Positions 1 through 64,000 of a stretch of 64,000 nucleotides of DNA are shown piece after piece. Where the stretch lies: positions 13,121 to 77,120 of the forward strand of contig JAZJXP010000054.1 in NCBI GenBank assembly GCA_040390835.1, read 5' to 3'. The notes beneath the pieces are model-generated. The model was not told the origin of the DNA and ran no database searches. It saw only the letters and a program-made list of their open reading frames with translations. The position numbers and the translations under genes are program-made. How positions within the stretch are numbered: the stretch's first letter is position 1; each line of letters starts with the position of its first letter. Source of the stretch: Pseudomonadota bacterium. GTDB taxonomy: Bacteria; Pseudomonadota; Gammaproteobacteria; Burkholderiales; Burkholderiaceae_D.

Positions 1-144
1 ATTTAATTAATTGCCTTAAAGGTAATAAATATTTTAAATCTTGTCACTTGTGCGCAGCAAAGCGACAAATGGGGTGTTGCCCTGATGCATCTGGCTTTTG
101 TTGCCAGAGGGATTGGATTACTATGCTTATAAACCCCAGGGGAC

Positions 145-2241
145 ATGATGAGACGCCTTATCAATACGCTACGCACCCTGAATTTTGCCTTGCTGCTGAT
201 AGCCCTGCCTCAGTTTGCCAGGGCAGATGAGCCGAGCAATGAAGAGGACCTGGCCCTGGTATATGGTGATAAATCTGTCATCAGTGTTGCCACAGGTTCA
301 GCTCTGCCTTTGCGCCGCGCCCCAGCAGTTGCTACCGTGATTACAGCCGCTGATATAGAAGCGACAGGTGCTACCAGTCTTGATGCCGTGATGGAAACCG
401 TACCGGGCTTGCATGTAGGACGCTCCACCGTATTGAATATGGCTATTTACACCATACGTGGGGTGCGCAGTGCGCTCAGTAATCCACAAGTACTGGTTCT
501 TATCAACGGCACACCGGTTACCAATGCCTATAGCGGTGACCGGGGATTTCTCTCTGCTGACATGCCGCTGGAAAATATCGCCAGGATAGAAGTCATCCGC
601 GGCCCTGGTTCTGCCCTGTATGGTGCCGATGCTTTTTCAGGCGTGATCAATATCGTCACCAAAACTGCCAAAGAACAGGAGGGTACGCGCTTTGGTATCA
701 GACTGGGCTCCTTCAACAGCCGTGACACCTGGGTTTTGCATGGGGGCAAATGGGGTGGCATTGACGTTGCAGCTTCTTTGCAGCATAGCCGCACTGCCGG
801 GCCGCGCGCCCTGGTTGAACGCGATGCGCAAAGCGGGTTTGACCAGTTATTTGGCACCCATGCTTCCCTGGCTCCAGGTTATGAAAATTTTAGTCGTGCC
901 GCTACTGATGGCAATCTGGAACTCGCTTACGAAAAGTGGAATCTGCATCTGGGTTTCATGCACAGGGAAAACATAGGCGCAGGCACTGGCATAGCCCAGG
1001 CACTGGACCCAAGCGGCTGGGGTAGCAGTCGTCGTTTTACCAGCGATTTGAAATACAAAGACCCGGATTTTGCCAAGGACTGGGGGCTGGAGTTGAATGG
1101 TAGTTTTACTTATTACAATGAAAATTCCAGTATCGTGATTTTTCCAGCAGGTGCTTTTGGCGGTGCCTTCAAGGATGGTTTTATCGGTAGCCCTTATCGC
1201 TGGGAAAGGCATGAAAGACTAAATTCTACCCTGCATTACAGTGGTTTTGTCCAGCATCATCTGCGCTTGGGGATAGGAGTATCAAAGGAAGATTTGTACA
1301 AGATACGCGAAACCAAAAATTTCAACCCTGATAATTCACCGATCAATGTTGGCGCTTTTTCTGACCTGGTAGATGTCACTGACACGGTTCCGTATATACG
1401 GCCACACAGCCGCTTGTTGAAGTATGTATATGTGCAGGATGAATGGCAATTTGCCAAGGACTGGACTTTGACTGCAGGCGTGCGGCGTGACCAGTATTCC
1501 GATTTTGGCAATACGACCAATCCCAGGCTGGCTCTGGTATGGGAAGTTGATTACAACCTGACCGCCAAGCTCTTGTACGGCAGTGCTTTTCGCGCCCCCG
1601 CTTTTGAAGAACTGTATGTGATCAACAATCCTGTCGTGAATGGTAACCCGGCGCTAAAGGCCGAAAGAATGCGCACCACTGAATTGGCGTTGAGCTGGCA
1701 AGCGCAACCCGGCTTGCAACTGGGTTTGAATCTGTTTCGTTATCAGATGTCCGACATCATTCGTATCAATAATAATTTTTTGAATGAAAATGGCGGCAGC
1801 CAGAGCGGCCGGGGCTTTGAACTGGAAGCCAGTTGGGATGCGCGCAAGAATTTGCGTCTGGCAGGCAATATTGCTTGTCAGCGCGCCATTGACGATATGA
1901 CACAAAAAGATCCGGGTTTGACGCCGCGACGCCACGCCTATGTGCGGGCAGACTGGCAGCCTGCCGCAGGATGGCGGGTAAATGCGCAAGTCAATTATGT
2001 GGCAGACCGCCAGCGTGAACCTGGTGATACCCGCCCGAATGTCAGGGATTACACCACCGTGGATTTGACACTGGGGACGAATAAAAAATATGCAGGCTGG
2101 GACTGGACTTTGGCAGTGCGTAATCTCTTGAATGCCGATGTGCGCGAACCTAGTCCCTATAGCACGCCATTTGTGAACATGCCAAATGATATACCCATGG
2201 GAGGGCGTTCAATATTTTTGCAATTTGGCTATAAGTTGTAA
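145..2241 (+). CDS. TonB-dependent outer-membrane receptor
   Basis: 698-aa ORF. It has a signal peptide (LLLIALPQFARA/DE) and plug-domain motifs (VITAADIEATGATSLDAVMETVPGL; IEVIRGPGSALYGADAFSGVINIVTK), followed by a long beta-barrel-like region rich in alternating Y/G/N/D. Substrate not inferable. Confidence 0.85.
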   Translation: MMRRLINTLRTLNFALLLIALPQFARADEPSNEEDLALVYGDKSVISVATGSALPLRRAPAVATVITAADIEATGATSLDAVMETVPGLHVGRSTVLNMAIYTIRGVRSALSNPQVLVLINGTPVTNAYSGDRGFLSADMPLENIARIEVIRGPGSALYGADAFSGVINIVTKTAKEQEGTRFGIRLGSFNSRDTWVLHGGKWGGIDVAASLQHSRTAGPRALVERDAQSGFDQLFGTHASLAPGYENFSRAATDGNLELAYEKWNLHLGFMHRENIGAGTGIAQALDPSGWGSSRRFTSDLKYKDPDFAKDWGLELNGSFTYYNENSSIVIFPAGAFGGAFKDGFIGSPYRWERHERLNSTLHYSGFVQHHLRLGIGVSKEDLYKIRETKNFNPDNSPINVGAFSDLVDVTDTVPYIRPHSRLLKYVYVQDEWQFAKDWTLTAGVRRDQYSDFGNTTNPRLALVWEVDYNLTAKLLYGSAFRAPAFEELYVINNPVVNGNPALKAERMRTTELALSWQAQPGLQLGLNLFRYQMSDIIRINNNFLNENGGSQSGRGFELEASWDARKNLRLAGNIACQRAIDDMTQKDPGLTPRRHAYVRADWQPAAGWRVNAQVNYVADRQREPGDTRPNVRDYTTVDLTLGTNKKYAGWDWTLAVRNLLNADVREPSPYSTPFVNMPNDIPMGGRSIFLQFGYKL

Positions 2242-2487
2242 AAATAACAGACGTATTTTACAAAGAATGGCAACCGCTTATCGGACGGACTGCACAGCTT
2301 CAAGAATTTCGATATAGGTGCGTGAGTAAATCTGTTAATGTTGATGGTTCAGTTGAAATACTGATGACGGCGGCGTAATAATTTTTTTTAAAAATAACAT
2401 GCGCTGTATTCGCTGCACTTGCGATATGTATTTAATAAGGATGAGTTGATCCTGTTAGTGAAAACCAGAGAAGGTATGAAACTTTAG

Positions 2488-3666
2488 ATGCTGGAAAACA
2501 GCGCCCTTTATTTTTTTGATATCCATGCTCCCAGTGCCAGTAAAAAAACTGACAGGAAGCCAGGGCTGTTTCAGCACGTCTGGTGGTTTTTCAATATCGC
2601 TTTTGGCATCATGGTTATATTTGCTAATCCAGTCAGCGCAGAACAACCCGCGTTGATGCCAGACTTGGCGATGTTGCAAAACCAGATGCCGCAAGTGCAT
2701 ACGCCGGCACTGGCTCAGGATTTACGCATGGGGCGTCGCTATGGCGAGCATCTGGTATTTGCCGATGCGGCAAGCCAGGGACGACGCCAGGATGTCATCA
2801 CGGGCGGCAGCCTGGCCGTACTGTATCCGGATATGGGCGAGCCTTACCGCAGTATTTTTGCCAAGATCATCGAAGGCATAGAGAGCAAGTCGCGCATGCC
2901 GGTGATAAGTATGCCGATAGGGCCCAAGCTGGAAACCGGGGATTTGAATGCGCAATTGAAACGCAATGGTGTCAAGGTCGTCATTGCCCTTGGCCGTCAG
3001 GGTGTCAAGCTGGCCAGTAGCCTTGACCGTGAGATTGCCGTGGTGGTTGGCGGGGTTTTGAATATCCCGGAGAGTGAAAGCCGCAGCATGACTGGTGTCA
3101 GCCTGATGCCTGACCCGGCACTGCTATTTTCACGCCTGAAAAGCCTGCTGCCAGGTGTCAAAAGAGTCATCGTCGTCTACGACCCCAAAAATAATGAATG
3201 GCTGATCAAGCTGGCCCGTGAAGCTGCCAAGCAACAGGGCCTGGAACTGGTGACGTATGAAGCCAGAGACCTGGCTGGCGCGGCCCATCAGTATGAAGTG
3301 GCCTTTGCCAATGCCGACAAGCGTGACGCTTTATGGTTGCCGCAAGATTCTACGACAGTTGAAGAGGGCAGTATCTTGCCGTTGGTGTTGCGTGAGTCAT
3401 GGAACCGTGGTGTCCCCTTCTTTTCCAGCAGTTTTCTGCATGCCAAAAAAGGGGCCTTGTTTGCTCTTTATCCAAATAATCTGGAATTAGGGCAGAGTCT
3501 GGCCATGGCTGCACAAAGCGCTGTGAGTGGTGATGGCCGCAAGTCCGGTGTGTCGCTATTGCGCGAAGTATTGGTGGCAGTGAATTTGCGTACTGCCAGC
3601 CACATAGGTTTGAATATTGATTATCAAAGCCAGAGAAGTTTTGATTCGATTTTCCCCGAGCCCTGA
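2488..3666 (+). CDS. Periplasmic ABC-type substrate-binding-like protein (COG2984 / ABC_sub_bind-like, from memory), orphan
   Basis: 392-aa ORF. An N-terminal basic stretch plus a hydrophobic segment ends in ANPVSA/EQ, which reads as a signal peptide. The alternating beta-alpha pattern (VLYPDMGEPYRSIFAKIIEGI ... VKVVIALGRQG ... RVIVVYDPKN) is typical of this binding-protein fold. No permease or ATPase gene is adjacent. Confidence 0.6.
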   Translation: MLENSALYFFDIHAPSASKKTDRKPGLFQHVWWFFNIAFGIMVIFANPVSAEQPALMPDLAMLQNQMPQVHTPALAQDLRMGRRYGEHLVFADAASQGRRQDVITGGSLAVLYPDMGEPYRSIFAKIIEGIESKSRMPVISMPIGPKLETGDLNAQLKRNGVKVVIALGRQGVKLASSLDREIAVVVGGVLNIPESESRSMTGVSLMPDPALLFSRLKSLLPGVKRVIVVYDPKNNEWLIKLAREAAKQQGLELVTYEARDLAGAAHQYEVAFANADKRDALWLPQDSTTVEEGSILPLVLRESWNRGVPFFSSSFLHAKKGALFALYPNNLELGQSLAMAAQSAVSGDGRKSGVSLLREVLVAVNLRTASHIGLNIDYQSQRSFDSIFPEP

Positions 3667-3848
3667 ATGAAACTGCGCAGGTGGGTATTGTCATGAACCT
3701 GCATGATGGAAAAGAAAGAAGAGAAGTGAACGAGCCAAGCATGTCATGCATTGATAAGGGTGCTGGCATGATCTTGAATATTCCGGGACATAGTGCTGTT
3801 CACCAATGCAGCTTGCGGGTGAGTGGCCATAAGTAATTTGGTTCAAGT

Positions 3849-6800
3849 ATGAAGTTTTTCAGTAACTACTTTCGCCGCACAGGTTTCAGTCTCCAGCTAA
3901 CGGTCATCATCACGGCCGCCATTCTGGTGCTGGCGCTTTTTTCTTCCATCATGAATTCATGGCAGGCCAGCCATCGCATGCGTGCCTATTTTGTCGTACA
4001 AGGCCAGCAAGTTGCAGAAAATCTGGCCCGCCAAAGCCGCCTGGCGCTGCTATACCACTCCGCAGACAACGCCAGGGAAGTTGTGGCGACGACCCTGGCT
4101 TTTCCTGATGTCCTGCAGGTAGAAATTGCCAATGCCGATCACAAGGTCTTGCTTTCACAAAGCAAGCCAGGTGTGGTTTTGCCACCCTTGAAAACTCATC
4201 CGGCCGGGCCATTGTCGAGTGCCAGGCTGGAACAGGAAAGTGATCAGGACTGGCGTTTCAGTGCCCCGGTGTTTGCCGGTGAAAGTGAAGCTTCCCCTTT
4301 TGAAGTACAGGAAAGCAAACCGCAATTGCTGGGCTATGTGCATGTGGTGGTCGGCAAGACAACGCTCGATAGACTGGTGTCATCTTTGTTGTTGGGCAAC
4401 CTTGGCATTAGCTTTTCATTCGCCCTGATATTGCTGGCCGTAATACGCCTGATGTCGCGGCAAATGATACGTCCGCTGAATCAGTTGTCTGCCCTCATGG
4501 GCCGGGCAGAGGCAGGTGAATCCGGCATGCGTGCCACGCCGGACGGGTCAAAAGACATCATAGAAATGTCGCATGCCTTTAACCAGATGATGGCGGTACT
4601 GGAAGACCGTGAGGCTGAACTCAAGCAATCACGTGATCAGGCCCTGCATGCAGCTGTCATGAAGGCGCAATTTGCTGCCACCGTCAGTCACGAAGTGCGT
4701 ACCCCTTTGAATGGCGTGGTGGGCATGCTCGACATGCTGAAAGAAATGCGCCTCACCAAAAGCCAGCGTGAATGTGTGGATGTGGCCTGGAATTCCTCTC
4801 AGGCCTTGATAGAACTGATCAATGACATCCTCGATTTTTCCAAGATGGAAGCAGGCAAGGTTGAAGTTGAAGAAATCGAATTTGACCTCAATAAACTAGT
4901 GGCCGAAGTACTGGAATTATTATCCAAATCGGCCCAGCAAAAAGGCCTGGAACTGGCTTATCTGGTCGCTGATGATGTGCCCTTGCGCGTCAAGAGCGAC
5001 CCACTGCGCTTACGCCAGATACTCATCAACCTGATTGGCAACGCGGTCAAGTTCACCGAACATGGTGAGATAGCAGTGCGCGTGGTGATGAGCCAGTACC
5101 ATGATCAGGCCGACCCGTCTTCCACGATGATGTTGCGCTTTGAAGTCAGTGATACCGGTATCGGCATGTCGGCAGATGCCGTCGCCAATGTGTTTGAATC
5201 TTTCGCCCAGGCAGACCGCTCAACTACCCGCAAATATGGCGGCACCGGCCTGGGGCTGGCAATCTGCAAGCAACTGGTGGCACTCTTGCATGGGGAAATC
5301 GGTGTCAGCAGCATGCCGGATCAGGGCAGTAATTTTTACTTCAGCATGCAATGTCATGCCAGCAGTACAGAAAAACCTGCGCTGAACAGTGCCAGTGCTG
5401 ATTTGCAGGATGAACGCATACTCATCGTTGACCCGAGTGAAGTAGTCCGCAGTTTCCTGCTGCAACAACTTTCCCGTCACGGCATGTCTTGCCATGCGGT
5501 TGCCAGTGGCGTGCAGGCTTTGGCTTTGCTGGATCAGGCTGCGAAAGATGGAGCGCCACATTCCCTGGTCATCATGGATGTTAGCAGCATGGATGACAAT
5601 GGTGAAGAACTGGCACGCCGCCTGGGCAATGATCATCGCTACAGCGGCATCCGCACTCTGGCGCTGGATCGGAATGGTTGTGTTGGTGAGGTTAATTCCT
5701 CCACTGCTGAAATTTGTCTGAGCAAGCCTGTACACATCGAAAAACTGCTGGAAGCCTTGCGTCATTTACTGCTGACCACAGCCCATGTGCAGACATCCGC
5801 TGCTGTAACTGCAACAGCAGTGACAACGACCGCGAGGGCACCTGCACACATGCCCGTCAGGAGTATGGAAGTGACACGTCATCCATCCAATGGTGGTCAT
5901 GTTGAATGGCGTGTACTGGTGGTCGAAGATAATCGCACCAATCAAATGGTGGCAGCAGGCATGCTCTCGCTTTCTGCCTGCCATTGCGAATTTGCAGGTA
6001 ATGGCAAGGAAGCTGTTGAAGCCGCCCGCCGTAACCGCTATGACCTGATACTCATGGATTGCAGCATGCCAGAAATGGATGGCTATGAAGCTACCGTCAG
6101 GATACGCAGTTATGAAGATGGCCTGGGCAGGCGCACGCCTATCGTGGCGATGACCGCCAATACCCAGCGCGGCGATGCCGAAAAATGCCTGGCGATAGGC
6201 ATGGATGATTATCTGGCCAAACCCATCACGCTGGTGGAATTGCGCCAGAAGCTGGAGCGCTGGCTCACCCATGGCGGCGCAGCAGGACGCGCACTGCCTT
6301 CAGACGGGCAATTGCAGCCACTCGACAATAGCCCGCTGGACCGTGCGGTGTTTGATAAATTGCGCGATATCCTTGGCCCAGGTTTACAACAGACCGTATC
6401 CCTGTTCCTGGAAGACACACCTGTCTATCTGGAGCAATTAAATCAGGGCTTGCAGCAAGGCGATGCTGAAATGGTGCGCGCCATGGCGCATTCCATCAAA
6501 GGCAGCAGTGGCAATCTGGGTGCCACTAATCTTTTGCAGTTCGCCAAAGAAGTTGAACAACTGGCGCTGGAACGGCATTTGTCAGAAATCACACCTTTAC
6601 TGAGCAGCCTGCATCAAGCTTATGAAGCAGTGGCTTCTGAATTGGGCAATGAAGTATTCCTGGAAGACCATGATGTCGTCAGCCACAGCCGCCATGTCGC
6701 TAAAGTGCTGGTGGTCGACGATGACCGCAGCACCCGCAGCACACTGCGTCATACCCTGCAAAGAGATGGCTTCAAAGTCGAGGAAGCTGCAGATGGTTCG

Positions 6801-8399
6801 CAAGCCTTGCTGATGCTCAAGCGCATGCGGCCTGATGTCATCCTCATGGATGCAGTCATGCCTGTCATGGATGGTTTTACCGCCTGCAGCCTGATACAGG
6901 AAATGCCACGTGGCCGCAGCATACCGGTGTTGATGATCACCGCACTGGAAGACAATAGTTCGGTAGAAAGAGCCTTTGCTGCCGGTGCCTCCGACTATAT
7001 CCCCAAGCCTATCCATTTCGCCGTACTGTCGCAGCGCGTGCGCCGCATCATAGAAGCGAATCAGGCGGAGAAACGCATACGCCATCTGGCCTTCAATGAT
7101 GTGCTGACGGGATTGCCGAACCGTACGCAATTCCTCGATCAACTGGGGCGTCGGTTGACCATGGCCAAGGAGAATGTTGAATCAGTGGCTGTGCTTTTCC
7201 TGGACCTGGACAGATTCAAGAACGTCAATGACACTCTCGGCCATGATGTTGGTGACCGCCTGTTGATCGCAGTCGCCCAGCGCATACGTCGCAGCGTACG
7301 TAATGCCGATTGCGTGGCACGACTGGGTGGCGATGAATTTACCGTGGTGCTGAGTGAGCTGGCTGACCCGGCTGCTGCGGCATCGGCTGCGCAAAATATC
7401 TGCCGCACCCTGGCCAAGCCTTTCCAGATAGATAGCCATGATATTTTCGTGACCGCCAGCATAGGTATTTCTGTTTATCCCAGTGATGGCATGGATGTAG
7501 GCACCCTGGTCAAACATGCAGATACCGCCATGTACCGCGCCAAGAAAACCAATACCGACTTTCAGTTTTTTGAAGCGGCGATGGAACATTCCATCTCTGA
7601 GCGGGTGCGACTGGAAAATGATTTACGCCGTGCATTGGAGCGTAATGAACTGGCAGTTTTCTATCAGCCCCAGGCACGCATGGACACTGGTGAGATCATC
7701 GGTACAGAGGCGTTGGTACGCTGGTTCCATCCTACCCGTGGCATGGTGTCACCGCTGGAATTCATCCCCATGGCAGAAGAAACCGGTCTGATTATTGCAC
7801 TCGGTGAATGGGTATTGCGCACGGCCTGCGCCCAGATGCGCAACTGGATGGATAAGGGCATGTCACATCTGCGGGTTGCCGTGAACTTGTCTGTCAGCCA
7901 GTTATTGCAAAAGGATTTTGCCAACACGGTAGAACAAGTCTTGTTCGACACTGGCCTGCCAGCAAAAATGCTGGAACTGGAAATTACTGAAAGCACGCTG
8001 ATGGAGCATGCGCAAGATACCCTGGCCATACTGGACCGCTTGCGTAGCCTTGGTGTCAGACTGACTATTGATGATTTTGGTACTGGCTATTCATCGCTGT
8101 CTTATCTGAAGCGCTTTCCTGTCGATATCATCAAGATAGACCGCTCCTTCGTGCGTGATATTCCCGGTGATGCCGATGATGCTGCCATCGTTACAGGCAT
8201 CATTGCACTGGCGCACAGCCTGAGGCTGGAAGTGGTGGCCGAAGGGGTGGAAACGCGCGAACAACTGGAATTTTTACGCGCTCAATCCTGCGATATCCTG
8301 CAAGGTTTCTATTTGAGTAAACCTATACCGGCGCAGCAGCTGGAAGATGAAATATTGTCGCAAGTGGGCAGCGTATTCCTGGATCAGACAGGTAAATAA
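3849..8399 (+). CDS. Hybrid sensor histidine kinase / response regulator / Hpt / diguanylate cyclase-phosphodiesterase (TM-periplasmic loop-TM-HAMP-HisKA-HATPase-REC-REC-Hpt-REC-GGDEF-EAL)
   Basis: 1516-aa ORF. Motifs read directly:
- H-box SHEVRTPLNG (His281, nt 4689-4691).
- N/G boxes NLIGNAVKFT and DTGIGM..GGTGLGL.
- Receiver-like domain 1, aa ~523-640 (ILIVDPSE..VIMD..LSKP).
- Receiver 2, aa ~688-805 (VLVVEDN..LILMDCSMPEMDG..AMTA..YLAKP).
- Hpt HSIKGSSGNLG (His881).
- Receiver 3, aa ~953-1068 (VLVVDDD..VILMDAVMPVMDG..YIPKP).
- GGDEF with an RNAD I-site five residues upstream.
- EAL motifs (EALVRW, DDFGTGYSSLSYL, KIDRSF, EGVET). Confidence 0.92.
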   Translation: MKFFSNYFRRTGFSLQLTVIITAAILVLALFSSIMNSWQASHRMRAYFVVQGQQVAENLARQSRLALLYHSADNAREVVATTLAFPDVLQVEIANADHKVLLSQSKPGVVLPPLKTHPAGPLSSARLEQESDQDWRFSAPVFAGESEASPFEVQESKPQLLGYVHVVVGKTTLDRLVSSLLLGNLGISFSFALILLAVIRLMSRQMIRPLNQLSALMGRAEAGESGMRATPDGSKDIIEMSHAFNQMMAVLEDREAELKQSRDQALHAAVMKAQFAATVSHEVRTPLNGVVGMLDMLKEMRLTKSQRECVDVAWNSSQALIELINDILDFSKMEAGKVEVEEIEFDLNKLVAEVLELLSKSAQQKGLELAYLVADDVPLRVKSDPLRLRQILINLIGNAVKFTEHGEIAVRVVMSQYHDQADPSSTMMLRFEVSDTGIGMSADAVANVFESFAQADRSTTRKYGGTGLGLAICKQLVALLHGEIGVSSMPDQGSNFYFSMQCHASSTEKPALNSASADLQDERILIVDPSEVVRSFLLQQLSRHGMSCHAVASGVQALALLDQAAKDGAPHSLVIMDVSSMDDNGEELARRLGNDHRYSGIRTLALDRNGCVGEVNSSTAEICLSKPVHIEKLLEALRHLLLTTAHVQTSAAVTATAVTTTARAPAHMPVRSMEVTRHPSNGGHVEWRVLVVEDNRTNQMVAAGMLSLSACHCEFAGNGKEAVEAARRNRYDLILMDCSMPEMDGYEATVRIRSYEDGLGRRTPIVAMTANTQRGDAEKCLAIGMDDYLAKPITLVELRQKLERWLTHGGAAGRALPSDGQLQPLDNSPLDRAVFDKLRDILGPGLQQTVSLFLEDTPVYLEQLNQGLQQGDAEMVRAMAHSIKGSSGNLGATNLLQFAKEVEQLALERHLSEITPLLSSLHQAYEAVASELGNEVFLEDHDVVSHSRHVAKVLVVDDDRSTRSTLRHTLQRDGFKVEEAADGSQALLMLKRMRPDVILMDAVMPVMDGFTACSLIQEMPRGRSIPVLMITALEDNSSVERAFAAGASDYIPKPIHFAVLSQRVRRIIEANQAEKRIRHLAFNDVLTGLPNRTQFLDQLGRRLTMAKENVESVAVLFLDLDRFKNVNDTLGHDVGDRLLIAVAQRIRRSVRNADCVARLGGDEFTVVLSELADPAAAASAAQNICRTLAKPFQIDSHDIFVTASIGISVYPSDGMDVGTLVKHADTAMYRAKKTNTDFQFFEAAMEHSISERVRLENDLRRALERNELAVFYQPQARMDTGEIIGTEALVRWFHPTRGMVSPLEFIPMAEETGLIIALGEWVLRTACAQMRNWMDKGMSHLRVAVNLSVSQLLQKDFANTVEQVLFDTGLPAKMLELEITESTLMEHAQDTLAILDRLRSLGVRLTIDDFGTGYSSLSYLKRFPVDIIKIDRSFVRDIPGDADDAAIVTGIIALAHSLRLEVVAEGVETREQLEFLRAQSCDILQGFYLSKPIPAQQLEDEILSQVGSVFLDQTGK

Positions 8400-8462
8400 A
8401 GTCAGGGGTTGTAGCAGTTTGCTGCAGTCTTGATAAAAATTATTAGAGACATGGATTGATCA

Positions 8463-10610
8463 ATGAGGGCTTGCATGTGGCAGCTTCAACTACCTAAATG
8501 GCACACCAGTCTGGTACTGGGTTTGCTGGCTATCGTCTTGCTATGCATGAACACGATGGCACATGCACAAACTAAGCCTCAACCTGATTTTTCTGAGATA
8601 GAAGCAATACATACGCTGTCTGACCGTGACAATACCGCAGCACTCAAACAACTGCAGGAATACAAAGACAAATTAGGCAAGGACGCAGATTATGTCTTGC
8701 GCGCCGAAGTCTTGAAGACGTTGATAGGCATCTTGTATGACGCTGGCAAGATCAAGGAAGCCGATGCCGCCAATACAGAGTTATTGCAATTGGCCAGGTC
8801 ACAAAAAGACAATGACATGATCAATATGGCTTTGTTGGGCGTAGCCTTTCAGATGCTGGATCAGGGCAAGTTTGCCATGGCACTGGTGAAGCTCAATGAT
8901 ATACAACAAAGTCTGCGTGACTCAAAAAATGCAGAAGTGCTCATGCGCCTGAATATCGCCTTCGGCATGGTGCAACTGGCGATAGGTAATTTTGATAAAT
9001 CCCTGCCGTATTTTCTTGAGGCGCTGAAGCTGGCAGATCAGATACCAAGACGGCGTGCCCAGGCCAAGATGTACCGCATGGAATCCATCGCCAGGTTGTA
9101 CCTGAATATGCATAACGCTGAAAAGGCTCTGGAAACCGCCAATGATGCATTGGCCATGCAACCTAAAATAGAGTCACCCAAGATAATTTCATCACTACAA
9201 ATGGCACGTGGCCTGGCCCTGATAGACCTGGGGCGCCATGATGAAGCCCTGGAAGCTTACAAGACAGTATTGCAGATATCCACGGAAGCTGGCATGCCTG
9301 CCGTGGCAGCAACAGCGCTGGGTAATATTGCTGACTATTACCTGCACGTGCGCAAGTTCGCCGAGGCTGAACGTGCGGCTCGTTTTTCATTGGAAAAAGC
9401 CCAGGCCGTGAATGACCCCTTTGCAATAGCTATCGCCAAAGCGAATATAGGTTTTGCCCTGGCTGGACAAAAGAAATTTTCCCAGGGGATAGGCTTCATC
9501 AACGAAGCCAAGAAGTTTTTCATGCAGACAGGCTCCAAGTCGGATGTGGAAAACCTGCTCAGTGAAATCGGTAATATGTATGAAGCCGCTGATATGTATA
9601 AAGAGGCGCTGGCAATCGTACGTGAGCAGCAAAAGCTCAGTGACGAATTATTCCGTTCTGACCGCGCGCGTGCCGTAGCGACCTTGCAAGAACAATTCAA
9701 TGCCCAGCAAAGACAAAAACAGATTGAATTGCTGGCGCGTGAAAATGAGCTCAAGGATGCCGACATCAAAAACCGCCAGTTGCAGCAAGTGGTGTTGATG
9801 CTGGCTGCCATCATCATGGTGATGGTGGGTGTGGTCGTCTTCTTCTTGTACAGACGGGTACGCAAGACCAATGAGAAATTGCGCGAAGTGAATGAACAAC
9901 TTGAATTTCATGCCGTGCGTGATCCCCTGACTGGTTTATATAACCGCCGCTCTTTCGTCGATATGATGAAGGGCAGGGCCATATTGCCGGAAGGTGAAAG
10001 ACGCGAAGATGCACTCGATAATCCAGACTGTTTAATCCTCATGGATATCGATCATTTTAAAAATATCAATGACAGCTTTGGTCATGCAACCGGTGATGCG
10101 GTGCTTATAGAAGTGGCACGCCGTTTGCGCAGTACAGTGCGCGACAGTGACATGGTGTTGCGCTGGGGTGGAGAAGAGTTTTTGATTTATTCCCCGCGCT
10201 CTAACTCTGCACAACTCAAGGGACTGGTAGAACGTATTTTGCGCAGCATAGGTGAACAGAACATCGAAGTCGAGGGAGCCAGCGTTCCTGTTACCCTGAC
10301 CGCAGGTTTCATCAGCCTGCCGTTTTCGGGCTTGCCAGAAGCAGTCTGTAATTGGGAAAAAGCCCTGCAAATTGCCGACATGGCACTCTATCTGGGCAAG
10401 GTCAATGGGCGTAATCGCGCCTATGGCGTCAGCAAATTATTGATTGCCTATGAAGAAGCCTTACCGGTGCTGGACCATGATTTATCAGCTGCCATCAAGG
10501 CAGGTATGGTCGAGTTGGTAGAAGTGCATGGGCCAGTGAAACTGCCAGAAAGCAATCTTGCCGCGTCGTCAACAGTGCAAGATGCGGAATTGGTCAGTGA
10601 CATCAAATAA
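8463..10610 (+). CDS. Diguanylate cyclase with N-terminal exported TPR-like domain (signal peptide-TPR-coiled coil-TM-GGDEF)
   Basis: 715-aa ORF. It has a signal peptide (LLAIVLLCMNTMAHA/Q) followed by about 400 aa of helical repeats with a TPR-like A/L/Y periodicity. A TM segment (VVLMLAAIIMVMVGVVVFFLY) precedes the GGDEF domain, which has an intact GGEEF and an RDSD I-site. Confidence 0.85.
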   Translation: MRACMWQLQLPKWHTSLVLGLLAIVLLCMNTMAHAQTKPQPDFSEIEAIHTLSDRDNTAALKQLQEYKDKLGKDADYVLRAEVLKTLIGILYDAGKIKEADAANTELLQLARSQKDNDMINMALLGVAFQMLDQGKFAMALVKLNDIQQSLRDSKNAEVLMRLNIAFGMVQLAIGNFDKSLPYFLEALKLADQIPRRRAQAKMYRMESIARLYLNMHNAEKALETANDALAMQPKIESPKIISSLQMARGLALIDLGRHDEALEAYKTVLQISTEAGMPAVAATALGNIADYYLHVRKFAEAERAARFSLEKAQAVNDPFAIAIAKANIGFALAGQKKFSQGIGFINEAKKFFMQTGSKSDVENLLSEIGNMYEAADMYKEALAIVREQQKLSDELFRSDRARAVATLQEQFNAQQRQKQIELLARENELKDADIKNRQLQQVVLMLAAIIMVMVGVVVFFLYRRVRKTNEKLREVNEQLEFHAVRDPLTGLYNRRSFVDMMKGRAILPEGERREDALDNPDCLILMDIDHFKNINDSFGHATGDAVLIEVARRLRSTVRDSDMVLRWGGEEFLIYSPRSNSAQLKGLVERILRSIGEQNIEVEGASVPVTLTAGFISLPFSGLPEAVCNWEKALQIADMALYLGKVNGRNRAYGVSKLLIAYEEALPVLDHDLSAAIKAGMVELVEVHGPVKLPESNLAASSTVQDAELVSDIK

Positions 10611-10686
10611 AGCACCTGAGTTTAAAAAAGTCGTATAATCTGCCGTCGTCGTGGTTCTGGAGCATTTCAGAACCCGAAGAAAAATG

Positions 10687-12775
<2,089 letters not shown>

Positions 12776-12777
12776 CC

Positions 12778-12978
12778 ATGGTGGAGATACAGCTCAACGG
12801 AGAAAAGCGGCAACTGGCGAGTACGCTGCTGATGGATTTGATTGCGGAATTGAATCTGTCGCAGCAGGCGATTGCGGTGGCGGTGAATAGACAGATTATT
12901 CCTAAGTCACAGTGGACAGAACATCAGTTGCGAGTGGATGACAAAGTGGATGTGGTGCGCGCTATTGGGGGCGGCTGA
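12778..12978 (+). CDS. thiS: Sulfur-carrier protein ThiS
   Basis: 66 aa, ending in ...VRAIGGG (C-terminal Gly-Gly). It starts 3 nt after the thiC stop, which is the typical size and position for thiS. Confidence 0.85.
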   Translation: MVEIQLNGEKRQLASTLLMDLIAELNLSQQAIAVAVNRQIIPKSQWTEHQLRVDDKVDVVRAIGGG

Positions 12979-12986
12979 TTTTTTAG

Positions 12987-13075
12987 CTCCTTCTCTTTCA
13001 AGGGGAGATTTGTGGGAATTCGCAAAGCATGCTTTGCGAAACCCCGACTCCCTCCCCTTGAAGGGGAGGGGATAG
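12987..13075. repeat. Palindromic repeat cluster upstream of the DUF559 gene
   Basis: Three elements are present. A degenerate copy CTCCTTCTCTTTCAAGGGGAG lies at 12987-13007. A perfect 22-bp palindrome TTCGCAAAGCATGCTTTGCGAA lies at 13019-13040. A 21-nt palindrome CCCTCCCCTTGAAGGGGAGGG lies at 13050-13070. Confidence 0.7.
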
Positions 13076-13097
13076 TAAATCTAAGCTGATCTGGAAT

Positions 13098-13463
13098 ATG
13101 AAAAACGCCGCCAACGAAAATTTAATCAAAACAGCAAAAGTTTTGCGTAAAAACATGACCGATGCCGAGAAAAAATTATGGCAAGGCTTGCGCGGTGATC
13201 AGCTAGGCGTAAAGTTCAGACGACAATATCCATATCAGCATTTTGTACTGGATTTTGTGTGCCTGGAAAAGCATCTGGTGATTGAAGTTGATGGTGGGCA
13301 GCACGCTGAAGCACAGGCATATGACATGCATAGAACTGAAGTGTTGAAGAAGGCAGGTTTTACCGTCTTACGTTTTTGGAATAATCAGGTACTTAATGAA
13401 ACCTCTGCTGTGATGGAAGATATCTGGCGGCATGTGACTCAAGAAGAAACTAAGGAAGACTGA
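13098..13463 (+). CDS. DUF559 (Vsr-like endonuclease fold) domain protein
   Basis: 121 aa. LRKNMTDAEKKLWQGLRG..GVKFRRQYPY..FVLDFVC..LVIEVDGGQH...LRFWNNQVLNE is the characteristic DUF559 pattern. Confidence 0.85.
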   Translation: MKNAANENLIKTAKVLRKNMTDAEKKLWQGLRGDQLGVKFRRQYPYQHFVLDFVCLEKHLVIEVDGGQHAEAQAYDMHRTEVLKKAGFTVLRFWNNQVLNETSAVMEDIWRHVTQEETKED

Positions 13464-13470
13464 GAGCATT

Positions 13471-13583
13471 CCCTCCCCTTCAAGGGGAGGGTTAGGGTGG
13501 GGATGGGTTTCAGTTGATAAAACAAGCATGTAGTTTGCTAAAGAAACCCATCCCCATCCCCGCCTTCCCCTTGAAGGGGAAGG
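13471..13583. repeat. Palindromic repeat cluster downstream of the DUF559 gene
   Basis: CCCTCCCCTTCAAGGGGAGGG at 13471-13491 is the exact reverse complement of the 13050-13070 copy. A long hairpin is formed by TGGGGATGGGTTTC (13498-13511) and GAAACCCATCCCCA (13543-13556). A related palindrome CCTTCCCCTTGAAGGGGAAGG lies at 13563-13583. Confidence 0.7.
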
Positions 13584-13657
13584 AGTTGCACCGCAATTTG
13601 TACAAGTATTCCCTTATCGGTGCGCAAGTAAAAATAATTTCCCCAATGTCGGAGAAA

Positions 13658-14452
13658 ATGATGAACACAGAAAACACTCAAGGCCTAACCATAGCCGGCA
13701 AAACCTACCGCTCCCGCCTCCTGGTCGGCAGCGGCAAATACAAAGACCTGGAACAAACCCGTCTGGCGACAGAAGCCAGTGGTGCCGAGATCATCACGGT
13801 GGCGATACGCCGTGTGAACATAGGTCAAGATCCGAACGCACCCAGCTTGCTGGACGTAGTGCCACCCAGCAAATACACCATACTGCCTAACTCTGCCGGT
13901 TGCTATAACGCCGAAGATGCGGTGTACACCTTGCGACTGGGACGTGAATTATTAGGTGGTCACAAACTGTGCAAGTTGGAAGTACTGGGCGACGAGAAAA
14001 CCCTGTTCCCGAATATGCCTGAAACTCTGAAGGCGGCCAAAACTTTGGTACAGGATGGTTTTGATGTCATGGTGTATTGCAGCGATGACCCGATACAGGC
14101 ACGCATGCTGGAAGACATAGGCTGCGTTGCCATCATGCCGCTGGCATCATTGATAGGCTCTGGCATGGGTATTTTGAATCCTTGGAATCTGTCACTGATT
14201 ATCGAACAGTGCAAGGTGCCGGTACTGGTGGATGCTGGTGTCGGCACAGCATCTGATGCCGCCATCGCTATGGAGCTGGGTTGTGACGGGGTGTTGATGA
14301 ATACCGCGATTGCCGGTGCCAAAGACCCGGTACGCATGGCACGTGCCATGGGTCTGGCGGTCGAAGCCGGGCGTGAAGCATTCCTTGCAGGCCGTATGCC
14401 GCGCAAGTTTGCCGCGTCACCGTCTTCTCCCATGGCTGGCCGCATTGTTTGA
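13658..14452 (+). CDS. thiG: Thiazole synthase ThiG
   Basis: Conserved ThiG sequence ([21 protein letters not shown]...KLEVLGD...[11 protein letters not shown]...[10 protein letters not shown]). The start is uncertain among 13646, 13658 and 13661. GGAG at 13651-13654 favours 13658 or 13661. The 5' part of the tracked ORF (13514) only translates the repeats. Confidence 0.9.
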
Positions 14453-14473
14453 TATTCGTTTGATGGTCATTTG

Positions 14474-15292
14474 ATGAAATCGATAACGCGTCCCTGTGTA
14501 CTGGTGTTCGCCGGACATGATCCCAGTGGCGGCGCTGGCGTACAGGCCGACATAGAAGCCATCGCCGCACAGGGCGCGCATGCCTTGCCGGTGATTACTG
14601 CACTGACAGTGCAAGACAATGACCATGCCTATGCCGTGCATGCTGTTGATGTACAAATCATCTTGCAACAAGCCATGACCCTGGTGGCCAAGATACCGGT
14701 CAAGGTCATCAAACTAGGCATCGTTGCGCACAAAAAAAATGCGACAGCGATTGCCAGCTTTATCCAGAAGATGAAACAACAGCATGCTGATCTGCAAGTC
14801 ATTGTTGATCCTGTGTTGGGCAGCGGTCACGGTGACAGTTTGTCGCTGGACGATGCAGTCGAAGCGATACAGCCTTTACTGAAAGTCGCAACACTGGTCA
14901 CACCTAATTTACCTGAGTTGAAACGCTTGTCACCATTGGCTGTTGATATACAGACGCAAGTAGAAAACCTGATGCAAAACACCAGCGCAGATGTCTTGTT
15001 AAAAGGCGGACATGCAACAGAAGCACAAGTAAAAAACATCTGGTTCCAGCATGGTCAATGGCAGACCGCACAAGAATGGTTGTGGCCGCGCTTGCCTGGT
15101 GAATTCCATGGCAGCGGTTGTACATTGGCATCAGCAATTGCCGGACAGCTGGCAATCGGCGCAGCTTTGCCAGGCGCATTGCAACAAGCTCAAAGCTATA
15201 CACAGCAAAGTCTGTTACATGCGTATGCGATAGCAGCAGGGCAGCTCATACCGGCACGTCAGCCATTGCTGAATACAAGGAAAAAATCATGA
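14474..15292 (+). CDS. thiD: Hydroxymethylpyrimidine/phosphomethylpyrimidine kinase ThiD
   Basis: VLVFAGHDPSGGAGVQADIEA..KLGIV...LVTPNLPE..LLKGGH..GSGCTLASAIA are ThiD hallmarks. Confidence 0.9.
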   Translation: MKSITRPCVLVFAGHDPSGGAGVQADIEAIAAQGAHALPVITALTVQDNDHAYAVHAVDVQIILQQAMTLVAKIPVKVIKLGIVAHKKNATAIASFIQKMKQQHADLQVIVDPVLGSGHGDSLSLDDAVEAIQPLLKVATLVTPNLPELKRLSPLAVDIQTQVENLMQNTSADVLLKGGHATEAQVKNIWFQHGQWQTAQEWLWPRLPGEFHGSGCTLASAIAGQLAIGAALPGALQQAQSYTQQSLLHAYAIAAGQLIPARQPLLNTRKKS

Positions 15293-15933
15293 ACAAAATG
15301 AGCATTCATCAATTGAGCGGTTTATATATCGTCACACCTGATTGGGATGATACTGATAAGTTGCTAAGCATTACTGAACAGGCTTTGCAAGGCGGTGCGA
15401 ATATCGTGCAATACCGCCACAAGACTGCCAGTGCAGAGCTGCGCAAGAATCAGGCGCTGGCTTTGCTGGAACTGTGCCGCAGTTTTAATAAACCCTTCAT
15501 CATCAATGACCATCTGGAACTCTGCCTGGAAATCGATGCCGATGGTTTGCATGTAGGCGGCACAGATATCTCGGTAGCAGATGCCAGAATAAAACTGGGG
15601 CCTGACAAGATACTGGGTGCATCCTGTTATGGCGATCTGGAACTGGCACATACTGCCATCAAGGGTGGTGCCAACTATATTGCCTTTGGTGGCTTCTATC
15701 CTTCCCGCATCAAGAAATATGCTGTGACTACGCCTGCCAGCATCGTCGGTTGTGCGGTAAAAGAATTTGATGTGCCCAATGTCGTTATCGGCGGCATGAC
15801 ACTGGAAAACTGCCAGCCCCTGCTGGCCCAGGGGGCTGACATGGTGGCAGTGATCAGTAGTGTGTATATGACAGAACAGCCGCAAGATGCTGCGCGTGCA
15901 TTTGTGGAGCTTTTCGCTGCACGTCAGGTTTGA
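15289..15933 (+). CDS. thiE: Thiamine-phosphate synthase ThiE
   Basis: GLYIVTPDW...IVQYRHK...FIINDHLEL...ADGLHVGGTD...GASC...YIAFGGFYPS..IGGM are ThiE motifs. The ATG at 15289 overlaps the thiD stop (ATGA). Confidence 0.9.
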   Translation: MNKMSIHQLSGLYIVTPDWDDTDKLLSITEQALQGGANIVQYRHKTASAELRKNQALALLELCRSFNKPFIINDHLELCLEIDADGLHVGGTDISVADARIKLGPDKILGASCYGDLELAHTAIKGGANYIAFGGFYPSRIKKYAVTTPASIVGCAVKEFDVPNVVIGGMTLENCQPLLAQGADMVAVISSVYMTEQPQDAARAFVELFAARQV

Positions 15934-15945
15934 CAGCGGGAGGAT

Positions 15946-16677
15946 TTATTTTGTTTCGCCTTCAGCTTCTTTGTTAGCAGACGCAGCTGCTTGCGGCTCC
16001 AGGTCTTCAACCTTCAATAATTCTGCCGTGGTCAGGATGCCTACGCTGATGATATCGTGGCCTTCTATGGTTTCGCATTTGCGTGGATTGGCCAGTGTGC
16101 CTTCCGTGCAAAAGCGTATATTGCCTTTCTTCTTGTCAGCGCCCGGATAATAGAACAGCATCATGTCACTGGCTTTTTTGATATACATGGCCTGATCCAG
16201 CAATTCTTCCGGGAATTTGCCATCGGTGGCTTTTAATAACCATTCACGCAATTTGGGTATGGCTTCGGTGCTGACTTCGCGGGTTTCTTTATTGTGTGGT
16301 CCATGAAAACCCAGTCGTGTGCGTGCCAGATTCTTGCTATCGAGCATGCGCCTTTCCGTGCCTGCCATGAACATGATGGCGCAAGAAGAAAAGCAATTCC
16401 CCTGGACTGCAGTATTGATTTTTCTACCTTTGATAAGCTGGGCTATGCCATATGCGGCACTCAGGTCACCGCCAGGGCTTTCAGTCAACACGACATTGTG
16501 CACTTCACCGCCTGACAGATTGCGGCGAAATCGCTGTGTGTCATCCGCTTCCACCTTGCCATATAAAATTAAAGTGTCATTTGAGCGCAGCATAGTCATG
16601 GCCGCAGCAGGCAGGTTGTACGAAATCATGGCAGCAGCCAGCAAGGTCAGCAAAGGATTCAGGCGTAGCGTCATCAT
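15946..16677 (-). CDS. Exported hypothetical protein
   Basis: 243-aa ORF with a signal peptide (LLTLLAAAMISYNLPAAA/M). It may be a ClpP/crotonase-like periplasmic fold (LTESPGGDL..AAYGIAQLI), but this is only weakly supported. Confidence 0.55.
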   Translation of the reverse strand: MMTLRLNPLLTLLAAAMISYNLPAAAMTMLRSNDTLILYGKVEADDTQRFRRNLSGGEVHNVVLTESPGGDLSAAYGIAQLIKGRKINTAVQGNCFSSCAIMFMAGTERRMLDSKNLARTRLGFHGPHNKETREVSTEAIPKLREWLLKATDGKFPEELLDQAMYIKKASDMMLFYYPGADKKKGNIRFCTEGTLANPRKCETIEGHDIISVGILTTAELLKVEDLEPQAAASANKEAEGETK

Positions 16678-16736
16678 TCAGGAAGAAAAATAATTGAAGC
16701 CGCATTATCCTTTGCCTGGACTGACCGGGCAATACC

Positions 16737-17678
16737 CTATTGAATGTGATCAAGTTGTGCCATCGCATGCAATAATTTGCTGGCAGTTTCTGTACTGGCT
16801 GTTTGCATGGGCGCGCGCAGGCAGGCTTGCATTGCGCCCGATGCCGCCAGGGCTGCTTTTAAAGGAGCGGGGTTGGGTTCTTCAAATAGTGCCTGCATGA
16901 CCGGCAGCAAGTGATAGAAAATTACTCTGGCTTGTTCAAGTTGACCTGCATTGATCTGTGCCTGCAAACGCAGGAACAGGTCAGGACGCAGATGCGCTGA
17001 TGCCAGTATGCCGCCTGCGCCACCTAGACATAAGGTGGAAAACAATTGATGGTCTTCCCCCGCGAGCACTTGAATATCCCCATCCATGATGAGCTGCATG
17101 CTAGCTTGCAGATTGCCACCACAATCCTTGATGGCGACGATGTTGGGATGTCTGGCCAGTTGCTGCAAGGTGGGTAATTCCATATTCACGCCAGTGCGGT
17201 AAGGAATGTTATACAGCAGCACCGGCACAGCAGAGGCATCAGCAATTTCATGGAAGTATTGCAAGATGCCTGTCTGCGATGGCCGTATGTAATACGGTGG
17301 TGTCACAAGTACACCTGCGACCTGTCTTTGTCCTACTGATGCGAGCCTGTGCAAGACTTGTCCCATGTGATTGCCGCTCAAGCCCATGATGACTTGATGG
17401 GCTGGAGCAACAGCCAGCACGGCATCCAGCACTTGCAACTGTTCATCTTCACTAAGTGCTGCTGCTTCTCCAGTTGAGCCGCACACCACCAGGCCAGCGA
17501 CACCATCGGCGATCAGTTTGCTGGCCAATGCCTGTAGCGCAGGGAAATCCACTTCCGCCTTTGCGCTGGCACAAAACGGTGTGACCAGTGCGACCCAGAT
17601 GCCGGAAAAATCAGTGCGTCTGGTCTGATGGCCTGATTCAATAAATGTATTGCTGGAATTGCTGATGCTGCTGGACAT
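16737..17678 (-). CDS. Dihydrodipicolinate synthase family (DapA-like) lyase
   Basis: 313 aa. GIWVALVTPF...GLVVCGSTGEAAALS...PPYY...YNIPYRTG...IKDCGG fits the DapA/NAL family. A paralog cannot be distinguished from a true dapA. Confidence 0.8.
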   Translation of the reverse strand: MSSSISNSSNTFIESGHQTRRTDFSGIWVALVTPFCASAKAEVDFPALQALASKLIADGVAGLVVCGSTGEAAALSEDEQLQVLDAVLAVAPAHQVIMGLSGNHMGQVLHRLASVGQRQVAGVLVTPPYYIRPSQTGILQYFHEIADASAVPVLLYNIPYRTGVNMELPTLQQLARHPNIVAIKDCGGNLQASMQLIMDGDIQVLAGEDHQLFSTLCLGGAGGILASAHLRPDLFLRLQAQINAGQLEQARVIFYHLLPVMQALFEEPNPAPLKAALAASGAMQACLRAPMQTASTETASKLLHAMAQLDHIQ

Positions 17679-18028
17679 GCCTGTTCTCCTGTGGACCGGT
17701 TAAAAGACCCGCAGGGAGTTGACACATAGCATAAGGGAAGAAACCGATTTGCCATCCTGTCAGCTCACCTGACGGGACAGCACGCCCCGGTCAGATGAGC
17801 GTCTGTTTCTTGGCTTTAGCAAAGACCATACACAAAGCAGTGCTGCCTTGTGTGTGTAATTGATCTTTGACTTGAGTTTGCATAATGAAAATGAGAATGA
17901 AATTTCTATTGCGATGGAGATGATTATCTGCGGATGGGATGTAGCTTGTCAAGGCTTCATCTCGCAAGAAATTTTTTTGTCTGGAAGTGGCTTAAAGCGG
18001 ACATGGCATAGTCCCGTATAATCCGTCT

Positions 18029-20320
18029 ATGCAAAATTTACTTCACAACTTAAATCCCGAACAACTTGCTGCCGTGACTCTGCCGGCGCAGTCTGCCCTG
18101 ATTTTGGCTGGTGCAGGTTCCGGCAAGACACGTGTGCTGACTACCCGCATCGCCTGGCTGATACAGACTGGCCAGGTCTCGCCCGGTGGTATTTTGGCAG
18201 TGACCTTTACCAACAAGGCCGCCAAGGAAATGCTGACGCGCCTTTCTGCAATGTTGCCGATTAATACACGTGGCATGTGGATAGGGACTTTCCATGGCCT
18301 GTGTAACCGCCTTTTGCGCGCCCATCACCGCGACGCTGGTTTGCCGTCGACTTTCCAGATACTTGATTCTGGCGACCAGTTATCCTTCATCAAGCGTTTG
18401 TTGAAGGCCAACAATATCGACGATGAAAAATTCCCGCCTAAGACCTTGATGTATTTCATCAATGGCGCGAAAGACCAGGGTTTGCGTGCGGCGCAGGTCG
18501 ATGCCTATGATGACTTCAACCGCAAGCTGGTTGGCTTGTATGATTTGTATGATGCTCAGTGCCAGCGTGACGGCGTGGTTGATTTTGCCGAGTTGTTGTT
18601 ACGCACTTATGAATTGCTGAGCCGTAACCAGCCACTGCGTGAACATTATCAGGACAGGTTCCGTCACATCCTCGTTGACGAGTTCCAGGATACCAATGAT
18701 TTGCAATACAAGTGGCTGAAGCTGATGGCAGGTGAGGGTAGCAAAAAAGGTGGCGCTGTCTTTGCCGTCGGTGATGACGACCAGAGTATCTATGCCTTTC
18801 GCGGTGCCAATGTCGGCAATATGTCGGCCTTCGAGCGTGAATTCCAGGTGCAAAACCTGATCAAGCTGGAACAAAATTACCGCTCACATGGCCATATCCT
18901 CGACAGTGCTAATGTACTCATCGAACACAATAGCAAACGCCTGGGCAAGAATTTGCGTACCGATGCCGGTCATGGTGAGCCGGTGCGCATCATGGAATCG
19001 AGCAGTGATATACAAGAGGCCAACTGGATCATAGAAGAAGCCAAGAATTTGATACGTGAAGGTTCTTTGCGTAGCGAAATCGCCATCCTGTATCGTTCGA
19101 ATGCGCAATCGCGAGTGATAGAACATGCGCTGTTTACAGCGAATATCCCTTACCGTGTATATGGTGGCCAGCGCTTTTTCGAGCGTGCTGAGATCAAGCA
19201 CGCCATCGCCTATCTGCAATTGATGGACAACCCGCATAATGATTCTGCCTTTTTGCGGGTAGTGAACTTTCCTACCCGTGGCATAGGTGCGCGCTCGCTG
19301 GAGCAATTGCAGGACGTCGCCAAACAGCAAAATATTTCCATGTATGCCGCTGTGCCGTATGTGGCAGGCAAGGCTGGTTCTTCGCTGGGGTCTTTTGTCA
19401 AACTGATAGAAGGTGTACGTTTTGAAACCCAGAACCTGCCTTTACCAGAGATGGTCAAGATCGTGCTGGAAGTCAGCAGCCTGCTGACGCATTACCAGAC
19501 TGAAAAAGAAGGCGCGGACCGCATAGAAAATCTGGAGCAGTTAGTCAGCGCTGCCACCCTGTTCGTATCAGAAGAAGGCTTCAATAAAGAAGCGCCAGCA
19601 TTTGCCGGCCCTGCCAGTAGCGCAGCAGTCTTGCTGGAAAGCGGGAATGGCGATCAGATCATTGATGCTGACGCAGCACTGCCAACGGTGATGTCACCAC
19701 TGTCTGCTTTCTTGTCGCACGCTTCATTGGAAGCGGGCGACAACCAGGCCCAGGCTGGGCAGGATGCCATGCAGTTGATGACAGTGCATTCCGCCAAGGG
19801 CCTGGAATTTGATGCAGTCTTCATTACCGGCCTGGAAGAAGGCCTGTTCCCGCATGAGAACAGCGCGCAAGAAGAGAGCGGTGTAGAGGAAGAGCGCCGT
19901 CTGATGTATGTGGCCATCACTCGTGCCCGCAAACGCCTGTATCTGAGCTTCTCGCAAACCCGCATGCTGCATGGCCAGACTCGTTACAACATGCGTTCAC
20001 GCTTCCTTGATGAGTTGCCGGAAGAATCATTGAAGTGGCTGACGCCGCGTGTACAGCCAACCTGGTTCGGCAATAAAAAATCGGCCTGGGATGAGGCACC
20101 TGATGATGCTGCCAACCGTATCTCCCAGACTTTCAGCAAGAGCAATGAAAGCATGGGCTGGCGCATAGGCCAGAATGTCGCGCATGCCAGATTTGGCGAA
20201 GGTGTGATCGTCAAGATTGAAGGCGGGAGTGGTGGCGCTAATCCGAGTGCACATATCAATTTTGGCAAATTTGGCATGAAGCAGTTGGACTTGACTATTG
20301 CGAAACTAGAAAAAATATAA
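18029..20320 (+). CDS. uvrD: DNA helicase II UvrD
   Basis: 763 aa. The N-terminus LNPEQLAAV...LILAGAGSGKTRVLTTRIAWL carries the Walker A motif. DEFQDT, YRS, TVHSAKGLEF and VAITRAR are SF1 helicase motifs. Confidence 0.92.
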   Translation: MQNLLHNLNPEQLAAVTLPAQSALILAGAGSGKTRVLTTRIAWLIQTGQVSPGGILAVTFTNKAAKEMLTRLSAMLPINTRGMWIGTFHGLCNRLLRAHHRDAGLPSTFQILDSGDQLSFIKRLLKANNIDDEKFPPKTLMYFINGAKDQGLRAAQVDAYDDFNRKLVGLYDLYDAQCQRDGVVDFAELLLRTYELLSRNQPLREHYQDRFRHILVDEFQDTNDLQYKWLKLMAGEGSKKGGAVFAVGDDDQSIYAFRGANVGNMSAFEREFQVQNLIKLEQNYRSHGHILDSANVLIEHNSKRLGKNLRTDAGHGEPVRIMESSSDIQEANWIIEEAKNLIREGSLRSEIAILYRSNAQSRVIEHALFTANIPYRVYGGQRFFERAEIKHAIAYLQLMDNPHNDSAFLRVVNFPTRGIGARSLEQLQDVAKQQNISMYAAVPYVAGKAGSSLGSFVKLIEGVRFETQNLPLPEMVKIVLEVSSLLTHYQTEKEGADRIENLEQLVSAATLFVSEEGFNKEAPAFAGPASSAAVLLESGNGDQIIDADAALPTVMSPLSAFLSHASLEAGDNQAQAGQDAMQLMTVHSAKGLEFDAVFITGLEEGLFPHENSAQEESGVEEERRLMYVAITRARKRLYLSFSQTRMLHGQTRYNMRSRFLDELPEESLKWLTPRVQPTWFGNKKSAWDEAPDDAANRISQTFSKSNESMGWRIGQNVAHARFGEGVIVKIEGGSGGANPSAHINFGKFGMKQLDLTIAKLEKI

Positions 20321-20332
20321 AACGGAGACCGG

Positions 20333-21595
20333 ATGAGCACAGAACAAACCCTGCACTATATTGCAGCAGCTATTTTCGCAGTGGCTGTTTTGCATACATT
20401 TTCCAGCAAGTTTTTTGCTCATCTGGCCCATCAAAGCAAGCACCACGCCGGGCTTTGGCATTTGCTGGGTGAGGTTGAAGTGGTGTTTGGTTTTTGGGCG
20501 CTTGTATTGGTATTGGTGATTGCCGGGTTTAGCGATCAAAAAGCAGCCATCCATTATCTGGAAACGCAAAACTTTACCGAACCACTGTTTGTCTTTGTCA
20601 TCCTGGTCATCGCCGGTACCCGGCCAGTATTGTGGTCGGTGCAGCATTCTGTCTCACGTGCAGCGACCATCTTGCCAGTGCCCACACAGATGGCTTCGTA
20701 TTTTCTTTGTCTGTCCCTGATACCGCTGTTGGGTTCGGTGATTACCGAGCCCGCTGCCATGACGCTGGCAGCGCTGATGCTGCGTGAGCGATTCTATAAA
20801 AAGTCTATCTCGGCCAAGTTGAAGTACATGACACTGGGGACATTGTTTGTCAATGTCTCTATCGGTGGTGTGCTGACGCCGTTTGCGGCACCTCCAGTCT
20901 TGATGGTGGCAGAAAAATGGGGCTGGAATATCCAGCACATGTTTTTCAATTTTGGCTGGAAGGCGGCATGTGCCGTGACCCTGAATGCCCTGGTACTGAC
21001 ATTATTGTTCAAAAAAGAATTACAGGCTGTACCTGCAGAACAGGCGGGCGATAACGGGGATGCCGTACCTTTATCTGTCGTCGGGATACACTACTTGTTT
21101 CTGATCGCAGTGGTCTGGTTTTCACACTATTCAGTGGTTTTCCTTGGCCTGTTCCTGTTCTTCCTCGGTTTTACCGAAGCGTACAAACAATACCAGGACC
21201 GATTAATGCTGCGCGAAGGTTTGCTGGTGGCTTTCTTTCTGGGCGGGTTGGTCGTGCTGGGCGGTATGCAGCAATGGTGGTTACAAGCCGCACTGGCAGA
21301 AATGAAGCCAACGGTGCTTTATTGGGGGGCAACTGCATTGACAGCAATTACCGATAATGCTGCGCTAACATATTTGGGGTCATTGGTGGCGGGTTTGTCG
21401 GATGCCGCCAAATATGCGCTGGTAGCCGGTGCGGTGACTGGCGGTGGCCTGACTGTTATTGCCAATGCTCCCAATCCAGCAGCGTTTGCCATCCTCAAGG
21501 AATACTTTGATGAACAAGCCATTAGCCCCTTAGGCTTGTTTGCAGCTGCGGCCATTCCTACGTTGGTGGCAGCTGCTTTCTTCCAACTGGTTTAA
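20333..21595 (+). CDS. Polytopic membrane protein (putative Na+/H+ antiporter-like, DUF1504 family from memory)
   Basis: 420 aa with about 10-12 hydrophobic segments. The N-terminal AAIFAVAVLHTFSSKFF..HAGLWHLLGEVEVVFGFWA resembles that family. The function is unverified. Confidence 0.55.
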   Translation: MSTEQTLHYIAAAIFAVAVLHTFSSKFFAHLAHQSKHHAGLWHLLGEVEVVFGFWALVLVLVIAGFSDQKAAIHYLETQNFTEPLFVFVILVIAGTRPVLWSVQHSVSRAATILPVPTQMASYFLCLSLIPLLGSVITEPAAMTLAALMLRERFYKKSISAKLKYMTLGTLFVNVSIGGVLTPFAAPPVLMVAEKWGWNIQHMFFNFGWKAACAVTLNALVLTLLFKKELQAVPAEQAGDNGDAVPLSVVGIHYLFLIAVVWFSHYSVVFLGLFLFFLGFTEAYKQYQDRLMLREGLLVAFFLGGLVVLGGMQQWWLQAALAEMKPTVLYWGATALTAITDNAALTYLGSLVAGLSDAAKYALVAGAVTGGGLTVIANAPNPAAFAILKEYFDEQAISPLGLFAAAAIPTLVAAAFFQLV

Positions 21596-21663
21596 TCTGG
21601 TAATGCTGGATATGGATTTGCCATGGGCGAACGTATTACTGTATTGCCTGCGTGATAGCTTGC

Positions 21664-22314
21664 TCAGATATAGTAAGCCGTTGTCGTCATGACCTTGGCC
21701 ATCAGCTTCATGCCCGCCTGAACGGGAGCAGGCAAGGTGCTAGCTCCCAAAGCTTGAGCAGCGTCGCCATGAGCAATTTCATCCAGACGCATTTGTTCTA
21801 CCACCGCGCGCGACCTTTGATCTTCTGTGGGCAAGTTTTTCATATGGCTGGCCAGATGCGCTTCCACCTGTTTTTCTGTTTCAACTACAAATCCCAGGCT
21901 GACAGCATCACCAAACCTGGCCGCGATCGTGCCGCAGGCATAGGCCCCGGCATACCAGAGCGGATTCAAGAAGCTGGTATGTGAATTGAGTTCATGCAGT
22001 CTTTTTGCGGTCCAGGCTAAATGATCCTCTTCTTCTATGCCTGAATGCTCGAATTGCTGGCGTATTTCTTCTGTATGCGCATTCGCACCCTGAGAGTCAT
22101 ATAAGGCCTGAGCACAAATTTCACCCACATGGTTAACGCGCATCAAACCTGCGCTATGGGATTTTTCCTGTTCGGATAAATTGCCATCTGGCAAATCATG
22201 ACCAGGATAGTTGCGCCTGGAGATTGCCTGACCACTGACCACACGCAAGGCGCGGTCAAATTTGCTGATCAATTGATCGAGACTACCCTTGGGTGATGTT
22301 GTTAAGAAGTTCAT
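21664..22314 (-). CDS. coq7: Ubiquinone biosynthesis hydroxylase Coq7 (di-iron)
   Basis: RVNHVGEICAQALY...EEEDHLAW...ETEKQVEAHL...DEIAHG are di-iron carboxylate motifs. The start is set at the ATG at 22314 (MNFLTT...), not at the extended ORF. Confidence 0.85.
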   Translation of the reverse strand: MNFLTTSPKGSLDQLISKFDRALRVVSGQAISRRNYPGHDLPDGNLSEQEKSHSAGLMRVNHVGEICAQALYDSQGANAHTEEIRQQFEHSGIEEEDHLAWTAKRLHELNSHTSFLNPLWYAGAYACGTIAARFGDAVSLGFVVETEKQVEAHLASHMKNLPTEDQRSRAVVEQMRLDEIAHGDAAQALGASTLPAPVQAGMKLMAKVMTTTAYYI

Positions 22315-22671
22315 ATTGTTTTTTGGAAATACCATGGTTGAGCCAATATTGAGCCAATAGAAAGCAGCTATTAATGCCCTATTGTAGAAAGGAATATGGG
22401 TTTGCGCCATCAGACCAAGTCTGGAAACCTACAGAAAACTTAGGATTCTAATAATGAGAAAGAAGATGCTTGTTGCGATAACACCACATAAAATTTGCTT
22501 AAAAACGATCGTTCGCAAATTCTCTTTGCCCTAATTCCTTTAATTTGTTTCAATGGAATCTAGCTTCTTAATCAGCAGGTTTCGAAGTCTTGGCAAGACT
22601 AAATCAGTAGAAATGGTCGACCGCGTTCAAGGTACGGCCGCATAAATTTAATAATTTTGGAGACGCTTTCA

Positions 22672-23808
22672 ATGAAAAAATCGATACTGGCATTCGCAGT
22701 TTTGAGCGCATTTGCAGCAACAGCTTCAGCGCAGTCTTCCGTCATCATCTACGGTATCGTAGATGCAGCGGTCGTCGCCACCACCAATCAAACAGCAACT
22801 GGTGGTTCCAAGTTCTCCATGGATGCTGGTCAGTTATTGACCTCCCGTTGGGGTATCAAAGGTTCTGAAGATCTGGGCGGCGGTTTGAAAGCAAACTTCA
22901 ATCTGGAAGGCACACTGGCCAATGATACTGGTACTGCCGGTGCCGGTTTTGGCGGTAACGTATTTAATCAGGCAGGCAATAATACATCCCTGTTTGATCG
23001 TCTGGCATGGGTAGGTTTGTCTGGTGATTTCGGTACAGTCACTCTGGGCCGTAACAATATTCTGGGTGTGGATTCTGTTGGTCTGGCTGATCCTATCAGT
23101 CTGGCACATGCGGGTTCCAATCCTAACGTGATGTTCAGCGCCTTGAATGCTGGTGCATTCTTCGGTGGCTTCGGTACTAACCAGGGCGGTACAGCTCTGC
23201 GTCAAAACAATTCCGTCAAATATGTTTCTCCTCTGATGTCTGGCTTCGGCGGCGCGTTGATGTATGGTTTCGGTGAAAAAGCAGGCGACAACACTGCCAG
23301 CAACTATGCAGGTCTGTCAGGCTTCTTTACAGACGGCACTAATGGCGCAGCCTTGTCTTATGCAAAATTGCGTGACAATGCCAATGCATCCTATCTGGCT
23401 GGTTGGGCCGGTGGTGCAAAGTTCAAAGTTGCTCCATCTGTGATGCTGCGTGGTACTTACTCTCAAAACAAAGTTGAAGGTAATGTAAAGATTGATGCCT
23501 TGCCAAGTGCAAATGGTCGCAAGATTGCTGTGATCGGTCTGGGTGCAGACTTCTTCTTGTCTGATCAAATGACTTTGACTACAGCTTATTACAACACCAA
23601 ACGCTCTGGCGATATCGATGGTAAAGCTGATCAATACATCTTGCTGGGTAAATATGCATTCAGCAAACGCACAACTGCTTATGCTTCCCTGACTTACGCA
23701 AAAGCTGGTTCTGTTAATGCACAAGATGTTTCCCTGGCTTTGGGCATCATTGGCGCAGGCAATAGTTCTGCAACCCGTACAGCAGTAGGCGTATTGCACG
23801 CATTCTGA
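22672..23808 (+). CDS. Outer-membrane porin (Gram-negative general porin family)
   Basis: Signal peptide MKKSILAFAVLSAFAATASA/Q, SSVIIYGIVD..RWGIKGSEDLGGGLKANF, and a C-terminal ...AVGVLHAF aromatic terminus. Confidence 0.88.
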   Translation: MKKSILAFAVLSAFAATASAQSSVIIYGIVDAAVVATTNQTATGGSKFSMDAGQLLTSRWGIKGSEDLGGGLKANFNLEGTLANDTGTAGAGFGGNVFNQAGNNTSLFDRLAWVGLSGDFGTVTLGRNNILGVDSVGLADPISLAHAGSNPNVMFSALNAGAFFGGFGTNQGGTALRQNNSVKYVSPLMSGFGGALMYGFGEKAGDNTASNYAGLSGFFTDGTNGAALSYAKLRDNANASYLAGWAGGAKFKVAPSVMLRGTYSQNKVEGNVKIDALPSANGRKIAVIGLGADFFLSDQMTLTTAYYNTKRSGDIDGKADQYILLGKYAFSKRTTAYASLTYAKAGSVNAQDVSLALGIIGAGNSSATRTAVGVLHAF

Positions 23809-23830
23809 TTGTAGGTAGCTGGTTTTATTT

Positions 23831-23868
23831 GCAAAGGTCGCGTAGGCGACCTTTGCAATTTTGTTTTT
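23831..23868 (+). terminator. Rho-independent terminator after porin 1
   Basis: GCAAAGGTCGC-gta-GGCGACCTTTGC hairpin followed by AATTTTGTTTTTG. Confidence 0.8.
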
Positions 23869-24187
23869 GTTTCACTTTTATTGGCAATAATATAATCTTT
23901 TAGCATTTGTTTTCCATAGTTAAGCTTGTCTAATTTGTATTAAAAATATTGTTTTTAATGCAATTTTTGTTGCTTATACGAGACATAAATCCCCCATATT
24001 CCCTCCAAAAGCCGATTTAGCTTGGCTGCCTGACACCATTTTTGGTCAAATACGTTAACTTCTTTTTAGCTGTCTTGTCGGTTCTTAAGTATTTGCGCGT
24101 TTCGTGCGATCAATTTTTTGGCTCTGTTTTGCGCGAACTGTACTTAATGTAGTTCATATCAATGTGAAATCCTTTGGAGAAATATCA

Positions 24188-25249
24188 ATGAAAAAATCAC
24201 TCATCGCTCTGTCAGTTTTGGCTGCTGTTGCTGGTACAGCACAAGCTCAATCTTCCGTAACTATCTACGGTGTAGTCGATATGGCTTTGCAACATCAAAA
24301 CACTGGCGATCCTGCTGGCTCAACACTGGGTCTGGATAGTGGTATTCAATCCGGTTCCCGTCTGGGCTTCAAAGGCTCTGAAGACCTGGGTGGCGGTCTG
24401 AAAGCAAATTTCCAATTGGAAATGGGTATCAATGCTGATACAGGTAGCTCTGCTCAAGGTGGCCGTGCATTCGGTCGTCAAGCTTATGTAGGTTTGTCTG
24501 GTGACTTCGGTGCGGTTAACTTCGGCCGTCAATACACGCCAGCATTTATCGCTATCGACAGCTTCGATCCGTTCGGCACTGGTATCACTAGCGGTACAGC
24601 AGGTAGCGGTACATCCGGCCTGGGCGCTGCAGCTTACTTCGACCACGGTGGCGTTCGTATCAACAACTCCGCAATCTACAACACAGCTAACCTGGGCGGT
24701 TTCACAGGTACAGTTGCTTATGGTTTCGGCGAAGTTGCTGGTAACACAACAGCTGGCCGTTACATCGGTTTCTCCGGCGCATACGCTGCTGGTCCTCTGT
24801 TTGCTGAACTGGCATATAGCAATGCACAAAATGCTAATGGTTCTAATGCAACTAAGAGCTATTTGCTGGCTGGTACTTACAATTTTGACGTAGTTACAGC
24901 ACACGCTGGCTTCTCTTCCATTAAAGATGATGGCACAGGCGCAGCTGCTCTGGATCGTCGCGTATGGTTGCTGGGTGCAACAGTACCAGTTGGTTCTGGC
25001 AACATCATCGCCAGCTACATCCGTTCTACTAACCAAAACAGCTTGCTCAAAGAAGCTAACGGTACACAATTGGCTCTGGGTTACACATACTCCCTGTCCA
25101 AGCGTACTAACCTGTACACTTCTGTATCCCGCGCAACTAACGACGCAAACATCAACCTGGGTAGCGCTGACTCTTCAGCAACATTCAAACCAGTACCTAA
25201 CGGCGCAACAGTTCGTCTGGTTAACGTTGGTATCCGTCACAAGTTCTAA
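24188..25249 (+). CDS. Outer-membrane porin, paralog of 22672..23808
   Basis: Signal peptide MKKSLIALSVLAAVAGTAQA/Q, SSVTIYGVVD..RLGFKGSEDLGGGLKANF, and C-terminal VNVGIRHKF. The ATG at 24188 is preceded by GGAGA. Confidence 0.88.
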   Translation: MKKSLIALSVLAAVAGTAQAQSSVTIYGVVDMALQHQNTGDPAGSTLGLDSGIQSGSRLGFKGSEDLGGGLKANFQLEMGINADTGSSAQGGRAFGRQAYVGLSGDFGAVNFGRQYTPAFIAIDSFDPFGTGITSGTAGSGTSGLGAAAYFDHGGVRINNSAIYNTANLGGFTGTVAYGFGEVAGNTTAGRYIGFSGAYAAGPLFAELAYSNAQNANGSNATKSYLLAGTYNFDVVTAHAGFSSIKDDGTGAAALDRRVWLLGATVPVGSGNIIASYIRSTNQNSLLKEANGTQLALGYTYSLSKRTNLYTSVSRATNDANINLGSADSSATFKPVPNGATVRLVNVGIRHKF

Positions 25250-25295
25250 TTTAGTGCTGACGTAAGTCAGTATTAAAAGAGCTTTGTAAGGCTGA

Positions 25296-25330
25296 AAAAG
25301 CACCCTCAGGGGTGCTTTTTCTCGTTTTCA
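25296..25330 (+). terminator. Rho-independent terminator after porin 2
   Basis: AAAAAGCACCC-tcag-GGGTGCTTTTT followed by CTCGTTTTC. Confidence 0.8.
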
Positions 25331-25396
25331 TGCCACACGTGGCTGGTGCTAAATGGTCGCTTCCTGAATGGTCTGTGCGCTTAGTATCGCAATTGC

Positions 25397-25431
25397 AAAA
25401 AAAAGCTGACATTATTCATGTCAGCTTTTTT
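25397..25431. terminator. Bidirectional hairpin terminator
   Basis: AAAAAAAAGCTGACAT-tattc-ATGTCAGCTTTTTT, with A-run and T-run flanks. It lies between the porin and the convergent hydratase gene. Confidence 0.7.
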
Positions 25432-25488
25432 ACTTGGTGATTTTGAAAAAACAGAAATTAGTACTTATTGTCTGGTTGTTAGCTGCTT

Positions 25489-26340
25489 TTACGCAAAACT
25501 GACACTCAGGCCAGGTAAGGGAATACCCGAGAAGGCAGTGCCCCAGGTTTGGCCGGCCTGCACAGGATAAGCATCTGTCCAGGTGCCGGTGGTGATAATT
25601 TCTCCAGCCTGCAAAGGCGGGAATTGCGGCTGCTTTTGCAGCAGGCCATGCAGATACCAGATTGCGTGCAATGGGCTGTCGAGAACATTGCTGCCATAAC
25701 CTGCGCTCAGCAAAGAACCGTCACAAGACAATGACACGCTGGCATTGGCCAGGAGCTCAGCCAGATGTTGGCGGCTGGCACTCGACAAGATACGTGGTTC
25801 ACCGATCAGCAGGGTGCCGTGCAAGCCCAGGGCGGCTATCGCATCGGCTGCCTCAAACTTCCAGTCAGGGTAGGGGCTGACGACGATCTCTATACCGTGC
25901 GCCATCCATTCCAGGCAATCTGCCAGCTCTTCTATGCAGGCATCTGCGGCTGGCGTCCTGCCCAGTTTGAATACCACTTCCGGTTCTATGCGTGGCTGCA
26001 GTGCGCCAGTCAGGCTTTGGTAGACATGCTTATCTTCGACATAGCGCACTGTGCTGTCAAACAGGCTGCTCCAGATAGGTTCACGGATGGCGGCTTTCTC
26101 GCCATACTTGGTCCATAGTTTGCGGTTGGTAAAACCCAGTTTGCGGCCTATGCGTACTTCGCCTTCGGCGGCGCGTATGGTGTCGGATGCTTTGGCGATT
26201 TCATAAGCATCGTGAATGCTTAGATCAAATTGGGCGCTCAGCGGGCTCAAATGCTGGTTACGTGCTCTTGCCTCAAGAAAGGTATAGGCATGTTGTTCGG
26301 CTAGTAAGGACATGGCATCAAGTTTGGTTGGATTGAGCAC
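25489..26340 (-). CDS. 2-keto-4-pentenoate hydratase / FAH-family hydratase-decarboxylase-like protein
   Basis: 283 aa. GRKLGFTNRKLW...PIWSSLFDS...EPEVVFKLG fits the MhpD/HpcG-type pattern. The substrate is unknown. Confidence 0.65.
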   Translation of the reverse strand: MLNPTKLDAMSLLAEQHAYTFLEARARNQHLSPLSAQFDLSIHDAYEIAKASDTIRAAEGEVRIGRKLGFTNRKLWTKYGEKAAIREPIWSSLFDSTVRYVEDKHVYQSLTGALQPRIEPEVVFKLGRTPAADACIEELADCLEWMAHGIEIVVSPYPDWKFEAADAIAALGLHGTLLIGEPRILSSASRQHLAELLANASVSLSCDGSLLSAGYGSNVLDSPLHAIWYLHGLLQKQPQFPPLQAGEIITTGTWTDAYPVQAGQTWGTAFSGIPLPGLSVSFA

Positions 26341-26362
26341 AAACTATGGAGAGATCGGAGTA

Positions 26363-27433
26363 TTAGCCACCGCCCCATAAGTCACCGTTATTGCCCGATC
26401 TGGGCATGGTTACGCCAAAATGTTCATAGGCAGACGGGGTTGCTATCCTGCCTCTGGGCGTGCGTTGCAAAAAACCCTGTTGTATCAGATAGGGTTCCAG
26501 TACATCTTCTATGGTGTCGCGCTCTTCACCTATGGCGGCCGCAACATTGTCCAGTCCCACCGGGCCACCACCAAATTTGAAGAGGATGGCTTCCAGCAGT
26601 TTTCTGTCCATGAGGTCAAAGCCAACTGCATCGACATCCAGCATCTTCAAGGCTGCATCGGCAATTGCCTTGGTAATCTCTCCATTGCCCTTGACCTCGG
26701 CATAATCACGTACCCGCCGCAGCAGGCGATTGGCGATACGCGGTGTGCCACGTGCCCGCTTGGCGATTTCACCCGCACCGTCGGCCTGTATTGGTGCATT
26801 CAGCAGCGATGCTGAGCGGGTGACGATCTTGGTCAATTCTTCTGGCGTATAAAATTCCAGCCTGGCGACGATACCAAAACGGTCGCGCAACGGGTTGGTC
26901 AGCATGCCAGCACGGGTGGTTGCACCAACCAGGGTGAAGGGCTGTAAATCCAGCTTCACCGAGCGTGCTGCCGGGCCTTCACCGATCATGATGTCGATCT
27001 GGTAGTCTTCCAGTGCCGGATACAAAATTTCTTCTACTACTGGCGACAAGCGATGAATCTCATCAATGAAGAGCACATCATTGGCTTCCAGGTTCGTCAG
27101 CAGGGCAGCCAGGTCACCGGCACGCTCCAGCACGGGGCCAGAAGTCTGGCGCAGGTTGACCCCCATCTCACGCGCAATGATATGTGCCAAGGTTGTTTTA
27201 CCCAGACCAGGTGGGCCAAACAGCAAGGTGTGATCAAGCGCTTCACTACGCTGCCTGGCAGCCGTGATAAAAATTTCCAGCTGGCCACGTATTTTTTCCT
27301 GGCCCACATATTCATCAAGCTGCTTGGGGCGCAAGGCGCGTTCTATCGCCTCTTCATTGGGCGAGCTGGGCGTGGCCGAAATAATGCGCGGCTCGCTGAA
27401 GTTGGAAGAAAGATTGTCAGTCTGTATCGTCAT
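26363..27433 (-). CDS. ruvB: Holliday junction branch migration ATPase RuvB
   Basis: [14 protein letters not shown]...[14 protein letters not shown]...LFIDEIHRL...RTPRGR: near-canonical RuvB. Confidence 0.96.
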
Positions 27434-27436
27434 CGT

Positions 27437-28018
27437 TTAGCCCTTGGACAATGCTTTCAATGCCAGCTTGATGCCGTCAGAGACGCCACTACCGGCAGGC
27501 ACGGATTTCATCGCCAGTAAGGCTTCCTTGTCGGAATAACCCAGTGCCTGCAAGGCGTTCAGAATATCGGCGCTATGGTCGCCTGCCGCCAGGGCCGCAG
27601 TGGCAGTACCCAGGTCGGCACCAAGCTTGCCTTTGAGTTCCAGCAACAGGCGTTCAGCGGTCTTCTTGCCTATGCCGGGCACGCGGGTCAGGCGTCCGGC
27701 TTCTTGCAAGGTGATTGCCTGAGCCAGGTCAGCCACCGACATGCCGGACAAAATGGACAAAGCTGTGCGGGCACCAACACCGCTGATCTTGATCAATTGT
27801 TTAAAGGTGCTGCGTTCTTCTGCCGTGCCAAAACCAAACAGTACATGCGCATCTTCGCGTATCGCCAGATGCGTCAACAAGACCACTTTTTCACCCAGAT
27901 GCGGCAAGTTATAGAAAGTACTCATGGGCACATCGACTTCATAGCCCACACCCTGGCAATCGACCAGCAATTGCGGAGGATTCTTTTCTATCAGAGTGCC
28001 TGCAATGCGACCTATCAT
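27437..28018 (-). CDS. ruvA: Holliday junction DNA-binding protein RuvA
   Basis: MIGRIAGTL....GVGYEV.....FGF....[15 protein letters not shown]...[11 protein letters not shown]: canonical RuvA. Confidence 0.95.
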
Positions 28019-28031
28019 GAGACTGCTTTCA

Positions 28032-28051
28032 TACTGTATGAATAAGCAGTG
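28032..28051. promoter_or_regulatory. LexA (SOS) box upstream of ruvA
   Basis: TACTGTATGAATAAGCAGTG matches the E. coli-type consensus TACTG(TA)5CAGTA at 15 of 20 positions, including CTG-N10-CAG. It lies 14-33 nt upstream of the ruvA start codon. Confidence 0.65.
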
Positions 28052-28171
28052 ATAGTAAACGATTCTGACGCGTTTGACGAGGCAAATGCGGGGAAATTAT
28101 ATTGATATTGCGATACTGCAATGATTTATCGATGGGTGCCAAACCGGAGTGGTCTGGACATCAGTGCAGAT

Positions 28172-28714
28172 TTAGCCTACCAGGCGCCCACCTTTGACGC
28201 GCAAGCCCTTCTTGGCCAGCCCTGGTGCCATTGCACCCAGAGTAGCAAGTGTATCGCCACTATGCGCATGGCAAATCGCCACACCCAGCGCATCTGCAGC
28301 ATCACTGCCAGGCAAGCCAGACAAAGCCAGCAGGCGTTGCACCATGTCCTGCACTTGTTCTTTCTTGGCACGGCCATGGCCGACCACGCCTTGCTTGACT
28401 TGCAAGGCCGTATATTCTGCTACCGCCAGATCCGCTGCCACCAGCGCACAAATCGCTGCCCCTCTGGCTTGCCCCAGCAACAGGGTGGATTGTGGATTGA
28501 CGTTGACGAAGACTTTTTCTATCGCCGCGCAATCGGGCTGGTAAGTACGTACTATTTCTGAAACGCCTGCCAGTATGGTCTTCAAACGTTCTGGCAAAGT
28601 ACCATCTATGGTCTTGATCGTGCCTGAAGCGATATACGTCAGCTTGCTGCCCTGTTTATGAATGACGCCAAAACCGGTGGTACGCAAGCCGGGGTCTATG
28701 CCTAGGATTTTCAT
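28172..28714 (-). CDS. ruvC: Holliday junction resolvase RuvC
   Basis: [18 protein letters not shown]...YQPD.AAIE.VF...NP.S.L.LGQARG...AICHAH: canonical RuvC. Confidence 0.95.
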
Positions 28715-29013
28715 GAGGTGTTTGTTGGTATCGGTGGTCTGGTGCTAATTGCCAATGTTGCAGAGCGGGTCTTGCTGGTGAGTATAGCGTATCAGTGTGG
28801 ACTTTTATTTGTTGCTATGTGAGTAGGTAATTACTTTTCGCTTATTGTTATTTGTGATTGACGTATGTTGCACGTCCATTTGCAGTTTATTAGTGATTAA
28901 CGAACGAGCCTGCGCTGGAGCGACGTTAACTTGGGTGGTCATTTGTGGATGACACTTAGCCTGGTTTGTATCGTTGTATGCCGTCAGGTTAAATAGGTTG
29001 GCTCGCTCAAATT

Positions 29014-29171
29014 CGTCATTCCTGCGCAGGCAGGAATCTAGCGGCGTTTGTGGTATACCGAGGTGCTAATTGCTCAAGAAGATATTTCTTGCATGCTGAC
29101 GTTGATAGTATTTACAGATGGCATTCATGATCAGTCAACGCCGCTAGGCTCCTGCCTGCGCAGGAGCGACG
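29014..29171. repeat. MITE/REP-like inverted-repeat element
   Basis: The left arm is CGTCATTCCTGCGCAGGCAGGAATCTAGCGGCGTT (29014-29048). The right arm is AACGCCGCTAGGCTCCTGCCTGCGCAGGAGCGACG (29137-29171). The two are reverse complements apart from two dinucleotide changes. Each arm contains its own hairpin. A partial third copy lies at 28901-28930. Confidence 0.65.
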
Positions 29172-29215
29172 TCAATTAAGTGCGGGGGATTTAACGAATC
29201 ACGTTTCTGTCAGAG

Positions 29216-29497
29216 TCAAACAATATCCAAATACAAATCCCGCCAGTAAGGATTGCTCTCTTCAATTAATCTAATCTTCCATTCCCGCTTCCAGGCCTTG
29301 ATTTGCTTTTCACGCTGAATGGCAGAAATAATCGAATCGACCTGTTCAAACCAGACTAACTGATGGATCTTATATTTCGACGTAAAACTGTCGACGAAGT
29401 CATTTTTATGCTGATAAACACGTGCAATCAAATCACTGGTAACACCAACATATAAAGTGCCATTTCGAGCACTGGCCAGGATATAGACGTAAGCCAT
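29216..29497 (-). CDS. GIY-YIG nuclease family protein (small stand-alone, UPF0213-like)
   Basis: 93 aa. MAYVYILASARNGTLYVGVTSDLIARVYQHKN...REKQIKAWKREWKIRLIE is the GIY-YIG signature. Confidence 0.88.
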   Translation of the reverse strand: MAYVYILASARNGTLYVGVTSDLIARVYQHKNDFVDSFTSKYKIHQLVWFEQVDSIISAIQREKQIKAWKREWKIRLIEESNPYWRDLYLDIV

Positions 29498-29520
29498 AAA
29501 GGTGAGAATGCAGAATGAGA

Positions 29521-29548
29521 AACGGCTCTGGGTGAACAGAGCCGTTTT
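29521..29548 (-). terminator. Hairpin downstream of purH
   Basis: AAACGGCTCTG-ggtgaa-CAGAGCCGTTT lies between the purH stop and the GIY-YIG start. The T-tract on the minus strand is weak. Confidence 0.45.
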
Positions 29549-29590
29549 AAGCAGAATCGCTAATTGATCAATACCGCATCAATATCACTA

Positions 29591-31156
29591 TCAATGACGG
29601 AAATGACGTGTACCCGTGTACACCATGACGACACCACGTTCATCCGCAGCATCAATCACTTCCTGGTCACGCATGGAACCACCCGGGTGGATCACGCAAG
29701 TAGCACCTGCATCCACCACCACATCCAGACCATCGCGGAAGGGGAAGAAGGCGTCAGACGCAACTGCAGAACCAGTCAGCGCCAAACCAGCATTCTGTGC
29801 CTTGATCGAAGCGATGCGGGCAGAGTCTATGCGGCTCATCTGGCCAGCACCTACACCCAGCGTCATGCCATTACCGCAGAAGACGATGGCGTTTGATTTC
29901 ACATACTTGGCCACGCGCCAGGCGAACATCATGTCTGCCATTTGCTGTGGCGTAGGCTGCAATTTCGAAACTACGCGCAGTTCTTCCTGCAAGACGTTTT
30001 TGGCATCCGGTGCCTGTACCAGCAAGCCGCCACCAACGCGTTTCATATCGTACTGGTTGAAGCCAGCACCCAGAGAAATTTCCAGCAAACGCACGTTTTG
30101 TTTTGCAGAGAAAATCTGTTTCGCTTCCGCAGTAAAGGACGGTGCGATCAGCACTTCAACGAATTGCTTGGCGACGATTTCAGCCGCCTTGCCATCGAGG
30201 TCGCGGTTGAAGGCGATGATGCCGCCAAACGCAGAAGTCGGATCAGTCTGCAAAGCCTTGCTATAAGATTCAAACGGTGTCGCACCCAGGGCAACGCCGC
30301 AAGGATTGGCATGCTTGACGATGACGCAGGCAGATTCAGCGAAAGACTTCACGCATTCCCAGGCTGCGTCGGCATCAGCGATATTGTTGTAAGACAGTTC
30401 CTTGCCTTGCAACTGCTTGTAGTTAGCCAGCGAGCCTTCAAGCGATTTCAGGTCGCGATAGAAGGCAGCAGATTGATGCGGGTTTTCACCGTAACGCATT
30501 TCCTGCACTTTTTCAAAATGCAGGTTCAGGGTTTGCGGATAAGCGCTGCGCGTGGTGTGCGCTTTGTCTTCACCCAGGCTGGTCAGGTAGTTGGTGATGG
30601 CACCATCATATTGCGCAGTGTGGGCAAATACTTTTTTCGCCAGCGTGAACTTGGTGTCATAGCTGACGACGTTTTGATTTGCCTTCATCTCTGCCAGCAC
30701 GACCGCATAATCAGAAGGATCAACGATGACAGTCACGTCTTTGTGGTTCTTGGCAGAAGAGCGCAACATGGTCGGGCCGCCGATGTCGATATTTTCTATC
30801 GCATCTTCGAGCGAACATTCACCCTTGGCGACAGTTTGCTGGAACGGGTACAGGTTGACCACCACCATGTCTATGGTAGGGATGCCATGCTGTTCCAGTG
30901 CTGCCACATGTTCAGGAAAATCACGGCGTGCCAAAATACCGCCATGCACTTTTGGGTGCAGGGTCTTGACACGGCCATCGAGCATCTCAGGGAAGCCGGT
31001 GTAGTCAGCTACTTCAGTAACAGGCAGGCCATTGTCGGCCAGCAGTTTGGCTGTGCCACCCGTGGACAAGAGCTTGACACCGAGCGCAGACAATTCACGT
31101 GCAAATTCGAGCACACCAGTTTTGTCGGAGACGGAAATGAGGGCTTGTTTGATCAT
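29591..31156 (-). CDS. purH: Bifunctional AICAR transformylase / IMP cyclohydrolase PurH
   Basis: [14 protein letters not shown]...[11 protein letters not shown]...[15 protein letters not shown]...C-terminal TGTRHFRH: canonical PurH. The start is set at 31156. Confidence 0.96.
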
Positions 31157-31203
31157 GATTTTTGATATGAGTAAGGAAATCGGTGTCAAGCCTCGCGAAT
31201 GGG

Positions 31204-31437
31204 TCAGAGCAAACCGTGCTGCTGCAATTTCTTGCGCAAAGTGTTCCGGTTTATGCCCAACATATCGGCGGCTTGTGACTGGTTGCTCGATGCGCGCGTC
31301 ATGACCATTTCTAACATAGGTTTTTCAACGGCTAACACGACCATGTCGTAAATATTGGATGCGGGTTGCTCGCCCAGGTCACGGAAATACTTTTCCAGGT
31401 TCTTGTGGACGGCGTCTTGAATGCTATCTTTGCTCAT
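31204..31437 (-). CDS. fis: DNA-binding protein Fis
   Basis: 77 aa with the C-terminal [29 protein letters not shown]. It lies downstream of dusB, as in the conserved dusB-fis operon. Confidence 0.9.
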
Positions 31438-31530
31438 GCTGTTTTTATCACTGTTCGGTTAAGCCAGGCGGCGGGTAGTCCATGCTTCATGGACGGCAAG
31501 ACAATTTATTTTTTGTAAAAGTGCTTTGTC

Positions 31531-32541
31531 TTATGCTGCCAGTTTTTCTTCAAAGGGGCGGTATTGTAACCGCTCCCCAGCCATGTGATCAAAAAAACTG
31601 CTGACGGCGGCAAGTTGTTCATCACAGTCCGTCAGTAAGTTCATTTGTTGCCGGAAATCTTCCCCACCTACCAGGTCTTGCACATACCAGCCTATGTGTT
31701 TGCGTGCCGTTCGTACGCCAAGATAGTCACCATAGAAGGCATAGTGCGCTTTCAAATGGGCATCCATGAGTTCACGAACTTCAGAAATCAGAGGGGCAGG
31801 TAAGTGTTGTCCGGTAAGGAGGAAATGCTCGATCTCGCGGAAGATCCACGGTCGGCCTTGCGCCGCCCGGCCTATCATGATGGCGTCAGCACCGGTGACC
31901 TCTAACACATATCTGGCTTTTTCCGGTGTGGTGATATCGCCATTGGCAACTACGGGGATATTGACTGCCGCCTTGACGGCAGCAATGGTGTCATATTCGG
32001 CATCACCCTTATAGCCATCGGCACGGGTGCGCCCATGCAGGGTCAGCATTTGTATGCCAGCCGCCTCTGCCATGCGGGCAATGTTCAGGGCATTTTTATT
32101 TGCCCTGTCCCAGCCGGTACGAAACTTCAGTGTCACCGGCACATCGACGGCAGCCACCACCGCATCCAGTATCTGTCCAACCAGGCTTTCATGCTGCAAC
32201 AAGGCAGAGCCGCACCAGGCATTGCAGACCTTTTTAACCGGGCAACCCATGTTGATATCGATGATTTGCGCACCTTTATCGACATTATGTTTGGCACATT
32301 CGGCTAGCATTTGCGGGTCAGCACCGGCAATCTGCACGGCTTTGGGTTCCATTTCGCCTTCATGGTTGGTACGGCGCGTGGATTTTTCTGTTTCCCAGAG
32401 CTTGGGATTGGACGCTGCCATTTCAGACACGGCATAGCCCGCACCCAGTTCTTTGCACAACTGACGAAAAGGCCTGTCAGTCACGCCAGCCATGGGAGCA
32501 ACAAAAATATTATTACGCAGCACGTAAGAGCCGATTTGCAC
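31531..32541 (-). CDS. dusB: tRNA-dihydrouridine synthase B
   Basis: VAPMAGVTDRPFRQLC...IDINMGCP..KV...GSALL...HGRTR: Dus family, positioned upstream of fis. Confidence 0.9.
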   Translation of the reverse strand: MQIGSYVLRNNIFVAPMAGVTDRPFRQLCKELGAGYAVSEMAASNPKLWETEKSTRRTNHEGEMEPKAVQIAGADPQMLAECAKHNVDKGAQIIDINMGCPVKKVCNAWCGSALLQHESLVGQILDAVVAAVDVPVTLKFRTGWDRANKNALNIARMAEAAGIQMLTLHGRTRADGYKGDAEYDTIAAVKAAVNIPVVANGDITTPEKARYVLEVTGADAIMIGRAAQGRPWIFREIEHFLLTGQHLPAPLISEVRELMDAHLKAHYAFYGDYLGVRTARKHIGWYVQDLVGGEDFRQQMNLLTDCDEQLAAVSSFFDHMAGERLQYRPFEEKLAA

Positions 32542-32863
32542 GATCAGGGAAGGGGGAAATTCGAAGAAGCGCTATTCTACCTGAATCCTGCCTAAATATT
32601 TGGCAAAATCGTTACCACTCGTAAGGAATATTTTTATCTATATGACATGCTCATGCGATAGTATAAATCTAGCAAAACCAGCAGGCTTTAGACTTGCTTT
32701 TCTAAATTACTATCGTGTTCGGCTTACCAACCTAAGGCAGGGGACTTGTGTGTATACTCTGCTTATTATTTGTCATATTGACTCCTGACAAAAGTGCATT
32801 CCCGTGGCCTTGATTCATAGCTCGTCGCCAAGGGAATACATTTTTTATATTAAGGGAGTCGTC

Positions 32864-34192
32864 GTGAACACGCAAAACAAGGAGGCAGTACATAGAATTA
32901 CCATCGTTGGCGGTGGTGCAGGCGGGCTGGAGTTGGCGGTGCGTCTGGGCAAGAAATTAGGCAAACGCGGCAAGGCCGTCATTACGCTGGTCGATGCCAG
33001 CCGTACCCATTTGTGGAAACCTTTATTACACCAGGTTGCTGCAGGCACCCTCGACAGTCATGCCGACGAGCGCGAATACTTTGCCCTGGCCAGATCAAAT
33101 CATTTTGATTTCCGTTTGGGTCGCATGGATGGTTTGTCGCGTGACAAGAAAGAAATTTACCTCGCCCCCACCCTGGACGAAAATGGCATAGAGCTGTTGC
33201 CACGCCAGGCCATCACTTATGACAGCCTGGTCATCGCCCTGGGCAGCCAGACCAATGACTTCGGTACGCCCGGTGCACGTGAGAACAGCATCATGCTTGA
33301 TTCACTGGCAGCGGCAGAACGCTTCCATCAAAAACTCATCAATTGCTGCCTGCGTGCGCAAACCCAGGCCCAGGCTGTGGGCGAAGGACGCTTTACCGTC
33401 ACCATCATAGGCGGTGGTGCTACCGGAGTAGAACTGGCGGCAGAATTGCACATGACCACCAAAATTCTGTCCAGCTATGGCTTGCTCAACTTCCATCCAG
33501 AAAAAGATTTGAAGATCGTCATCGTCGATGCTGCGCCGCGCCTGCTGCAAATGTTGCCTGAACGCCTGTCAGAATCCGTCGCCCGTGAATTGCGCAGCAT
33601 TGCCATAGAAGTGCACACCAATGAAAAAGTCGTTGAAGTCTCCAAGGCTGGCGTGCAAATGGCCAGCGGCAAATTCATTCCCAGCGGCATAGTGGTGTGG
33701 GCCGCTGGCATCAAGGCACCCGAGTTTTTGAAAGACCTTGACGGACTGGAGTGCAATCGCATCAATCAACTGGTCGTCAACCGCAACTTGCAAACCACGC
33801 GGGATCCATCGATTTTTGCCCTTGGTGATTGTTGTGCCTGCCCGCAAGGCGAGGGTCTGCCCAATGTGCCGCCGCGCGCCCAGTCTGCACACCAGCAAGC
33901 CAGCACGCTGGCCAAGTCACTGGTACGTCAGTTGCAAGGCAAGTCATTGCTGGAATTTACCTACAAGGACCATGGCTCGCTGGTATCGCTGGGTAATTAC
34001 AGCACCGTCGGCAGCCTCATGGGGGCCATCGCCAGCGGTTCGGTCTTCATAGAAGGGACATTGGCAAAATGGATGTACTGGTCTTTGCACAAACATCATC
34101 AGGTGGCGGTGAACGGCCTGTTTCATACCTGGTTGTCCACCTGGGCAGAGACCATAGACAGGGTGCGTAATCCGCGTATCAAGTTGCACTGA
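32864..34192 (+). CDS. ndh: Type II NADH dehydrogenase (NDH-2)
   Basis: HRITIVGGGAGGLELA is the first GXGXXG motif, TIIGGGATGVELAAEL is the second, and ALGDCC is also present. The GTG start at 32864 is preceded by AAGGGAG. Confidence 0.85.
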   Translation: MNTQNKEAVHRITIVGGGAGGLELAVRLGKKLGKRGKAVITLVDASRTHLWKPLLHQVAAGTLDSHADEREYFALARSNHFDFRLGRMDGLSRDKKEIYLAPTLDENGIELLPRQAITYDSLVIALGSQTNDFGTPGARENSIMLDSLAAAERFHQKLINCCLRAQTQAQAVGEGRFTVTIIGGGATGVELAAELHMTTKILSSYGLLNFHPEKDLKIVIVDAAPRLLQMLPERLSESVARELRSIAIEVHTNEKVVEVSKAGVQMASGKFIPSGIVVWAAGIKAPEFLKDLDGLECNRINQLVVNRNLQTTRDPSIFALGDCCACPQGEGLPNVPPRAQSAHQQASTLAKSLVRQLQGKSLLEFTYKDHGSLVSLGNYSTVGSLMGAIASGSVFIEGTLAKWMYWSLHKHHQVAVNGLFHTWLSTWAETIDRVRNPRIKLH

Positions 34193-34227
34193 TGCTTATT
34201 GATTGATTTCCTGGTGGTGTGTTCCAG

Positions 34228-34256
34228 GCTTTGCGGCACAGACTGTGCCGCAAAGC
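34228..34256. terminator. Bidirectional hairpin terminator
   Basis: GCTTTGCGGCACAG-a-CTGTGCCGCAAAGC lies between the convergent ndh and the 34298..35992 gene. Confidence 0.65.
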
Positions 34257-34297
34257 TTTATATCAGACAGAACTTAGGCCGAATGCAGGCTGATCAA

Positions 34298-35992
34298 CTA
34301 AATCTTGTTTTTCTGCTGTTTGAGATAAACAGCGCTGTCTGGCCTGAACATCGCCTGGTTGATCTTTTCTTCCAGTTCATCAAAAGCACGCCCGGTCATG
34401 CTTGTATAGCTATCGCTTTGCGCAGTATCGCTGCTGGAATTCAAGCTGGATTTAATGTACGAAGTATTCGGATAATCAGGTGTGTCCACCTGCAGATTAA
34501 ATTTCCAGCGGTCTTTACTCTCAGGTATCACAATAACTGCATTGAAGCGTAAGCTCAGACCGGCATAAACTTCGTTCGTGTTTACAGATGCAAACAGCTT
34601 GCCAGATGGCTCTACCTGATAAGTGATTTCCAGCGAGGGCCGATTGTCATTTCCACCAGTAGCGGCACTGAAATTCAATATATCACTGGGAAAAATACTG
34701 GAAAATGCCTTGTTGATATTGTTGGCAATGCGCGCCTCCCTGACCGCAACGCTGTCATCTGAAAAATATTTTGCTGCCGGGACTATTTTTTTATCCTTGA
34801 TGGTCTTTTCACGGTTCTTCAGACTGGCATCCAGTTGACCCAATTCTGTGGCCGTAGGCCGCGTAAATTTGATAGGGACATTGGGGTCGTCATGCTCTTC
34901 AGAAAATTTTAGCAGCGACTCGACAGATCGTAATAATTTAGCGTCGGCGTTGACGGCCTGTGCCCTGAATTTTTGCAAGGCATTGAAATACAGCATATGA
35001 ATTTCTTCTTCAACTTCCGGCAAAATATCTGCATGCGGAAAGCGTGCCTTTAGCTTGCGCAAATGCGTGACCGAGTTGTCATTGAGTGCTTCCTTGAACA
35101 GCACCCGGGGCAGTTCATCCTGCATCTCTGTCACTTTGAATTTGCCATGGGCAATGTAGCCTAGATAGGCACTTTCTGTCTGCTGCTGTTTTGCATGCAG
35201 ATACATCTTCTTGTCCGCAACTGCATTTCTGCCATACCAGAACAGGGTGGCCAGAACTGTCGCCAGCATGATCAACAACAAAGGTAATTTCAGAAAGCTT
35301 GACAGCTTCAGGACTTGCTTGTTCTTGCCTGAATGACCCAATGCTTCTTTCCACTTGTTTTTGCGCACGTCCAGCAAAGGGTCATATCCATACAGGCTGG
35401 CGATATCACGTTGATGAAACGCATCCCGCGCTTTTGATTTGTAAACATTAAATTTTTTCAGCGCAGCTTCAGCCTGACTTAAATTGCTGATAATCAGGTT
35501 TTTTTGTGATCCATCATTAAAGCTGAAAGAAAAAATAGTTCTCTTATACTTGCCATCACGTTCATCATGCCTGGATTCCAGTTTGCGTAGTTGCGCCAGA
35601 TCATGCACGGCAATTTTACTGCTGCGCATATCAACCAGTGCCAAGGGGAATAAATACCAGCCAGGAAGAAAGCGAAATTTTGTGTTCAATTGCATACGTT
35701 GCCAAATCGCATGCGCTGCATACACCACACCCAAAAACAGCACGGCATACCAGAAAAGTAAACCAGTGTCTGTCCATGCCTTATCTTGCAGGGGATTACC
35801 AAAGTTGGACGCTGCCAGCAGATAAATAAAGAAAGTGCATACTGCCAGAATAAAGCCATGCAGCAAGTACCAACCCATACTGGACATGACCTGTCCATGC
35901 ACCAGAAAGTCAGGGTTTTTGACCGATCTGATCAAATGCTTTTTGACGTTACGGGGCAGTGCATCATAATCGAATTGATAGAAGACTCGCAC
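34298..35992 (-). CDS. Hypothetical membrane protein (3 TM, large C-terminal soluble domain)
   Basis: 564-aa ORF. The GTG start is preceded by AAGGAA at a 6-nt spacing. There are two N-terminal TM segments (WYLLHGFILAVCTFFIYLLAA; LLFWYAVLFLGVVYAAHAIW) and a third at LPLLLIMLATVLATLFWY. I recognised no family motif. The region looks AT-richer by eye. Confidence 0.7.
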   Translation of the reverse strand: MRVFYQFDYDALPRNVKKHLIRSVKNPDFLVHGQVMSSMGWYLLHGFILAVCTFFIYLLAASNFGNPLQDKAWTDTGLLFWYAVLFLGVVYAAHAIWQRMQLNTKFRFLPGWYLFPLALVDMRSSKIAVHDLAQLRKLESRHDERDGKYKRTIFSFSFNDGSQKNLIISNLSQAEAALKKFNVYKSKARDAFHQRDIASLYGYDPLLDVRKNKWKEALGHSGKNKQVLKLSSFLKLPLLLIMLATVLATLFWYGRNAVADKKMYLHAKQQQTESAYLGYIAHGKFKVTEMQDELPRVLFKEALNDNSVTHLRKLKARFPHADILPEVEEEIHMLYFNALQKFRAQAVNADAKLLRSVESLLKFSEEHDDPNVPIKFTRPTATELGQLDASLKNREKTIKDKKIVPAAKYFSDDSVAVREARIANNINKAFSSIFPSDILNFSAATGGNDNRPSLEITYQVEPSGKLFASVNTNEVYAGLSLRFNAVIVIPESKDRWKFNLQVDTPDYPNTSYIKSSLNSSSDTAQSDSYTSMTGRAFDELEEKINQAMFRPDSAVYLKQQKNKI

Positions 35993-36312
35993 CAGGACTT
36001 TCCTTAAACTTAAAATGGCAGATCAGCCAGAAGGGCGCACATATATTCATCACATATACTCACCGCATTTACTGACTTAAACTGCGCCTTTGGAAATGAA
36101 ATACAAAGTTGGCAGTATCGTCATTTCCCATGCTATGGTCAATTCACTTGTCTCATTCTGGCGGCCATGCACAAAACTATTTTTTATCATGCCCATTCAT
36201 CAGAAAATTCCCGCCATTTATCGGCAATGACGGGGAAGTAATCGCAAAGCAAAGGAAGTTAAACTTGTTCATCCGTATATTGCACATCATCAACAACCCT
36301 TATGGAGTAACG

Positions 36313-36927
36313 ATGATGAAACACTGGAAAATCTTAATCGCAGCACCCCTGGTCGCTTTTGCAGTCAACTTTTCTTATGCAGGAGCCGTCAAGACCGGCA
36401 TCCCCAAAGGATGGATAGGCGGCGGAGCGATTGCCACGCATTATGAAAGTGGTCTTGATGAGTCGCAAGGTACTAAAGAACAGCCCGCCTTCTTTATCAC
36501 GGCAAAAGATGCCGGCAAGGATGATTTTGCTGCCATTACGCAAGTGGTGGATGCCGCTGCCTATCGTGGAAAAGTAATGATTTTTACCGCATCGGCCCTA
36601 TACATAGGTGAGCCGGGTGGTTATGAATTCTGGATACGTACCATAGATGACAAAGGCAGTGTATCCATTACTTCTGCAAGGGCGCGCAAGAGTGATACTT
36701 GGGAAACAGTCAAGGTTTTGCTGAGAGTGCCAGCAAATGTGCAAAAACTGGAATTGGGTATAGCTGTCAGAGACAAGGGGAAATTGCTGGCCAAGGGAAT
36801 GAATTTTACTGAAGCGCAAACCAGTAACCCTCTTCCCGAAAACAGGCCCGTTGCCGACAGAATCATCATGGGACCCGTAACCGCGGCCATACAAAACCTG
36901 AGTTTCTCTGAACAGGCAAAAGATTGA
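36313..36927 (+). CDS. Secreted hypothetical protein, translationally coupled to the downstream LytS-type kinase
   Basis: 204 aa from the ATG at 36313 (GGAG at 36304-36307). It has a signal peptide (ILIAAPLVAFAVNFSYAGA/V). Its TGA overlaps the kinase ATG (TGATG at 36925-36929). Confidence 0.65.
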   Translation: MMKHWKILIAAPLVAFAVNFSYAGAVKTGIPKGWIGGGAIATHYESGLDESQGTKEQPAFFITAKDAGKDDFAAITQVVDAAAYRGKVMIFTASALYIGEPGGYEFWIRTIDDKGSVSITSARARKSDTWETVKVLLRVPANVQKLELGIAVRDKGKLLAKGMNFTEAQTSNPLPENRPVADRIIMGPVTAAIQNLSFSEQAKD

Positions 36928-37988
36928 TGCACGAAGATTCAATAATCTCCGATCAGGGCAAGAGCCACGCTGGCATCGTTACGATGCTTGCATTGCCGCT
37001 CTTGCCCATGGCGGCAGTGCTGGCCTTGCTTTTGTACGCAGGTGTCAATGCGACGCGTTCAGTCTGGCTGGCAGATAGTCTGGCGGTATTGTTGTCCTAT
37101 ACCCTGGCACAAACTGGTCTGTGTCTGTCGCAGAGAATTGTGTGGTTCACACATGCCAGCCAGCGATGGGTAGTGCTGGTGGTATTTACACTGCTGTCTC
37201 TGTATGCCGGGATGCAAGTGGAAATCGCCTATTGGCCGCTATTGACGACAGGCCACGCAATCTGGGTAATGCCCACTATCATCCTGGTGTTTATCTTCGT
37301 CACGGTATTACCTGGCTCTATAGCGCTGGAAGTCAAGCGCAGCACCCAGGCCAGCCTTGCGGCAGAAGCCATCAAACACAAAATGGAAAGGCAAATGCTG
37401 GAAGCCAGGCTTGCTGCATTACAGGGCCAGATAGAGCCACACTTTTTATTTAACACCCTCGCCAACACCCGCGCCCTGATACATCAGGATGCTGCGATGG
37501 CTGAACAGATGCTGAACCACCTCATCGCCTACCTGCGGGCCGCCATGCCCGACATGCGTCTTAGCACCACTACGCTGGGGCAAGAGCTGGATAGAGCTGC
37601 CGCCTATCTGCAAATCTTCCAGATACGCCTGGGCGCACGTTTCCAGTTTTCTGTGCAAGCCGCAGATGAAGTCCGCTCCTGCCTGATCCCGCCATTGGCC
37701 GTCATGAGCCTGGTGGAAAATGCGATCAAGCATGGCATAGAACCCCAACCCGGCGATGTGCGCATAGATATCGCTGCCAGCTGCGAAGCAGGGCAATTGC
37801 AGATCAAAGTCAGTGACAATGGCCGTGGCTTTCAACATGAACTGGGTAGTGGCGTTGGCTTGCTGAACGTGCAGGAAAGACTGTTGGCTTTGTTCGGTGA
37901 ACAGGCAGAATTACAATTGCAGCCAGGTGATGCTGGCGGTGTGTGTGCGACAATATATTTACCAGCCAGAACTAGTGAACTGGCATGA
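36927..37988 (+). CDS. LytS/YehU-type sensor histidine kinase (His_kinase + HATPase)
   Basis: About 5 N-terminal TM segments. QIEPHFLFNTLANTRALI is the diagnostic H-box of the LytS-type family. LVENAIKHG and DNGRGF..GVGL are ATPase boxes. Confidence 0.85.
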   Translation: MHEDSIISDQGKSHAGIVTMLALPLLPMAAVLALLLYAGVNATRSVWLADSLAVLLSYTLAQTGLCLSQRIVWFTHASQRWVVLVVFTLLSLYAGMQVEIAYWPLLTTGHAIWVMPTIILVFIFVTVLPGSIALEVKRSTQASLAAEAIKHKMERQMLEARLAALQGQIEPHFLFNTLANTRALIHQDAAMAEQMLNHLIAYLRAAMPDMRLSTTTLGQELDRAAAYLQIFQIRLGARFQFSVQAADEVRSCLIPPLAVMSLVENAIKHGIEPQPGDVRIDIAASCEAGQLQIKVSDNGRGFQHELGSGVGLLNVQERLLALFGEQAELQLQPGDAGGVCATIYLPARTSELA

Positions 37989-38728
37989 GCATGAACAATC
38001 ATAAACCCAAAGTACTGATCGCCGAAGATGAAACAATCCTGCGCCAAGAGCTGCAAAGTGCATTGACACTGCTATGGCCAGAACTGGACATCATCGCCAG
38101 TGTTGATGACGGTATCAAAGCCGCACAAGCCATAGCCGACCTGAGCCCCGATATCGCTTTTCTGGATGTACGCATGCCCGGCTTGAGCGGTATAGACGTG
38201 GCACGCCTGGCGCAGCATCCATGCCATATCGTCTTCCTGACTGCCCACAATGATTATGCTGTCGATGCTTTTGAGCAGGGCGCAGTCGATTACCTGCTCA
38301 AGCCGCTCGACATGGGCCGACTGGCACTGGCCGTGCAAAGACTCAGACAGCGCCTGTCACAGCAACCAGCTGATCTGTCTGCCCTGCAAATCAAAAAGCC
38401 GCAAGAGCCACTGCGCTGGATACAGGCTTCCATCGGCAACCAGATACGCTTCATTAATGTCAGCGACGTGCTTTGCTTCCGTGCAGATTCCAAATACACC
38501 AAGGTCATCACCGCCAAACTCGAAGCCTATATCCGCACCACCATCAAAGACCTGGTTGCGCAACTGGATGCCGATAAATTCTGGCAGATATCACGCAGTA
38601 ATATTGTCAACGTGGCGGCGATAGATGCGGTGCAAAGAAGTGATGGTGGCCTGGCTTTGCGATTGCAGAAAGAAGATGACTGGCTAACGGTGTCACAAGC
38701 CTATCAATATCAGTTCAGGCAGATGTGA
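37985..38728 (+). CDS. LytTR-family response regulator
   Basis: Receiver domain (VLIAEDE...FLDVRMPGLSG...YLLKP) plus a C-terminal LytTR domain (IRFINVSDVLCFRADSKYTKV...FWQISRSNIVN). The ATGA overlaps the kinase stop. Confidence 0.9.
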   Translation: MSMNNHKPKVLIAEDETILRQELQSALTLLWPELDIIASVDDGIKAAQAIADLSPDIAFLDVRMPGLSGIDVARLAQHPCHIVFLTAHNDYAVDAFEQGAVDYLLKPLDMGRLALAVQRLRQRLSQQPADLSALQIKKPQEPLRWIQASIGNQIRFINVSDVLCFRADSKYTKVITAKLEAYIRTTIKDLVAQLDADKFWQISRSNIVNVAAIDAVQRSDGGLALRLQKEDDWLTVSQAYQYQFRQM

Positions 38729-38747
38729 CACCGGGTTTAGCGCAAAC

Positions 38748-40187
38748 TCAAATATAAGCAAACTTCCTCTCATAATCGACTCCGCAGTTAAACGGAAATT
38801 CTGCATGCTGCCAGAAATGGAAGTGCGCTGTTGCTGATGAATATTCAGCCAGTGCAGCGCCAAGGGTGTCGGCGGCGCCTGCCGGGATGGCATGGTCTGG
38901 TCTTAGTTGTACGGCGACGCGGGCCTGGCCATCGAGCAGGGACATGCGGAAATTGCCTGTTATGGCGGCAGCAATGCGTTTGTCGGCATACAATGCTTCC
39001 TTGACTGCTTCAGGGTAGAGCCGTCCATCATCTCCAGCCAGGAATTTGCCGCGACCGGAGACTGCGATGAATGGTAATTTCAAGTCAGGTGTCAGGCCTA
39101 TGTCATGCTCGCGCAAGATGGCGACCACCTTTTCATAGTCATACACAGCGCCGCAATCGCCGGAACGATAGCGCAGCAAGGGTATCTTCATTTCTTCGCT
39201 AAGCATGGAGACCACCAGTTCTTGCTGGTGATCATCTCTGTCCAGGGTCTCTACATAACAGCGGTTCGGATAGTAGATGAAGAACATCGGGCAGCAGCGT
39301 GTCTCTTCACCAAACAGGGCGTGGCGCAAGGCCGGGTTGCGGTGGGCCAGGCGGCGTATGCGTATGCTTTCACGGGTTTCGTGAAAGATATTCAAGTCCA
39401 GTTCAGCCACACCCATGGAAGAGCCTATGAGCTTGCCGTTGGGATTATCAAAATCAGTCAGACCTATCAAACCAGCAATATAGCTGCGATAGTTTTCGGC
39501 AATACCTTCTTCGCCAGTAATGATTTGCAATTGTATGGCGGGCCAGTCTATGCCGTGCAGCTCATATCCATCTTCAATAATTTTCTTGATGAACGAGGCT
39601 TCGCCAACCAGGATGACTTGTTCAAACTCTGCTGCAAATTTCTTGATGACGGCAAACACCATGTCTTCCCGCACACTGGTTTCAGCCAGGAAGGTGGCAT
39701 CGGTATGTACCTTGACACCCATGGGCAGGCAATTGATCAGCAGGGTGGATTTGTCGTCGGTATGAAACAGGTACTGCAAACCGAGATCCGTTGACTTCGC
39801 CGAGCGTTGCAGATTATCCCTGGTATTAACGCCGAAAGAGAACACGCCGGAATGGCCGGAACTAGTCAGCAAACTGCGCACGCCATCCAGGCTGCCATCT
39901 ATGCACAAATCGGCGATATCGTGCTTGCCAAAGGTATTGTGTTTGTCCAGCACAGGTGCATGTTCACGGAAAGCGGCGATAGATGAAATGGCTGCTATAT
40001 CGACACCCTGTTCACTTAACATGCGGCGATAAAAGGGCGCAGTTTCAGCGGCGCGCGCAAATGCCTGCAGCGTTGCCTGCTCGCTTAACTCACGCAGTAT
40101 TTGTGGTGGTGTTTCACGCAAGAGGCGTATGGTTTCCTGGCGTTCCAGACGGTCAGCAGGGCTGGCATAAGGTTTAATTGATTTCAT
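38748..40187 (-). CDS. PaaK / coenzyme F390 synthetase-like adenylate-forming enzyme (ANL superfamily)
   Basis: 479 aa. FYRRMLSEQGVD...LDKHNTF is an N-terminal PaaK-like region. LLTSSGHSGVFSF is a variant of the SSGTTG P-loop. ITGEEG and LLRYRSGDCG resemble the YRTGD motif. The substrate is unknown. Confidence 0.7.
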   Translation of the reverse strand: MKSIKPYASPADRLERQETIRLLRETPPQILRELSEQATLQAFARAAETAPFYRRMLSEQGVDIAAISSIAAFREHAPVLDKHNTFGKHDIADLCIDGSLDGVRSLLTSSGHSGVFSFGVNTRDNLQRSAKSTDLGLQYLFHTDDKSTLLINCLPMGVKVHTDATFLAETSVREDMVFAVIKKFAAEFEQVILVGEASFIKKIIEDGYELHGIDWPAIQLQIITGEEGIAENYRSYIAGLIGLTDFDNPNGKLIGSSMGVAELDLNIFHETRESIRIRRLAHRNPALRHALFGEETRCCPMFFIYYPNRCYVETLDRDDHQQELVVSMLSEEMKIPLLRYRSGDCGAVYDYEKVVAILREHDIGLTPDLKLPFIAVSGRGKFLAGDDGRLYPEAVKEALYADKRIAAAITGNFRMSLLDGQARVAVQLRPDHAIPAGAADTLGAALAEYSSATAHFHFWQHAEFPFNCGVDYERKFAYI

Positions 40188-40929
40188 AGGTATTCGATGA
40201 ACTATTTATTGAAGTATGTGTGGGTGCCGCATAAAGCTTGGGGGAGGCTTGTAGTACGCCATGAGTAAAGTCTTCAAACATGCCGGGCATCAGCCTGGCA
40301 AAATTCAGCTCACATTCGCTAAGGCAGAGCAAGAAAGGCTGGACTTTTCCGTAGTAGTCAACGACCGGGCCTACAGGCTTGAAGGGCAATTGAAAACGGA
40401 TCAGCATGCGCGCAAGGCTGCTTTCCATGGCAGCCAGAAAATACTGTATGCCTTGCAGTTTTGCTTCGCGATAAATTACCTTGTACAAGCCGATTGCCAG
40501 TTCAGATTGCCAGCGCCTTTCATCTGCAGATTGCAGCTTGGATGGTAGCGTGACCTGTGACAAGAACTTGTCACCTGCACTGACGGCAATGCGATCGTGA
40601 CCACGAGTTACAGCCAGGCGTGACACTTCTGCAGTGTGCTGGGGTATGGCGATGTCGAGACCGCATTTTTCTTGCAGAGGGTAATGTCGGCTTCGTGCGC
40701 CAACCAGGCGCACGGTCCCTGCCATATGCCCGTCATCACTCAGAGCAGCAAAGTGCAGCGCATCATCATCATAAAAATCTGTTTCCATCCCGCAGGGGTA
40801 GGCCGCGGCCTGCAAGAAACCGCGTTCCTTGCAATACACCTGATAGCGCAAACGATAACTCTCGGCCAGCAGCGCCGGGCAATTGATACGCCCGAAACGA
40901 AATTGCGAGCGTTGAAATTCTTCATCCAT
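40174..40929 (-). CDS. LuxI/FeeM-like acyltransferase (N-acyl amino acid synthase family; resembles the PEP-CTERM/exosortase-associated acyltransferase family, from memory)
   Basis: 251 aa. YRLRYQVYCKERGF......ETDFYDDDALHF.....G...GTVRLV...EVSRLAV....GLYKVIYREAK..GIQYFLAAME..LARML..F..PFKPVGPVVDYYG. It overlaps the downstream adenylating-enzyme gene by 14 nt. Confidence 0.65.
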   Translation of the reverse strand: MDEEFQRSQFRFGRINCPALLAESYRLRYQVYCKERGFLQAAAYPCGMETDFYDDDALHFAALSDDGHMAGTVRLVGARSRHYPLQEKCGLDIAIPQHTAEVSRLAVTRGHDRIAVSAGDKFLSQVTLPSKLQSADERRWQSELAIGLYKVIYREAKLQGIQYFLAAMESSLARMLIRFQLPFKPVGPVVDYYGKVQPFLLCLSECELNFARLMPGMFEDFTHGVLQASPKLYAAPTHTSINSSSNTYEIN

Positions 40930-41211
40930 TTTGACTCCCTACATTCAGCTAAACAGTAAAGCTAGGGGCTTTACTATATGATTGCCGCCAGGTAATTACT
41001 TGTCAAAACAGATAACTGGTTATTAATTTCAGATCAGCGGTTTTTTGAAAAATTGTGTAACAGATAAGCGGTAGAAAAATGCGGATGAGAGGTTTTGCTG
41101 CGATATTTGTTGCGGTATTTGTTGAGTATCAGGTGATGAGTAATGGGGGTAAATAGGAAATGTAAACGCGGGATGTAAACGGGATGGAATAATCAGCGAT
41201 GAGCTAATCGC

Positions 41212-41589
41212 TTAATCATCCTTCTCCACAAATCTCTTCAGCCTGCCGAGTGCCATTTCCCATTCGCGACCTATGGATTCCAGCGTACGTTTGGCTTCAT
41301 CTATGCTGGTGGGTTCCAGTTGCCACAGTCGCTCTCTTCCTGCCTTGATGTCGCTGACGACACCTGCTTCTGCCAGTACGTTCAGATGTTTGGTGACGCC
41401 CTGGCGGCTGATGGCTGTCGTTTGCGTCAGGTGAGAAATCGAGAACACGCCACCGGCGCAGAGTACAGCCACCAGCTTCAGGCGCGTTGGGTCGCCGAGG
41501 GCGGCGAAGACATGGGCCAGCGTGTCGTCGGCCGTGACTCTGCTTGCGACTGACTCGCTGGTTTTGCTTGTTACTTTATTTGCTGACAT
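41212..41589 (-). CDS. ArsR/SmtB-family transcriptional regulator
   Basis: FAALGDPTRLKLVAVLC.....SISHLTQTTAISRQGVTKHLNVL is the winged-HTH signature. Confidence 0.85.
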   Translation of the reverse strand: MSANKVTSKTSESVASRVTADDTLAHVFAALGDPTRLKLVAVLCAGGVFSISHLTQTTAISRQGVTKHLNVLAEAGVVSDIKAGRERLWQLEPTSIDEAKRTLESIGREWEMALGRLKRFVEKDD

Positions 41590-42055
41590 GGTTGAGCAGG
41601 TTTTGCAGTTGTATATCCCAACCTTCTGTATTCATTTCAAAAGCGGTGCGGCGGCGATGGGCTGGTACTTTGTCAAAGCCGGATTCAATGACAGTCAGCA
41701 AGGTGGCATTGCCGGACGCCTCTTTTAAACTGAAACTGACCAGTGTCGGTATTTCGTCAGAGTAATCAGTGGTGGTGTCGATTGCATATGGATGCCAGTG
41801 GAAAGACATGGCATCTTGCGGCTGTATGTGCTGGATGACGATATCGAATACCAGACCTTCGCAACCCGGGTGAGTAAACGGGCCGCGTGTACGCTGGCCA
41901 GGCTGGAACACCTGACCAGTCAGGTCGGCACCAAACCATGCGCCAAATTCTTCGGCATTCGTCAGTGCGCGCCACACACGTTCACGTGCGCCATTGATGA
42001 CGATGCTGCGCTCAATGCTATCTGTATTACTGGTGCGATTGGTATTATTACTCAT
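41576..42055 (-). CDS. SRPBCC / AHSA1-domain protein
   Basis: 159 aa. IERSIVINGARERVWRALTNAEEFGAWFG fits the Aha1/START-like family. It overlaps the arsR-like gene by 14 nt. Confidence 0.78.
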   Translation of the reverse strand: MSNNTNRTSNTDSIERSIVINGARERVWRALTNAEEFGAWFGADLTGQVFQPGQRTRGPFTHPGCEGLVFDIVIQHIQPQDAMSFHWHPYAIDTTTDYSDEIPTLVSFSLKEASGNATLLTVIESGFDKVPAHRRRTAFEMNTEGWDIQLQNLLNHVSK

Positions 42056-42543
42056 GCTGCTACTCTCCTTTCCGTAGATGGTGCCTGCTGCTGATCAACT
42101 GGGGCAAAGGGTGTGCCAGTGCCCGTTTCCAGAAATTGTTGCAGGCTGGCGAGAAAATGCTGCCAGCCATTCGTGCATAGCGTATAGCATTGCAGGGAGG
42201 GCAGCAGGCCGATGTGCTCCAGGTCCAGCAGTGTCTTGCCCAGTCCTGCATCGCTAATACGGAACACGATGTGGGTGCCTACCCATTCGTCAGCGCGGCT
42301 GACTGATTCTGCCACGATATGCGCGCGGGTGCATAGCCAGCGTACTTCATTGTCTGGCTCCAGTTTCTCTATGCGCATGTCCTTGTAGCACACGCTGAAG
42401 CAGAATTTCAGAGTGTCGCCAATGGCGGTCCCGCCTTCACAATCCTGGGTCCACCAGGCGCGCAGGCCATCTATCGTAGTGAGGGCTGCATAGACTGCGG
42501 CAGGGCTGGCTTTGATGCTGAGGCTTTGCTGATAGTTCTTCAT
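42052..42543 (-). CDS. SRPBCC / AHSA1-domain protein
   Basis: 163 aa from the ATG at 42543 (GGAGAT upstream). SLSIKASPAAVYAALTTIDGLRAWWT. There is a 4-nt overlap with the next gene. Confidence 0.78.
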   Translation of the reverse strand: MKNYQQSLSIKASPAAVYAALTTIDGLRAWWTQDCEGGTAIGDTLKFCFSVCYKDMRIEKLEPDNEVRWLCTRAHIVAESVSRADEWVGTHIVFRISDAGLGKTLLDLEHIGLLPSLQCYTLCTNGWQHFLASLQQFLETGTGTPFAPVDQQQAPSTERRVAA

Positions 42544-42752
42544 GGGTATCTCCATTTTACAATATGCGCAACCAAATGGATGCATATTCATTATGGGATA
42601 GGTTTTTAATAAATGCAACCAAATAGTTGCTTAATGGATTGCGAGCTTTACAACGACAATCATTGATGCGAGATGAGTTTGAATGAGAAATATCAAGGTC
42701 ATCGCTGTTACAATCCCGGCTGTCTAAAATTTGTTACGAATACATATTTTCA

Positions 42753-43871
42753 ATGAAAAATTCATTACTGCTCGCTTCTATCGTATCTTTATCATTAGCT
42801 GCATGTGGAGGTGGTGGAGCTGGTACAGCGCAGAATTCCACAACTACAGGTGCTACAAGTTCCGGTCAAACTTCGACGGGCACGGGCTCTAATCAAACTT
42901 CCACAGGTACAAACGGTTCTTCACAAACCAATAACGGTACCGTTGCTTCTACTTGTGTCAATAAGCTTGGTAGCAATTGGGTGAAAGTGGGAATGAAGAG
43001 TCTGGACTATGTCATTTACGGCGGGGGGAAATTTCTTGGGGCGAGCTGGGATGGCGCGGCTACCAGTACTGACGGGGCAATCTGGTCAGAGGTGCCAGTA
43101 ATAAAGCAGTTTGACGCGATTGGATATGGGTTGGGGAATTTCGTTGGATTTGTTTATCCCAATCAACAGCCAGCAATTAAACCTGTTTACAGCACTGACG
43201 GTGTTAATTGGAGTCCCGGTCAGGTATCCGCAGAATTGGATGGAAAATATAATATTTCCCCACTGGAGATTGTTGCAGGCGGGGGAAGGTTGATTACTTC
43301 AGACAAATTTTCATCGTTGATCATTTGGAGTGCAGACGGAAAATTGTGGCAAAAAGCAGTTGGATTACCTGTAAACGTCATTCCCAAAAATTATGTGCTT
43401 AACTGGCTTGCTTATGCAAATGGTAGTTTCTTTGCTGCTGGCACGGGTAGCACTTCGAACAAATACCAGATATTCAGTAGTACGGATGGGAATAGCTGGA
43501 AGGAAATTATTATCAAGGGCGACGGTATTTTCCCATCAACCTTGATTGCTGGCATGCAATATATAGGTAATCAGTATGTCGCGATTGATCAAAATGGCGT
43601 TATCGCGACCAGTCGTGATGCAATCAACTGGCAAACTGCTCTGAATACAAATGCAAAGGTCGAAGGCTTCGGCAACTTCATGGTAGCTGGTGCAGGACAG
43701 TTGATGACGGTGGTTGGCAGTAGAGAGAATTCTAGAGTTTATTACAGTTGCGATGGCGCGAGCTGGAGTTCCGTAGGGATACAAACCGGCATTTTTGGAT
43801 TTAAGCTTGCTATTGGAAATTCTTCTGCTGTCATTGTTGATGGATCGTTCGGATATGTTTCTAAATTCTGA
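42753..43871 (+). CDS. Lipoprotein with six Asp-box (BNR-like) repeats, probable beta-propeller
   Basis: The lipobox is LSLAA/CGGGG. A 45-aa S/T/G/N/Q-rich linker follows. Six S-x-D-G-x-x-W motifs are present: STDGAIW, STDGVNW, SADGKLW, STDGNSW, SRDAINW and SCDGASW. Confidence 0.78.
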   Translation: MKNSLLLASIVSLSLAACGGGGAGTAQNSTTTGATSSGQTSTGTGSNQTSTGTNGSSQTNNGTVASTCVNKLGSNWVKVGMKSLDYVIYGGGKFLGASWDGAATSTDGAIWSEVPVIKQFDAIGYGLGNFVGFVYPNQQPAIKPVYSTDGVNWSPGQVSAELDGKYNISPLEIVAGGGRLITSDKFSSLIIWSADGKLWQKAVGLPVNVIPKNYVLNWLAYANGSFFAAGTGSTSNKYQIFSSTDGNSWKEIIIKGDGIFPSTLIAGMQYIGNQYVAIDQNGVIATSRDAINWQTALNTNAKVEGFGNFMVAGAGQLMTVVGSRENSRVYYSCDGASWSSVGIQTGIFGFKLAIGNSSAVIVDGSFGYVSKF

Positions 43872-43976
43872 TGTAGTAAGAATTTTTCGGTTTTTATCCA
43901 AAATGTTTTAAATGACGAAGGATATCTGTCAATTTAGCATCTCGTGAATGTGTACAATTCATTATTTTTTTAAGAT

Positions 43977-44011
43977 AGGATGCCAGAAATTTGTTTGATT
44001 TTTGGCATCCT
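43977..44011. terminator. Hairpin terminator between convergent genes
   Basis: AGGATGCCA-N17-TGGCATCCT, with an A/T-rich context on both sides. Confidence 0.55.
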
Positions 44012-44034
44012 CAAATAATTTTCAGCGACTTAAT

Positions 44035-44700
44035 TTATCGCAGTTTATTTTGATTGATTTCATCCATTGCGTCCGTGGCATCCAGATGCGCAATATCACC
44101 CCATTGCACTAGCTTGATCTCTTTTCCTGTCACTTCAAAACGATTGATGCTGGCGTTGTAAATGGTGACTTCGCGTGGTGCATGCAAAGGTAAATCTTTG
44201 GCTGCACGGTAGGCGCATTCGAGTACGCCGCCATGGGCGACAATGGCAATTTTCTTGCCTTCAAATTGCTTGGCATAGTGCAGCACATGTTCCATTACGC
44301 GTTTGTGGAACTGGCGTATGGTTTCGCCTTCGTTTTCACCGGGTGGGAATTGTGCATCTGGCTCATGCGCTTGCCAGGCATTGTATTCTTTACGATATAG
44401 GCTGGGCAGTTCGCTATACAGCTTGCCTTCAAAACCACCAAAGCAGCGCTCGCGCAAGCCCTTGTCTATGCGCGTGCTGACGCCTTGCAGGCGGGCGATT
44501 TCACCGGCGGTTTGCACGGCACGCTGCAAGTCGCTGGAGATGATCGCGTGCAGTTTTTCATTTTGCAAAGCCCAGGCCAGTGCTTTGGCCTGGCGTGTGC
44601 CTTCGGCATTCAGCGGGATATCGAGATGGCCTTGCAAACGGCGTTCTGCATTCCAGGCGGTTTCGCCGTGGCGTATCAATAAAATTTCTGTGGGTTTCAT
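44035..44700 (-). CDS. Histidine phosphatase family protein (phosphoglycerate mutase-like)
   Basis: MKPTEILLIRHGETAWN is the RHG motif. ...SSDLQRA...AIVAHGG is also present. The start is set at 44700. Confidence 0.85.
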   Translation of the reverse strand: MKPTEILLIRHGETAWNAERRLQGHLDIPLNAEGTRQAKALAWALQNEKLHAIISSDLQRAVQTAGEIARLQGVSTRIDKGLRERCFGGFEGKLYSELPSLYRKEYNAWQAHEPDAQFPPGENEGETIRQFHKRVMEHVLHYAKQFEGKKIAIVAHGGVLECAYRAAKDLPLHAPREVTIYNASINRFEVTGKEIKLVQWGDIAHLDATDAMDEINQNKLR

Positions 44701-44731
44701 GTTCTTGTTTTGCTTGTTTGGCGTATTTGGC

Positions 44732-45172
44732 TCATTTGGTCTTGAGCCAGAATGTGACCGGGCCATCATTGGTCAGTGATACCTTCATGTCGGCACCAAA
44801 GCTGCCGGTTTCTACCTGCGCATGTTTGCTGCGCGCCTGGTTGACGAAGTAATCGAATAATTGCCTGCCCAGTTCTGGCGGCGCTGCTGGAGTAAAAGAA
44901 GGGCGGGTGCCGGAATTGGTATCAGCTGCCAGCGTGAATTGCGGCACCAGCAGCAAGCCACCTTGCACATCGGTGACACTGCGGTTCATCTTGCCAGCAT
45001 CGTCAGAGAAGACGCGGTAAGCGAGTAATTTTTTCAGTAAATCATCAGCCTGTTTTTCAGTGTCTTCGCGCTCGGCGCAGAGCAGGACCATCAGGCCAGT
45101 ATTGATGGCACCTATGTTGTTGCCGTCGACGACGACTTTGGCTTCGGTGACTCTTTGTAGTAGGGCAATCAT
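44732..45172 (-). CDS. dtd: D-aminoacyl-tRNA deacylase
   Basis: [11 protein letters not shown].....I..GL.VLL......T......L..K....R.F.D..GKMN.S......LLVSQFTL-like sequence. 146 aa from the ATG at 45172. Confidence 0.9.
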
Positions 45173-45224
45173 GGGGGATTTGGTATTGTTGCTTGGGTTG
45201 AGGCGGAGAGGACGGGCGAAATTT

Positions 45225-45359
45225 TGTAGGTTGGGCAAGATTGTAGGTTGGGCCGGGCCTCGCTAGGCTACGGTTTACCAGCCCAACACTGGGCCTTAAA
45301 TGACTTGTACGTTGTTCACGCGCCGAGTGTTGGGCTGATGAGGCGTAGCCCAACCTACA
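45225..45359. repeat. REP/BIME-like cluster (TGTAGGTTGGGC ... GCCCAACAC family)
   Basis: TGTAGGTTGGGC occurs at 45225 and 45242, GCCCAACAC at 45281, GTGTTGGGC at 45327 and GCCCAACCTACA at 45348. Together these form two inverted units between dtd and tyrS. Confidence 0.65.
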
Positions 45360-45364
45360 CAACA

Positions 45365-46636
45365 TCACGCCGTCAACGTCACTTTCGCAAACTTGCGACG
45401 ACCAACTTGCACCACAAATGTACCGGCTTCAACTTTCAAACCCTTATCGCTGATAACGACGGAATCAATACGCACGCCACCTTGCTCAACCATGCGCATG
45501 CCTTCACCTGTCGATGCACACAGATTTGTCTGTTTCAACAATTGACCTATGCTCAAAGGTGCGCCGCTGATAGTGACTTCTGCCACATCATCGGGTATCC
45601 CACCTTTGGAACGATTTACAAAGTCCGCCAGCGCATCTTCTGCTGCCTGCCTGTCATGGAAGCGCGTCACGATCTCTTGCGCAATCGCTACCTTGATATC
45701 ACGCGGGTTCTGGCCTTCTGCCACGGCTTTTTTGTAGGCAGCGATCTGCTCCAGCGAGCAGAAAGACAGCAGCTCGTAATAACGCCACATCATCGTGTCA
45801 GAAATACTCATGATCTTGGCGAACATCGTATTTGCCGGTTCAGTGATGGCGATGTAGTTGTTCTTGGACTTGGACATCTTCTCGACACCGTCCAGACCTT
45901 CGAGCAAAGGCATGGTCAAAATGCATTGTGGCTCTTGTCCATAATCTTTTTGCAGTTCACGACCCACCAGCAGGTTGAATTTCTGGTCAGTGCCACCAAG
46001 TTCCAGATCAGATTTCAGGGCGACTGAATCATAACCCTGCATCAGCGGGTACAAGAATTCATGCACGGAAATCGGCGTGCCCGCCTTGAAGCGTTTGGTG
46101 AAATCATCACGCTCCATCATGCGGGCGACGGTGTACTTGGATGACAGTTGTATCATGCCGCGTGCGCCGAGTGGGTCTGACCATTCAGAGTTGAAGCGTA
46201 TCTCGGTTTTGCTGGCGTCCAGCACCAAAGCTGCCTGTTTGAAATAAGTCTGGGCATTGTCTTCGATTTGCTCGCGGGTCAGCGGTGGGCGGGTGGCATT
46301 GCGGCCAGACGGGTCACCGATCATGGACGTGAAATCGCCAATCAAAAAGATGACAGTGTGGCCCAGATCTTGCAGTTGGCGCATTTTGTTGAGCACAACC
46401 GTATGGCCCAGGTGCAAATCTGGTGCAGTCGGGTCCAAGCCCAGCTTGATGCGCAGGGGTTTGCCGCTCTGTTCACTACGGGCCAGTTTTTGGGCAAATT
46501 CGGATTCGATGAGGAGTTCATCAACTCCGCGTTTGGTTACGGCCAGTGCATGTTGCACTGCATCGGACAAGGGCAGGATTTTGCTGGCATTGCCAGTGTT
46601 CTCAGGGGAGCTGGAATTTTGTTCAGGAGTCATCAT
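45365..46636 (-). CDS. tyrS: Tyrosine--tRNA ligase
   Basis: The HIGH-type motif is PDLHLGHTV and the KMSKS motif is EKMSKSKNN. The C-terminal S4-like domain contains GGVRID. Confidence 0.93.
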
Positions 46637-46911
46637 TTATGTAAATCAATTTTTTTGTAACACCGCTGGTCGAATTCCAAATCTGAATCCATAATCAGCG
46701 TTTGCCAAATTCTGGGTGTTGGTTAATTTGCAGGGATTATCGCTTAAACCGGATGTCAGCAATTTAATGCTAGTTCCCTGGTTTTATAATCCCGAACTTT
46801 AGTGCGAGTTTTAATATTGCAGTCTTGATACCATGCACATTTTATGTGCAAGCTGATTTCACTGCAACGAACTCGAATTTTCGATAAAAACGATCAATTT
46901 TAACTTATTGC

Positions 46912-48282
46912 ATGCGTCCAACAGATAAATTACTTCGTTTAGTCTCTGGTGGCAGACTGTTGTTTGGCACCACACGCGCTTCCCGCATCGTTTCCGTCTC
47001 CGCACTTTTCTTTGCAGTTTGCGCATTTGGCGCAGTTGGTGTTGCTCCTTTGGCACCAGACGCGTCTGACCTGCCGGTCAAGCGCATCAAAGAAGAACTC
47101 AGCCTGCCTTCACTGGATGATCAGGTCGCCGCACTTGAAGCGGTTGATCAGCAATTCATCCGTGAAGCTACCTTCAAGAGTAGTGAGCAGTTAGCCACGT
47201 TCTTGCAGCGCATAGGTGTGGATGATGATGAAGCGGCACAGTTCATCAAGTCAGACAGTATTGCACGCGGTATCCTGCAATTCAGGGCTGACAAAACCGT
47301 GGCAGTAAAAACGGATGAAGAAGGTGAACTCCTGTGGTTGCAAACAACTGTCTCCGATGGCCCGGACAAACCAGTCAGAAACATCGTCATCAGCCGTGAT
47401 AATAATGGCAAGCTGACATCTTCCGATATCAGCGCCAAGCTGGAAAGACGTGTAGAAATGGCAACAGCCTATATCCGCACTGCCTTTTACCCGGCTGCCG
47501 ATGATGCCATGATCCCGTATAACGTTACCGAACAGGTCAAATCCATGTTCGAGACCAATGTTGATTACCAGCGCCTGCAAAAGGGCGACTATTTCAATAT
47601 TGTCTATGAAAGTTTCTGGCAAAATGGTGAGCGCGTCCGCACTGGCCGTGTGCTGGCGGGTGAGTTCAGCAACTCTGGCAAGATGTATCAGGCTGCCTGG
47701 TTTGAAGAAACTGGTGGCAAGGGTGGCTATTACACCTTTGACGGCAAGTCCCTGAAAAAAGCCTTTTTGAAGTCACCGATAGAATTTACCCGTGTGTCTT
47801 CGGGCTTCTCCATGCGAGTGCACCCTATTTCCGGTCAATGGAAAGCGCACAAGGGCGTAGACTTTGCTGCCGCCACTGGCACACCTATCCGTGCCTCTGC
47901 TGATGGCGTGGTTGATTCAGCTGCCTCCAGCAATGGTTATGGCAACCTGGTGGTGCTCAAGCACTGGAACAACTACAGCACGGCTTATGCCCACATGAGC
48001 CGCTTTGCTGCGGGCATACACAAGGGCAGCAAGGTCAGCCAGGGCGATATCATTGGCTATGTAGGCACGACAGGCTGGTCTACCGGCCCGCATTTGCATT
48101 ATGAGTTCCGCGTCAATAATGAAGCGCGTGACCCCATGAGCATCAATATGACAGAAGCTGCACCGCTGGCAACTGCTGAAATGGCACGCTTCAAAGGCTT
48201 TGCTGGTGACATGAACCATAGGTTCAATCTCCTGCACCCAGAACGCATGGCAGAAGTCATGCGCCTGGCCAAGCGTTCATAA
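46912..48282 (+). CDS. M23-family murein endopeptidase (MepM-like)
   Basis: N-terminal TM anchor. The C-terminal M23 motifs are HKGVDFAA..GTPI.A..DG.V.....NGYGN.V.L.H.....T.YAHM and GTTGWSTGPHLHYE. Confidence 0.88.
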   Translation: MRPTDKLLRLVSGGRLLFGTTRASRIVSVSALFFAVCAFGAVGVAPLAPDASDLPVKRIKEELSLPSLDDQVAALEAVDQQFIREATFKSSEQLATFLQRIGVDDDEAAQFIKSDSIARGILQFRADKTVAVKTDEEGELLWLQTTVSDGPDKPVRNIVISRDNNGKLTSSDISAKLERRVEMATAYIRTAFYPAADDAMIPYNVTEQVKSMFETNVDYQRLQKGDYFNIVYESFWQNGERVRTGRVLAGEFSNSGKMYQAAWFEETGGKGGYYTFDGKSLKKAFLKSPIEFTRVSSGFSMRVHPISGQWKAHKGVDFAAATGTPIRASADGVVDSAASSNGYGNLVVLKHWNNYSTAYAHMSRFAAGIHKGSKVSQGDIIGYVGTTGWSTGPHLHYEFRVNNEARDPMSINMTEAAPLATAEMARFKGFAGDMNHRFNLLHPERMAEVMRLAKRS

Positions 48283-48300
48283 GCGCTAATGAGTTAGGCA

Positions 48301-48834
48301 TTGGGCAATTTTTCAGCAGCTAATGTAATCATACGCAAGGCAGAGACAGCAGATGTCTCTGCCTTGACCGTTTTGATACTGCAAGTCTGGCTTGATACCT
48401 ATGTCAAGAATGGCATCAAAAAATCCATCGCCGACTATGTCTTGTCTGAACTGACAACGGCACGCACCGCAGCTTACCTCGCACAAGACCATACCCATAT
48501 TCTGTTGGCAGAAATTGATGGTCATTTGGTTGGCTATTGCCAGACCCTGAATGGCAAGCGCAATGCCCAGGTACAGGGCGAACATCAGGCCGAGCTTGAT
48601 CATCTTTATGTACATCCGGTTTTTTTTGGACGCGGTATAGGCCGCCAGTTGCTGGCCGAAGCCGAAGAGCATTTGCGTGCGCAAGGCGTGCAGCAAGTCT
48701 GGTTGACAGCCTGGGTGGGCAACGACAAGGCCCTGCGCTTTTATCCGCGTGCCGGATATGCTGACATAGGTGCGACCGTCTTTCGTATGGAAGACGAAGA
48801 AGTCGCCAACAGAATTTTCAGCAAGACGCTGTAA
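48301..48834 (+). CDS. GNAT-family N-acetyltransferase
   Basis: IRKAETADV...LYVHPVFFGRGIGRQLL..AE......G....WL......N..A..FY...G. The start (TTG at 48301) is uncertain. Confidence 0.75.
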   Translation: MGNFSAANVIIRKAETADVSALTVLILQVWLDTYVKNGIKKSIADYVLSELTTARTAAYLAQDHTHILLAEIDGHLVGYCQTLNGKRNAQVQGEHQAELDHLYVHPVFFGRGIGRQLLAEAEEHLRAQGVQQVWLTAWVGNDKALRFYPRAGYADIGATVFRMEDEEVANRIFSKTL

Positions 48835-48888
48835 TAACAAGCCGACTCTTCTATACTCATGCTCATCAAGGCAGAAGTGGGTATCAGC

Positions 48889-50037
48889 ATGGGCACGCAG
48901 CAAGACAAAAACAATCCAGCACAAATCTATATAGGCATGATGTCAGGCACCAGCCTGGATGGTGTCGATGGCGTCATGGTGTGCCTGCCCGATCCGGCTG
49001 ACAAAGCCGATGCAGGTATGCAGATATTGGCTACTGCCTATATCCCGTTTGATGCAGACCTGCGCCAGCAAGCCATGCGCCTGCAACAAGCCAGCGAAAA
49101 TGAGCTGCATCATGAGGCCATGCTGGCAAATGCCCTCGCCAGAACTTATGCCGCCTGCGTCAAAAAACTGCAGGCAGTAGCAGAGGGGCAAACCGTGCAT
49201 GCCATAGGTGTACATGGGCAAACCATACGGCACAGGCCAGAGCTGGGCTATACCCGCCAGACCAATAACCCCTCTTTGCTGGCAGAACTGACCGGTATGG
49301 ATGTGATTGCCGATTTCCGCAGTCGTGACATCGCTGCCGGCGGCCAGGGCGCCCCCTTGGTGCCCGCCTTTCACCGCGCCGTATTTGGACGTGCAGATGC
49401 TTCCAGTGTGGTCGCCAATATCGGCGGTATCAGCAATATCAGTGTGCTGGCAGCAGATGGCACTACCCGTGGTTTTGATACCGGGCCCGGCAATGTCCTG
49501 ATGGATGCCTGGGTGCTGCAACATCAGGGCAAGGCCTATGATGCCAACGGTGACTGGGCCGCGCAAGGTACTGCCATACCCGCCTTGCTGAGTAGTCTTA
49601 TGAATGAGGTTTATCTGCAGATGCCACCGCCAAAAAGCACAGGGCGTGACCTGTTCCATCCGGCGTGGTTGCAAAGTAAGCTACAGGGCTTTGAAACCGC
49701 CCGGCCTGTCGATGTGCAGGCCACGCTATGTGAATTTACTGCGCTGACCCTGGCTAACGATATTGCCCTTCATGCAGCCGATGCTGCACACGTCTATGTC
49801 TGCGGCGGCGGTGCGTTCAATCGCCAGCTCATGCAGCGCTTGCAAGCTTTGCTGGCGGCGCAATCATGCGCAGCGATCGTCAGCAGCACGGACGTACTCG
49901 GCGTCGCGCCTGAACAGGTAGAAGCCCTGGCCTTTGCCTGGCTGGCACAACGCTTTTGCCTGCGTTTGCCGGGGAATCTGGCGGATGTGACGGGCGCAGC
50001 AGGCGGGCGAATTTTAGGTGCTCTATACCCTGCATAG
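48889..50037 (+). CDS. anmK: Anhydro-N-acetylmuramic acid kinase
   Basis: YIGMMSGTSLDGVDGV....HGQT.RH........Q..N...LAE.TG..V..DFR..D.A.GGQGAPLVPAFH: canonical AnmK. Confidence 0.9.
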   Translation: MGTQQDKNNPAQIYIGMMSGTSLDGVDGVMVCLPDPADKADAGMQILATAYIPFDADLRQQAMRLQQASENELHHEAMLANALARTYAACVKKLQAVAEGQTVHAIGVHGQTIRHRPELGYTRQTNNPSLLAELTGMDVIADFRSRDIAAGGQGAPLVPAFHRAVFGRADASSVVANIGGISNISVLAADGTTRGFDTGPGNVLMDAWVLQHQGKAYDANGDWAAQGTAIPALLSSLMNEVYLQMPPPKSTGRDLFHPAWLQSKLQGFETARPVDVQATLCEFTALTLANDIALHAADAAHVYVCGGGAFNRQLMQRLQALLAAQSCAAIVSSTDVLGVAPEQVEALAFAWLAQRFCLRLPGNLADVTGAAGGRILGALYPA

Positions 50038-50182
50038 TTTTGCAGGGTGGACCGTGCACACCGATTCGTATTCATTGTGCATATGTATGTTGTTCATGGC
50101 AAACTCTGCTAAATTCGCAAGCCACAGCCAATCCCAAGTTTCTATACAATAAGCGATCAATATTTACGCTTTTGAGAATTTT

Positions 50183-50833
50183 ATGATGCAACTGATATAT
50201 GTCGCCGACCCCATGTGTTCCTGGTGTTATGGCTTCGGGCCAGAACTGCTGGCTTTTCTTGATACTGTGCCTGACGCAAAAATTGATTTGATCATGGGTG
50301 GCTTGCGTGCCTATAACAAGCAAGTGCTGGATGATGCAACACGCACTACCATCATGGGTCACTGGCAGCAGGTAGCCGAGCGTAGCGGCCTGCCTTTTAG
50401 CGATACCGCCATGTTGCAAGCCGGTTTTGTGTATGACACTGAACCGGCCTGTCGTGCTGTGGTGACAGCGCGCACCCTGACTGACGATGATACCGGGTGG
50501 TCTGCATTGGCAGTCTTCCATGCGGTACAGCGTGGCTTCTATGCCGAGGGACGCGACGTGCGTGATCCGGTGGTCTTGTCTGAACTGGCAGTCACCGCCA
50601 TGAACAAGGTTGAAGGCGGGGGCAGTTTTGATGCCGTCAGCTTTGCCGAGACGCTGGTTTCACCGATGGCAATGTCAGATACGCGCGAACATTTTGAACA
50701 GGCAAAAAACTGGGGTATACGCGGCTTCCCGGCGCTGTTGCTGGTGCATGATGGGGCCCTGCACATGATCGCTTCCGGCTACACTACCCGCGATGATTTG
50801 ATCTCTACCTTTCAACAGCTAACACAACAATGA
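50183..50833 (+). CDS. DsbA-family thioredoxin-fold protein
   Basis: LIYVADPMCSWCYGFGPEL carries the CxxC motif. GIRGFPALLL is also present. 216 aa. Confidence 0.75.
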   Translation: MMQLIYVADPMCSWCYGFGPELLAFLDTVPDAKIDLIMGGLRAYNKQVLDDATRTTIMGHWQQVAERSGLPFSDTAMLQAGFVYDTEPACRAVVTARTLTDDDTGWSALAVFHAVQRGFYAEGRDVRDPVVLSELAVTAMNKVEGGGSFDAVSFAETLVSPMAMSDTREHFEQAKNWGIRGFPALLLVHDGALHMIASGYTTRDDLISTFQQLTQQ

Positions 50834-51765
50834 CGACTAATTTGCACATCACCCCTAAAGCTCCTGTTGCTGCTATCGCCCCAAACGGCCCTGAATTTTC
50901 CCGCATCGTACTCGGCCTGTGGCGGCTCGCCAATTGGCAAATGACGCCGCAGCAAAGAGTGACTTTCCTTGAGCAGGCTCTGGCACTCGGCATCAATACC
51001 ATAGATCAGGCAGACATCTATGGAAATTATGAAAGCGAACAATTGCTGGGTGAAGCCATTGCACTGGCACCGCATCTGCGTAACAAATTTCAGTTCGTCA
51101 GCAAATGCGGCATCAAGCTGGTGTCTGACAATCGTCCTGCCCATGGCATACAACATTACGATACCAGCGCCGCACATATCATTGCATCTGCCGAACAATC
51201 GTTACGTGCCATGCAGATAGAACAGCTGGATTTGTTGCTGATACACAGGCCAGATCCTCTGATGGATGCTGATGAAATGGCAGGCGCTTTCAGGCAGTTG
51301 CAAGACAGTGGCAAGGTCAGGCATTTTGGCGTATCCAACTTTACCAACAGCCAGTTTGAATTGCTGGCATCACGCTTTCCGCTGGTGACCAATCAGGTGG
51401 AGTTGTCCTTGTTGCATATGCAACCGCTGCATGATGGCACACTGGATTTATGCCAGCGCTTGCGCATTGCACCGATGATCTGGTCCGCCCTCGGTGGCGG
51501 CAGTTTATTCCGTCCACTGCATGAGCAAGATGAACGTGGGCAACGCATCAGCGCAGTGCTGGCCCGTATTGCGGCAGAATTTGATGTCAGCCCCAGCACC
51601 ATCGCTCTTGCCTGGATTTTGCAGCACCCATCCAAGCCTTTGGTGTTAACTGGTTCAGGTCGTATTGCTGCCATTGAAGAAGCTGTCAGTGCCACAGGCA
51701 TCAACCTTAGCCGTGAGCAATGGTTTGCTTTGTGGTGTGCCTCAGCAGGTAAAAACGTTGATTAA
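50830..51765 (+). CDS. Aldo/keto reductase family oxidoreductase
   Basis: GIN.IDQADIYG....E..LG.A......R.K...VSK.G....LDLLLIHRPD...GKVRHFGVSNF. The ATGA overlaps the upstream gene. Confidence 0.85.
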   Translation: MTTNLHITPKAPVAAIAPNGPEFSRIVLGLWRLANWQMTPQQRVTFLEQALALGINTIDQADIYGNYESEQLLGEAIALAPHLRNKFQFVSKCGIKLVSDNRPAHGIQHYDTSAAHIIASAEQSLRAMQIEQLDLLLIHRPDPLMDADEMAGAFRQLQDSGKVRHFGVSNFTNSQFELLASRFPLVTNQVELSLLHMQPLHDGTLDLCQRLRIAPMIWSALGGGSLFRPLHEQDERGQRISAVLARIAAEFDVSPSTIALAWILQHPSKPLVLTGSGRIAAIEEAVSATGINLSREQWFALWCASAGKNVD

Positions 51766-51996
51766 AAAACGTCGATCCAACGGACTTCTAAAATACAGTA
51801 AAGCTGTGTCAAAACCATGCCTTTACTGCAAGTCTGTGCATAATAGTATTGCCCAGTGTAAATGCCATTTTGTCGCTTTTTGCTAGCATGGGCGTATTTT
51901 CTGTCTGAATAGACAAATGTTGGTATAGTATTACTGTTCCGGCCGCTAAACCAAGTCTGGCCTGTTTCGTGATGTGATTGCAGAAGGACAGGATTT

Positions 51997-54363
51997 GTGA
52001 CTGTTTTTCAATTCATCCGCAGTAATTTTATGGCGAACTCTTCGGCACTGGGGGAAACCCATCAGTGGCGCGAGCAGGTGTTGTCGGCCATCCTGTTTTT
52101 TGTACTCGCGCTGGGTGGCGCAACTGCCATACCCAGCATTGTGCTAGCAATCAGTGAAAACCTGTGGTCGGTCGTGGTGGTAGATATTTTTGCCCTGGCC
52201 TGGGTCGCCACTGTCTGGCGTTTGCCTTTTTTGAACTATCAGCAGCGCGCCTGGAATTTTTTACTCTTCCTGTATTTGCTGGGTGTCTGGTTCCTCATCA
52301 AGGTGGGCCTGACGGGCTTGATTTATTTGCTGGCTTTTCCGGTGCTGACCTCTTTGCTGCTGAATATGCGGCTATCCATGCTGGCTTTGATATTGTCTTC
52401 CGTCAGCTTGCTGGTGGTGGGCTATATATCTGATTCCAATTTGCATGTCTATGGCTTTGATTCCCACCCCTTCATGCAACTGGTGGTGGTGACCATCAAC
52501 TTCAGCTTTATTGCTGCCGTCATGTCCATCTCTTGCGGTGTGTTGTTGCAAAGGCTGGACAGTTCACTCGAACATCAGCGCGTCATCACCGCTTCGCTGC
52601 AGCATGGGCAAACTTCATTGAAGGCCGCTAACGAAGAATTGCGCCTGATTGTTGCCGCCGTGGCGCGCCTGAATGACATTGTCATGATCATCAAGGTGGA
52701 TATTGATGTAATAGGAAAACGCCGCCTGAAAATCGTCTTTGTGAATGACGCTTTCGTGCGTCAGACGGGTTTCAAAAGCGAGGACGTGATAGACAAATCG
52801 CCCGTTTTTTTGCAGGGCCCGCGTACCCAGGCAGATGAACTCGACAAACTCAATCAGGCGCTGCTGTCTTACGAATCAGTACACATAGAATTGATTTGCT
52901 ATACCCATGACGGTAGTGAATTCTGGATGGAAGCCGACGTCGTGCCACTGGCCGATGATCAAGGCCTGTTCAGTCACTGGGTTGCCACCGGACGCGATAT
53001 CAGCGACCGTAAAAAAGCCCAGGAACATATACACAGGCTGGCCTATTTTGATGTATTGACGGGCTTGCCTAACCGCCGCCTGTTGCTGGACCGCATGAGT
53101 ATCTTGCTGGCGACAGCAAGGCGCAGCAATATGGTCAGTGCCATTCTCTTTATTGATCTTGATCACTTCAAATACATCAATGATGCACGTGGTCATGCGG
53201 TGGGCGATGCCTTGCTGAACCTCGTCGCACAAAGACTGAGCGGCAGCCTGCGTGAGGTGGATACGGTTGCCCATATTGGTGGCGATGAATTCGTCGTCAT
53301 GCTCTGTCACATTTCCAATAATGTGGCGGCCGGTGCCCATGCTGCGCAGGCCGTGGCAGAAAAAATCCGTCATTCGATATCGCAATTTTTTGATATCAAT
53401 GGCCTGCAATACAGCACCACCTGCAGCATAGGCGTGACCCTGTTACCGCGTGAAAACCAGAATTCACACGACTTGCTGCGTGAGGCTGACACTGCCATGT
53501 ACCGTGCCAAGAGCAGTGGCCGCAATCAAATCGCCTTTTACGAAACCGGCATGCAAACTGAGGTCGAGCAAAGACTGACCATGGAAAGGGAATTGGGTGA
53601 AGCCATCTCTGGCGGACATTTGCACATGTACATACAGGCCCAGGTAGACCGTTTGGGTAAACCCGTCGGCGGTGAAATGCTGATGCGCTGGATACATCCT
53701 GAGCGCGGCTTTATCTCACCCGCTTTATTCATACCGGTGGCAGAAGAATCAGGCATGATCTTGCGTCTGGGGGACTGGGTCATGGAACAGGGCTGCCTGG
53801 CCCTGCTGCAATTGCAGGAGGCAGGTTGGGACATCCCCTTGTCAGTCAATGTCAGCCCCAAGCAATTCCGCCAACCGGATTTTGTTGAAAAAGTCAGACG
53901 CGTATTGCGTTACACTGGCGCACCACCAACACGCCTGATACTGGAAGTGACAGAAGGCCTGCTCATCGACAACCTGCAAGACACCATCGCCCGTATGCTG
54001 GAATTGACGACCCTGGGCATACGCTTTTCCATCGACGATTTTGGTACCGGCTATTCCAGTCTCGCTTACCTCAAGCGACTACCTTTGTATGAACTCAAGA
54101 TAGACAAGAGCTTTGTGCAAGATACGCCGGGTGATGCGAATGGCACGGCCATCGTGCAGTCCATTTTATCGATGGCATCGCACCTGGGTTTGCGCGTCGT
54201 TGCAGAGGGGGTAGAGACCAAAGAGCAGGCAGAATTCCTGATCGCCAATGGCTGCGCATCCATGCAAGGCTTCCTGTTCGCCAGACCCATGCCACTGGAT
54301 AAATGGCTGGCTTTGCAGCAGCAGATAGAGCAGTCAGGGAAAGAGAGTAGCAGGGTGGTTTAG
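51997..54363 (+). CDS. Membrane sensor with PAS-GGDEF-EAL domains
   Basis: About 6 N-terminal TM segments and a PAS-like region (FVNDAFVRQTGFKSEDVIDKS...W....V.P). The GGDEF has an REVD I-site. The EAL domain carries EMLMRW, DDFGTGYSSLAYL, KIDKSF and EGVET. Confidence 0.88.
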   Translation: MTVFQFIRSNFMANSSALGETHQWREQVLSAILFFVLALGGATAIPSIVLAISENLWSVVVVDIFALAWVATVWRLPFLNYQQRAWNFLLFLYLLGVWFLIKVGLTGLIYLLAFPVLTSLLLNMRLSMLALILSSVSLLVVGYISDSNLHVYGFDSHPFMQLVVVTINFSFIAAVMSISCGVLLQRLDSSLEHQRVITASLQHGQTSLKAANEELRLIVAAVARLNDIVMIIKVDIDVIGKRRLKIVFVNDAFVRQTGFKSEDVIDKSPVFLQGPRTQADELDKLNQALLSYESVHIELICYTHDGSEFWMEADVVPLADDQGLFSHWVATGRDISDRKKAQEHIHRLAYFDVLTGLPNRRLLLDRMSILLATARRSNMVSAILFIDLDHFKYINDARGHAVGDALLNLVAQRLSGSLREVDTVAHIGGDEFVVMLCHISNNVAAGAHAAQAVAEKIRHSISQFFDINGLQYSTTCSIGVTLLPRENQNSHDLLREADTAMYRAKSSGRNQIAFYETGMQTEVEQRLTMERELGEAISGGHLHMYIQAQVDRLGKPVGGEMLMRWIHPERGFISPALFIPVAEESGMILRLGDWVMEQGCLALLQLQEAGWDIPLSVNVSPKQFRQPDFVEKVRRVLRYTGAPPTRLILEVTEGLLIDNLQDTIARMLELTTLGIRFSIDDFGTGYSSLAYLKRLPLYELKIDKSFVQDTPGDANGTAIVQSILSMASHLGLRVVAEGVETKEQAEFLIANGCASMQGFLFARPMPLDKWLALQQQIEQSGKESSRVV

Positions 54364-54410
54364 CGCAGGAAACCTGTAGGATGCACTTTTATTTTCAAAC
54401 ATCGCCGTAA

Positions 54411-54648
54411 CGTAGGGAGCATTGCAATGCGCCGCATGATGTTCCAAATCCCGGGATAAATATTTGTGCCGCACGTTGAGGCGCACATGCGGCGCAATAT
54501 ATGCGCCCTACGATTATCCCTTTGCCCTTATCACCGTTATTCGCTTGAGCAAGTCGTAGGGTGAGCGGTGCGCACCATTATTTGCATCAATCCATAGCTT
54601 TCAAGAGCATACAAATATTTAAAAAACGGTGCGCATGGCTCACCCTGC
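54411..54648. repeat. Two REP-like inverted-repeat pairs (CGTAGGG... family)
   Basis: The first pair is CGTAGGGAGCATTGCAATGCGCCGCATG (54411-54438) and CATGCGGCGCAATATATGCGCCCTACG (54486-54512). The second pair is CGTAGGGTGAGCGGTGCGCACC (54555-54576) and GGTGCGCATGGCTCACCCTGC (54628-54648). Confidence 0.6.
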
Positions 54649-54664
54649 AAAACGTGCATCACCA

Positions 54665-55552
54665 TTAAACCTGCTGATAAGTCGCCTTCATCCAGTCTAT
54701 AAACAACTGCACCTCAGGCCGTATATTTGCCTGTGCCTCATGCACCAGATAATAAGCATGCGGTGGCGTCGCCAGTTGCGTATCAAACACGCGCACGACT
54801 TCACCCTTGCTGATCATGTCCTGGGCAAATTGCTGGCGGGTCAGGCCTATGCCATGGCCATGCTTGACAGCTTCCAGCAGCAGACCCAGATCATCGACGC
54901 GCAAACCGGTAGTCGGTTCAGGCCAGTCCAGGCCCGCGACTTCAAACCATGGCTGCCAGGGTTCCAGTGCTGAACGCAAGAGTTTTGCATGACGCAAATC
55001 TGCAGGGCTTTGTATGGATGGCAAAGTCTTTAAATAAGCTGGGCTGGCGACGACAAAGCTGGGTTCAATAAATAATTTCTTGGTCACCAGGTTAGGATAT
55101 TCACCCGCACCAAAACGTATCTCCACATCGCTTTCTGACAGGCTCAAGTCATACAGCGGCACAAACAGATAGACTTCAATTTCTATCTCAGGATGTGCCT
55201 CAGTAAAACTGGCCAGGTGTGGCATGAACATATAGCGCGCAAAGGTCGGCGGCACCGTTACCTTGACACGCAACTGGCTTTGCGTGACCTTGTTCGGCAG
55301 CGGAAAATCAGACAAGGTGCGCAAGGCCACGCGCACTACATCCAGATAACGGCGGCCAAATTCAGTCAGCGTGACACTGCGCCCTTCACGTACAAAGACG
55401 CGTTCACACAAATGCTCTTCCAATAAACGTATGCGGTGTGACAGTGCAGAAGGCGTGATGCAAAGCTCCTCCGCCGCCACCGCAAAAGAACTATGCCGCG
55501 CCGCAGCCTCAAAAGCAGATAATGCATGTACCGGTGGTAATCGTGTTGCCAT
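54665..55552 (-). CDS. LysR-family transcriptional regulator
   Basis: The N-terminal HTH is LSAFEAAARHSSFAVAAEELCITPSALSHRIRLLEE. 295 aa, with a typical LysR substrate-binding region. Confidence 0.9.
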   Translation of the reverse strand: MATRLPPVHALSAFEAAARHSSFAVAAEELCITPSALSHRIRLLEEHLCERVFVREGRSVTLTEFGRRYLDVVRVALRTLSDFPLPNKVTQSQLRVKVTVPPTFARYMFMPHLASFTEAHPEIEIEVYLFVPLYDLSLSESDVEIRFGAGEYPNLVTKKLFIEPSFVVASPAYLKTLPSIQSPADLRHAKLLRSALEPWQPWFEVAGLDWPEPTTGLRVDDLGLLLEAVKHGHGIGLTRQQFAQDMISKGEVVRVFDTQLATPPHAYYLVHEAQANIRPEVQLFIDWMKATYQQV

Positions 55553-55669
55553 ACTCTTTCCTGATTTGTTTTATGTAGCGTACTCATGAGCCGACCAAAA
55601 GATCACATGTAAAGCAGGTCATCAAAAGTGAGAATGCAAAACCATCTCAGCACTTTCTTCACTTGATTT

Positions 55670-55704
55670 TCTCTGTGCGATCTCTGTGTCTCTGTGTCTC
55701 TGTG
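55670..55704. repeat. Octamer tandem repeat (TCTCTGTG)
   Basis: TCTCTGTG-cga-TCTCTGTG-TCTCTGTG-TCTCTGTG, read directly from the sequence. Confidence 0.85.
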
Positions 55705-55721
55705 GTGAGTGGTTTTCTCTT

Positions 55722-57143
55722 TCAATCAGCCTCATCCCACGCAATAATCTTGCCGGGATTTAAAATATTCCTGGGATCAAATGCATGTTTGAGCAAACGC
55801 ATCATGTGTATTGCATCTACCCCATGTTCCTCGATCAAAAATCCCATCTTGTGTATGCCTACGCCATGTTCACCCGTACAGGTGCCATCCATGGCAATCG
55901 CCCGCGTCACCATGCGCTGGTTGATGGATTCTGCCACGGCAATTTCTTCTGCACTGTCCGGGTCTACCAGCATCAATACATGGAAGTTGCCATCACCGAC
56001 ATGGCCGATGATGGAATAGGTAATGCCATGGTTTTCACAATCTATCTGGGTTTCGCTGATGCATTCAGCCAGGCGTGAAATCGGCACGCAGCAATCAGTA
56101 GAAATCGAACGTGAACCTGGTCGCAATTGCAGCAGCGCAAAATAGGCATTGTGCCGCGCAGCCCACAGACGGCTGCGGTCTTCTGGCCTGGTGGCCCATT
56201 CAAAATCACCGGCACCATTGGCCGCCGCAATTTCCTGCACCAGCTCCGCCTGTTCTTTCACGCTATGCTCAGTGCCATGAAATTCAAACAGCAGTAAAGG
56301 CTTGACTGGCAGGTTCAGCTTGTCATGCGCATTGATGGCGCGCACGCCATTTGCATCCAGAAATTCTACCCGCGCAATCGGCACACCCATCTGTATGGTC
56401 TGGATAACGGTATTCACCGCATCTGCATTATCAGGGAAGCTGCACACCGCAGCCGAGATGGCTTCCGGCAAAGGATAAAGCTTGACCGTCACTTCAGTAA
56501 TGATACCCAGCGTGCCTTCACTGCCGACAAACACCCGCGTCAAATCGTAACCCGCAGATGATTTCTTGGCACGCGAACCCGTGCGTATGATGCGGCCATC
56601 GGCAGTCACCACCGTCAGCGCCATGACGTTTTCACGCATGGTGCCATAGCGCACCGCATTCGTGCCCGACGCCCGCGTGGCCGCCATGCCACCCAGGCTG
56701 GCATCCGCACCAGGGTCGATAGGGAAGAACAGGCCAGTATCACGGATCTCGGTATTCAACTGCTTGCGGGTGACACCAGCCTGCACGGTAGCCGTCAAAT
56801 CCTCGGCATGTACCGCAATCATCTTGTTCATTTGCGACAAGTCTATCGTCACACCGCCATGCAGGGCCAGGATATGGCCTTCCAGCGACGAACCGGCACC
56901 GTAGGGTATGACCGGCACATCATGCGCGTGGCACAGCTTGACGACCTCAGCCACCTCTGCTGTGCTCTGGGCAAACACCACCGCCTCTGGTGGCATGGGG
57001 TCATAAGAGGATTCATCGCGGCCATGATGCTCACGCACCGCCAGGGCGATGCTGCATCGGTCTTCCAGCAGGGCTTGCAAGGCATGCAGCAAACCGGCGG
57101 GCAGGGGCTTTCTGACACTCGCCAAAATGGCAGGATGGTTCAT
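55722..57143 (-). CDS. FAD-linked oxidase (GlcD / D-lactate dehydrogenase-like)
   Basis: The FAD-binding PCMH-type region is V.PYGAGSSLEGH. The C-terminal region contains GEHGVGIHKM...DP.NILNPGK. The start is either the ATG at 57143 or the TTG at 57194. Confidence 0.85.
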   Translation of the reverse strand: MNHPAILASVRKPLPAGLLHALQALLEDRCSIALAVREHHGRDESSYDPMPPEAVVFAQSTAEVAEVVKLCHAHDVPVIPYGAGSSLEGHILALHGGVTIDLSQMNKMIAVHAEDLTATVQAGVTRKQLNTEIRDTGLFFPIDPGADASLGGMAATRASGTNAVRYGTMRENVMALTVVTADGRIIRTGSRAKKSSAGYDLTRVFVGSEGTLGIITEVTVKLYPLPEAISAAVCSFPDNADAVNTVIQTIQMGVPIARVEFLDANGVRAINAHDKLNLPVKPLLLFEFHGTEHSVKEQAELVQEIAAANGAGDFEWATRPEDRSRLWAARHNAYFALLQLRPGSRSISTDCCVPISRLAECISETQIDCENHGITYSIIGHVGDGNFHVLMLVDPDSAEEIAVAESINQRMVTRAIAMDGTCTGEHGVGIHKMGFLIEEHGVDAIHMMRLLKHAFDPRNILNPGKIIAWDEAD

Positions 57144-57177
57144 AATGCGGTCCGTACTGGTGATGGTGACCTCTATT

Positions 57178-57238
57178 ATGCTGTGTCCAGCCAAATTTTG
57201 CCGTATCCTTTCAAACTTCCTGGCTTATTTTATTTGCC
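57178..57238. repeat. Direct repeat copy A
   Basis: ATGCTGTGT...ATTTTGCCGTATCCTTTCAAACTTCCT..CTTATTTTATTTGCC. It shares a core of about 29 nt with copy B at 57959-58041, with one mismatch, plus similarity in the flanks. Confidence 0.75.
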
Positions 57239-57327
57239 GGTGGCAATTCACACTCAAGCCACCGTTGCTCGGGCAGCGGTACCAGACAGTACCAAGCTGT
57301 ACCAAGTGGCATGCTGCAGTCGGGCAC

Positions 57328-57882
57328 TTATCCCAATTGCACGGCTTGCGCGTTTGCATCAGAGAGTTTGAATAGCAAATCTTCAACAGCTGTTTCTGAC
57401 ACAGAACCAAGATCAATGCTGACTTGCAGTACATCACCTTCTGGCGTGATGGCAGACATGAAATGCAGCACACCATACAGGCCATCAGCATTCCTGGGAT
57501 TTTCATCTTCACCATCAAACCATGTCATGAACCACTGCACCAGTGTAGCCTCGGCAAGCTCTGGCGTCAGGCCGCTGATCTGCAAGGGCAGCCAGTCCCA
57601 GGTGAAGGGAACAATACTTACTTCAGTAGCAGACAGTTGAAAACTCAGGGGTTCAAATTCCAGTTGAGTCTTCGCGTCTACCGTATGCGACTGACCGGCA
57701 AATTCACCTTCCGCAGGTATCCAGTCTGCCCGGCAGGGTAAGGCGGGCTTGCCTTCCATGGTGAGCGTACCATCAGCATTGCGGTAGGCAGGCTCAACAT
57801 GGACATTGCCATGATTAACAGCAGCCGCAAGTACGGCAATATAAGAAGCGCGAATCGCGGCGAATAATTGTATAAGTGTCAT
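57328..57882 (-). CDS. Hypothetical protein
   Basis: 184 aa from the ATG at 57882 (the tracked ORF extends to 57930). I recognised no motif. A TATAAT lies 6 nt upstream of the ATG. Confidence 0.5.
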   Translation of the reverse strand: MTLIQLFAAIRASYIAVLAAAVNHGNVHVEPAYRNADGTLTMEGKPALPCRADWIPAEGEFAGQSHTVDAKTQLEFEPLSFQLSATEVSIVPFTWDWLPLQISGLTPELAEATLVQWFMTWFDGEDENPRNADGLYGVLHFMSAITPEGDVLQVSIDLGSVSETAVEDLLFKLSDANAQAVQLG

Positions 57883-57958
57883 GGCGCGATTATATTGATA
57901 AGGCGCAGGCAGAGCAATGATAGCGGGCAATCATGTGCTAATACCAGATATGCCGTAC

Positions 57959-58041
57959 ATGCTGTGTATAGTGTGTGTTTGGGCAGATTTTGCCGTATCC
58001 TTTCACACTTCCTTATTTATTTTTTACTTATTTTAATTGCC
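57959..58041. repeat. Direct repeat copy B
   Basis: ATGCTGTGT...ATTTTGCCGTATCCTTTCACACTTCCT..TTATTTTAATTGCC. It is in the same orientation as copy A, about 781 bp downstream. Confidence 0.75.
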
Positions 58042-58593
58042 ATGGGTAATCGACTCTCAAAAATCGCAACGCGTACCGGCGACAAAGGTACTACTGGCCT
58101 GGGTGACGGCAGCCGCATCGCCAAAGACGCCTTGCGCGTGCACGCCATGGGCGACGTGGACGAACTCAATTCACAGATTGGCGTCCTGCTGTGTGAAGAC
58201 ATGCCAGACCAGATGAAGCATGAACTGGTCTCCATCCAGCACGACCTGTTCGACATGGGCGGAGAACTCTGCATCCCCGGTTACACCATGATCACAGATA
58301 CGCAGGTTGAAAGGCTTGATGCCCTGCTCGAAAAATACAACGCCGACCTGCCACCACTAAAAGATTTCATCCTGCCAGGAGGCTCCCGCGCCGCCGCCAT
58401 CGCCAACGTCTGCCGCACCGTCTGCCGCCGCGCAGAACGTGCCATCGTCAGCGTCGGCAATACCGAGACCATCAATGATGCACCAAGACAGTATATGAAT
58501 CGTTTGTCAGATTTGCTGTTTGTGTTGTCGCGGGTGTTGAACCGGTTTGCGGGGGGGAGTGATGTGCTGTGGGAGAAAGAGCGCCAGCGCTAG
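58042..58593 (+). CDS. ATP:cob(I)alamin adenosyltransferase, PduO type
   Basis: MGNRLSKIATRTGDKGTTGL......KD..RV.A.G.VDELNS.IG......Q.DLFD.GGEL.....LPGG...AA....R.VCRRAER......YMNRLSD.LFV: canonical PduO-type N-terminal domain. Confidence 0.9.
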   Translation: MGNRLSKIATRTGDKGTTGLGDGSRIAKDALRVHAMGDVDELNSQIGVLLCEDMPDQMKHELVSIQHDLFDMGGELCIPGYTMITDTQVERLDALLEKYNADLPPLKDFILPGGSRAAAIANVCRTVCRRAERAIVSVGNTETINDAPRQYMNRLSDLLFVLSRVLNRFAGGSDVLWEKERQR

Positions 58594-58595
58594 TC

Positions 58596-58714
58596 GAAAC
58601 CCTGATTAAGCTACTGCGCAACCTTATTTTGAGCCTGCGATGCTCATCGTACTAAAGTACGATTGCGCTTCTTAACTCAAACTAAGGCCGCTCGCTACGC
58701 TTACTCAGGGTTTC
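58596..58714. repeat. 119-nt imperfect palindromic element (MITE/REP-like or structured RNA)
   Basis: The outer arms are GAAACCCTGATTAAGC (58596-) and GCTTACTCAGGGTTTC (-58714). The middle arms are CCTTATTTTGAG and CTCAAACTAAGG. The apical stem is ATCGTAC-taaa-GTACGAT. Confidence 0.6.
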
Positions 58715-58753
58715 TTGATTGGCTTGAAAATATATCTTTGTGATGAGTCTCTG

Positions 58754-59086
58754 ATGCAACGAATTTATTGTGATTCTTATGAATTAGATGGACTAGGCTC
58801 TGAAACGGAAATGGAACTCATTATTTCCACTCACAAGCAGCATGGTGACTTGAAGCAGTTTCTTCTTGCCTGTCAGGTCGATATTTCAAGAGCAATTGTT
58901 ATTCCGGCGTGTTGGGCAAACCATTTTGAAGTTGGCCGTCACCTGAAACAGTTCGCTAACATTGAACTACCTCATCCTGCACAATGGCGTGCAGGGTTTT
59001 TATTTCAAGACGAGTGGGATGAGCGCAGGGTGGCAATCGATGTTGCCGATAAACTGATTTGGTATCAATGGACTACTTTAGCCTGA
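58754..59086 (+). CDS. Hypothetical small protein (possible immunity-type)
   Basis: 110 aa from the ATG at 58754. No motif recognised. It lies in an AT-richer islet next to an SMI1/KNR4 gene. Confidence 0.45.
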   Translation: MQRIYCDSYELDGLGSETEMELIISTHKQHGDLKQFLLACQVDISRAIVIPACWANHFEVGRHLKQFANIELPHPAQWRAGFLFQDEWDERRVAIDVADKLIWYQWTTLA

Positions 59087-59161
59087 ACCTGATGATGATT
59101 GTATTTTCGTATGAGACCGGGATTTGCTAGTCCTGGAATATTCTATTTGTAGAAATTTACG

Positions 59162-59566
59162 ATGACCAGTCTCAAAAAATCCCGAAGTCGCCGCATGCGA
59201 AAGAAATTATTCGTTGGCGAATTCCTGTTGTATCCCAATCTCACAAAACATGCGATCGCCCGCCGGGACTTGGAATTTACCTATACTGATGGACGCATCA
59301 TTTTTGCCAAAATCTGGGTATGGCAAGCTGTAGAGCTTGGGCCTCATAATTGGCGATGCCCATTCCTCATTCAGACTACCCACTTTCAGAAAGAATCGTA
59401 TTGTTCAGGGGATGATGGCATGCAAGCATTGCTCTTGGCAACTCACTCAATCAGTAGCCATTTAACGGCACTCGAACGTAAATTTGATGGCCGATTCAGT
59501 CAATACGGATCTGATCACGGTTTCCCTTCATTAACTGAAGATACATTTCCATCTTCCTCTGCATAA
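59162..59566 (+). CDS. Hypothetical protein; N-terminal 20 aa YggL(DUF469)-like, remainder resembles a small immunity-type domain
   Basis: 134 aa. KKSRSRRMRKKLFVGEF resembles the E. coli YggL N-terminus KNRSRRLRKKMHIDEF (recalled from memory). The later W-R-C-P-F..I......G.DGMQALLLA motif is seen in small orphan immunity-like proteins, also from memory. Confidence 0.45.
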   Translation: MTSLKKSRSRRMRKKLFVGEFLLYPNLTKHAIARRDLEFTYTDGRIIFAKIWVWQAVELGPHNWRCPFLIQTTHFQKESYCSGDDGMQALLLATHSISSHLTALERKFDGRFSQYGSDHGFPSLTEDTFPSSSA

Positions 59567-59596
59567 AAACAGCGCTCTAATACTTGAAACTTTATC

Positions 59597-60190
59597 ATGC
59601 CAACAATCACTGAACTGTGTAATCAATTAGCTGATGCCTACGAAGCGAAGGGCGTCGCAGTTAGAGAGAATCTACGACCTGGCCTTACGACGACGGAAAT
59701 CCTGGCGACCGTCGCGCCTTTGCAAATCATTGTGCCAGATGACGTCATTGAACTTTACCAGTGGAGAAATGGGCGTATCGACAAGCTTGATTCAGACCTC
59801 GATACGAATTTTTGTTTTCGCGATAATGAGTTTATTTCTCTGGAAGAAGCAGTTTTGGAATATCAAAGTATCCAGGAATACTATGGTATTCATTCAACGA
59901 TGGAGCAAGATGGTGTAGACCTCAAAAATTGCCTGCCAATTTCTGAATTTCAGGGTTCTTGGGATGTTGTCGCTTGTGGCGCACATCTTTTTGGTTCTGA
60001 CAAGGATCATCCAGTCATTCGAGTGTTCCACGGTATAGGAATGTATTTTTATTCGATATCTTCCATGCTTGAAACTTGTATAGAATGGGTTTCTTCACCG
60101 AACTGGAAGGACTTGGATGGTTTGCCGGACGAAGAGGAAATGGAAATCTGGCGGCGGCATAACCCAGATATTTTTCGCGAAAGATTTTAG
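59597..60190 (+). CDS. SMI1/KNR4 (SUKH-1) family protein, putative immunity protein
   Basis: 197 aa. The pattern E..L......LP.D..ELY.W.NG ..... F.SLEE......... with the C-terminal W.V....G fits the SMI1/KNR4 family. Confidence 0.65.
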   Translation: MPTITELCNQLADAYEAKGVAVRENLRPGLTTTEILATVAPLQIIVPDDVIELYQWRNGRIDKLDSDLDTNFCFRDNEFISLEEAVLEYQSIQEYYGIHSTMEQDGVDLKNCLPISEFQGSWDVVACGAHLFGSDKDHPVIRVFHGIGMYFYSISSMLETCIEWVSSPNWKDLDGLPDEEEMEIWRRHNPDIFRERF

Positions 60191-60362
60191 ATTTGCAGGT
60201 GTAAACGTTAATGTCTATGGTCTGATATTTGACAATCCTGAATCACCACATTTACTTTGATGTGCTGCGATATGAAGCTTGATGCCTATGTTGTTGTAAC
60301 CCCGCAGCTTCGTCGCTGCGGGCGCACGAGTGACCATCAGCTGGGACACTCAAAAATGCAAC

Positions 60363-61145
60363 TTACTGCATATGCCACCCATGACTAACCGTGATGGATT
60401 GGCCAGTCAAAGCGTTAGTGCCAAAAGCCGCCAGGAATAGCGCGGTTTGGGCGACGTCTTGCACGGTAGTGAATTCGCCATCGACAGTTTCCTTGAGCAT
60501 AACATTCTTGATGACTTCTGCTTCGGTGATGCCGAGTTCTTTTGCCTGTTCAGGAATTTGTTTGTCGACCAGTGGTGTGCGGACAAAGCCTGGGCAGATG
60601 ACGTTGGCGCGGATATTGTTTTTGGCGCCTTCTTTGGCGACCACTTTTGCCAGACCTATCAGGCCATGCTTGGCGGTGACGTAGGGGGCTTTCAGTGGGG
60701 ATGCTTCGTGGGAATGGACTGAGCCCATGTAGATCACGCTGCCGCCTTTGCCGCCAGCGATCATGGAACGCATGCAAGCACGGGTGGTCAGGAATGCGCC
60801 GTCCAGATGGATGGAGAGCATTTTTTTCCAGTTATCGAGGCTCAGGTCAACCAGAGGGCTGATGATTTGTATGCCGGCATTGCTGATCAGGATGTCGATG
60901 TTGCCGTAGGCGGCGATTGCATCTGCCACACCTTTGTCAACCTGTGTTTCGTCAGTCACGTTCATGGCCACTGCCATTGCTGTGCCGCCGGATGCTTCGA
61001 TTTCTTTGGCGGTGGCTTGTGCTGCTTCCAGGGCCATGTCGGCGATAACAATTTTTGCGCCCTGCTTGGCGTATTCTATGGCGATTTCTTTGCCTATGCC
61101 GCTGGCAGCACCGGTGATGAGGGCGACTTTATTGTTGAGTAGCAT
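60363..61145 (-). CDS. bdhA: 3-hydroxybutyrate dehydrogenase (SDR)
   Basis: [42 protein letters not shown] and a C-terminal VSHGWHMQ. 260 aa from the ATG at 61145. Confidence 0.88.
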
Positions 61146-61155
61146 GTGAATTCCT

Positions 61156-61902
61156 TTATTTGGTTGGGGCGAGGTAATCGTACGCAACAGTGCCGTAGGG
61201 CAGAGTCAGGTCAGAAAGGATATGAACTGCAGATAATACTTCCAGCACTGGCAAGCCAGCGATGGGGGCGAGGGCGTGTGGGTGCAAATCAAGTGCACCT
61301 GGCCCACCCCATGCACCTTTGACAGTGACATCGGTGAGCTGGTATTGCACCAGTTCGCAGATGCGCGGCGTGCCATCGACATGGGGGATGATTTTTAATA
61401 AAAAATTCGGGATTTCCATGCCAGCCTTGACGGCAGCATGATCAAGCTTCGTGTGCTTGAAACCCATGGTGCCGGTGGCGATGCGGAAATCGCTATAGTC
61501 CAGGGTGCCAACCAGAGTGTCTTTGTGGACCCTGAGTTCAGGATCACCCAGCTTTTTAGGAAAGCCCCAGAGCTCACGCCCCGCCGCAATCGGTGGGTGG
61601 TCGTTCAGATACATGCTGTGTACGTAAGCTCCATGCACGCCATCAAGGGTCACCGGGATGACCTGGCCGGACTCGCAATAATGCCCAAACCCTGTTGAAT
61701 CTGGCATGTTGATGAACTCAAACTTGACGACAGGTTCTGCCAGCTTCAATGGTGCCGGGATGATTTTTTCCAGCAATTCAGGATCAGTACGGTAAGTGAT
61801 GATCAGGTATTCCCTGTCCGTAAAGCGGTAAGGCCCTGGTGGAAAAGCGGAATTGGAATAGGGCATTGCAAAGGCGTTACGGCGAATTTCATCTTCTGTC
61901 AT
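61156..61902 (-). CDS. adc: Acetoacetate decarboxylase family protein
   Basis: 248 aa. [34 protein letters not shown]...P.PL is the characteristic ADC N-terminus. It lies immediately upstream of bdhA. Confidence 0.85.
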
Positions 61903-62290
61903 TGGTCTTTTCCTTCGCTAATGCGTGGGTGAGTGCTGTAATTGAGTACCAGGGATGACTCTGTGTTGCGCTTATGGTTCAGTAAAGCTTCAGTAAATTT
62001 CCTGCCTTGGAGTAAGTAATGATCTGGCCTATAGGCTTGTAGATATAGCCATATATGCGTAAAAAAAGTGGGCTCATCTGTTTTTTAATGCATATATATT
62101 AATTTGCCAAGAAAACTCATGTGTATCAATTTGTAGGTGGCTGCTGGCGCAGTAGCGTCCGGCAGCAGACACTTGAATTGACTGATAAAGTGCGCATATA
62201 GATTGGCATATCGGTGCCTGAGGTCTTACCAGATGCACCATCAATTGGATAGCTGCGGCATATGGCCAGGCAGCAGAAAGAGAACATAAC

Positions 62291-62938
62291 ATGAGTAAAG
62301 AAATCAGAATCGACTTCGTCTCGGACGTGTCTTGCCCTTGGTGCATCATAGGGCTCAAGTCGCTAGAGCAAGCCATAGAACGCGTCGGTGACGATGCCAA
62401 TGTGCAATTGCATTTCCAGCCTTTTGAGCTTAATCCGGCCATGGTGCCGGAAGGGCAGGACATTGCCGAGCATCTGGCTGAAAAATATGGTGCAACACAG
62501 GAACAGACCGCCAAGACCCGCGAAATGATACGGGCGCGTGGTGCAGAGCTGGGCTTTGAATTCAACATGGCAACACGCAGCCGCATCTACAATACCTTCG
62601 ATGCACATCGCTTGCTGCATTGGGCTGAATTACAAGGACGCCAGCATGCGCTCAAAGTGGCGCTGTTTGAACTGTATTTCAGCAAGGGTGAGAGCCCGGC
62701 TTCGCATGAAGCCCTGGTGCGTGTGGCGGGTGAAGTGGGGCTGGATACTGTCGAGGCTGCACGTATCCTGGCGTCTGACGATTATGCTGAAGAAGTGCGT
62801 GAAACTGAGCGCTATTATCACCAGCAAGGCATCAGTTCAGTGCCGGCGATCATCATCAATGAACGCCATCTGATCTCAGGTGGCCAGCCGCCCGAGGTAT
62901 TTGAGCAGGCATTGCGCCAGATTGCTGCACAAGAGTAA
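62291..62938 (+). CDS. DsbA-family oxidoreductase (FrnE-like)
   Basis: IRIDFVSDVSCPWCIIG carries the CPWC motif. GISSVPAIIIN is also present. 215 aa. Confidence 0.82.
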   Translation: MSKEIRIDFVSDVSCPWCIIGLKSLEQAIERVGDDANVQLHFQPFELNPAMVPEGQDIAEHLAEKYGATQEQTAKTREMIRARGAELGFEFNMATRSRIYNTFDAHRLLHWAELQGRQHALKVALFELYFSKGESPASHEALVRVAGEVGLDTVEAARILASDDYAEEVRETERYYHQQGISSVPAIIINERHLISGGQPPEVFEQALRQIAAQE

Positions 62939-63088
62939 ATGCAGGAATAAGGCAGAGGAATAGATTCGCAAGCAGGCTGATTCAAACTCAAATTTGAACA
63001 GGCCATGGGCTAAGAGGACAGGGCCAATAGCATCTCGCGAGAGATATTATTGATCCTGTTCTTTTGTAATAAGCAGATTAATTTTTAT

Positions 63089-63649
63089 TCAGGGAATGAG
63101 TTCCAGCGACTGCAAAAAACGGTCCGCGATTTCTGCTGCCTTTTTGTCTTGTGGGGCATGACCAACTTGCTGCATATAGATGGTATGCGGGGCTACATAG
63201 GCTCTGAGGATAAAATCCTGGCCTTCAAGCCTGCCTTTTAATTGTTTCCCTTTTAAGTTGCCATTGGGCAGGCTTATATCTTTCCAGCCACTGTCTGTGT
63301 CGAGCAAAAATTTGGAGACAAAATTTTTACGCAAGTTGTCGACCATATTGTTCAGATAGGTAGTCTCGTAACCTGCCGGTGAAGGGTCATCCGGGCGAAA
63401 TTCCAGTATACCCAGCATCAGGGTGCTGCCATCTGTTTCCATGGCATATGTGGTGCGCTTATACGGGGCACCTTTACGGTCAGGCATCGCTTCCTCAGTT
63501 TTTTCCGGAGCGCCTGTTGCCCAAAATTTGACGTGCTTGTCGTCTGTCGTAAATGTCTGCCCGCCAGCGTCCACTGCCTGGGCCAGTCCGAAAAACAGAG
63601 AACTCAGGATGATGATTGCTGACCATAGTCTTTTGGCGTGGATATGCAT
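63089..63649 (-). CDS. Exported hypothetical protein
   Basis: 186 aa with a signal peptide (IIILSSLFFGLAQA/V). No recognisable motif. Confidence 0.5.
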   Translation of the reverse strand: MHIHAKRLWSAIIILSSLFFGLAQAVDAGGQTFTTDDKHVKFWATGAPEKTEEAMPDRKGAPYKRTTYAMETDGSTLMLGILEFRPDDPSPAGYETTYLNNMVDNLRKNFVSKFLLDTDSGWKDISLPNGNLKGKQLKGRLEGQDFILRAYVAPHTIYMQQVGHAPQDKKAAEIADRFLQSLELIP

Positions 63650-64000
63650 GCTGATTTCCTTAAAAAGTCTTTACAATATTGGGGTCGTGAGCTTGGTATA
63701 TACAATCTTCTGACATCCATCGGATGACAAGTCAAGGGGGAATGCCCGTGTATAAACCACGATGCAATGATTATATTGATGTATTGCTTTTAGCTCAAAC
63801 TCAAGATGATCAGCGGCAATGTTGGGCGATGTATGGTGCTTAAAACATGCCCAGGACACATCTAAGAACCTGTTTACGATCTTACCGCGCGAGCGTGATT
63901 GGGGTTCATGTGCTGCTCAAAATAATGTTTGTGGCGGCCTGAATGTCAGTTTCAGAGGTGTCTACCGTCAAGTAAAACCCAAGTGATCTGACCAGTGCTG

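What the first reader, a model, noticed from the sequence alone, without database searches (positions are those of the whole stretch)
145..8399. TonB-dependent receptor plus orphan periplasmic binding protein wired to a c-di-GMP mega-sensor, with no transporter genes
Three same-strand genes lie in a row: an outer-membrane TonB-dependent receptor, a periplasmic ABC-type binding protein, and a membrane sensor. The sensor has only a ~140-aa periplasmic loop, between TM1 (aa ~14-36) and TM2 (aa ~180-200).

No ABC permease or ATPase gene is anywhere nearby. The binding protein is therefore unlikely to serve transport.

By analogy with LuxP/LuxQ, TorT/TorS and ChvE/VirA, it may dock on the kinase loop. 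Under that model, a ligand imported or gated by the TonB-dependent receptor would be read out as c-di-GMP turnover. I recall that COG2984-type binding proteins are often found next to signalling genes, but to my knowledge the ligand and mechanism of this three-gene arrangement have not been characterised.
Basis: partly seen in the sequence, partly recalled or inferred. Interest (0 to 1): 0.62.

Follow-up and report, generated by a model that had tools for sequence, protein, structure and literature searches.

The report
Outer-membrane-to-c-di-GMP sensing cassette
Three adjacent genes in an Undibacterium genome (an outer-membrane import receptor, a periplasmic binding protein with no transporter, and a giant membrane kinase that makes and breaks c-di-GMP) belong to a widespread, barely studied sensing cassette, and this genome keeps the sensing half but has lost the three enzyme genes that accompany it in relatives.

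Summary
Window 145-2241 encodes a TonB-dependent receptor (TBDR). 2488-3666 encodes a PF04392 binding protein (SBP). 3849-8399 encodes a 1516-aa sensor: TM, sCache_4, TM, HAMP, kinase, REC, Hpt, REC, GGDEF, EAL. The 64-kb window holds no ABC ATPase, and the contig holds no cognate-type permease.

The decayed-transporter reading is rejected. Of 92 PF04392 loci from 72 gammaproteobacterial families, 52 adjoin an sCache_4/HAMP sensor, 38 of those with a TBDR. Only 12 adjoin an ABC ATPase. The same genome carries an old paralogous triad with a GGDEF output.

- The "loop" is a folded Cache/PDC domain.
- Orthologous loci also carry a TPP enzyme and two citryl-CoA-lyase-like genes. Distant relatives encode the kinase and a REC-GGDEF-EAL protein separately. 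Undibacterium lacks the enzyme genes.
- The TBDR is degraded or absent in 4 of 11 Undibacterium species, while SBP and sensor stay under strong purifying selection. SBP-sensor is therefore the core and the TBDR an accessory.

A TBDR-to-SBP-to-kinase relay was published once (PahS/PahP/PahK, 2023). I could not test homology to it. Ligand and interaction are inferred. Verdict: new variant of a known kind.

The parts
145..2241 (+). TonB-dependent receptor, 698 aa: signal peptide, Plug (aa 56-167), 22-strand-type barrel. No STN signalling extension.
   Evidence: Pfam. Orthologous to the cassette TBDRs of Pontibacterium and Malonomonas (444 and 478 bits) against 98 bits to the genome's own paralogue. 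dN/dS 0.07-0.10 against congeners.
2328..2347 (+). Conserved 20-nt element AAATCTGTTAATGTTGATGG in the TBDR-SBP spacer, 141 nt before the SBP start. Candidate promoter or operator of the SBP-sensor unit.
   Evidence: Invariant block in an alignment of 10 Undibacterium loci, including the TBDR-less L011. Its 14-nt core is in L005-L013 and in no other locus held. Unique in the window and in the 6.7-Mb genome at up to 3 mismatches. Function not tested.
2488..3666 (+). Orphan periplasmic binding protein, 392 aa: leader, about 55 aa of disordered linker, and a two-lobe type-I PBP core (aa ~105-392), PF04392.
   Evidence: Pfam. AlphaFold core pLDDT above 90; Foldseek best hits 3lft, 3lkv and CD0873. 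Lies in a 99%-supported clade of enzyme-linked, sensor-linked SBPs. Core dN/dS 0.02-0.04.
3849..8399 (+). 1516-aa membrane sensor: a complete H1-D1-H2-D2 phosphorelay fused to GGDEF-EAL.
   Evidence: Pfam and NCBIfam. Motifs H281, N/G1/G2 boxes, Hpt H881, GGDEF 1160 with RxxD at 1151, EAL 1287, DDFGTG 1408.
3987..4358 (+). Periplasmic sCache_4 (PDC-like) domain, aa 47-170, between TM1 (~12-36) and TM2 (~178-202). Proposed docking site for the SBP.
   Evidence: PF09984 E 1.1e-5. Model and Foldseek hits to WalK, CdgS9/LapD-like and CitA sensor domains. dN/dS 0.03-0.05. 40 of 51 SBP-adjacent sensors across families carry PF09984.
4449..5348 (+). HAMP (aa 201-252), HisKA (271-336) and HATPase_c (384-500): transmitter.
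5415..5768 (+). First receiver-like stretch (about aa 523-640; boundaries approximate). Lacks the usual acidic pair (VDPSE). Evolves faster than the rest.
   Evidence: Sequence. dN/dS 0.12-0.22 for aa 505-690.
5913..7040 (+). REC (about aa 689-805), Hpt (850-930) and REC (953-1064): intramolecular phosphorelay.
7092..8324 (+). GGDEF (aa 1082-1235, I-site present) and EAL (1257-1492): c-di-GMP output.
   Evidence: dN/dS 0.01-0.03.
8463..10610 (+). Signal peptide, periplasmic TPR region, TM, GGEEF cyclase (715 aa), 64 nt downstream of the sensor. Possible operon partner; belonging to the cassette is uncertain.
   Evidence: Pfam. Motifs and TM segments. Follows the sensor in all 11 Undibacterium loci and in none of the other orthologous loci.

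Best explanation
The three genes are the input side of a conserved, envelope-spanning sensing cassette.

Inferred chain: the TonB-energised receptor admits a specific small molecule, not yet identified, into the periplasm. The transporter-less PF04392 binding protein captures it and docks on the sensor's periplasmic sCache_4 domain. The signal passes through HAMP to the kinase. Phosphate then runs H281 -> REC -> Hpt H881 -> REC within the same polypeptide. The last receiver sets the balance between the GGDEF cyclase and the EAL phosphodiesterase, and so the c-di-GMP level.

Shown by comparison: the SBP-sensor pair is the invariant core. The TBDR is a frequent but dispensable front end. In relatives the cassette also holds a TPP-dependent, acetolactate-synthase-like enzyme and two citryl-CoA-lyase-like proteins, which probably make or process the ligand. 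Distant relatives carry the kinase and a REC-PAS-GGDEF-EAL protein as separate genes, so this 1516-aa protein is a fusion of the two.

Undibacterium has lost the enzyme genes. Here the cassette is therefore a receiver-only version, most likely reading a compound made by other organisms.
For: Anatomy.

No transporter. The genome has only two PF04392 genes, and both sit in TBDR-SBP-sCache_4 triads.

Module conservation:
- 53 of 53 full-length orthologous Burkholderiales loci keep the SBP next to the sensor.
- In one-genome-per-family sampling of Gammaproteobacteria, 52 of 92 PF04392 loci (45 genomes) adjoin an sCache_4/HAMP sensor. 38 of these have a TBDR within 6.5 kb, 27 directly upstream. Only 12 are ATPase-linked.
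- 40 of 51 adjacent sensors hit PF09984 and 48 of 51 hit HAMP.

Co-inheritance: TBDR, SBP and sensor N-terminus each score far higher against Pontibacterium or Malonomonas cassette proteins than against the in-genome paralogous triad. In the SBP tree the window protein sits in a 99%-supported clade of 25, of which 16 have the enzymes nearby.

Fusion evidence: four distant loci show SBP, HK (sCache_4), TBDR, two CCL-like genes, a TPP enzyme and REC-PAS-GGDEF-EAL.

Enzyme loss: no CCL homologue in the 99.35%-complete genome, only ~30%-identical TPP enzymes, and none in 11 Undibacterium loci.

Folds: the SBP is a two-lobe PBP nearest 3lft and 3lkv. The sensor domain is PDC/Cache-like, nearest WalK, LapD-like and CitA domains.

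Selection: SBP core dN/dS 0.02-0.04, sensor periplasmic domain 0.03-0.05, TBDR 0.07-0.10.

Precedent: PahS-PahP-PahK binding and two-hybrid data (PMC10570129).
Against: - No physical evidence of SBP-sensor or TBDR-SBP contact for these proteins, and no complex model could be run.
- The ligand is unknown.
- The TBDR is degraded or absent in 4 of 11 Undibacterium species with no relaxation of SBP or sensor. It is not within 10 kb in 15 two-SBP loci. TBDR gating is therefore not obligatory.
- Gaps of 246 and 182 nt, plus a conserved element before the SBP, suggest the TBDR may be transcribed separately.
- Homology to PahP and PahK is unverified, and the PahSPK authors state that PahK has no periplasmic sensor domain.
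- With the enzymes absent, what this genome senses is open.
Confidence: 0.65

Rival explanations
1. Only SBP and sensor form the signalling unit. The TBDR is an ordinary nutrient importer that is merely co-located, or is a target of regulation. The ligand reaches the periplasm through porins.
For: The TBDR is lost or degraded in 4 of 11 Undibacterium species while SBP and sensor stay under dN/dS below 0.1. 14 of 52 sensor-type loci in the class sample, and 15 two-SBP Oxalobacteraceae loci, have no TBDR within reach. The 246-nt spacer holds its own conserved element.
Against: A TBDR is present in 38 of 52 sensor-type loci, 27 of them directly upstream with overlaps or gaps of tens of nt. The TBDR tracks the SBP clade across phyla (444-478 bits against 98 bits to the paralogue). 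The paralogous triad has overlapping stop and start codons. Several TBDR-less loci are cut by contig ends.
Confidence: 0.2
2. Decayed or split ABC importer: the SBP still delivers substrate to a permease and ATPase encoded elsewhere, and the neighbouring sensor is coincidental.
For: PF04392 is named for ABC transporters. The nearest solved structures are amino-acid-binding transport SBPs. The genome has 31 BPD_transp_2 permeases.
Against: No ATPase in 64 kb and no permease on either contig. Transport-type PF04392 proteins form separate branches and score 115-349 bits against Pfam, compared with 51 bits here. SBP-sensor adjacency holds in 53 of 53 orthologous loci, with no adjacent ATPase.
Confidence: 0.04
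3. The SBP acts without a small ligand, as a periplasmic partner or inhibitor of the sensor. In this model it would report envelope state, or TBDR occupancy by direct protein contact, as YfiR does for YfiN or as proposed for apo-PahP bound to PahS.
For: The nearest structural neighbours of the sensor domain include domains that bind proteins (WalK with YycH, the LapD-like output domain). The PahSPK paper reports apo-PahP bound to PahS. Undibacterium keeps the pair without the enzymes.
Against: The SBP keeps a full two-lobe PBP fold, with 11 invariant and about 50 nearly invariant positions shared across beta-, gamma- and Desulfuromonadales members. That pattern is typical of a conserved ligand pocket. 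Enzyme genes co-occur in 16 of 25 clade members.
Confidence: 0.1

Closest known systems
PahS / PahP / PahK (with PahR) of Cycloclasticus sp. P1 (Wang et al., iScience 2023, PMC10570129)
   Same: Same gene order and sizes: TBDR (687 aa), periplasmic SBP (318 aa), membrane histidine kinase. The SBP has no transporter. The published model is the same as proposed here: ligand passes the TBDR, is taken by the SBP, and the SBP docks on the kinase (SPR, two-hybrid, co-IP, FRET).
   Different: - Output there is a separate GacA-type regulator; here it is an intramolecular relay to GGDEF-EAL.
- The authors say PahK has no periplasmic sensor domain; here there is an sCache_4 domain.
- No enzyme trio is described there.
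- Sequence homology could not be tested, because no Cycloclasticus sequence was reachable. The one pahS primer pair printed in the paper brackets an FMO-like monooxygenase gene in metagenome contigs.
NspS/MbaA (Vibrio cholerae) and ScrB/ScrC (V. parahaemolyticus)
   Same: A transporter-independent periplasmic binding protein, encoded next to a membrane GGDEF-EAL protein, controls c-di-GMP (reviewed in PMC8050422).
   Different: Different SBP families (SBP_bac_8, SBP_bac_3) and dCache-like sensor domains. They have no TBDR, no kinase or phosphorelay, and no linked enzymes.
LuxP/LuxQ and TorT/TorS
   Same: A type-I PBP docks on the periplasmic domain of a hybrid histidine kinase. LuxP-LuxQ (2hj9) appears among the fold neighbours of the SBP model.
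   Different: Unrelated SBP families and sensor domains, no outer-membrane receptor, and transcriptional output.
BarA/GacS-type hybrid kinases
   Same: Architecture sCache_4, HAMP, HisKA, HATPase, REC, Hpt. The NCBIfam BarA model scores 512 bits.
   Different: The score is below the BarA cut-off of 890. This protein has an extra REC-GGDEF-EAL. No SBP partner is known for BarA or GacS.
FecA/FecR/FecI-type cell-surface signalling
   Same: A TonB-dependent receptor stands at the start of a signalling path.
   Different: No N-terminal signalling domain on the TBDR, and no anti-sigma or ECF sigma genes nearby. The relay runs through an SBP and a kinase instead.

Membership tests
PF04392 (ABC_sub_bind) binding-protein family | Match to the Pfam model above the gathering score, and a two-lobe type-I PBP fold | tested here: met
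   51.3 bits against a cut-off of 25.9. Model core pLDDT above 90; Foldseek 3lft E 2e-16 and 3lkv E 7e-16.
ABC importer (functional SBP-permease-ATPase unit) | Permease and ATPase genes in the same operon or neighbourhood | tested here: not met
   No ATPase ORF in 64 kb. No BPD_transp_2 on contig C54 or C3. No adjacent ATPase in the orthologous loci.
PahS/PahP/PahK-type three-tier sensor | Gene cluster TBDR, transporter-less periplasmic SBP, membrane histidine kinase | tested here: met
   Recurs in 38 of 52 sensor-type loci across families.
PahS/PahP/PahK-type three-tier sensor | Sequence homology of SBP, TBDR and kinase to PahP, PahS and PahK | not testable with these tools
   No Cycloclasticus sequence could be fetched. 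The PahP residue signature was not found in any protein held. The primer route failed.
PahS/PahP/PahK-type three-tier sensor | Kinase without a periplasmic sensor domain, and a separate GacA-type response regulator (as the authors describe) | tested here: not met
   An sCache_4 domain is present. The output is a fused REC-GGDEF-EAL.
PahS/PahP/PahK-type three-tier sensor | Physical SBP-kinase and SBP-TBDR binding, modulated by ligand | not testable with these tools
   Needs biochemistry or a complex prediction. Only single chains could be folded.
TonB-dependent transducer (FecA-type cell-surface signalling) | N-terminal STN signalling domain, plus anti-sigma and ECF sigma genes | tested here: not met
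   The Plug starts at aa 56 and there is no STN hit. No sigma or anti-sigma genes among the neighbours.
BarA/GacS equivalog | Score above the NCBIfam equivalog cut-off | tested here: not met
   NF008318 scores 511.7 bits against a cut-off of 890. The architecture is similar, but this is not an orthologue.
Catalytically competent GGDEF-EAL protein | GG(D/E)EF with RxxD I-site; EAL, DDFGTG, KxD and EGVE motifs | tested here: met
   All are present at aa 1151-1164, 1287, 1408, 1429 and 1465. Enzyme activity itself was not tested.

The most novel reading that the evidence does not exclude
In most relatives the cassette is a make-import-sense circuit. The TPP enzyme and the two citryl-CoA-lyase-like proteins would synthesise an undescribed small diffusible molecule, either a signal or a metal-binding carboxylate. 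That molecule would be re-imported through the dedicated TBDR and read by the SBP-sensor pair as c-di-GMP. Undibacterium, having lost the enzymes and in some species the TBDR, would be a listener-only lineage that reads the compound made by neighbouring bacteria.
Probability: 0.25. Interest if true: 0.8.

Novelty: new variant of a known kind. Interest (0 to 1): 0.6.

Why it matters
PF04392 proteins are annotated almost everywhere as ABC transporter parts. In the sample taken here, most of them in Gammaproteobacteria sit beside signalling proteins instead, so the family is widely mis-described.

The cassette would link what crosses the outer membrane directly to c-di-GMP, the main switch between motile and biofilm life. 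It occurs in roughly a fifth of sampled gammaproteobacterial families and beyond.

It also offers a concrete handle on two open questions:
- What GacS/BarA-type sCache_4 sensor domains actually detect. Here the answer would be a loaded binding protein.
- What small molecule the conserved enzyme trio makes.

The enzyme-less Undibacterium version, with relatives at successive stages of TBDR loss, is a natural series for asking which parts are needed for sensing.

Tried and rejected
1. Testing whether PahP, PahS and PahK belong to these families.
- The paper holds no sequences and no supplements as text.
- Scanning every protein and ORF held for the published PahP pocket residues (Y42, L135, A210, Y215, F237, L254) found nothing.
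- The only printed pahS primers hit 13 metagenome contigs exactly. Together they bracket a ~500-aa FMO-like monooxygenase gene flanked by dehydrogenase, hydrolase and FadL-like genes, not a TBDR. They are probably carried over from another study.
- Naming sampled genomes through cluster look-ups gave only unnamed MAGs.

3. Literature searches for COG2984, PF04392, the enzyme combination, and TBDR plus diguanylate cyclase found no description of this cassette.

4. Promoter and terminator scans gave counts at chance level, so nothing can be said from them about co-transcription.

6. My first greedy gene caller picked antisense shadow ORFs in GC-rich loci. I replaced it with an all-ORF, hit-based map.

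7. Decayed transporter and FecA-type signalling were considered and rejected (see membership tests).
Full report
**Observation**

- 145-2241 encodes a 698-aa TonB-dependent receptor (TBDR) with Plug and barrel and no N-terminal signalling domain.
- 2488-3666 encodes a 392-aa PF04392 (ABC_sub_bind) protein. It has a hydrophobic leader ending VSA|EQ, then about 55 poorly conserved residues.
- 3849-8399 encodes a 1516-aa protein with TM segments at about aa 12-36 and 178-202. Its domains are sCache_4 (47-170), HAMP, HisKA, HATPase_c, three receiver stretches, Hpt, GGDEF and EAL.
- All catalytic and phospho-acceptor motifs are intact: H281, N/G1/G2 boxes, Hpt H881, GGDEF with an RxxD I-site, EAL, DDFGTG and EGVE.
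- The first receiver-like stretch lacks the acidic pair and evolves faster than the rest.

**No transporter**

- The window is G000:C54:13121-77120 of a 99.35%-complete, 6.7-Mb genome.
- The closest named relatives are Undibacterium species.
- The 13 kb upstream hold valS, DUF2147, an SBP_bac_3 protein, a kinase and others, but no permease or ATPase.
- No ORF in the entire 64-kb window matches an ABC ATPase seed.
- The genome's 31 BPD_transp_2 permeases all lie on other contigs.

**A second triad in the same genome**

PF04392 matches only twice in the genome. The second copy (L004, contig C3) is again TBDR (705 aa), SBP (332 aa) and an sCache_4-HAMP-GGDEF sensor (442 aa). The stops and starts overlap, and the triad sits between dnaE and glnS.

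The three pairs of proteins are only 24-28% identical. The whole triad is therefore an old, co-duplicated or separately acquired module with exchangeable outputs.

**Close orthologues**

A peptide-pattern scan of species-representative genomes found 567 relatives. The best 80 are all Burkholderiales, at 50% identity or more.

| Loci | n | sCache_4-type sensor next to SBP | ~1500-aa fused sensor | Full-length cassette TBDR | CCL-like genes | TPP enzyme |
|---|---|---|---|---|---|---|
| Orthologous loci with at least 18 kb | 53 | 53 | 52 | 34 | 30 | 34 |
| Undibacterium (subset) | 11 | 11 | 11 | 7 | 0 | 0 |

An ABC ATPase lies somewhere within 10 kb in 6 of the 53 loci and is never adjacent.

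The 15 full-length loci without a TBDR within 10 kb (Massilia, Pseudoduganella, Rugamonas, Janthinobacterium and unnamed MAGs) all carry two tandem SBP paralogues before the sensor.

**TBDR decay within Undibacterium**

tblastn of the window TBDR against the 11 Undibacterium loci gave:
- seven intact genes;
- one with aa 234-489 deleted plus a frameshift (L007);
- one with the same deletion plus further frameshifts (L009);
- one with only a C-terminal remnant (L015);
- one with nothing (L011).

These are at least three independent losses. SBP and sensor stay full length in all eleven.

**Selection**

| Region | dN/dS against congeners |
|---|---|
| TBDR (where intact) | 0.07-0.10 |
| SBP folded core | 0.02-0.04 |
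| Sensor periplasmic domain | 0.03-0.05 |
| GGDEF-EAL | 0.01-0.03 |

The SBP and sensor values are the same in the TBDR-less species. The SBP-sensor pair is therefore the constrained core. The TBDR is functional here but dispensable in the lineage.

**Distant members and the enzyme trio**

I searched with a Pontibacterium homologue and read four contexts: Pontibacterium, a Neptunomonas-like genome, Aliikangiella, and Malonomonas of the Desulfuromonadales.

- Three of the four show the full set: SBP, a ~530-aa kinase with sCache_4/HAMP, a TBDR, two ~270-aa proteins, a ~600-aa TPP enzyme and a ~835-aa REC-PAS-GGDEF-EAL protein.
- The Neptunomonas-like locus lacks the two 270-aa genes within the stretch read.
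- The 270-aa proteins are citryl-CoA-lyase-like, below all curated cut-offs.
- The TPP enzyme is acetolactate-synthase-like, with no equivalog.
- The same trio lies just upstream of the TBDR in Noviherbaspirillum, Collimonas and other orthologous loci (TPP E about 1e-150 to the Pontibacterium enzyme).

Two consequences follow.
- The window's 1516-aa protein is a fusion of what elsewhere are a kinase and its REC-GGDEF-EAL partner. This independently ties the SBP-adjacent kinase to a c-di-GMP output.
- The window's genome has no citryl-CoA-lyase-like homologue at all, and only ~30%-identical TPP enzymes. Undibacterium therefore keeps the sensing half and has lost the enzyme half.

**Breadth, and the transporter question**

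Pfam PF04392 was searched in 201 gammaproteobacterial genomes, essentially one per family. It matched in 73. I fetched 20 kb around 92 matches and mapped domains with seed searches.

| Neighbour of the PF04392 gene | Loci | Genomes |
|---|---|---|
| sCache_4/HAMP-type sensor | 52 | 45 |
| GGDEF/EAL protein without that N-terminus | 14 | 12 |
| ABC ATPase within 3 kb | 12 | 12 |
| Other | 14 | not tallied |

- Of the 52 sensor-type loci, 38 have a TBDR within 6.5 kb, 27 directly upstream, and 12 have citryl-CoA-lyase-like genes.
- Pfam confirmed sCache_4 in 40, and HAMP in 48, of the 51 sensor N-termini aligned.
- Transport-type proteins score 115-349 bits against PF04392, with one exception. 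Sensor-type proteins mostly score 25-65 bits.

In a FastTree of 91 SBPs:
- the window protein lies in a 99%-supported clade of 25, of which 16 have the enzymes nearby;
- the paralogue lies in a different group of 27 (TBDR, SBP, kinase-REC, no enzymes; support 89);
- most of the ABC-linked proteins (10 of 11) group apart from both.

**Co-inheritance of the three parts**

| Part | Against Pontibacterium / Malonomonas cassette proteins | Against the in-genome paralogue |
|---|---|---|
| TBDR | 444 / 478 bits | 98 bits |
| SBP | 206 / 190 bits | 21 bits |
| Sensor N-terminus | 90 / 108 bits | 38 bits |

All three parts have therefore travelled together since before the two clades split.

**Structures**

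- The SBP model (103-sequence alignment; mean pLDDT 81.5, core above 90) is a two-lobe type-I binding protein.
- Its nearest solved structures are the Trp-, Phe- and Tyr-binding PF04392 proteins 3lft, 3lkv and CD0873.
- Residues 1-105 are disordered.
- Eleven invariant and about fifty nearly invariant positions are shared from Undibacterium to Desulfuromonadales members. This argues for one conserved ligand type in this clade.
- The sensor model (aa 1-290, pLDDT 92.9) shows TM1 continuing into a long helix, a five-strand PDC/Cache sheet, TM2 and HAMP.
- The sensor's best fold matches are WalK, the LapD-like CdgS9 periplasmic domain and CitA.

No complex could be predicted with the tools at hand.

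**Regulation**

- No Rfam element precedes any of the three genes. The only hit is the TPP riboswitch before thiC.
- Promoter and terminator scans are at chance level.
- The TBDR-SBP spacer holds an invariant 20-nt block, AAATCTGTTAATGTTGATGG (2328-2347).
- That block is conserved in the aligned Undibacterium loci, including the TBDR-less L011.
- It is unique in the genome, and its 14-nt core is absent from all other loci held.
- SBP and sensor therefore probably have their own control region. Co-transcription with the TBDR is not established.

**What is known**

- A review of SBP-activated receptors lists no PF04392 protein and no sCache_4 sensor (PMC8050422).
- One paper describes the same three-tier layout: PahS (TBDR, 687 aa), PahP (SBP, 318 aa) and PahK (kinase, 771 aa) of Cycloclasticus sp. 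P1.
- That paper reports SPR, two-hybrid, co-IP and FRET evidence that the ligand passes from PahS to PahP, and that loaded PahP binds PahK (PMC10570129).
- I could not obtain those sequences, so homology is unproven.
- The pahS primers printed in that paper match a monooxygenase gene, not a TBDR, in 13 metagenome contigs.
- Earlier notes of this scan reach similar readings for other genomes. I treat them as leads only. The enzyme trio and the layout were re-derived here from data.

**Mechanism and confidence**

- Shown: gene content, intact motifs, folds, absence of a transporter, conservation and co-inheritance of the parts, fusion versus split forms, enzyme loss, TBDR decay, purifying selection.
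- Inferred: the TBDR admits the ligand; the SBP binds it and docks on the sCache_4 domain; the phosphorelay sets the cyclase/phosphodiesterase balance; the enzymes make or process the ligand; Undibacterium reads an exogenous compound.

I put 0.65 on the overall model. That breaks down as about 0.85 on SBP-sensor pairing with a c-di-GMP output, and about 0.6 on the TBDR being the ligand gate in this genome.

**Verdict**

The feature is real, conserved and functional. It is a new variant (sCache_4 sensor, c-di-GMP phosphorelay output, enzyme-less receiver form) of a kind reported once before and otherwise unstudied.

Noticed in passing
L004 (G000:C3:86000-103235) 7157-11600: A second, paralogous triad in the same genome: TBDR (705 aa), PF04392 SBP (332 aa) and an sCache_4-HAMP-GGDEF sensor (442 aa). 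Stops and starts overlap, and it sits between dnaE and glnS.
   Followed up: yes
window 2328-2347: An invariant 20-nt element, AAATCTGTTAATGTTGATGG, upstream of the SBP gene. It contains three imperfect TGTTRA-like repeats. It is unique in the genome and conserved across Undibacterium species, including those without the TBDR.
   Followed up: partly
window 8463-10610: Signal peptide, periplasmic TPR region, TM and GGEEF cyclase with I-site, 64 nt after the sensor. It is a constant neighbour in Undibacterium only.
   Followed up: partly
window 10679-10780: A TPP riboswitch (61.5 bits) ahead of thiC. The listed thiC ORF start (GTG at 10718) lies inside the riboswitch, so the true start must be further downstream.
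   Followed up: no
window 13098-13463: A DUF559 / REase-like 121-aa gene sits between thiC and the thiG region.
   Followed up: no
window 51997-54363: Another GGDEF-EAL protein (788 aa) in the same window, unrelated to the cassette.
   Followed up: no
L003 (G000:C54:1-13300) 72-4397: A 1441-aa ORF with no Pfam match at all, running off the contig start.
   Followed up: no
L101, L104, L106, L108, L118, L122, L125, L133, L159 and others: A separate class of orphan PF04392 proteins sits directly before ~800-1100-aa GGDEF-EAL proteins that lack the sCache_4-type N-terminus. It was seen in 14 loci from 12 gammaproteobacterial families. Some of these SBPs score as high as transport types against Pfam (137-170 bits).
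   Followed up: partly
L188 5266-6909 (-), and L186-L198: The 'Tn7-pahSf/r' primers printed in PMC10570129 match both ends of a ~500-aa FMO-like monooxygenase gene in marine metagenome contigs. They do not match a TonB-dependent receptor. This is probably a carry-over error in the paper.
   Followed up: yes
L173 (G041:C1:3401631-3421431): A cassette copy in which the TBDR, the citryl-CoA-lyase-like genes and the TPP enzyme all appear split into fragments, while the SBP and kinase ORFs are intact. This looks like a second case of decay of the non-sensor parts.
   Followed up: no

Follow-up and report, generated by a model that had tools for sequence, protein, structure and literature searches.

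The genes described here lie in a 64-kb stretch of DNA that was analysed as a whole and is called the window below. An acyltransferase gene and a ligase gene form an operon on the reverse strand with its own putative promoter and candidate regulatory boxes, and this operon faces that of a two-component system on the forward strand. The features of the locus are:

34298-35992, reverse strand: 564-aa protein with hydrophobic stretches and no recognised domain, divergent from the kinase operon (listed for context)
36313-36927, forward strand: secreted protein, 204 aa, with a signal-peptide-like N-terminus, first gene of the kinase operon
36924-37988, forward strand: LytS-type histidine kinase, 354 aa, with a membrane region (PF06580 and HATPase_c)
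37985-38728, forward strand: LytTR response regulator with receiver and LytTR domains (PF00072, PF04397), convergent with the ligase
38748-40187, reverse strand: predicted PaaK-fold adenylate-forming enzyme, 479 aa, of an uncurated family that we call LIG (AF2, Foldseek, hhalign)
40174-40929, reverse strand: acyltransferase of the NAS type (synthase of N-acyl amino acids), 251 aa, with a FeeM/Acetyltransf_5 domain (TIGR03694, PF21926, PF13444)
40978-41006, reverse strand: sigma-70-like promoter of the acyltransferase-ligase operon, TTGACA-17-AATCAT, 10/12 match to the consensus
41013-41093, reverse strand: four candidate LytTR-type half-sites in two pairs with 13-bp spacers
41086-41093, reverse strand: half-site ACCTCTCA, paired with ACCGCTTA
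41065-41072, reverse strand: half-site ACCGCTTA, paired with ACCTCTCA
41034-41041, reverse strand: half-site ACCGCTGA, paired with ACCAGTTA
41013-41020, reverse strand: half-site ACCAGTTA, the last one, which ends 6 nt upstream of the -35 hexamer

The start of the ligase gene overlaps the stop of the acyltransferase gene by 14 nt (40174-40187), as the initial annotation had stated. Its tail-to-tail layout of the ligase and the LytTR gene also holds, but the spacing is 19 bp and not 20 bp (LytTR stop at 38728, ligase stop at 38748). A terminator scan of this 19-bp convergent gap found none, and Rfam and tRNA scans returned no element in the locus.

The 251-aa protein had been read as a LuxI/FeeM-like acyltransferase from the motifs YRLRYQVYCKERGF, ETDFYDDD, GTVRLV, EVSRLAV and VGPVVDYYG, all of which are found in the ORF translation. 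The protein scored 152.6 bits against TIGR03694, above the curated NCBIfam cut-off of 111.95, with a match that spans residues 10-220 of the protein and positions 8-232 of the 241 in the model. In Pfam searches PF21926 reached 34.9 bits and PF13444 reached 34.5 bits, scores that exceed the respective cut-offs, and the identical protein at NCBI bears the name 'PEP-CTERM/exosortase system-associated acyltransferase'. TIGR03694 is a family tied to the exosortase system (PMC7293339, and the source names); it was defined via a phylogenetic profile. A TIGR03694-type gene is required for a polysaccharide phenotype (PMC11072679), and type I NAS enzymes of the FeeM type are reported to be active in E. 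coli with host acyl-ACP and no partner (PMC4897644). Among solved structures, those closest to the 251-aa protein in sequence belong to LuxI-type synthases, one of them RpaI (6wn0), which uses CoA substrates. Nevertheless, PF00765 (Autoind_synth) gave no match at E<=0.01, which ruled out LuxI membership. Thus the FeeM/NAS part of the first reading stands, together with the PEP-CTERM/exosortase-linked family that it had named, and the LuxI part falls. Membership in TIGR03694 is established by the curated threshold, and from this membership we infer the N-acyl amino acid synthase reaction.

The 479-aa protein had been assigned to the PaaK/ANL adenylating enzymes from a variant P-loop (TSSGHSG) and a YRSGD motif, and both motifs are present in the translation. 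No Pfam model matched this protein, AMP-binding included, and NCBIfam returned only sub-threshold PaaK matches (25.6 bits against the PaaK equivalog cut-off of 700). Judged by the NCBIfam equivalog and Pfam AMP-binding, the ligase does not belong to PaaK proper. Because a sequence search of the PDB was uninformative, with a best E of 0.49 and no useful match, a fold search was needed. The AF2 model of the ligase (pLDDT 90.1, pTM 0.91) had PaaK1 (2y27) as its best Foldseek match (E 4e-22, TM 0.69/0.77), and we are confident that the predicted structure is the two-domain adenylate-forming PaaK fold. Alignment with E. coli PaaK by hhalign (probability 79%) agreed with the assignment. It paired LLRYRSGD with VIRYRTRD and SGRGKF with SGRSDD, so that the RYRTxD ribose-binding motif and the GRxDD hinge both have their counterparts in the ligase, and residues R338, Y339, D343 and G377 are invariant in the LIG family. 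The canonical P-loop reads (S/T)SG(S/T)TGxPK; in the alignment TSSGHSG was paired with SSGTTGKPT of PaaK, is three residues shorter and has no Lys, and S108, S109, G110, S112 and G113 of this loop are invariant across the family. Since the usual Lys is missing from the P-loop, the chemistry of the ligase may differ from that of PaaK.

The LIG family has 638 representatives at E<=1e-30. Its profile reaches only 1859 library proteins at E<=0.001, so ordinary PaaKs fall outside its detection. Compared with Undibacterium orthologues, dN/dS was 0.05-0.07 for the ligase and 0.055-0.13 for the acyltransferase, and both genes are under strong purifying selection. Across proteobacterial orders the identity of the ligase is 60-65%, against at most 45% for the acyltransferase. 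A literature search found no paper in which a PaaK-like enzyme is described as partner to the NAS genes of exosortase systems.

To place the pair among other genomes, we took a census of 53 loci that represent more than 10 phyla and have flanks of 3 kb or more on both sides. In 46 of the 53, the ligase had a FeeM-like acyltransferase no further than 10 kb away; one of the TIGR03694 type lay within 300 bp in 17 loci, and one of a second FeeM type in 17 loci. PEP-CTERM, exosortase, PrsT or PrsR markers were found within 10 kb of the ligase in 40/53 loci. One natural fusion of acyltransferase and ligase was seen, in a single metagenomic protein (P0358), and in another protein (P0217) a 7TM membrane domain is fused to the ligase. 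The spread over more than 10 phyla indicates that the pairing is ancient, and the adjacency in most loci, together with the fusion, indicates that the two enzymes are functionally coupled. To this extent the initial annotation was right to couple the two genes. Two Planctomycetia loci (L011 and L023) weaken its view of the ligase as a feeder of the acyltransferase: there a single protein joins the NAS domain to a canonical AMP-binding enzyme and a PP-binding carrier domain, and the locus still retains the ligase as a gene of its own; other loci carry an AMP-binding/PP/PlsC protein. Because acyl activation is already covered in such loci, the ligase is probably not the supplier of acyl donors.

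We then searched the window with HMMs built from the related loci (38 PEP-CTERM, 6 exosortase, 8 PrsT and 5 PrsR sequences). No PEP-CTERM, exosortase, PrsT or PrsR homologue was found in the 64 kb, and neither an HMM of the 38 C-termini nor a regular expression detected a PEP-CTERM tail. The exosortase, PrsT, PrsR and PepA HMMs had no match in the window or in the U. pigrum flanks (up to 10 kb) beyond receiver/HTH cross-matches. No LuxR and no ACP turned up in a Pfam scan of 20 window proteins, the others being read by eye; the Pfam-scanned proteins also included no dedicated ACP or FadD-type gene. These searches agree with the initial annotation, which had seen no exosortase, PEP-CTERM protein, LuxR or ACP here. 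A literature search found nothing on Undibacterium exosortases.

The LytS/LytTR unit itself was correctly recognised, as the Pfam domains of the kinase and the regulator show. The best NCBIfam match of the regulator is BtsR (139.5 bits, under the cut-off of 246), and its identity to E. coli BtsR is 31%, a distance at which LytTR specificities are not transferable (PMC4847170). The kinase aligns with E. coli BtsS in the kinase core only, and Pfam found neither a GAF nor a 5TM-Lyt sensor in it. The kinase gene overlaps each of its neighbours by 4 nt. The 204-aa protein encoded ahead of it matched no Pfam or NCBIfam model; its family has 14 clusters, and the named members all come from Undibacterium or a Burkholderiales MAG, which indicates that the family is restricted to Undibacterium-like genomes. 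The core of its AF2 model (pLDDT ~87) matched CBM4/16/22 and tailspike domains in Foldseek with a TM of ~0.5, and thus looks like a beta-sandwich resembling carbohydrate-binding modules (CBMs). The divergent 564-aa gene is syntenic in every Undibacterium-like locus. Nothing in this block points to sensing of the product of the pair by the kinase.

The convergent layout with the 19-bp gap is kept in the window, in U. pigrum and in loci L081 and L086. Outside the Undibacterium lineage, however, the ligase adjoins LytS/LytTR in 0/75 loci, and the pair goes with PEP-CTERM/exosortase genes; adjacency to LytS/LytTR is confined to this lineage. This is largely the outcome that the initial annotation had named as refuting its reading. 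In Undibacterium sp. TC9W and Ji42W the LytS/LytTR block is kept and the pair is absent, from which it follows that the two-component system has other roles. What lies between the LytTR gene and His_Phos_1/dtd/tyrS varies: depending on the genome, this slot holds the pair, an esterase or an ArsR-AHSA1 cassette.

The -35 hexamer of the promoter of the pair is unchanged in four orthologous loci. The region from -61 to -170 is 71-92% conserved, compared with 24-38% further upstream, and the block stays at this level even where dS is saturated. LytTR sites lie upstream of the promoter that they control and consist of directly repeated elements, each about 8-11 nt long and separated by 11-13 nt, and the E. 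coli BtsR site is ACCGCTTA-N13-ACCACTCA (PMC4847170, Table 1). The four half-sites at 41013-41093, in two pairs with 13-nt spacers, conform to this architecture, and the arrangements ACCGCTGA-N13-ACCAGTTA and ACCTCTCA-N13-ACCGCTTA resemble the BtsR site. When the E. coli BtsR consensus was used as an a-priori query with up to 2 mismatches, 3 matches were observed in the window against 0.24 expected, and 1.31 Mb of other loci held only 4, one of which is the orthologous promoter. Such boxes were found only in Undibacterium promoters of the pair. None was present in the intergenic region between the 564-aa and 204-aa genes, upstream of the regulator operon, in six loci, so no autoinduction loop is visible, and none was found near the two-component system in the genomes without the pair. 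A sigma-54 promoter for the kinase operon (TGGCAG...TCAT, judged by eye) was considered and dropped as a poor match. Given a sigma-70-like promoter preceded by four LytTR-type half-sites, a LytTR regulator probably activates the pair, and regulatory coupling to the neighbouring one is plausible.

Taken together, we propose, with slightly better than even confidence, that the pair is a stand-alone copy of a conserved two-enzyme lipoamino-acid module of a kind usually found in PEP-CTERM/exosortase/exopolysaccharide loci, that its ligase adenylates a carboxylate, and that it is probably LytTR-switched; it is not a LuxI/LuxR-type system. The acyltransferase would synthesise N-acyl amino acids, and the translationally coupled PaaK-fold enzyme would use ATP to adenylate a carboxylate, most likely the one that is left free in the N-acyl amino acid. 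Once activated, this group would pass to another nucleophile, for example CoA or an amine or hydroxyl group. Within the Undibacterium lineage, the module occupies the variable chromosomal slot directly downstream of the genus-specific operon for the CBM-like protein, the kinase and the regulator, which makes the neighbouring LytTR regulator the obvious candidate activator.

This proposal has to be weighed against rival accounts. The adjacency to LytS/LytTR may be inherited synteny only, with the pair serving an exosortase system elsewhere in the genome and the boxes being non-LytTR sites or bound by another regulator. The variable content of the slot, the 31% identity of the regulator to BtsR and the description of TIGR03694 as exosortase-linked (PMC7293339) all fit this account, which is a genuine possibility although we do not expect it to hold: the boxes are statistically unexpected, are limited to the lineage in which the pair abuts a LytTR regulator, and immediately precede the -35, a placement in keeping with LytTR activators. 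A different division of labour, in which the ligase activates an unusual carboxylic acid as acyl-AMP or acyl-CoA and the acyltransferase uses it as donor for an atypical N-acyl amino acid, with no signalling involved, seems to us unlikely. It would explain the tight coupling of the genes (the 14-nt overlap and the one fusion), the small aryl and alkyl acids that are typical PaaK-family substrates in the Foldseek match list, and the lack of a dedicated ACP or FadD-type gene in the window. It would not account for the loci that retain the ligase next to a NAS fused to AMP-binding and carrier domains, or for the reported activity of FeeM-type enzymes on host acyl-ACP without a partner (PMC4897644), and a selector of variable acyl groups would not be expected to be far more conserved (60-65%) than the acyltransferase (at most 45%).

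The initial annotation had favoured a producer-plus-sensor system, that is, a non-canonical quorum-sensing circuit. In it, an aryl or branched acid would be CoA-activated by the PaaK-like enzyme and converted by the LuxI-like enzyme to an acylated signal that can diffuse, and LytS/LytTR would sense this signal and autoinduce the operon. The 19-bp adjacency conserved in the four loci named above, the LytTR-type boxes in the promoter and the LuxI-type nearest solved relatives, including RpaI (6wn0), speak for it. We nonetheless consider it the least probable account, and a very improbable one. The acyltransferase belongs to TIGR03694 and lacks a PF00765 match, the adjacency is seen in 0/75 loci outside the lineage, and two Undibacterium genomes own the two-component system without the pair. 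In addition, the periplasmic protein encoded with the kinase is predicted to resemble a carbohydrate-binding module and not a lipid binder, NAS/AMP-binding/carrier fusions coexist with the ligase, and the kinase operon has no upstream box, hence no visible autoinduction loop. For the claim of a new quorum-sensing circuit, the outcome is thus mostly deflationary.

The lipoamino-acid module that we prefer bears on the role of the PEP-CTERM/exosortase-linked NAS and on the chemistry of exosortase substrate attachment and release. LIG is a sharply delimited PaaK-fold family without a Pfam or NCBIfam model and a near-constant, occasionally fused, partner of NAS in more than 10 phyla, and the two enzymes form a concrete two-enzyme unit for biochemistry. 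The Undibacterium copy is a minimal form, with two genes, a promoter of its own and a candidate regulator, and the cultured type strain U. pigrum DSM 19792 offers a convenient experimental entry. As a much more speculative extension, and an improbable one in its full form, the PaaK-fold family could be the missing chemical partner of the exosortase-linked NAS, adenylating the lipoamino acid carboxylate to give an activated lipid (a CoA ester, azlactone or amide conjugate) that modifies or anchors PEP-CTERM proteins or exopolysaccharide. In Undibacterium the core would have been detached from its exosortase locus and rewired to LytS/LytTR with a glycan-sensing CBM-like partner, and would make a surface-active lipoamino acid on polysaccharide cues.

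Comparison with known systems places each part of the locus. The ligase has the two-domain fold in common with the PaaK-family enzymes PaaK1 (2y27), BT_0428 (4rvn), NatL2 (6tm4), AjiA1 (6wuq), ClxA (9s45) and HCL (6hdx), with a TM of up to 0.77, and the RYRxxD and GRxxx hinge motifs align. It differs from them in having only 12-16% identity, no Pfam AMP-binding match, a shorter P-loop without Lys, and a C-terminal D-x-E-x-K motif that is invariant in LIG and specific to it, and that most members spell DYERKF. The acyltransferase shares family, FeeM/Acetyltransf_5 domain and public annotation name with the TIGR03694 systems, but here the 64-kb window has no PEP-CTERM, exosortase or Prs gene, and unlike the sigma-54/PrsR setting of PEP-CTERM genes (PMC1569441), the promoter is sigma-70-like with LytTR-type boxes. 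FeeM, the eDNA N-acyl tyrosine synthase with the dedicated ACP FeeL, has PF21926 in common with it, although this model scores low (34.9 bits) and covers just the N-terminal part (residues 24-112); no dedicated ACP is present here, and the partner is a PaaK-fold enzyme. The CoA-using LuxI-type AHL synthases (RpaI 6wn0; 6wns) are distantly similar to it across the N-terminal block, with E values of 1.3e-4 to 3e-3, and share the E-x-S-R and G-x-x-R-L motifs; PF00765 does not match, there is no LuxR, and the family of the 251-aa protein is NAS and not an HSL synthase family. The regulator has the same architecture as BtsR of the pyruvate-sensing E. coli BtsS/BtsR (YehU/YehT) system, its best NCBIfam match, but is below the equivalog cut-off with 31% identity, and the 354-aa kinase lacks the BtsS sensor region and has a CBM-like secreted protein encoded ahead of it. 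In Stieleria maiorica the stieleriacine cluster comprises four NAS genes together with one TcdA/ThiF-like and one PEP-CTERM gene (PMC7293339), and the paper makes no mention of a PaaK-like gene; the repertoire of the cluster matches that of the Planctomycetia ligase loci (NAS, ThiF and PEP-CTERM), of which the window holds only the NAS-ligase core. The pair thus represents a familiar type of system, found here in a genomic and regulatory setting that is new, and its partner enzyme is uncharacterised.

The 251-aa acyltransferase and the 479-aa ligase (together, the pair) lie where the initial annotation had placed them, with the same overlap and every quoted motif:

40174-40929, minus strand: acyltransferase ORF, 251 aa, overlapping the ligase ORF by 14 nt
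38748-40187, minus strand: ligase ORF, 479 aa, overlapping the acyltransferase ORF by 14 nt
36313-36927, plus strand: 204-aa secreted protein, first gene of the kinase operon
36924-37988, plus strand: LytS-type kinase
37985-38728, plus strand: LytTR regulator

The acyltransferase had been read as a LuxI-like synthase, with the exosortase-linked N-acyl amino acid synthases (NAS) named as a second comparison. When the autoinducer synthase, FeeM/NAS and exosortase-associated models were searched as had been proposed, the protein scored 152.6 bits against TIGR03694, 'PEP-CTERM/exosortase system-associated acyltransferase' (cut-off 111.95), and passed the Pfam cut-offs for both FeeM and Acetyltransf_5, while the LuxI model PF00765 gave no match. 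Its sole similarity to LuxI structures is weak and N-terminal (E 1e-4). Because the protein exceeds the TIGR03694 cut-off and does not match PF00765, the exosortase-linked synthases are its actual family. This family is a known one with existing annotation, and NCBI already gives the identical protein the TIGR03694 name.

The ligase matched no Pfam model, and NCBIfam returned PaaK-like matches below threshold only. Its alignment-based AlphaFold model was confident (pLDDT 90.1, pTM 0.91), and the structural matches of the model were PaaK1, BT_0428, NatL2, AjiA1, ClxA and 2-hydroxyisobutyryl-CoA ligase (E down to 4e-22, TM up to 0.77). In a profile alignment to E. coli PaaK, TSSGHSG matched the P-loop SSGTTGKPT, although three residues are deleted and the Lys is absent in the ligase; LLRYRSGD matched VIRYRTRD, and SGRGKF the SGRSDD hinge. 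The predicted structure and the profile alignment provide evidence for the PaaK-like adenylating fold that had been proposed. A C-terminal D-x-E-x-K is invariant across the ligase family, as DYERKF in most members. The family is sharply delimited: of 1.84 billion representatives, a cut-off of E<=0.001 reached only 1859 and one of E<=1e-30 only 638.

When genomes were scanned with the ligase profile, 77 loci were obtained, whose ORFs were then clustered and the recurrent clusters annotated. The loci come from Alpha-, Beta- and Gammaproteobacteria, Desulfobacterota, Planctomycetota, Verrucomicrobiota, Omnitrophota, Rokubacteria, Acidobacteriota, Bacteroidota, Lentisphaerae, Chloroflexota, Patescibacteria and others. 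Neighbors were counted over the 53 loci in which 3 kb or more flank the ligase on each side. A FeeM-like acyltransferase was found within 10 kb in 46 of the 53 and within 3 kb in 42; within 300 bp, 17 loci had a TIGR03694-type acyltransferase and 17 a second FeeM type (PF21926, 102 bits). At least one PEP-CTERM-system marker (PepA-like PEP-CTERM protein, exosortase, PrsT-like TPR protein or PrsR-like sigma-54 regulator) lay within 10 kb in 40/53 loci, and the PepA-like protein itself in 34/53. Among these loci, a LytS/LytTR unit adjoined the ligase in Undibacterium pigrum alone, so the census speaks for the PEP-CTERM association and not for the proposed LytS/LytTR one. Further recurrent neighbors were LolA-like, LolCE-like and ABC ATPase genes, a ThiF + Amidohydro_2 pair, an AMP-binding/PP-binding/PlsC protein, and sugar transferase and polysaccharide-export genes.

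The gene set around the ligase spans several phyla (loci L004-L080; for example L016 1559-11401, L035 2930-17202 and L013 4981-13596). It includes a specific PEP-CTERM protein of ~270-300 aa, in which a DP[IV] motif is conserved shortly before the PEP box, together with the LolA-like/LolCE-like/ABC ATPase genes, ThiF + Amidohydro_2 and the Aas-like AMP-binding/PP/PlsC protein. This set resembles a pathway that makes and exports lipids and is linked to one PEP-CTERM protein.

What is the role of the ligase? In the 740-aa protein P0358, a FeeM/Acetyltransf_5 domain is followed by the ligase in a natural fusion, therefore the two enzymes act together. In two Planctomycetia loci (L011 3474-6239, minus strand; L023 3112-5859, minus strand) one protein combines a FeeM-like NAS domain with a canonical AMP-binding enzyme and a carrier domain for phosphopantetheine (PP-binding); these loci therefore already have the means to activate and load the acyl group, and yet the ligase is kept as a separate gene. 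The ligase is also far more conserved across proteobacterial orders (60-65% identity) than the acyltransferase (<=45%), and type I NAS enzymes of the FeeM type reportedly draw on the acyl-ACP of the host when in E. coli (PMC4897644). Together, these observations make the feeder role less likely. We favor a ligase acting after the acyltransferase: it would adenylate a carboxylate, for which the N-acyl amino acid is the simplest source, and the adenylated group would be passed on to a further acceptor. In another fusion, P0217, a HisKA_7TM membrane domain (7TM) is joined to the ligase.

The closest cultured relative of the window MAG, U. pigrum DSM 19792, has an identical local gene order (acyltransferase 85% and ligase 91% identical), and the pair is under strong purifying selection (dN/dS 0.05-0.13). 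The neighboring kinase (PF06580 + HATPase_c) and regulator (PF00072 + PF04397) are indeed a LytS/LytTR unit. The gap between the LytTR stop and the ligase stop is 19 bp rather than 20 bp. The 204-aa protein, kinase and regulator genes follow in that order with a 4-nt overlap at each junction. No terminator-like hairpin was found in 38729-38747, between the convergent LytTR and ligase stops; the two transcripts probably overlap there, which could cause mutual interference of the two operons.

The block 36313-40929 had been proposed as a producer-plus-sensor system. Undibacterium sp. TC9W and Ji42W keep the ~562-aa protein (homologue of a 564-aa protein in the window), ~200-aa protein, kinase and regulator in order, in the same synteny between dusB-fis-purH and His_Phos_1-dtd-tyrS, and lack the pair. 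What follows the LytTR gene varies: the slot is occupied by the pair, by an esterase or by an ArsR-AHSA1 cassette. The 204-aa family is limited to Undibacterium-like genomes (14 clusters). Taken together, these results argue against a dedicated producer-sensor unit, and a quorum-sensing system is not supported. For the 204-aa protein, the core is predicted to be a beta-sandwich nearest to CBM4/16/22 carbohydrate-binding modules and tailspike domains, a weak hint that the kinase input may be a glycan and not a lipid.

The ArsR/AHSA1/AHSA1 cassette fills this variable slot in the window (41212-43871, with an added 372-aa lipoprotein-like gene without a recognized domain) and in Ji42W (L085 12612-13925); U. 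pigrum and TC9W do not have it. Upstream of the kinase, U. pigrum (L004 11192-12467) and Ji42W have two paralogues of the 204-aa protein in tandem, and the window has one. The intergenic region 35993-36312, between the 564-aa and 204-aa genes, is highly conserved in 6/6 Undibacterium-like loci and contains, in the kinase operon leader, the imperfect palindrome CCCGCCATTTATCGGCAATGACGGG (hairpin 36210-36234).

A regulatory link is a separate matter. Across four orthologous loci, the 170 bp that precede the acyltransferase show 71-92% identity, against 24-38% further upstream, and this is so even for L082 with its saturated dS of 1.65. Inside this block is a TTGACA-17-AATCAT promoter, directly preceded by four half-sites, ACCTCTCA-N13-ACCGCTTA and ACCGCTGA-N13-ACCAGTTA. 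The E. coli BtsR (YehT) site is ACCGCTTA-N13-ACCACTCA (PMC4847170 Table 1), and LytTR sites generally have 9-11-nt repeats with 11-13-nt spacers (PMC4847170). Allowing <=2 mismatches, the E. coli consensus ACCRCTYA-N13-ACCRCTYA had 3 matches in the window against 0.24 expected, two being the tandem promoter sites, in a test formalized after the repeats had been noticed but with a pattern taken from the literature. In 1.31 Mb of other loci there were 4 matches, one in the orthologous L081 promoter. The consensus is that of E. coli BtsR, to which the adjacent regulator is 31% identical, scoring under the equivalog cut-off; the kinase has none of the BtsS sensor domains, and no BtsR-type boxes were found upstream of the kinase operon. 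The conserved block, promoter and boxes favor a regulatory link, and we give direct control of the pair by the adjacent regulator about an even chance.

The third match, ACCGCTTA-N13-ACAGCTTC (2273-2301, plus strand, 2 mismatches), is intergenic, some 190 bp ahead of an ABC_sub_bind (PF04392) gene (2488-3666), and could be either fortuitous or a further target of LytTR control. The following 1516-aa protein (3849-8399), cross-hit by receiver-domain queries, appears by eye to be a hybrid kinase with GGDEF + EAL motifs. Translations of the large signaling proteins at 3849-8399, 8463-10610 and 51997-54363, read by eye, have GGDEF/GGEEF motifs in 3/3 and EAL-type motifs in 2/3, which suggests heavy c-di-GMP signaling in the neighborhood. 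A TPP riboswitch (RF00059, 61.5 bits; 10679-10780, plus strand) precedes a thiC-like gene, followed by ThiG- and ThiD-like genes (by eye) at 13514-15292.

In the literature searched, we found no report of the family of PaaK-fold partners and of how nearly constantly it is paired with exosortase-linked synthases, nor of the detached minimal acyltransferase-ligase form in Undibacterium, nor of the LytTR-type promoter of this form. In Methylomonas LW13, mutation of a TIGR03694-type gene abolished a polysaccharide phenotype (PMC11072679), and in the stieleriacine cluster NAS genes occur together with a ThiF-like gene and a PEP-CTERM gene (PMC7293339).
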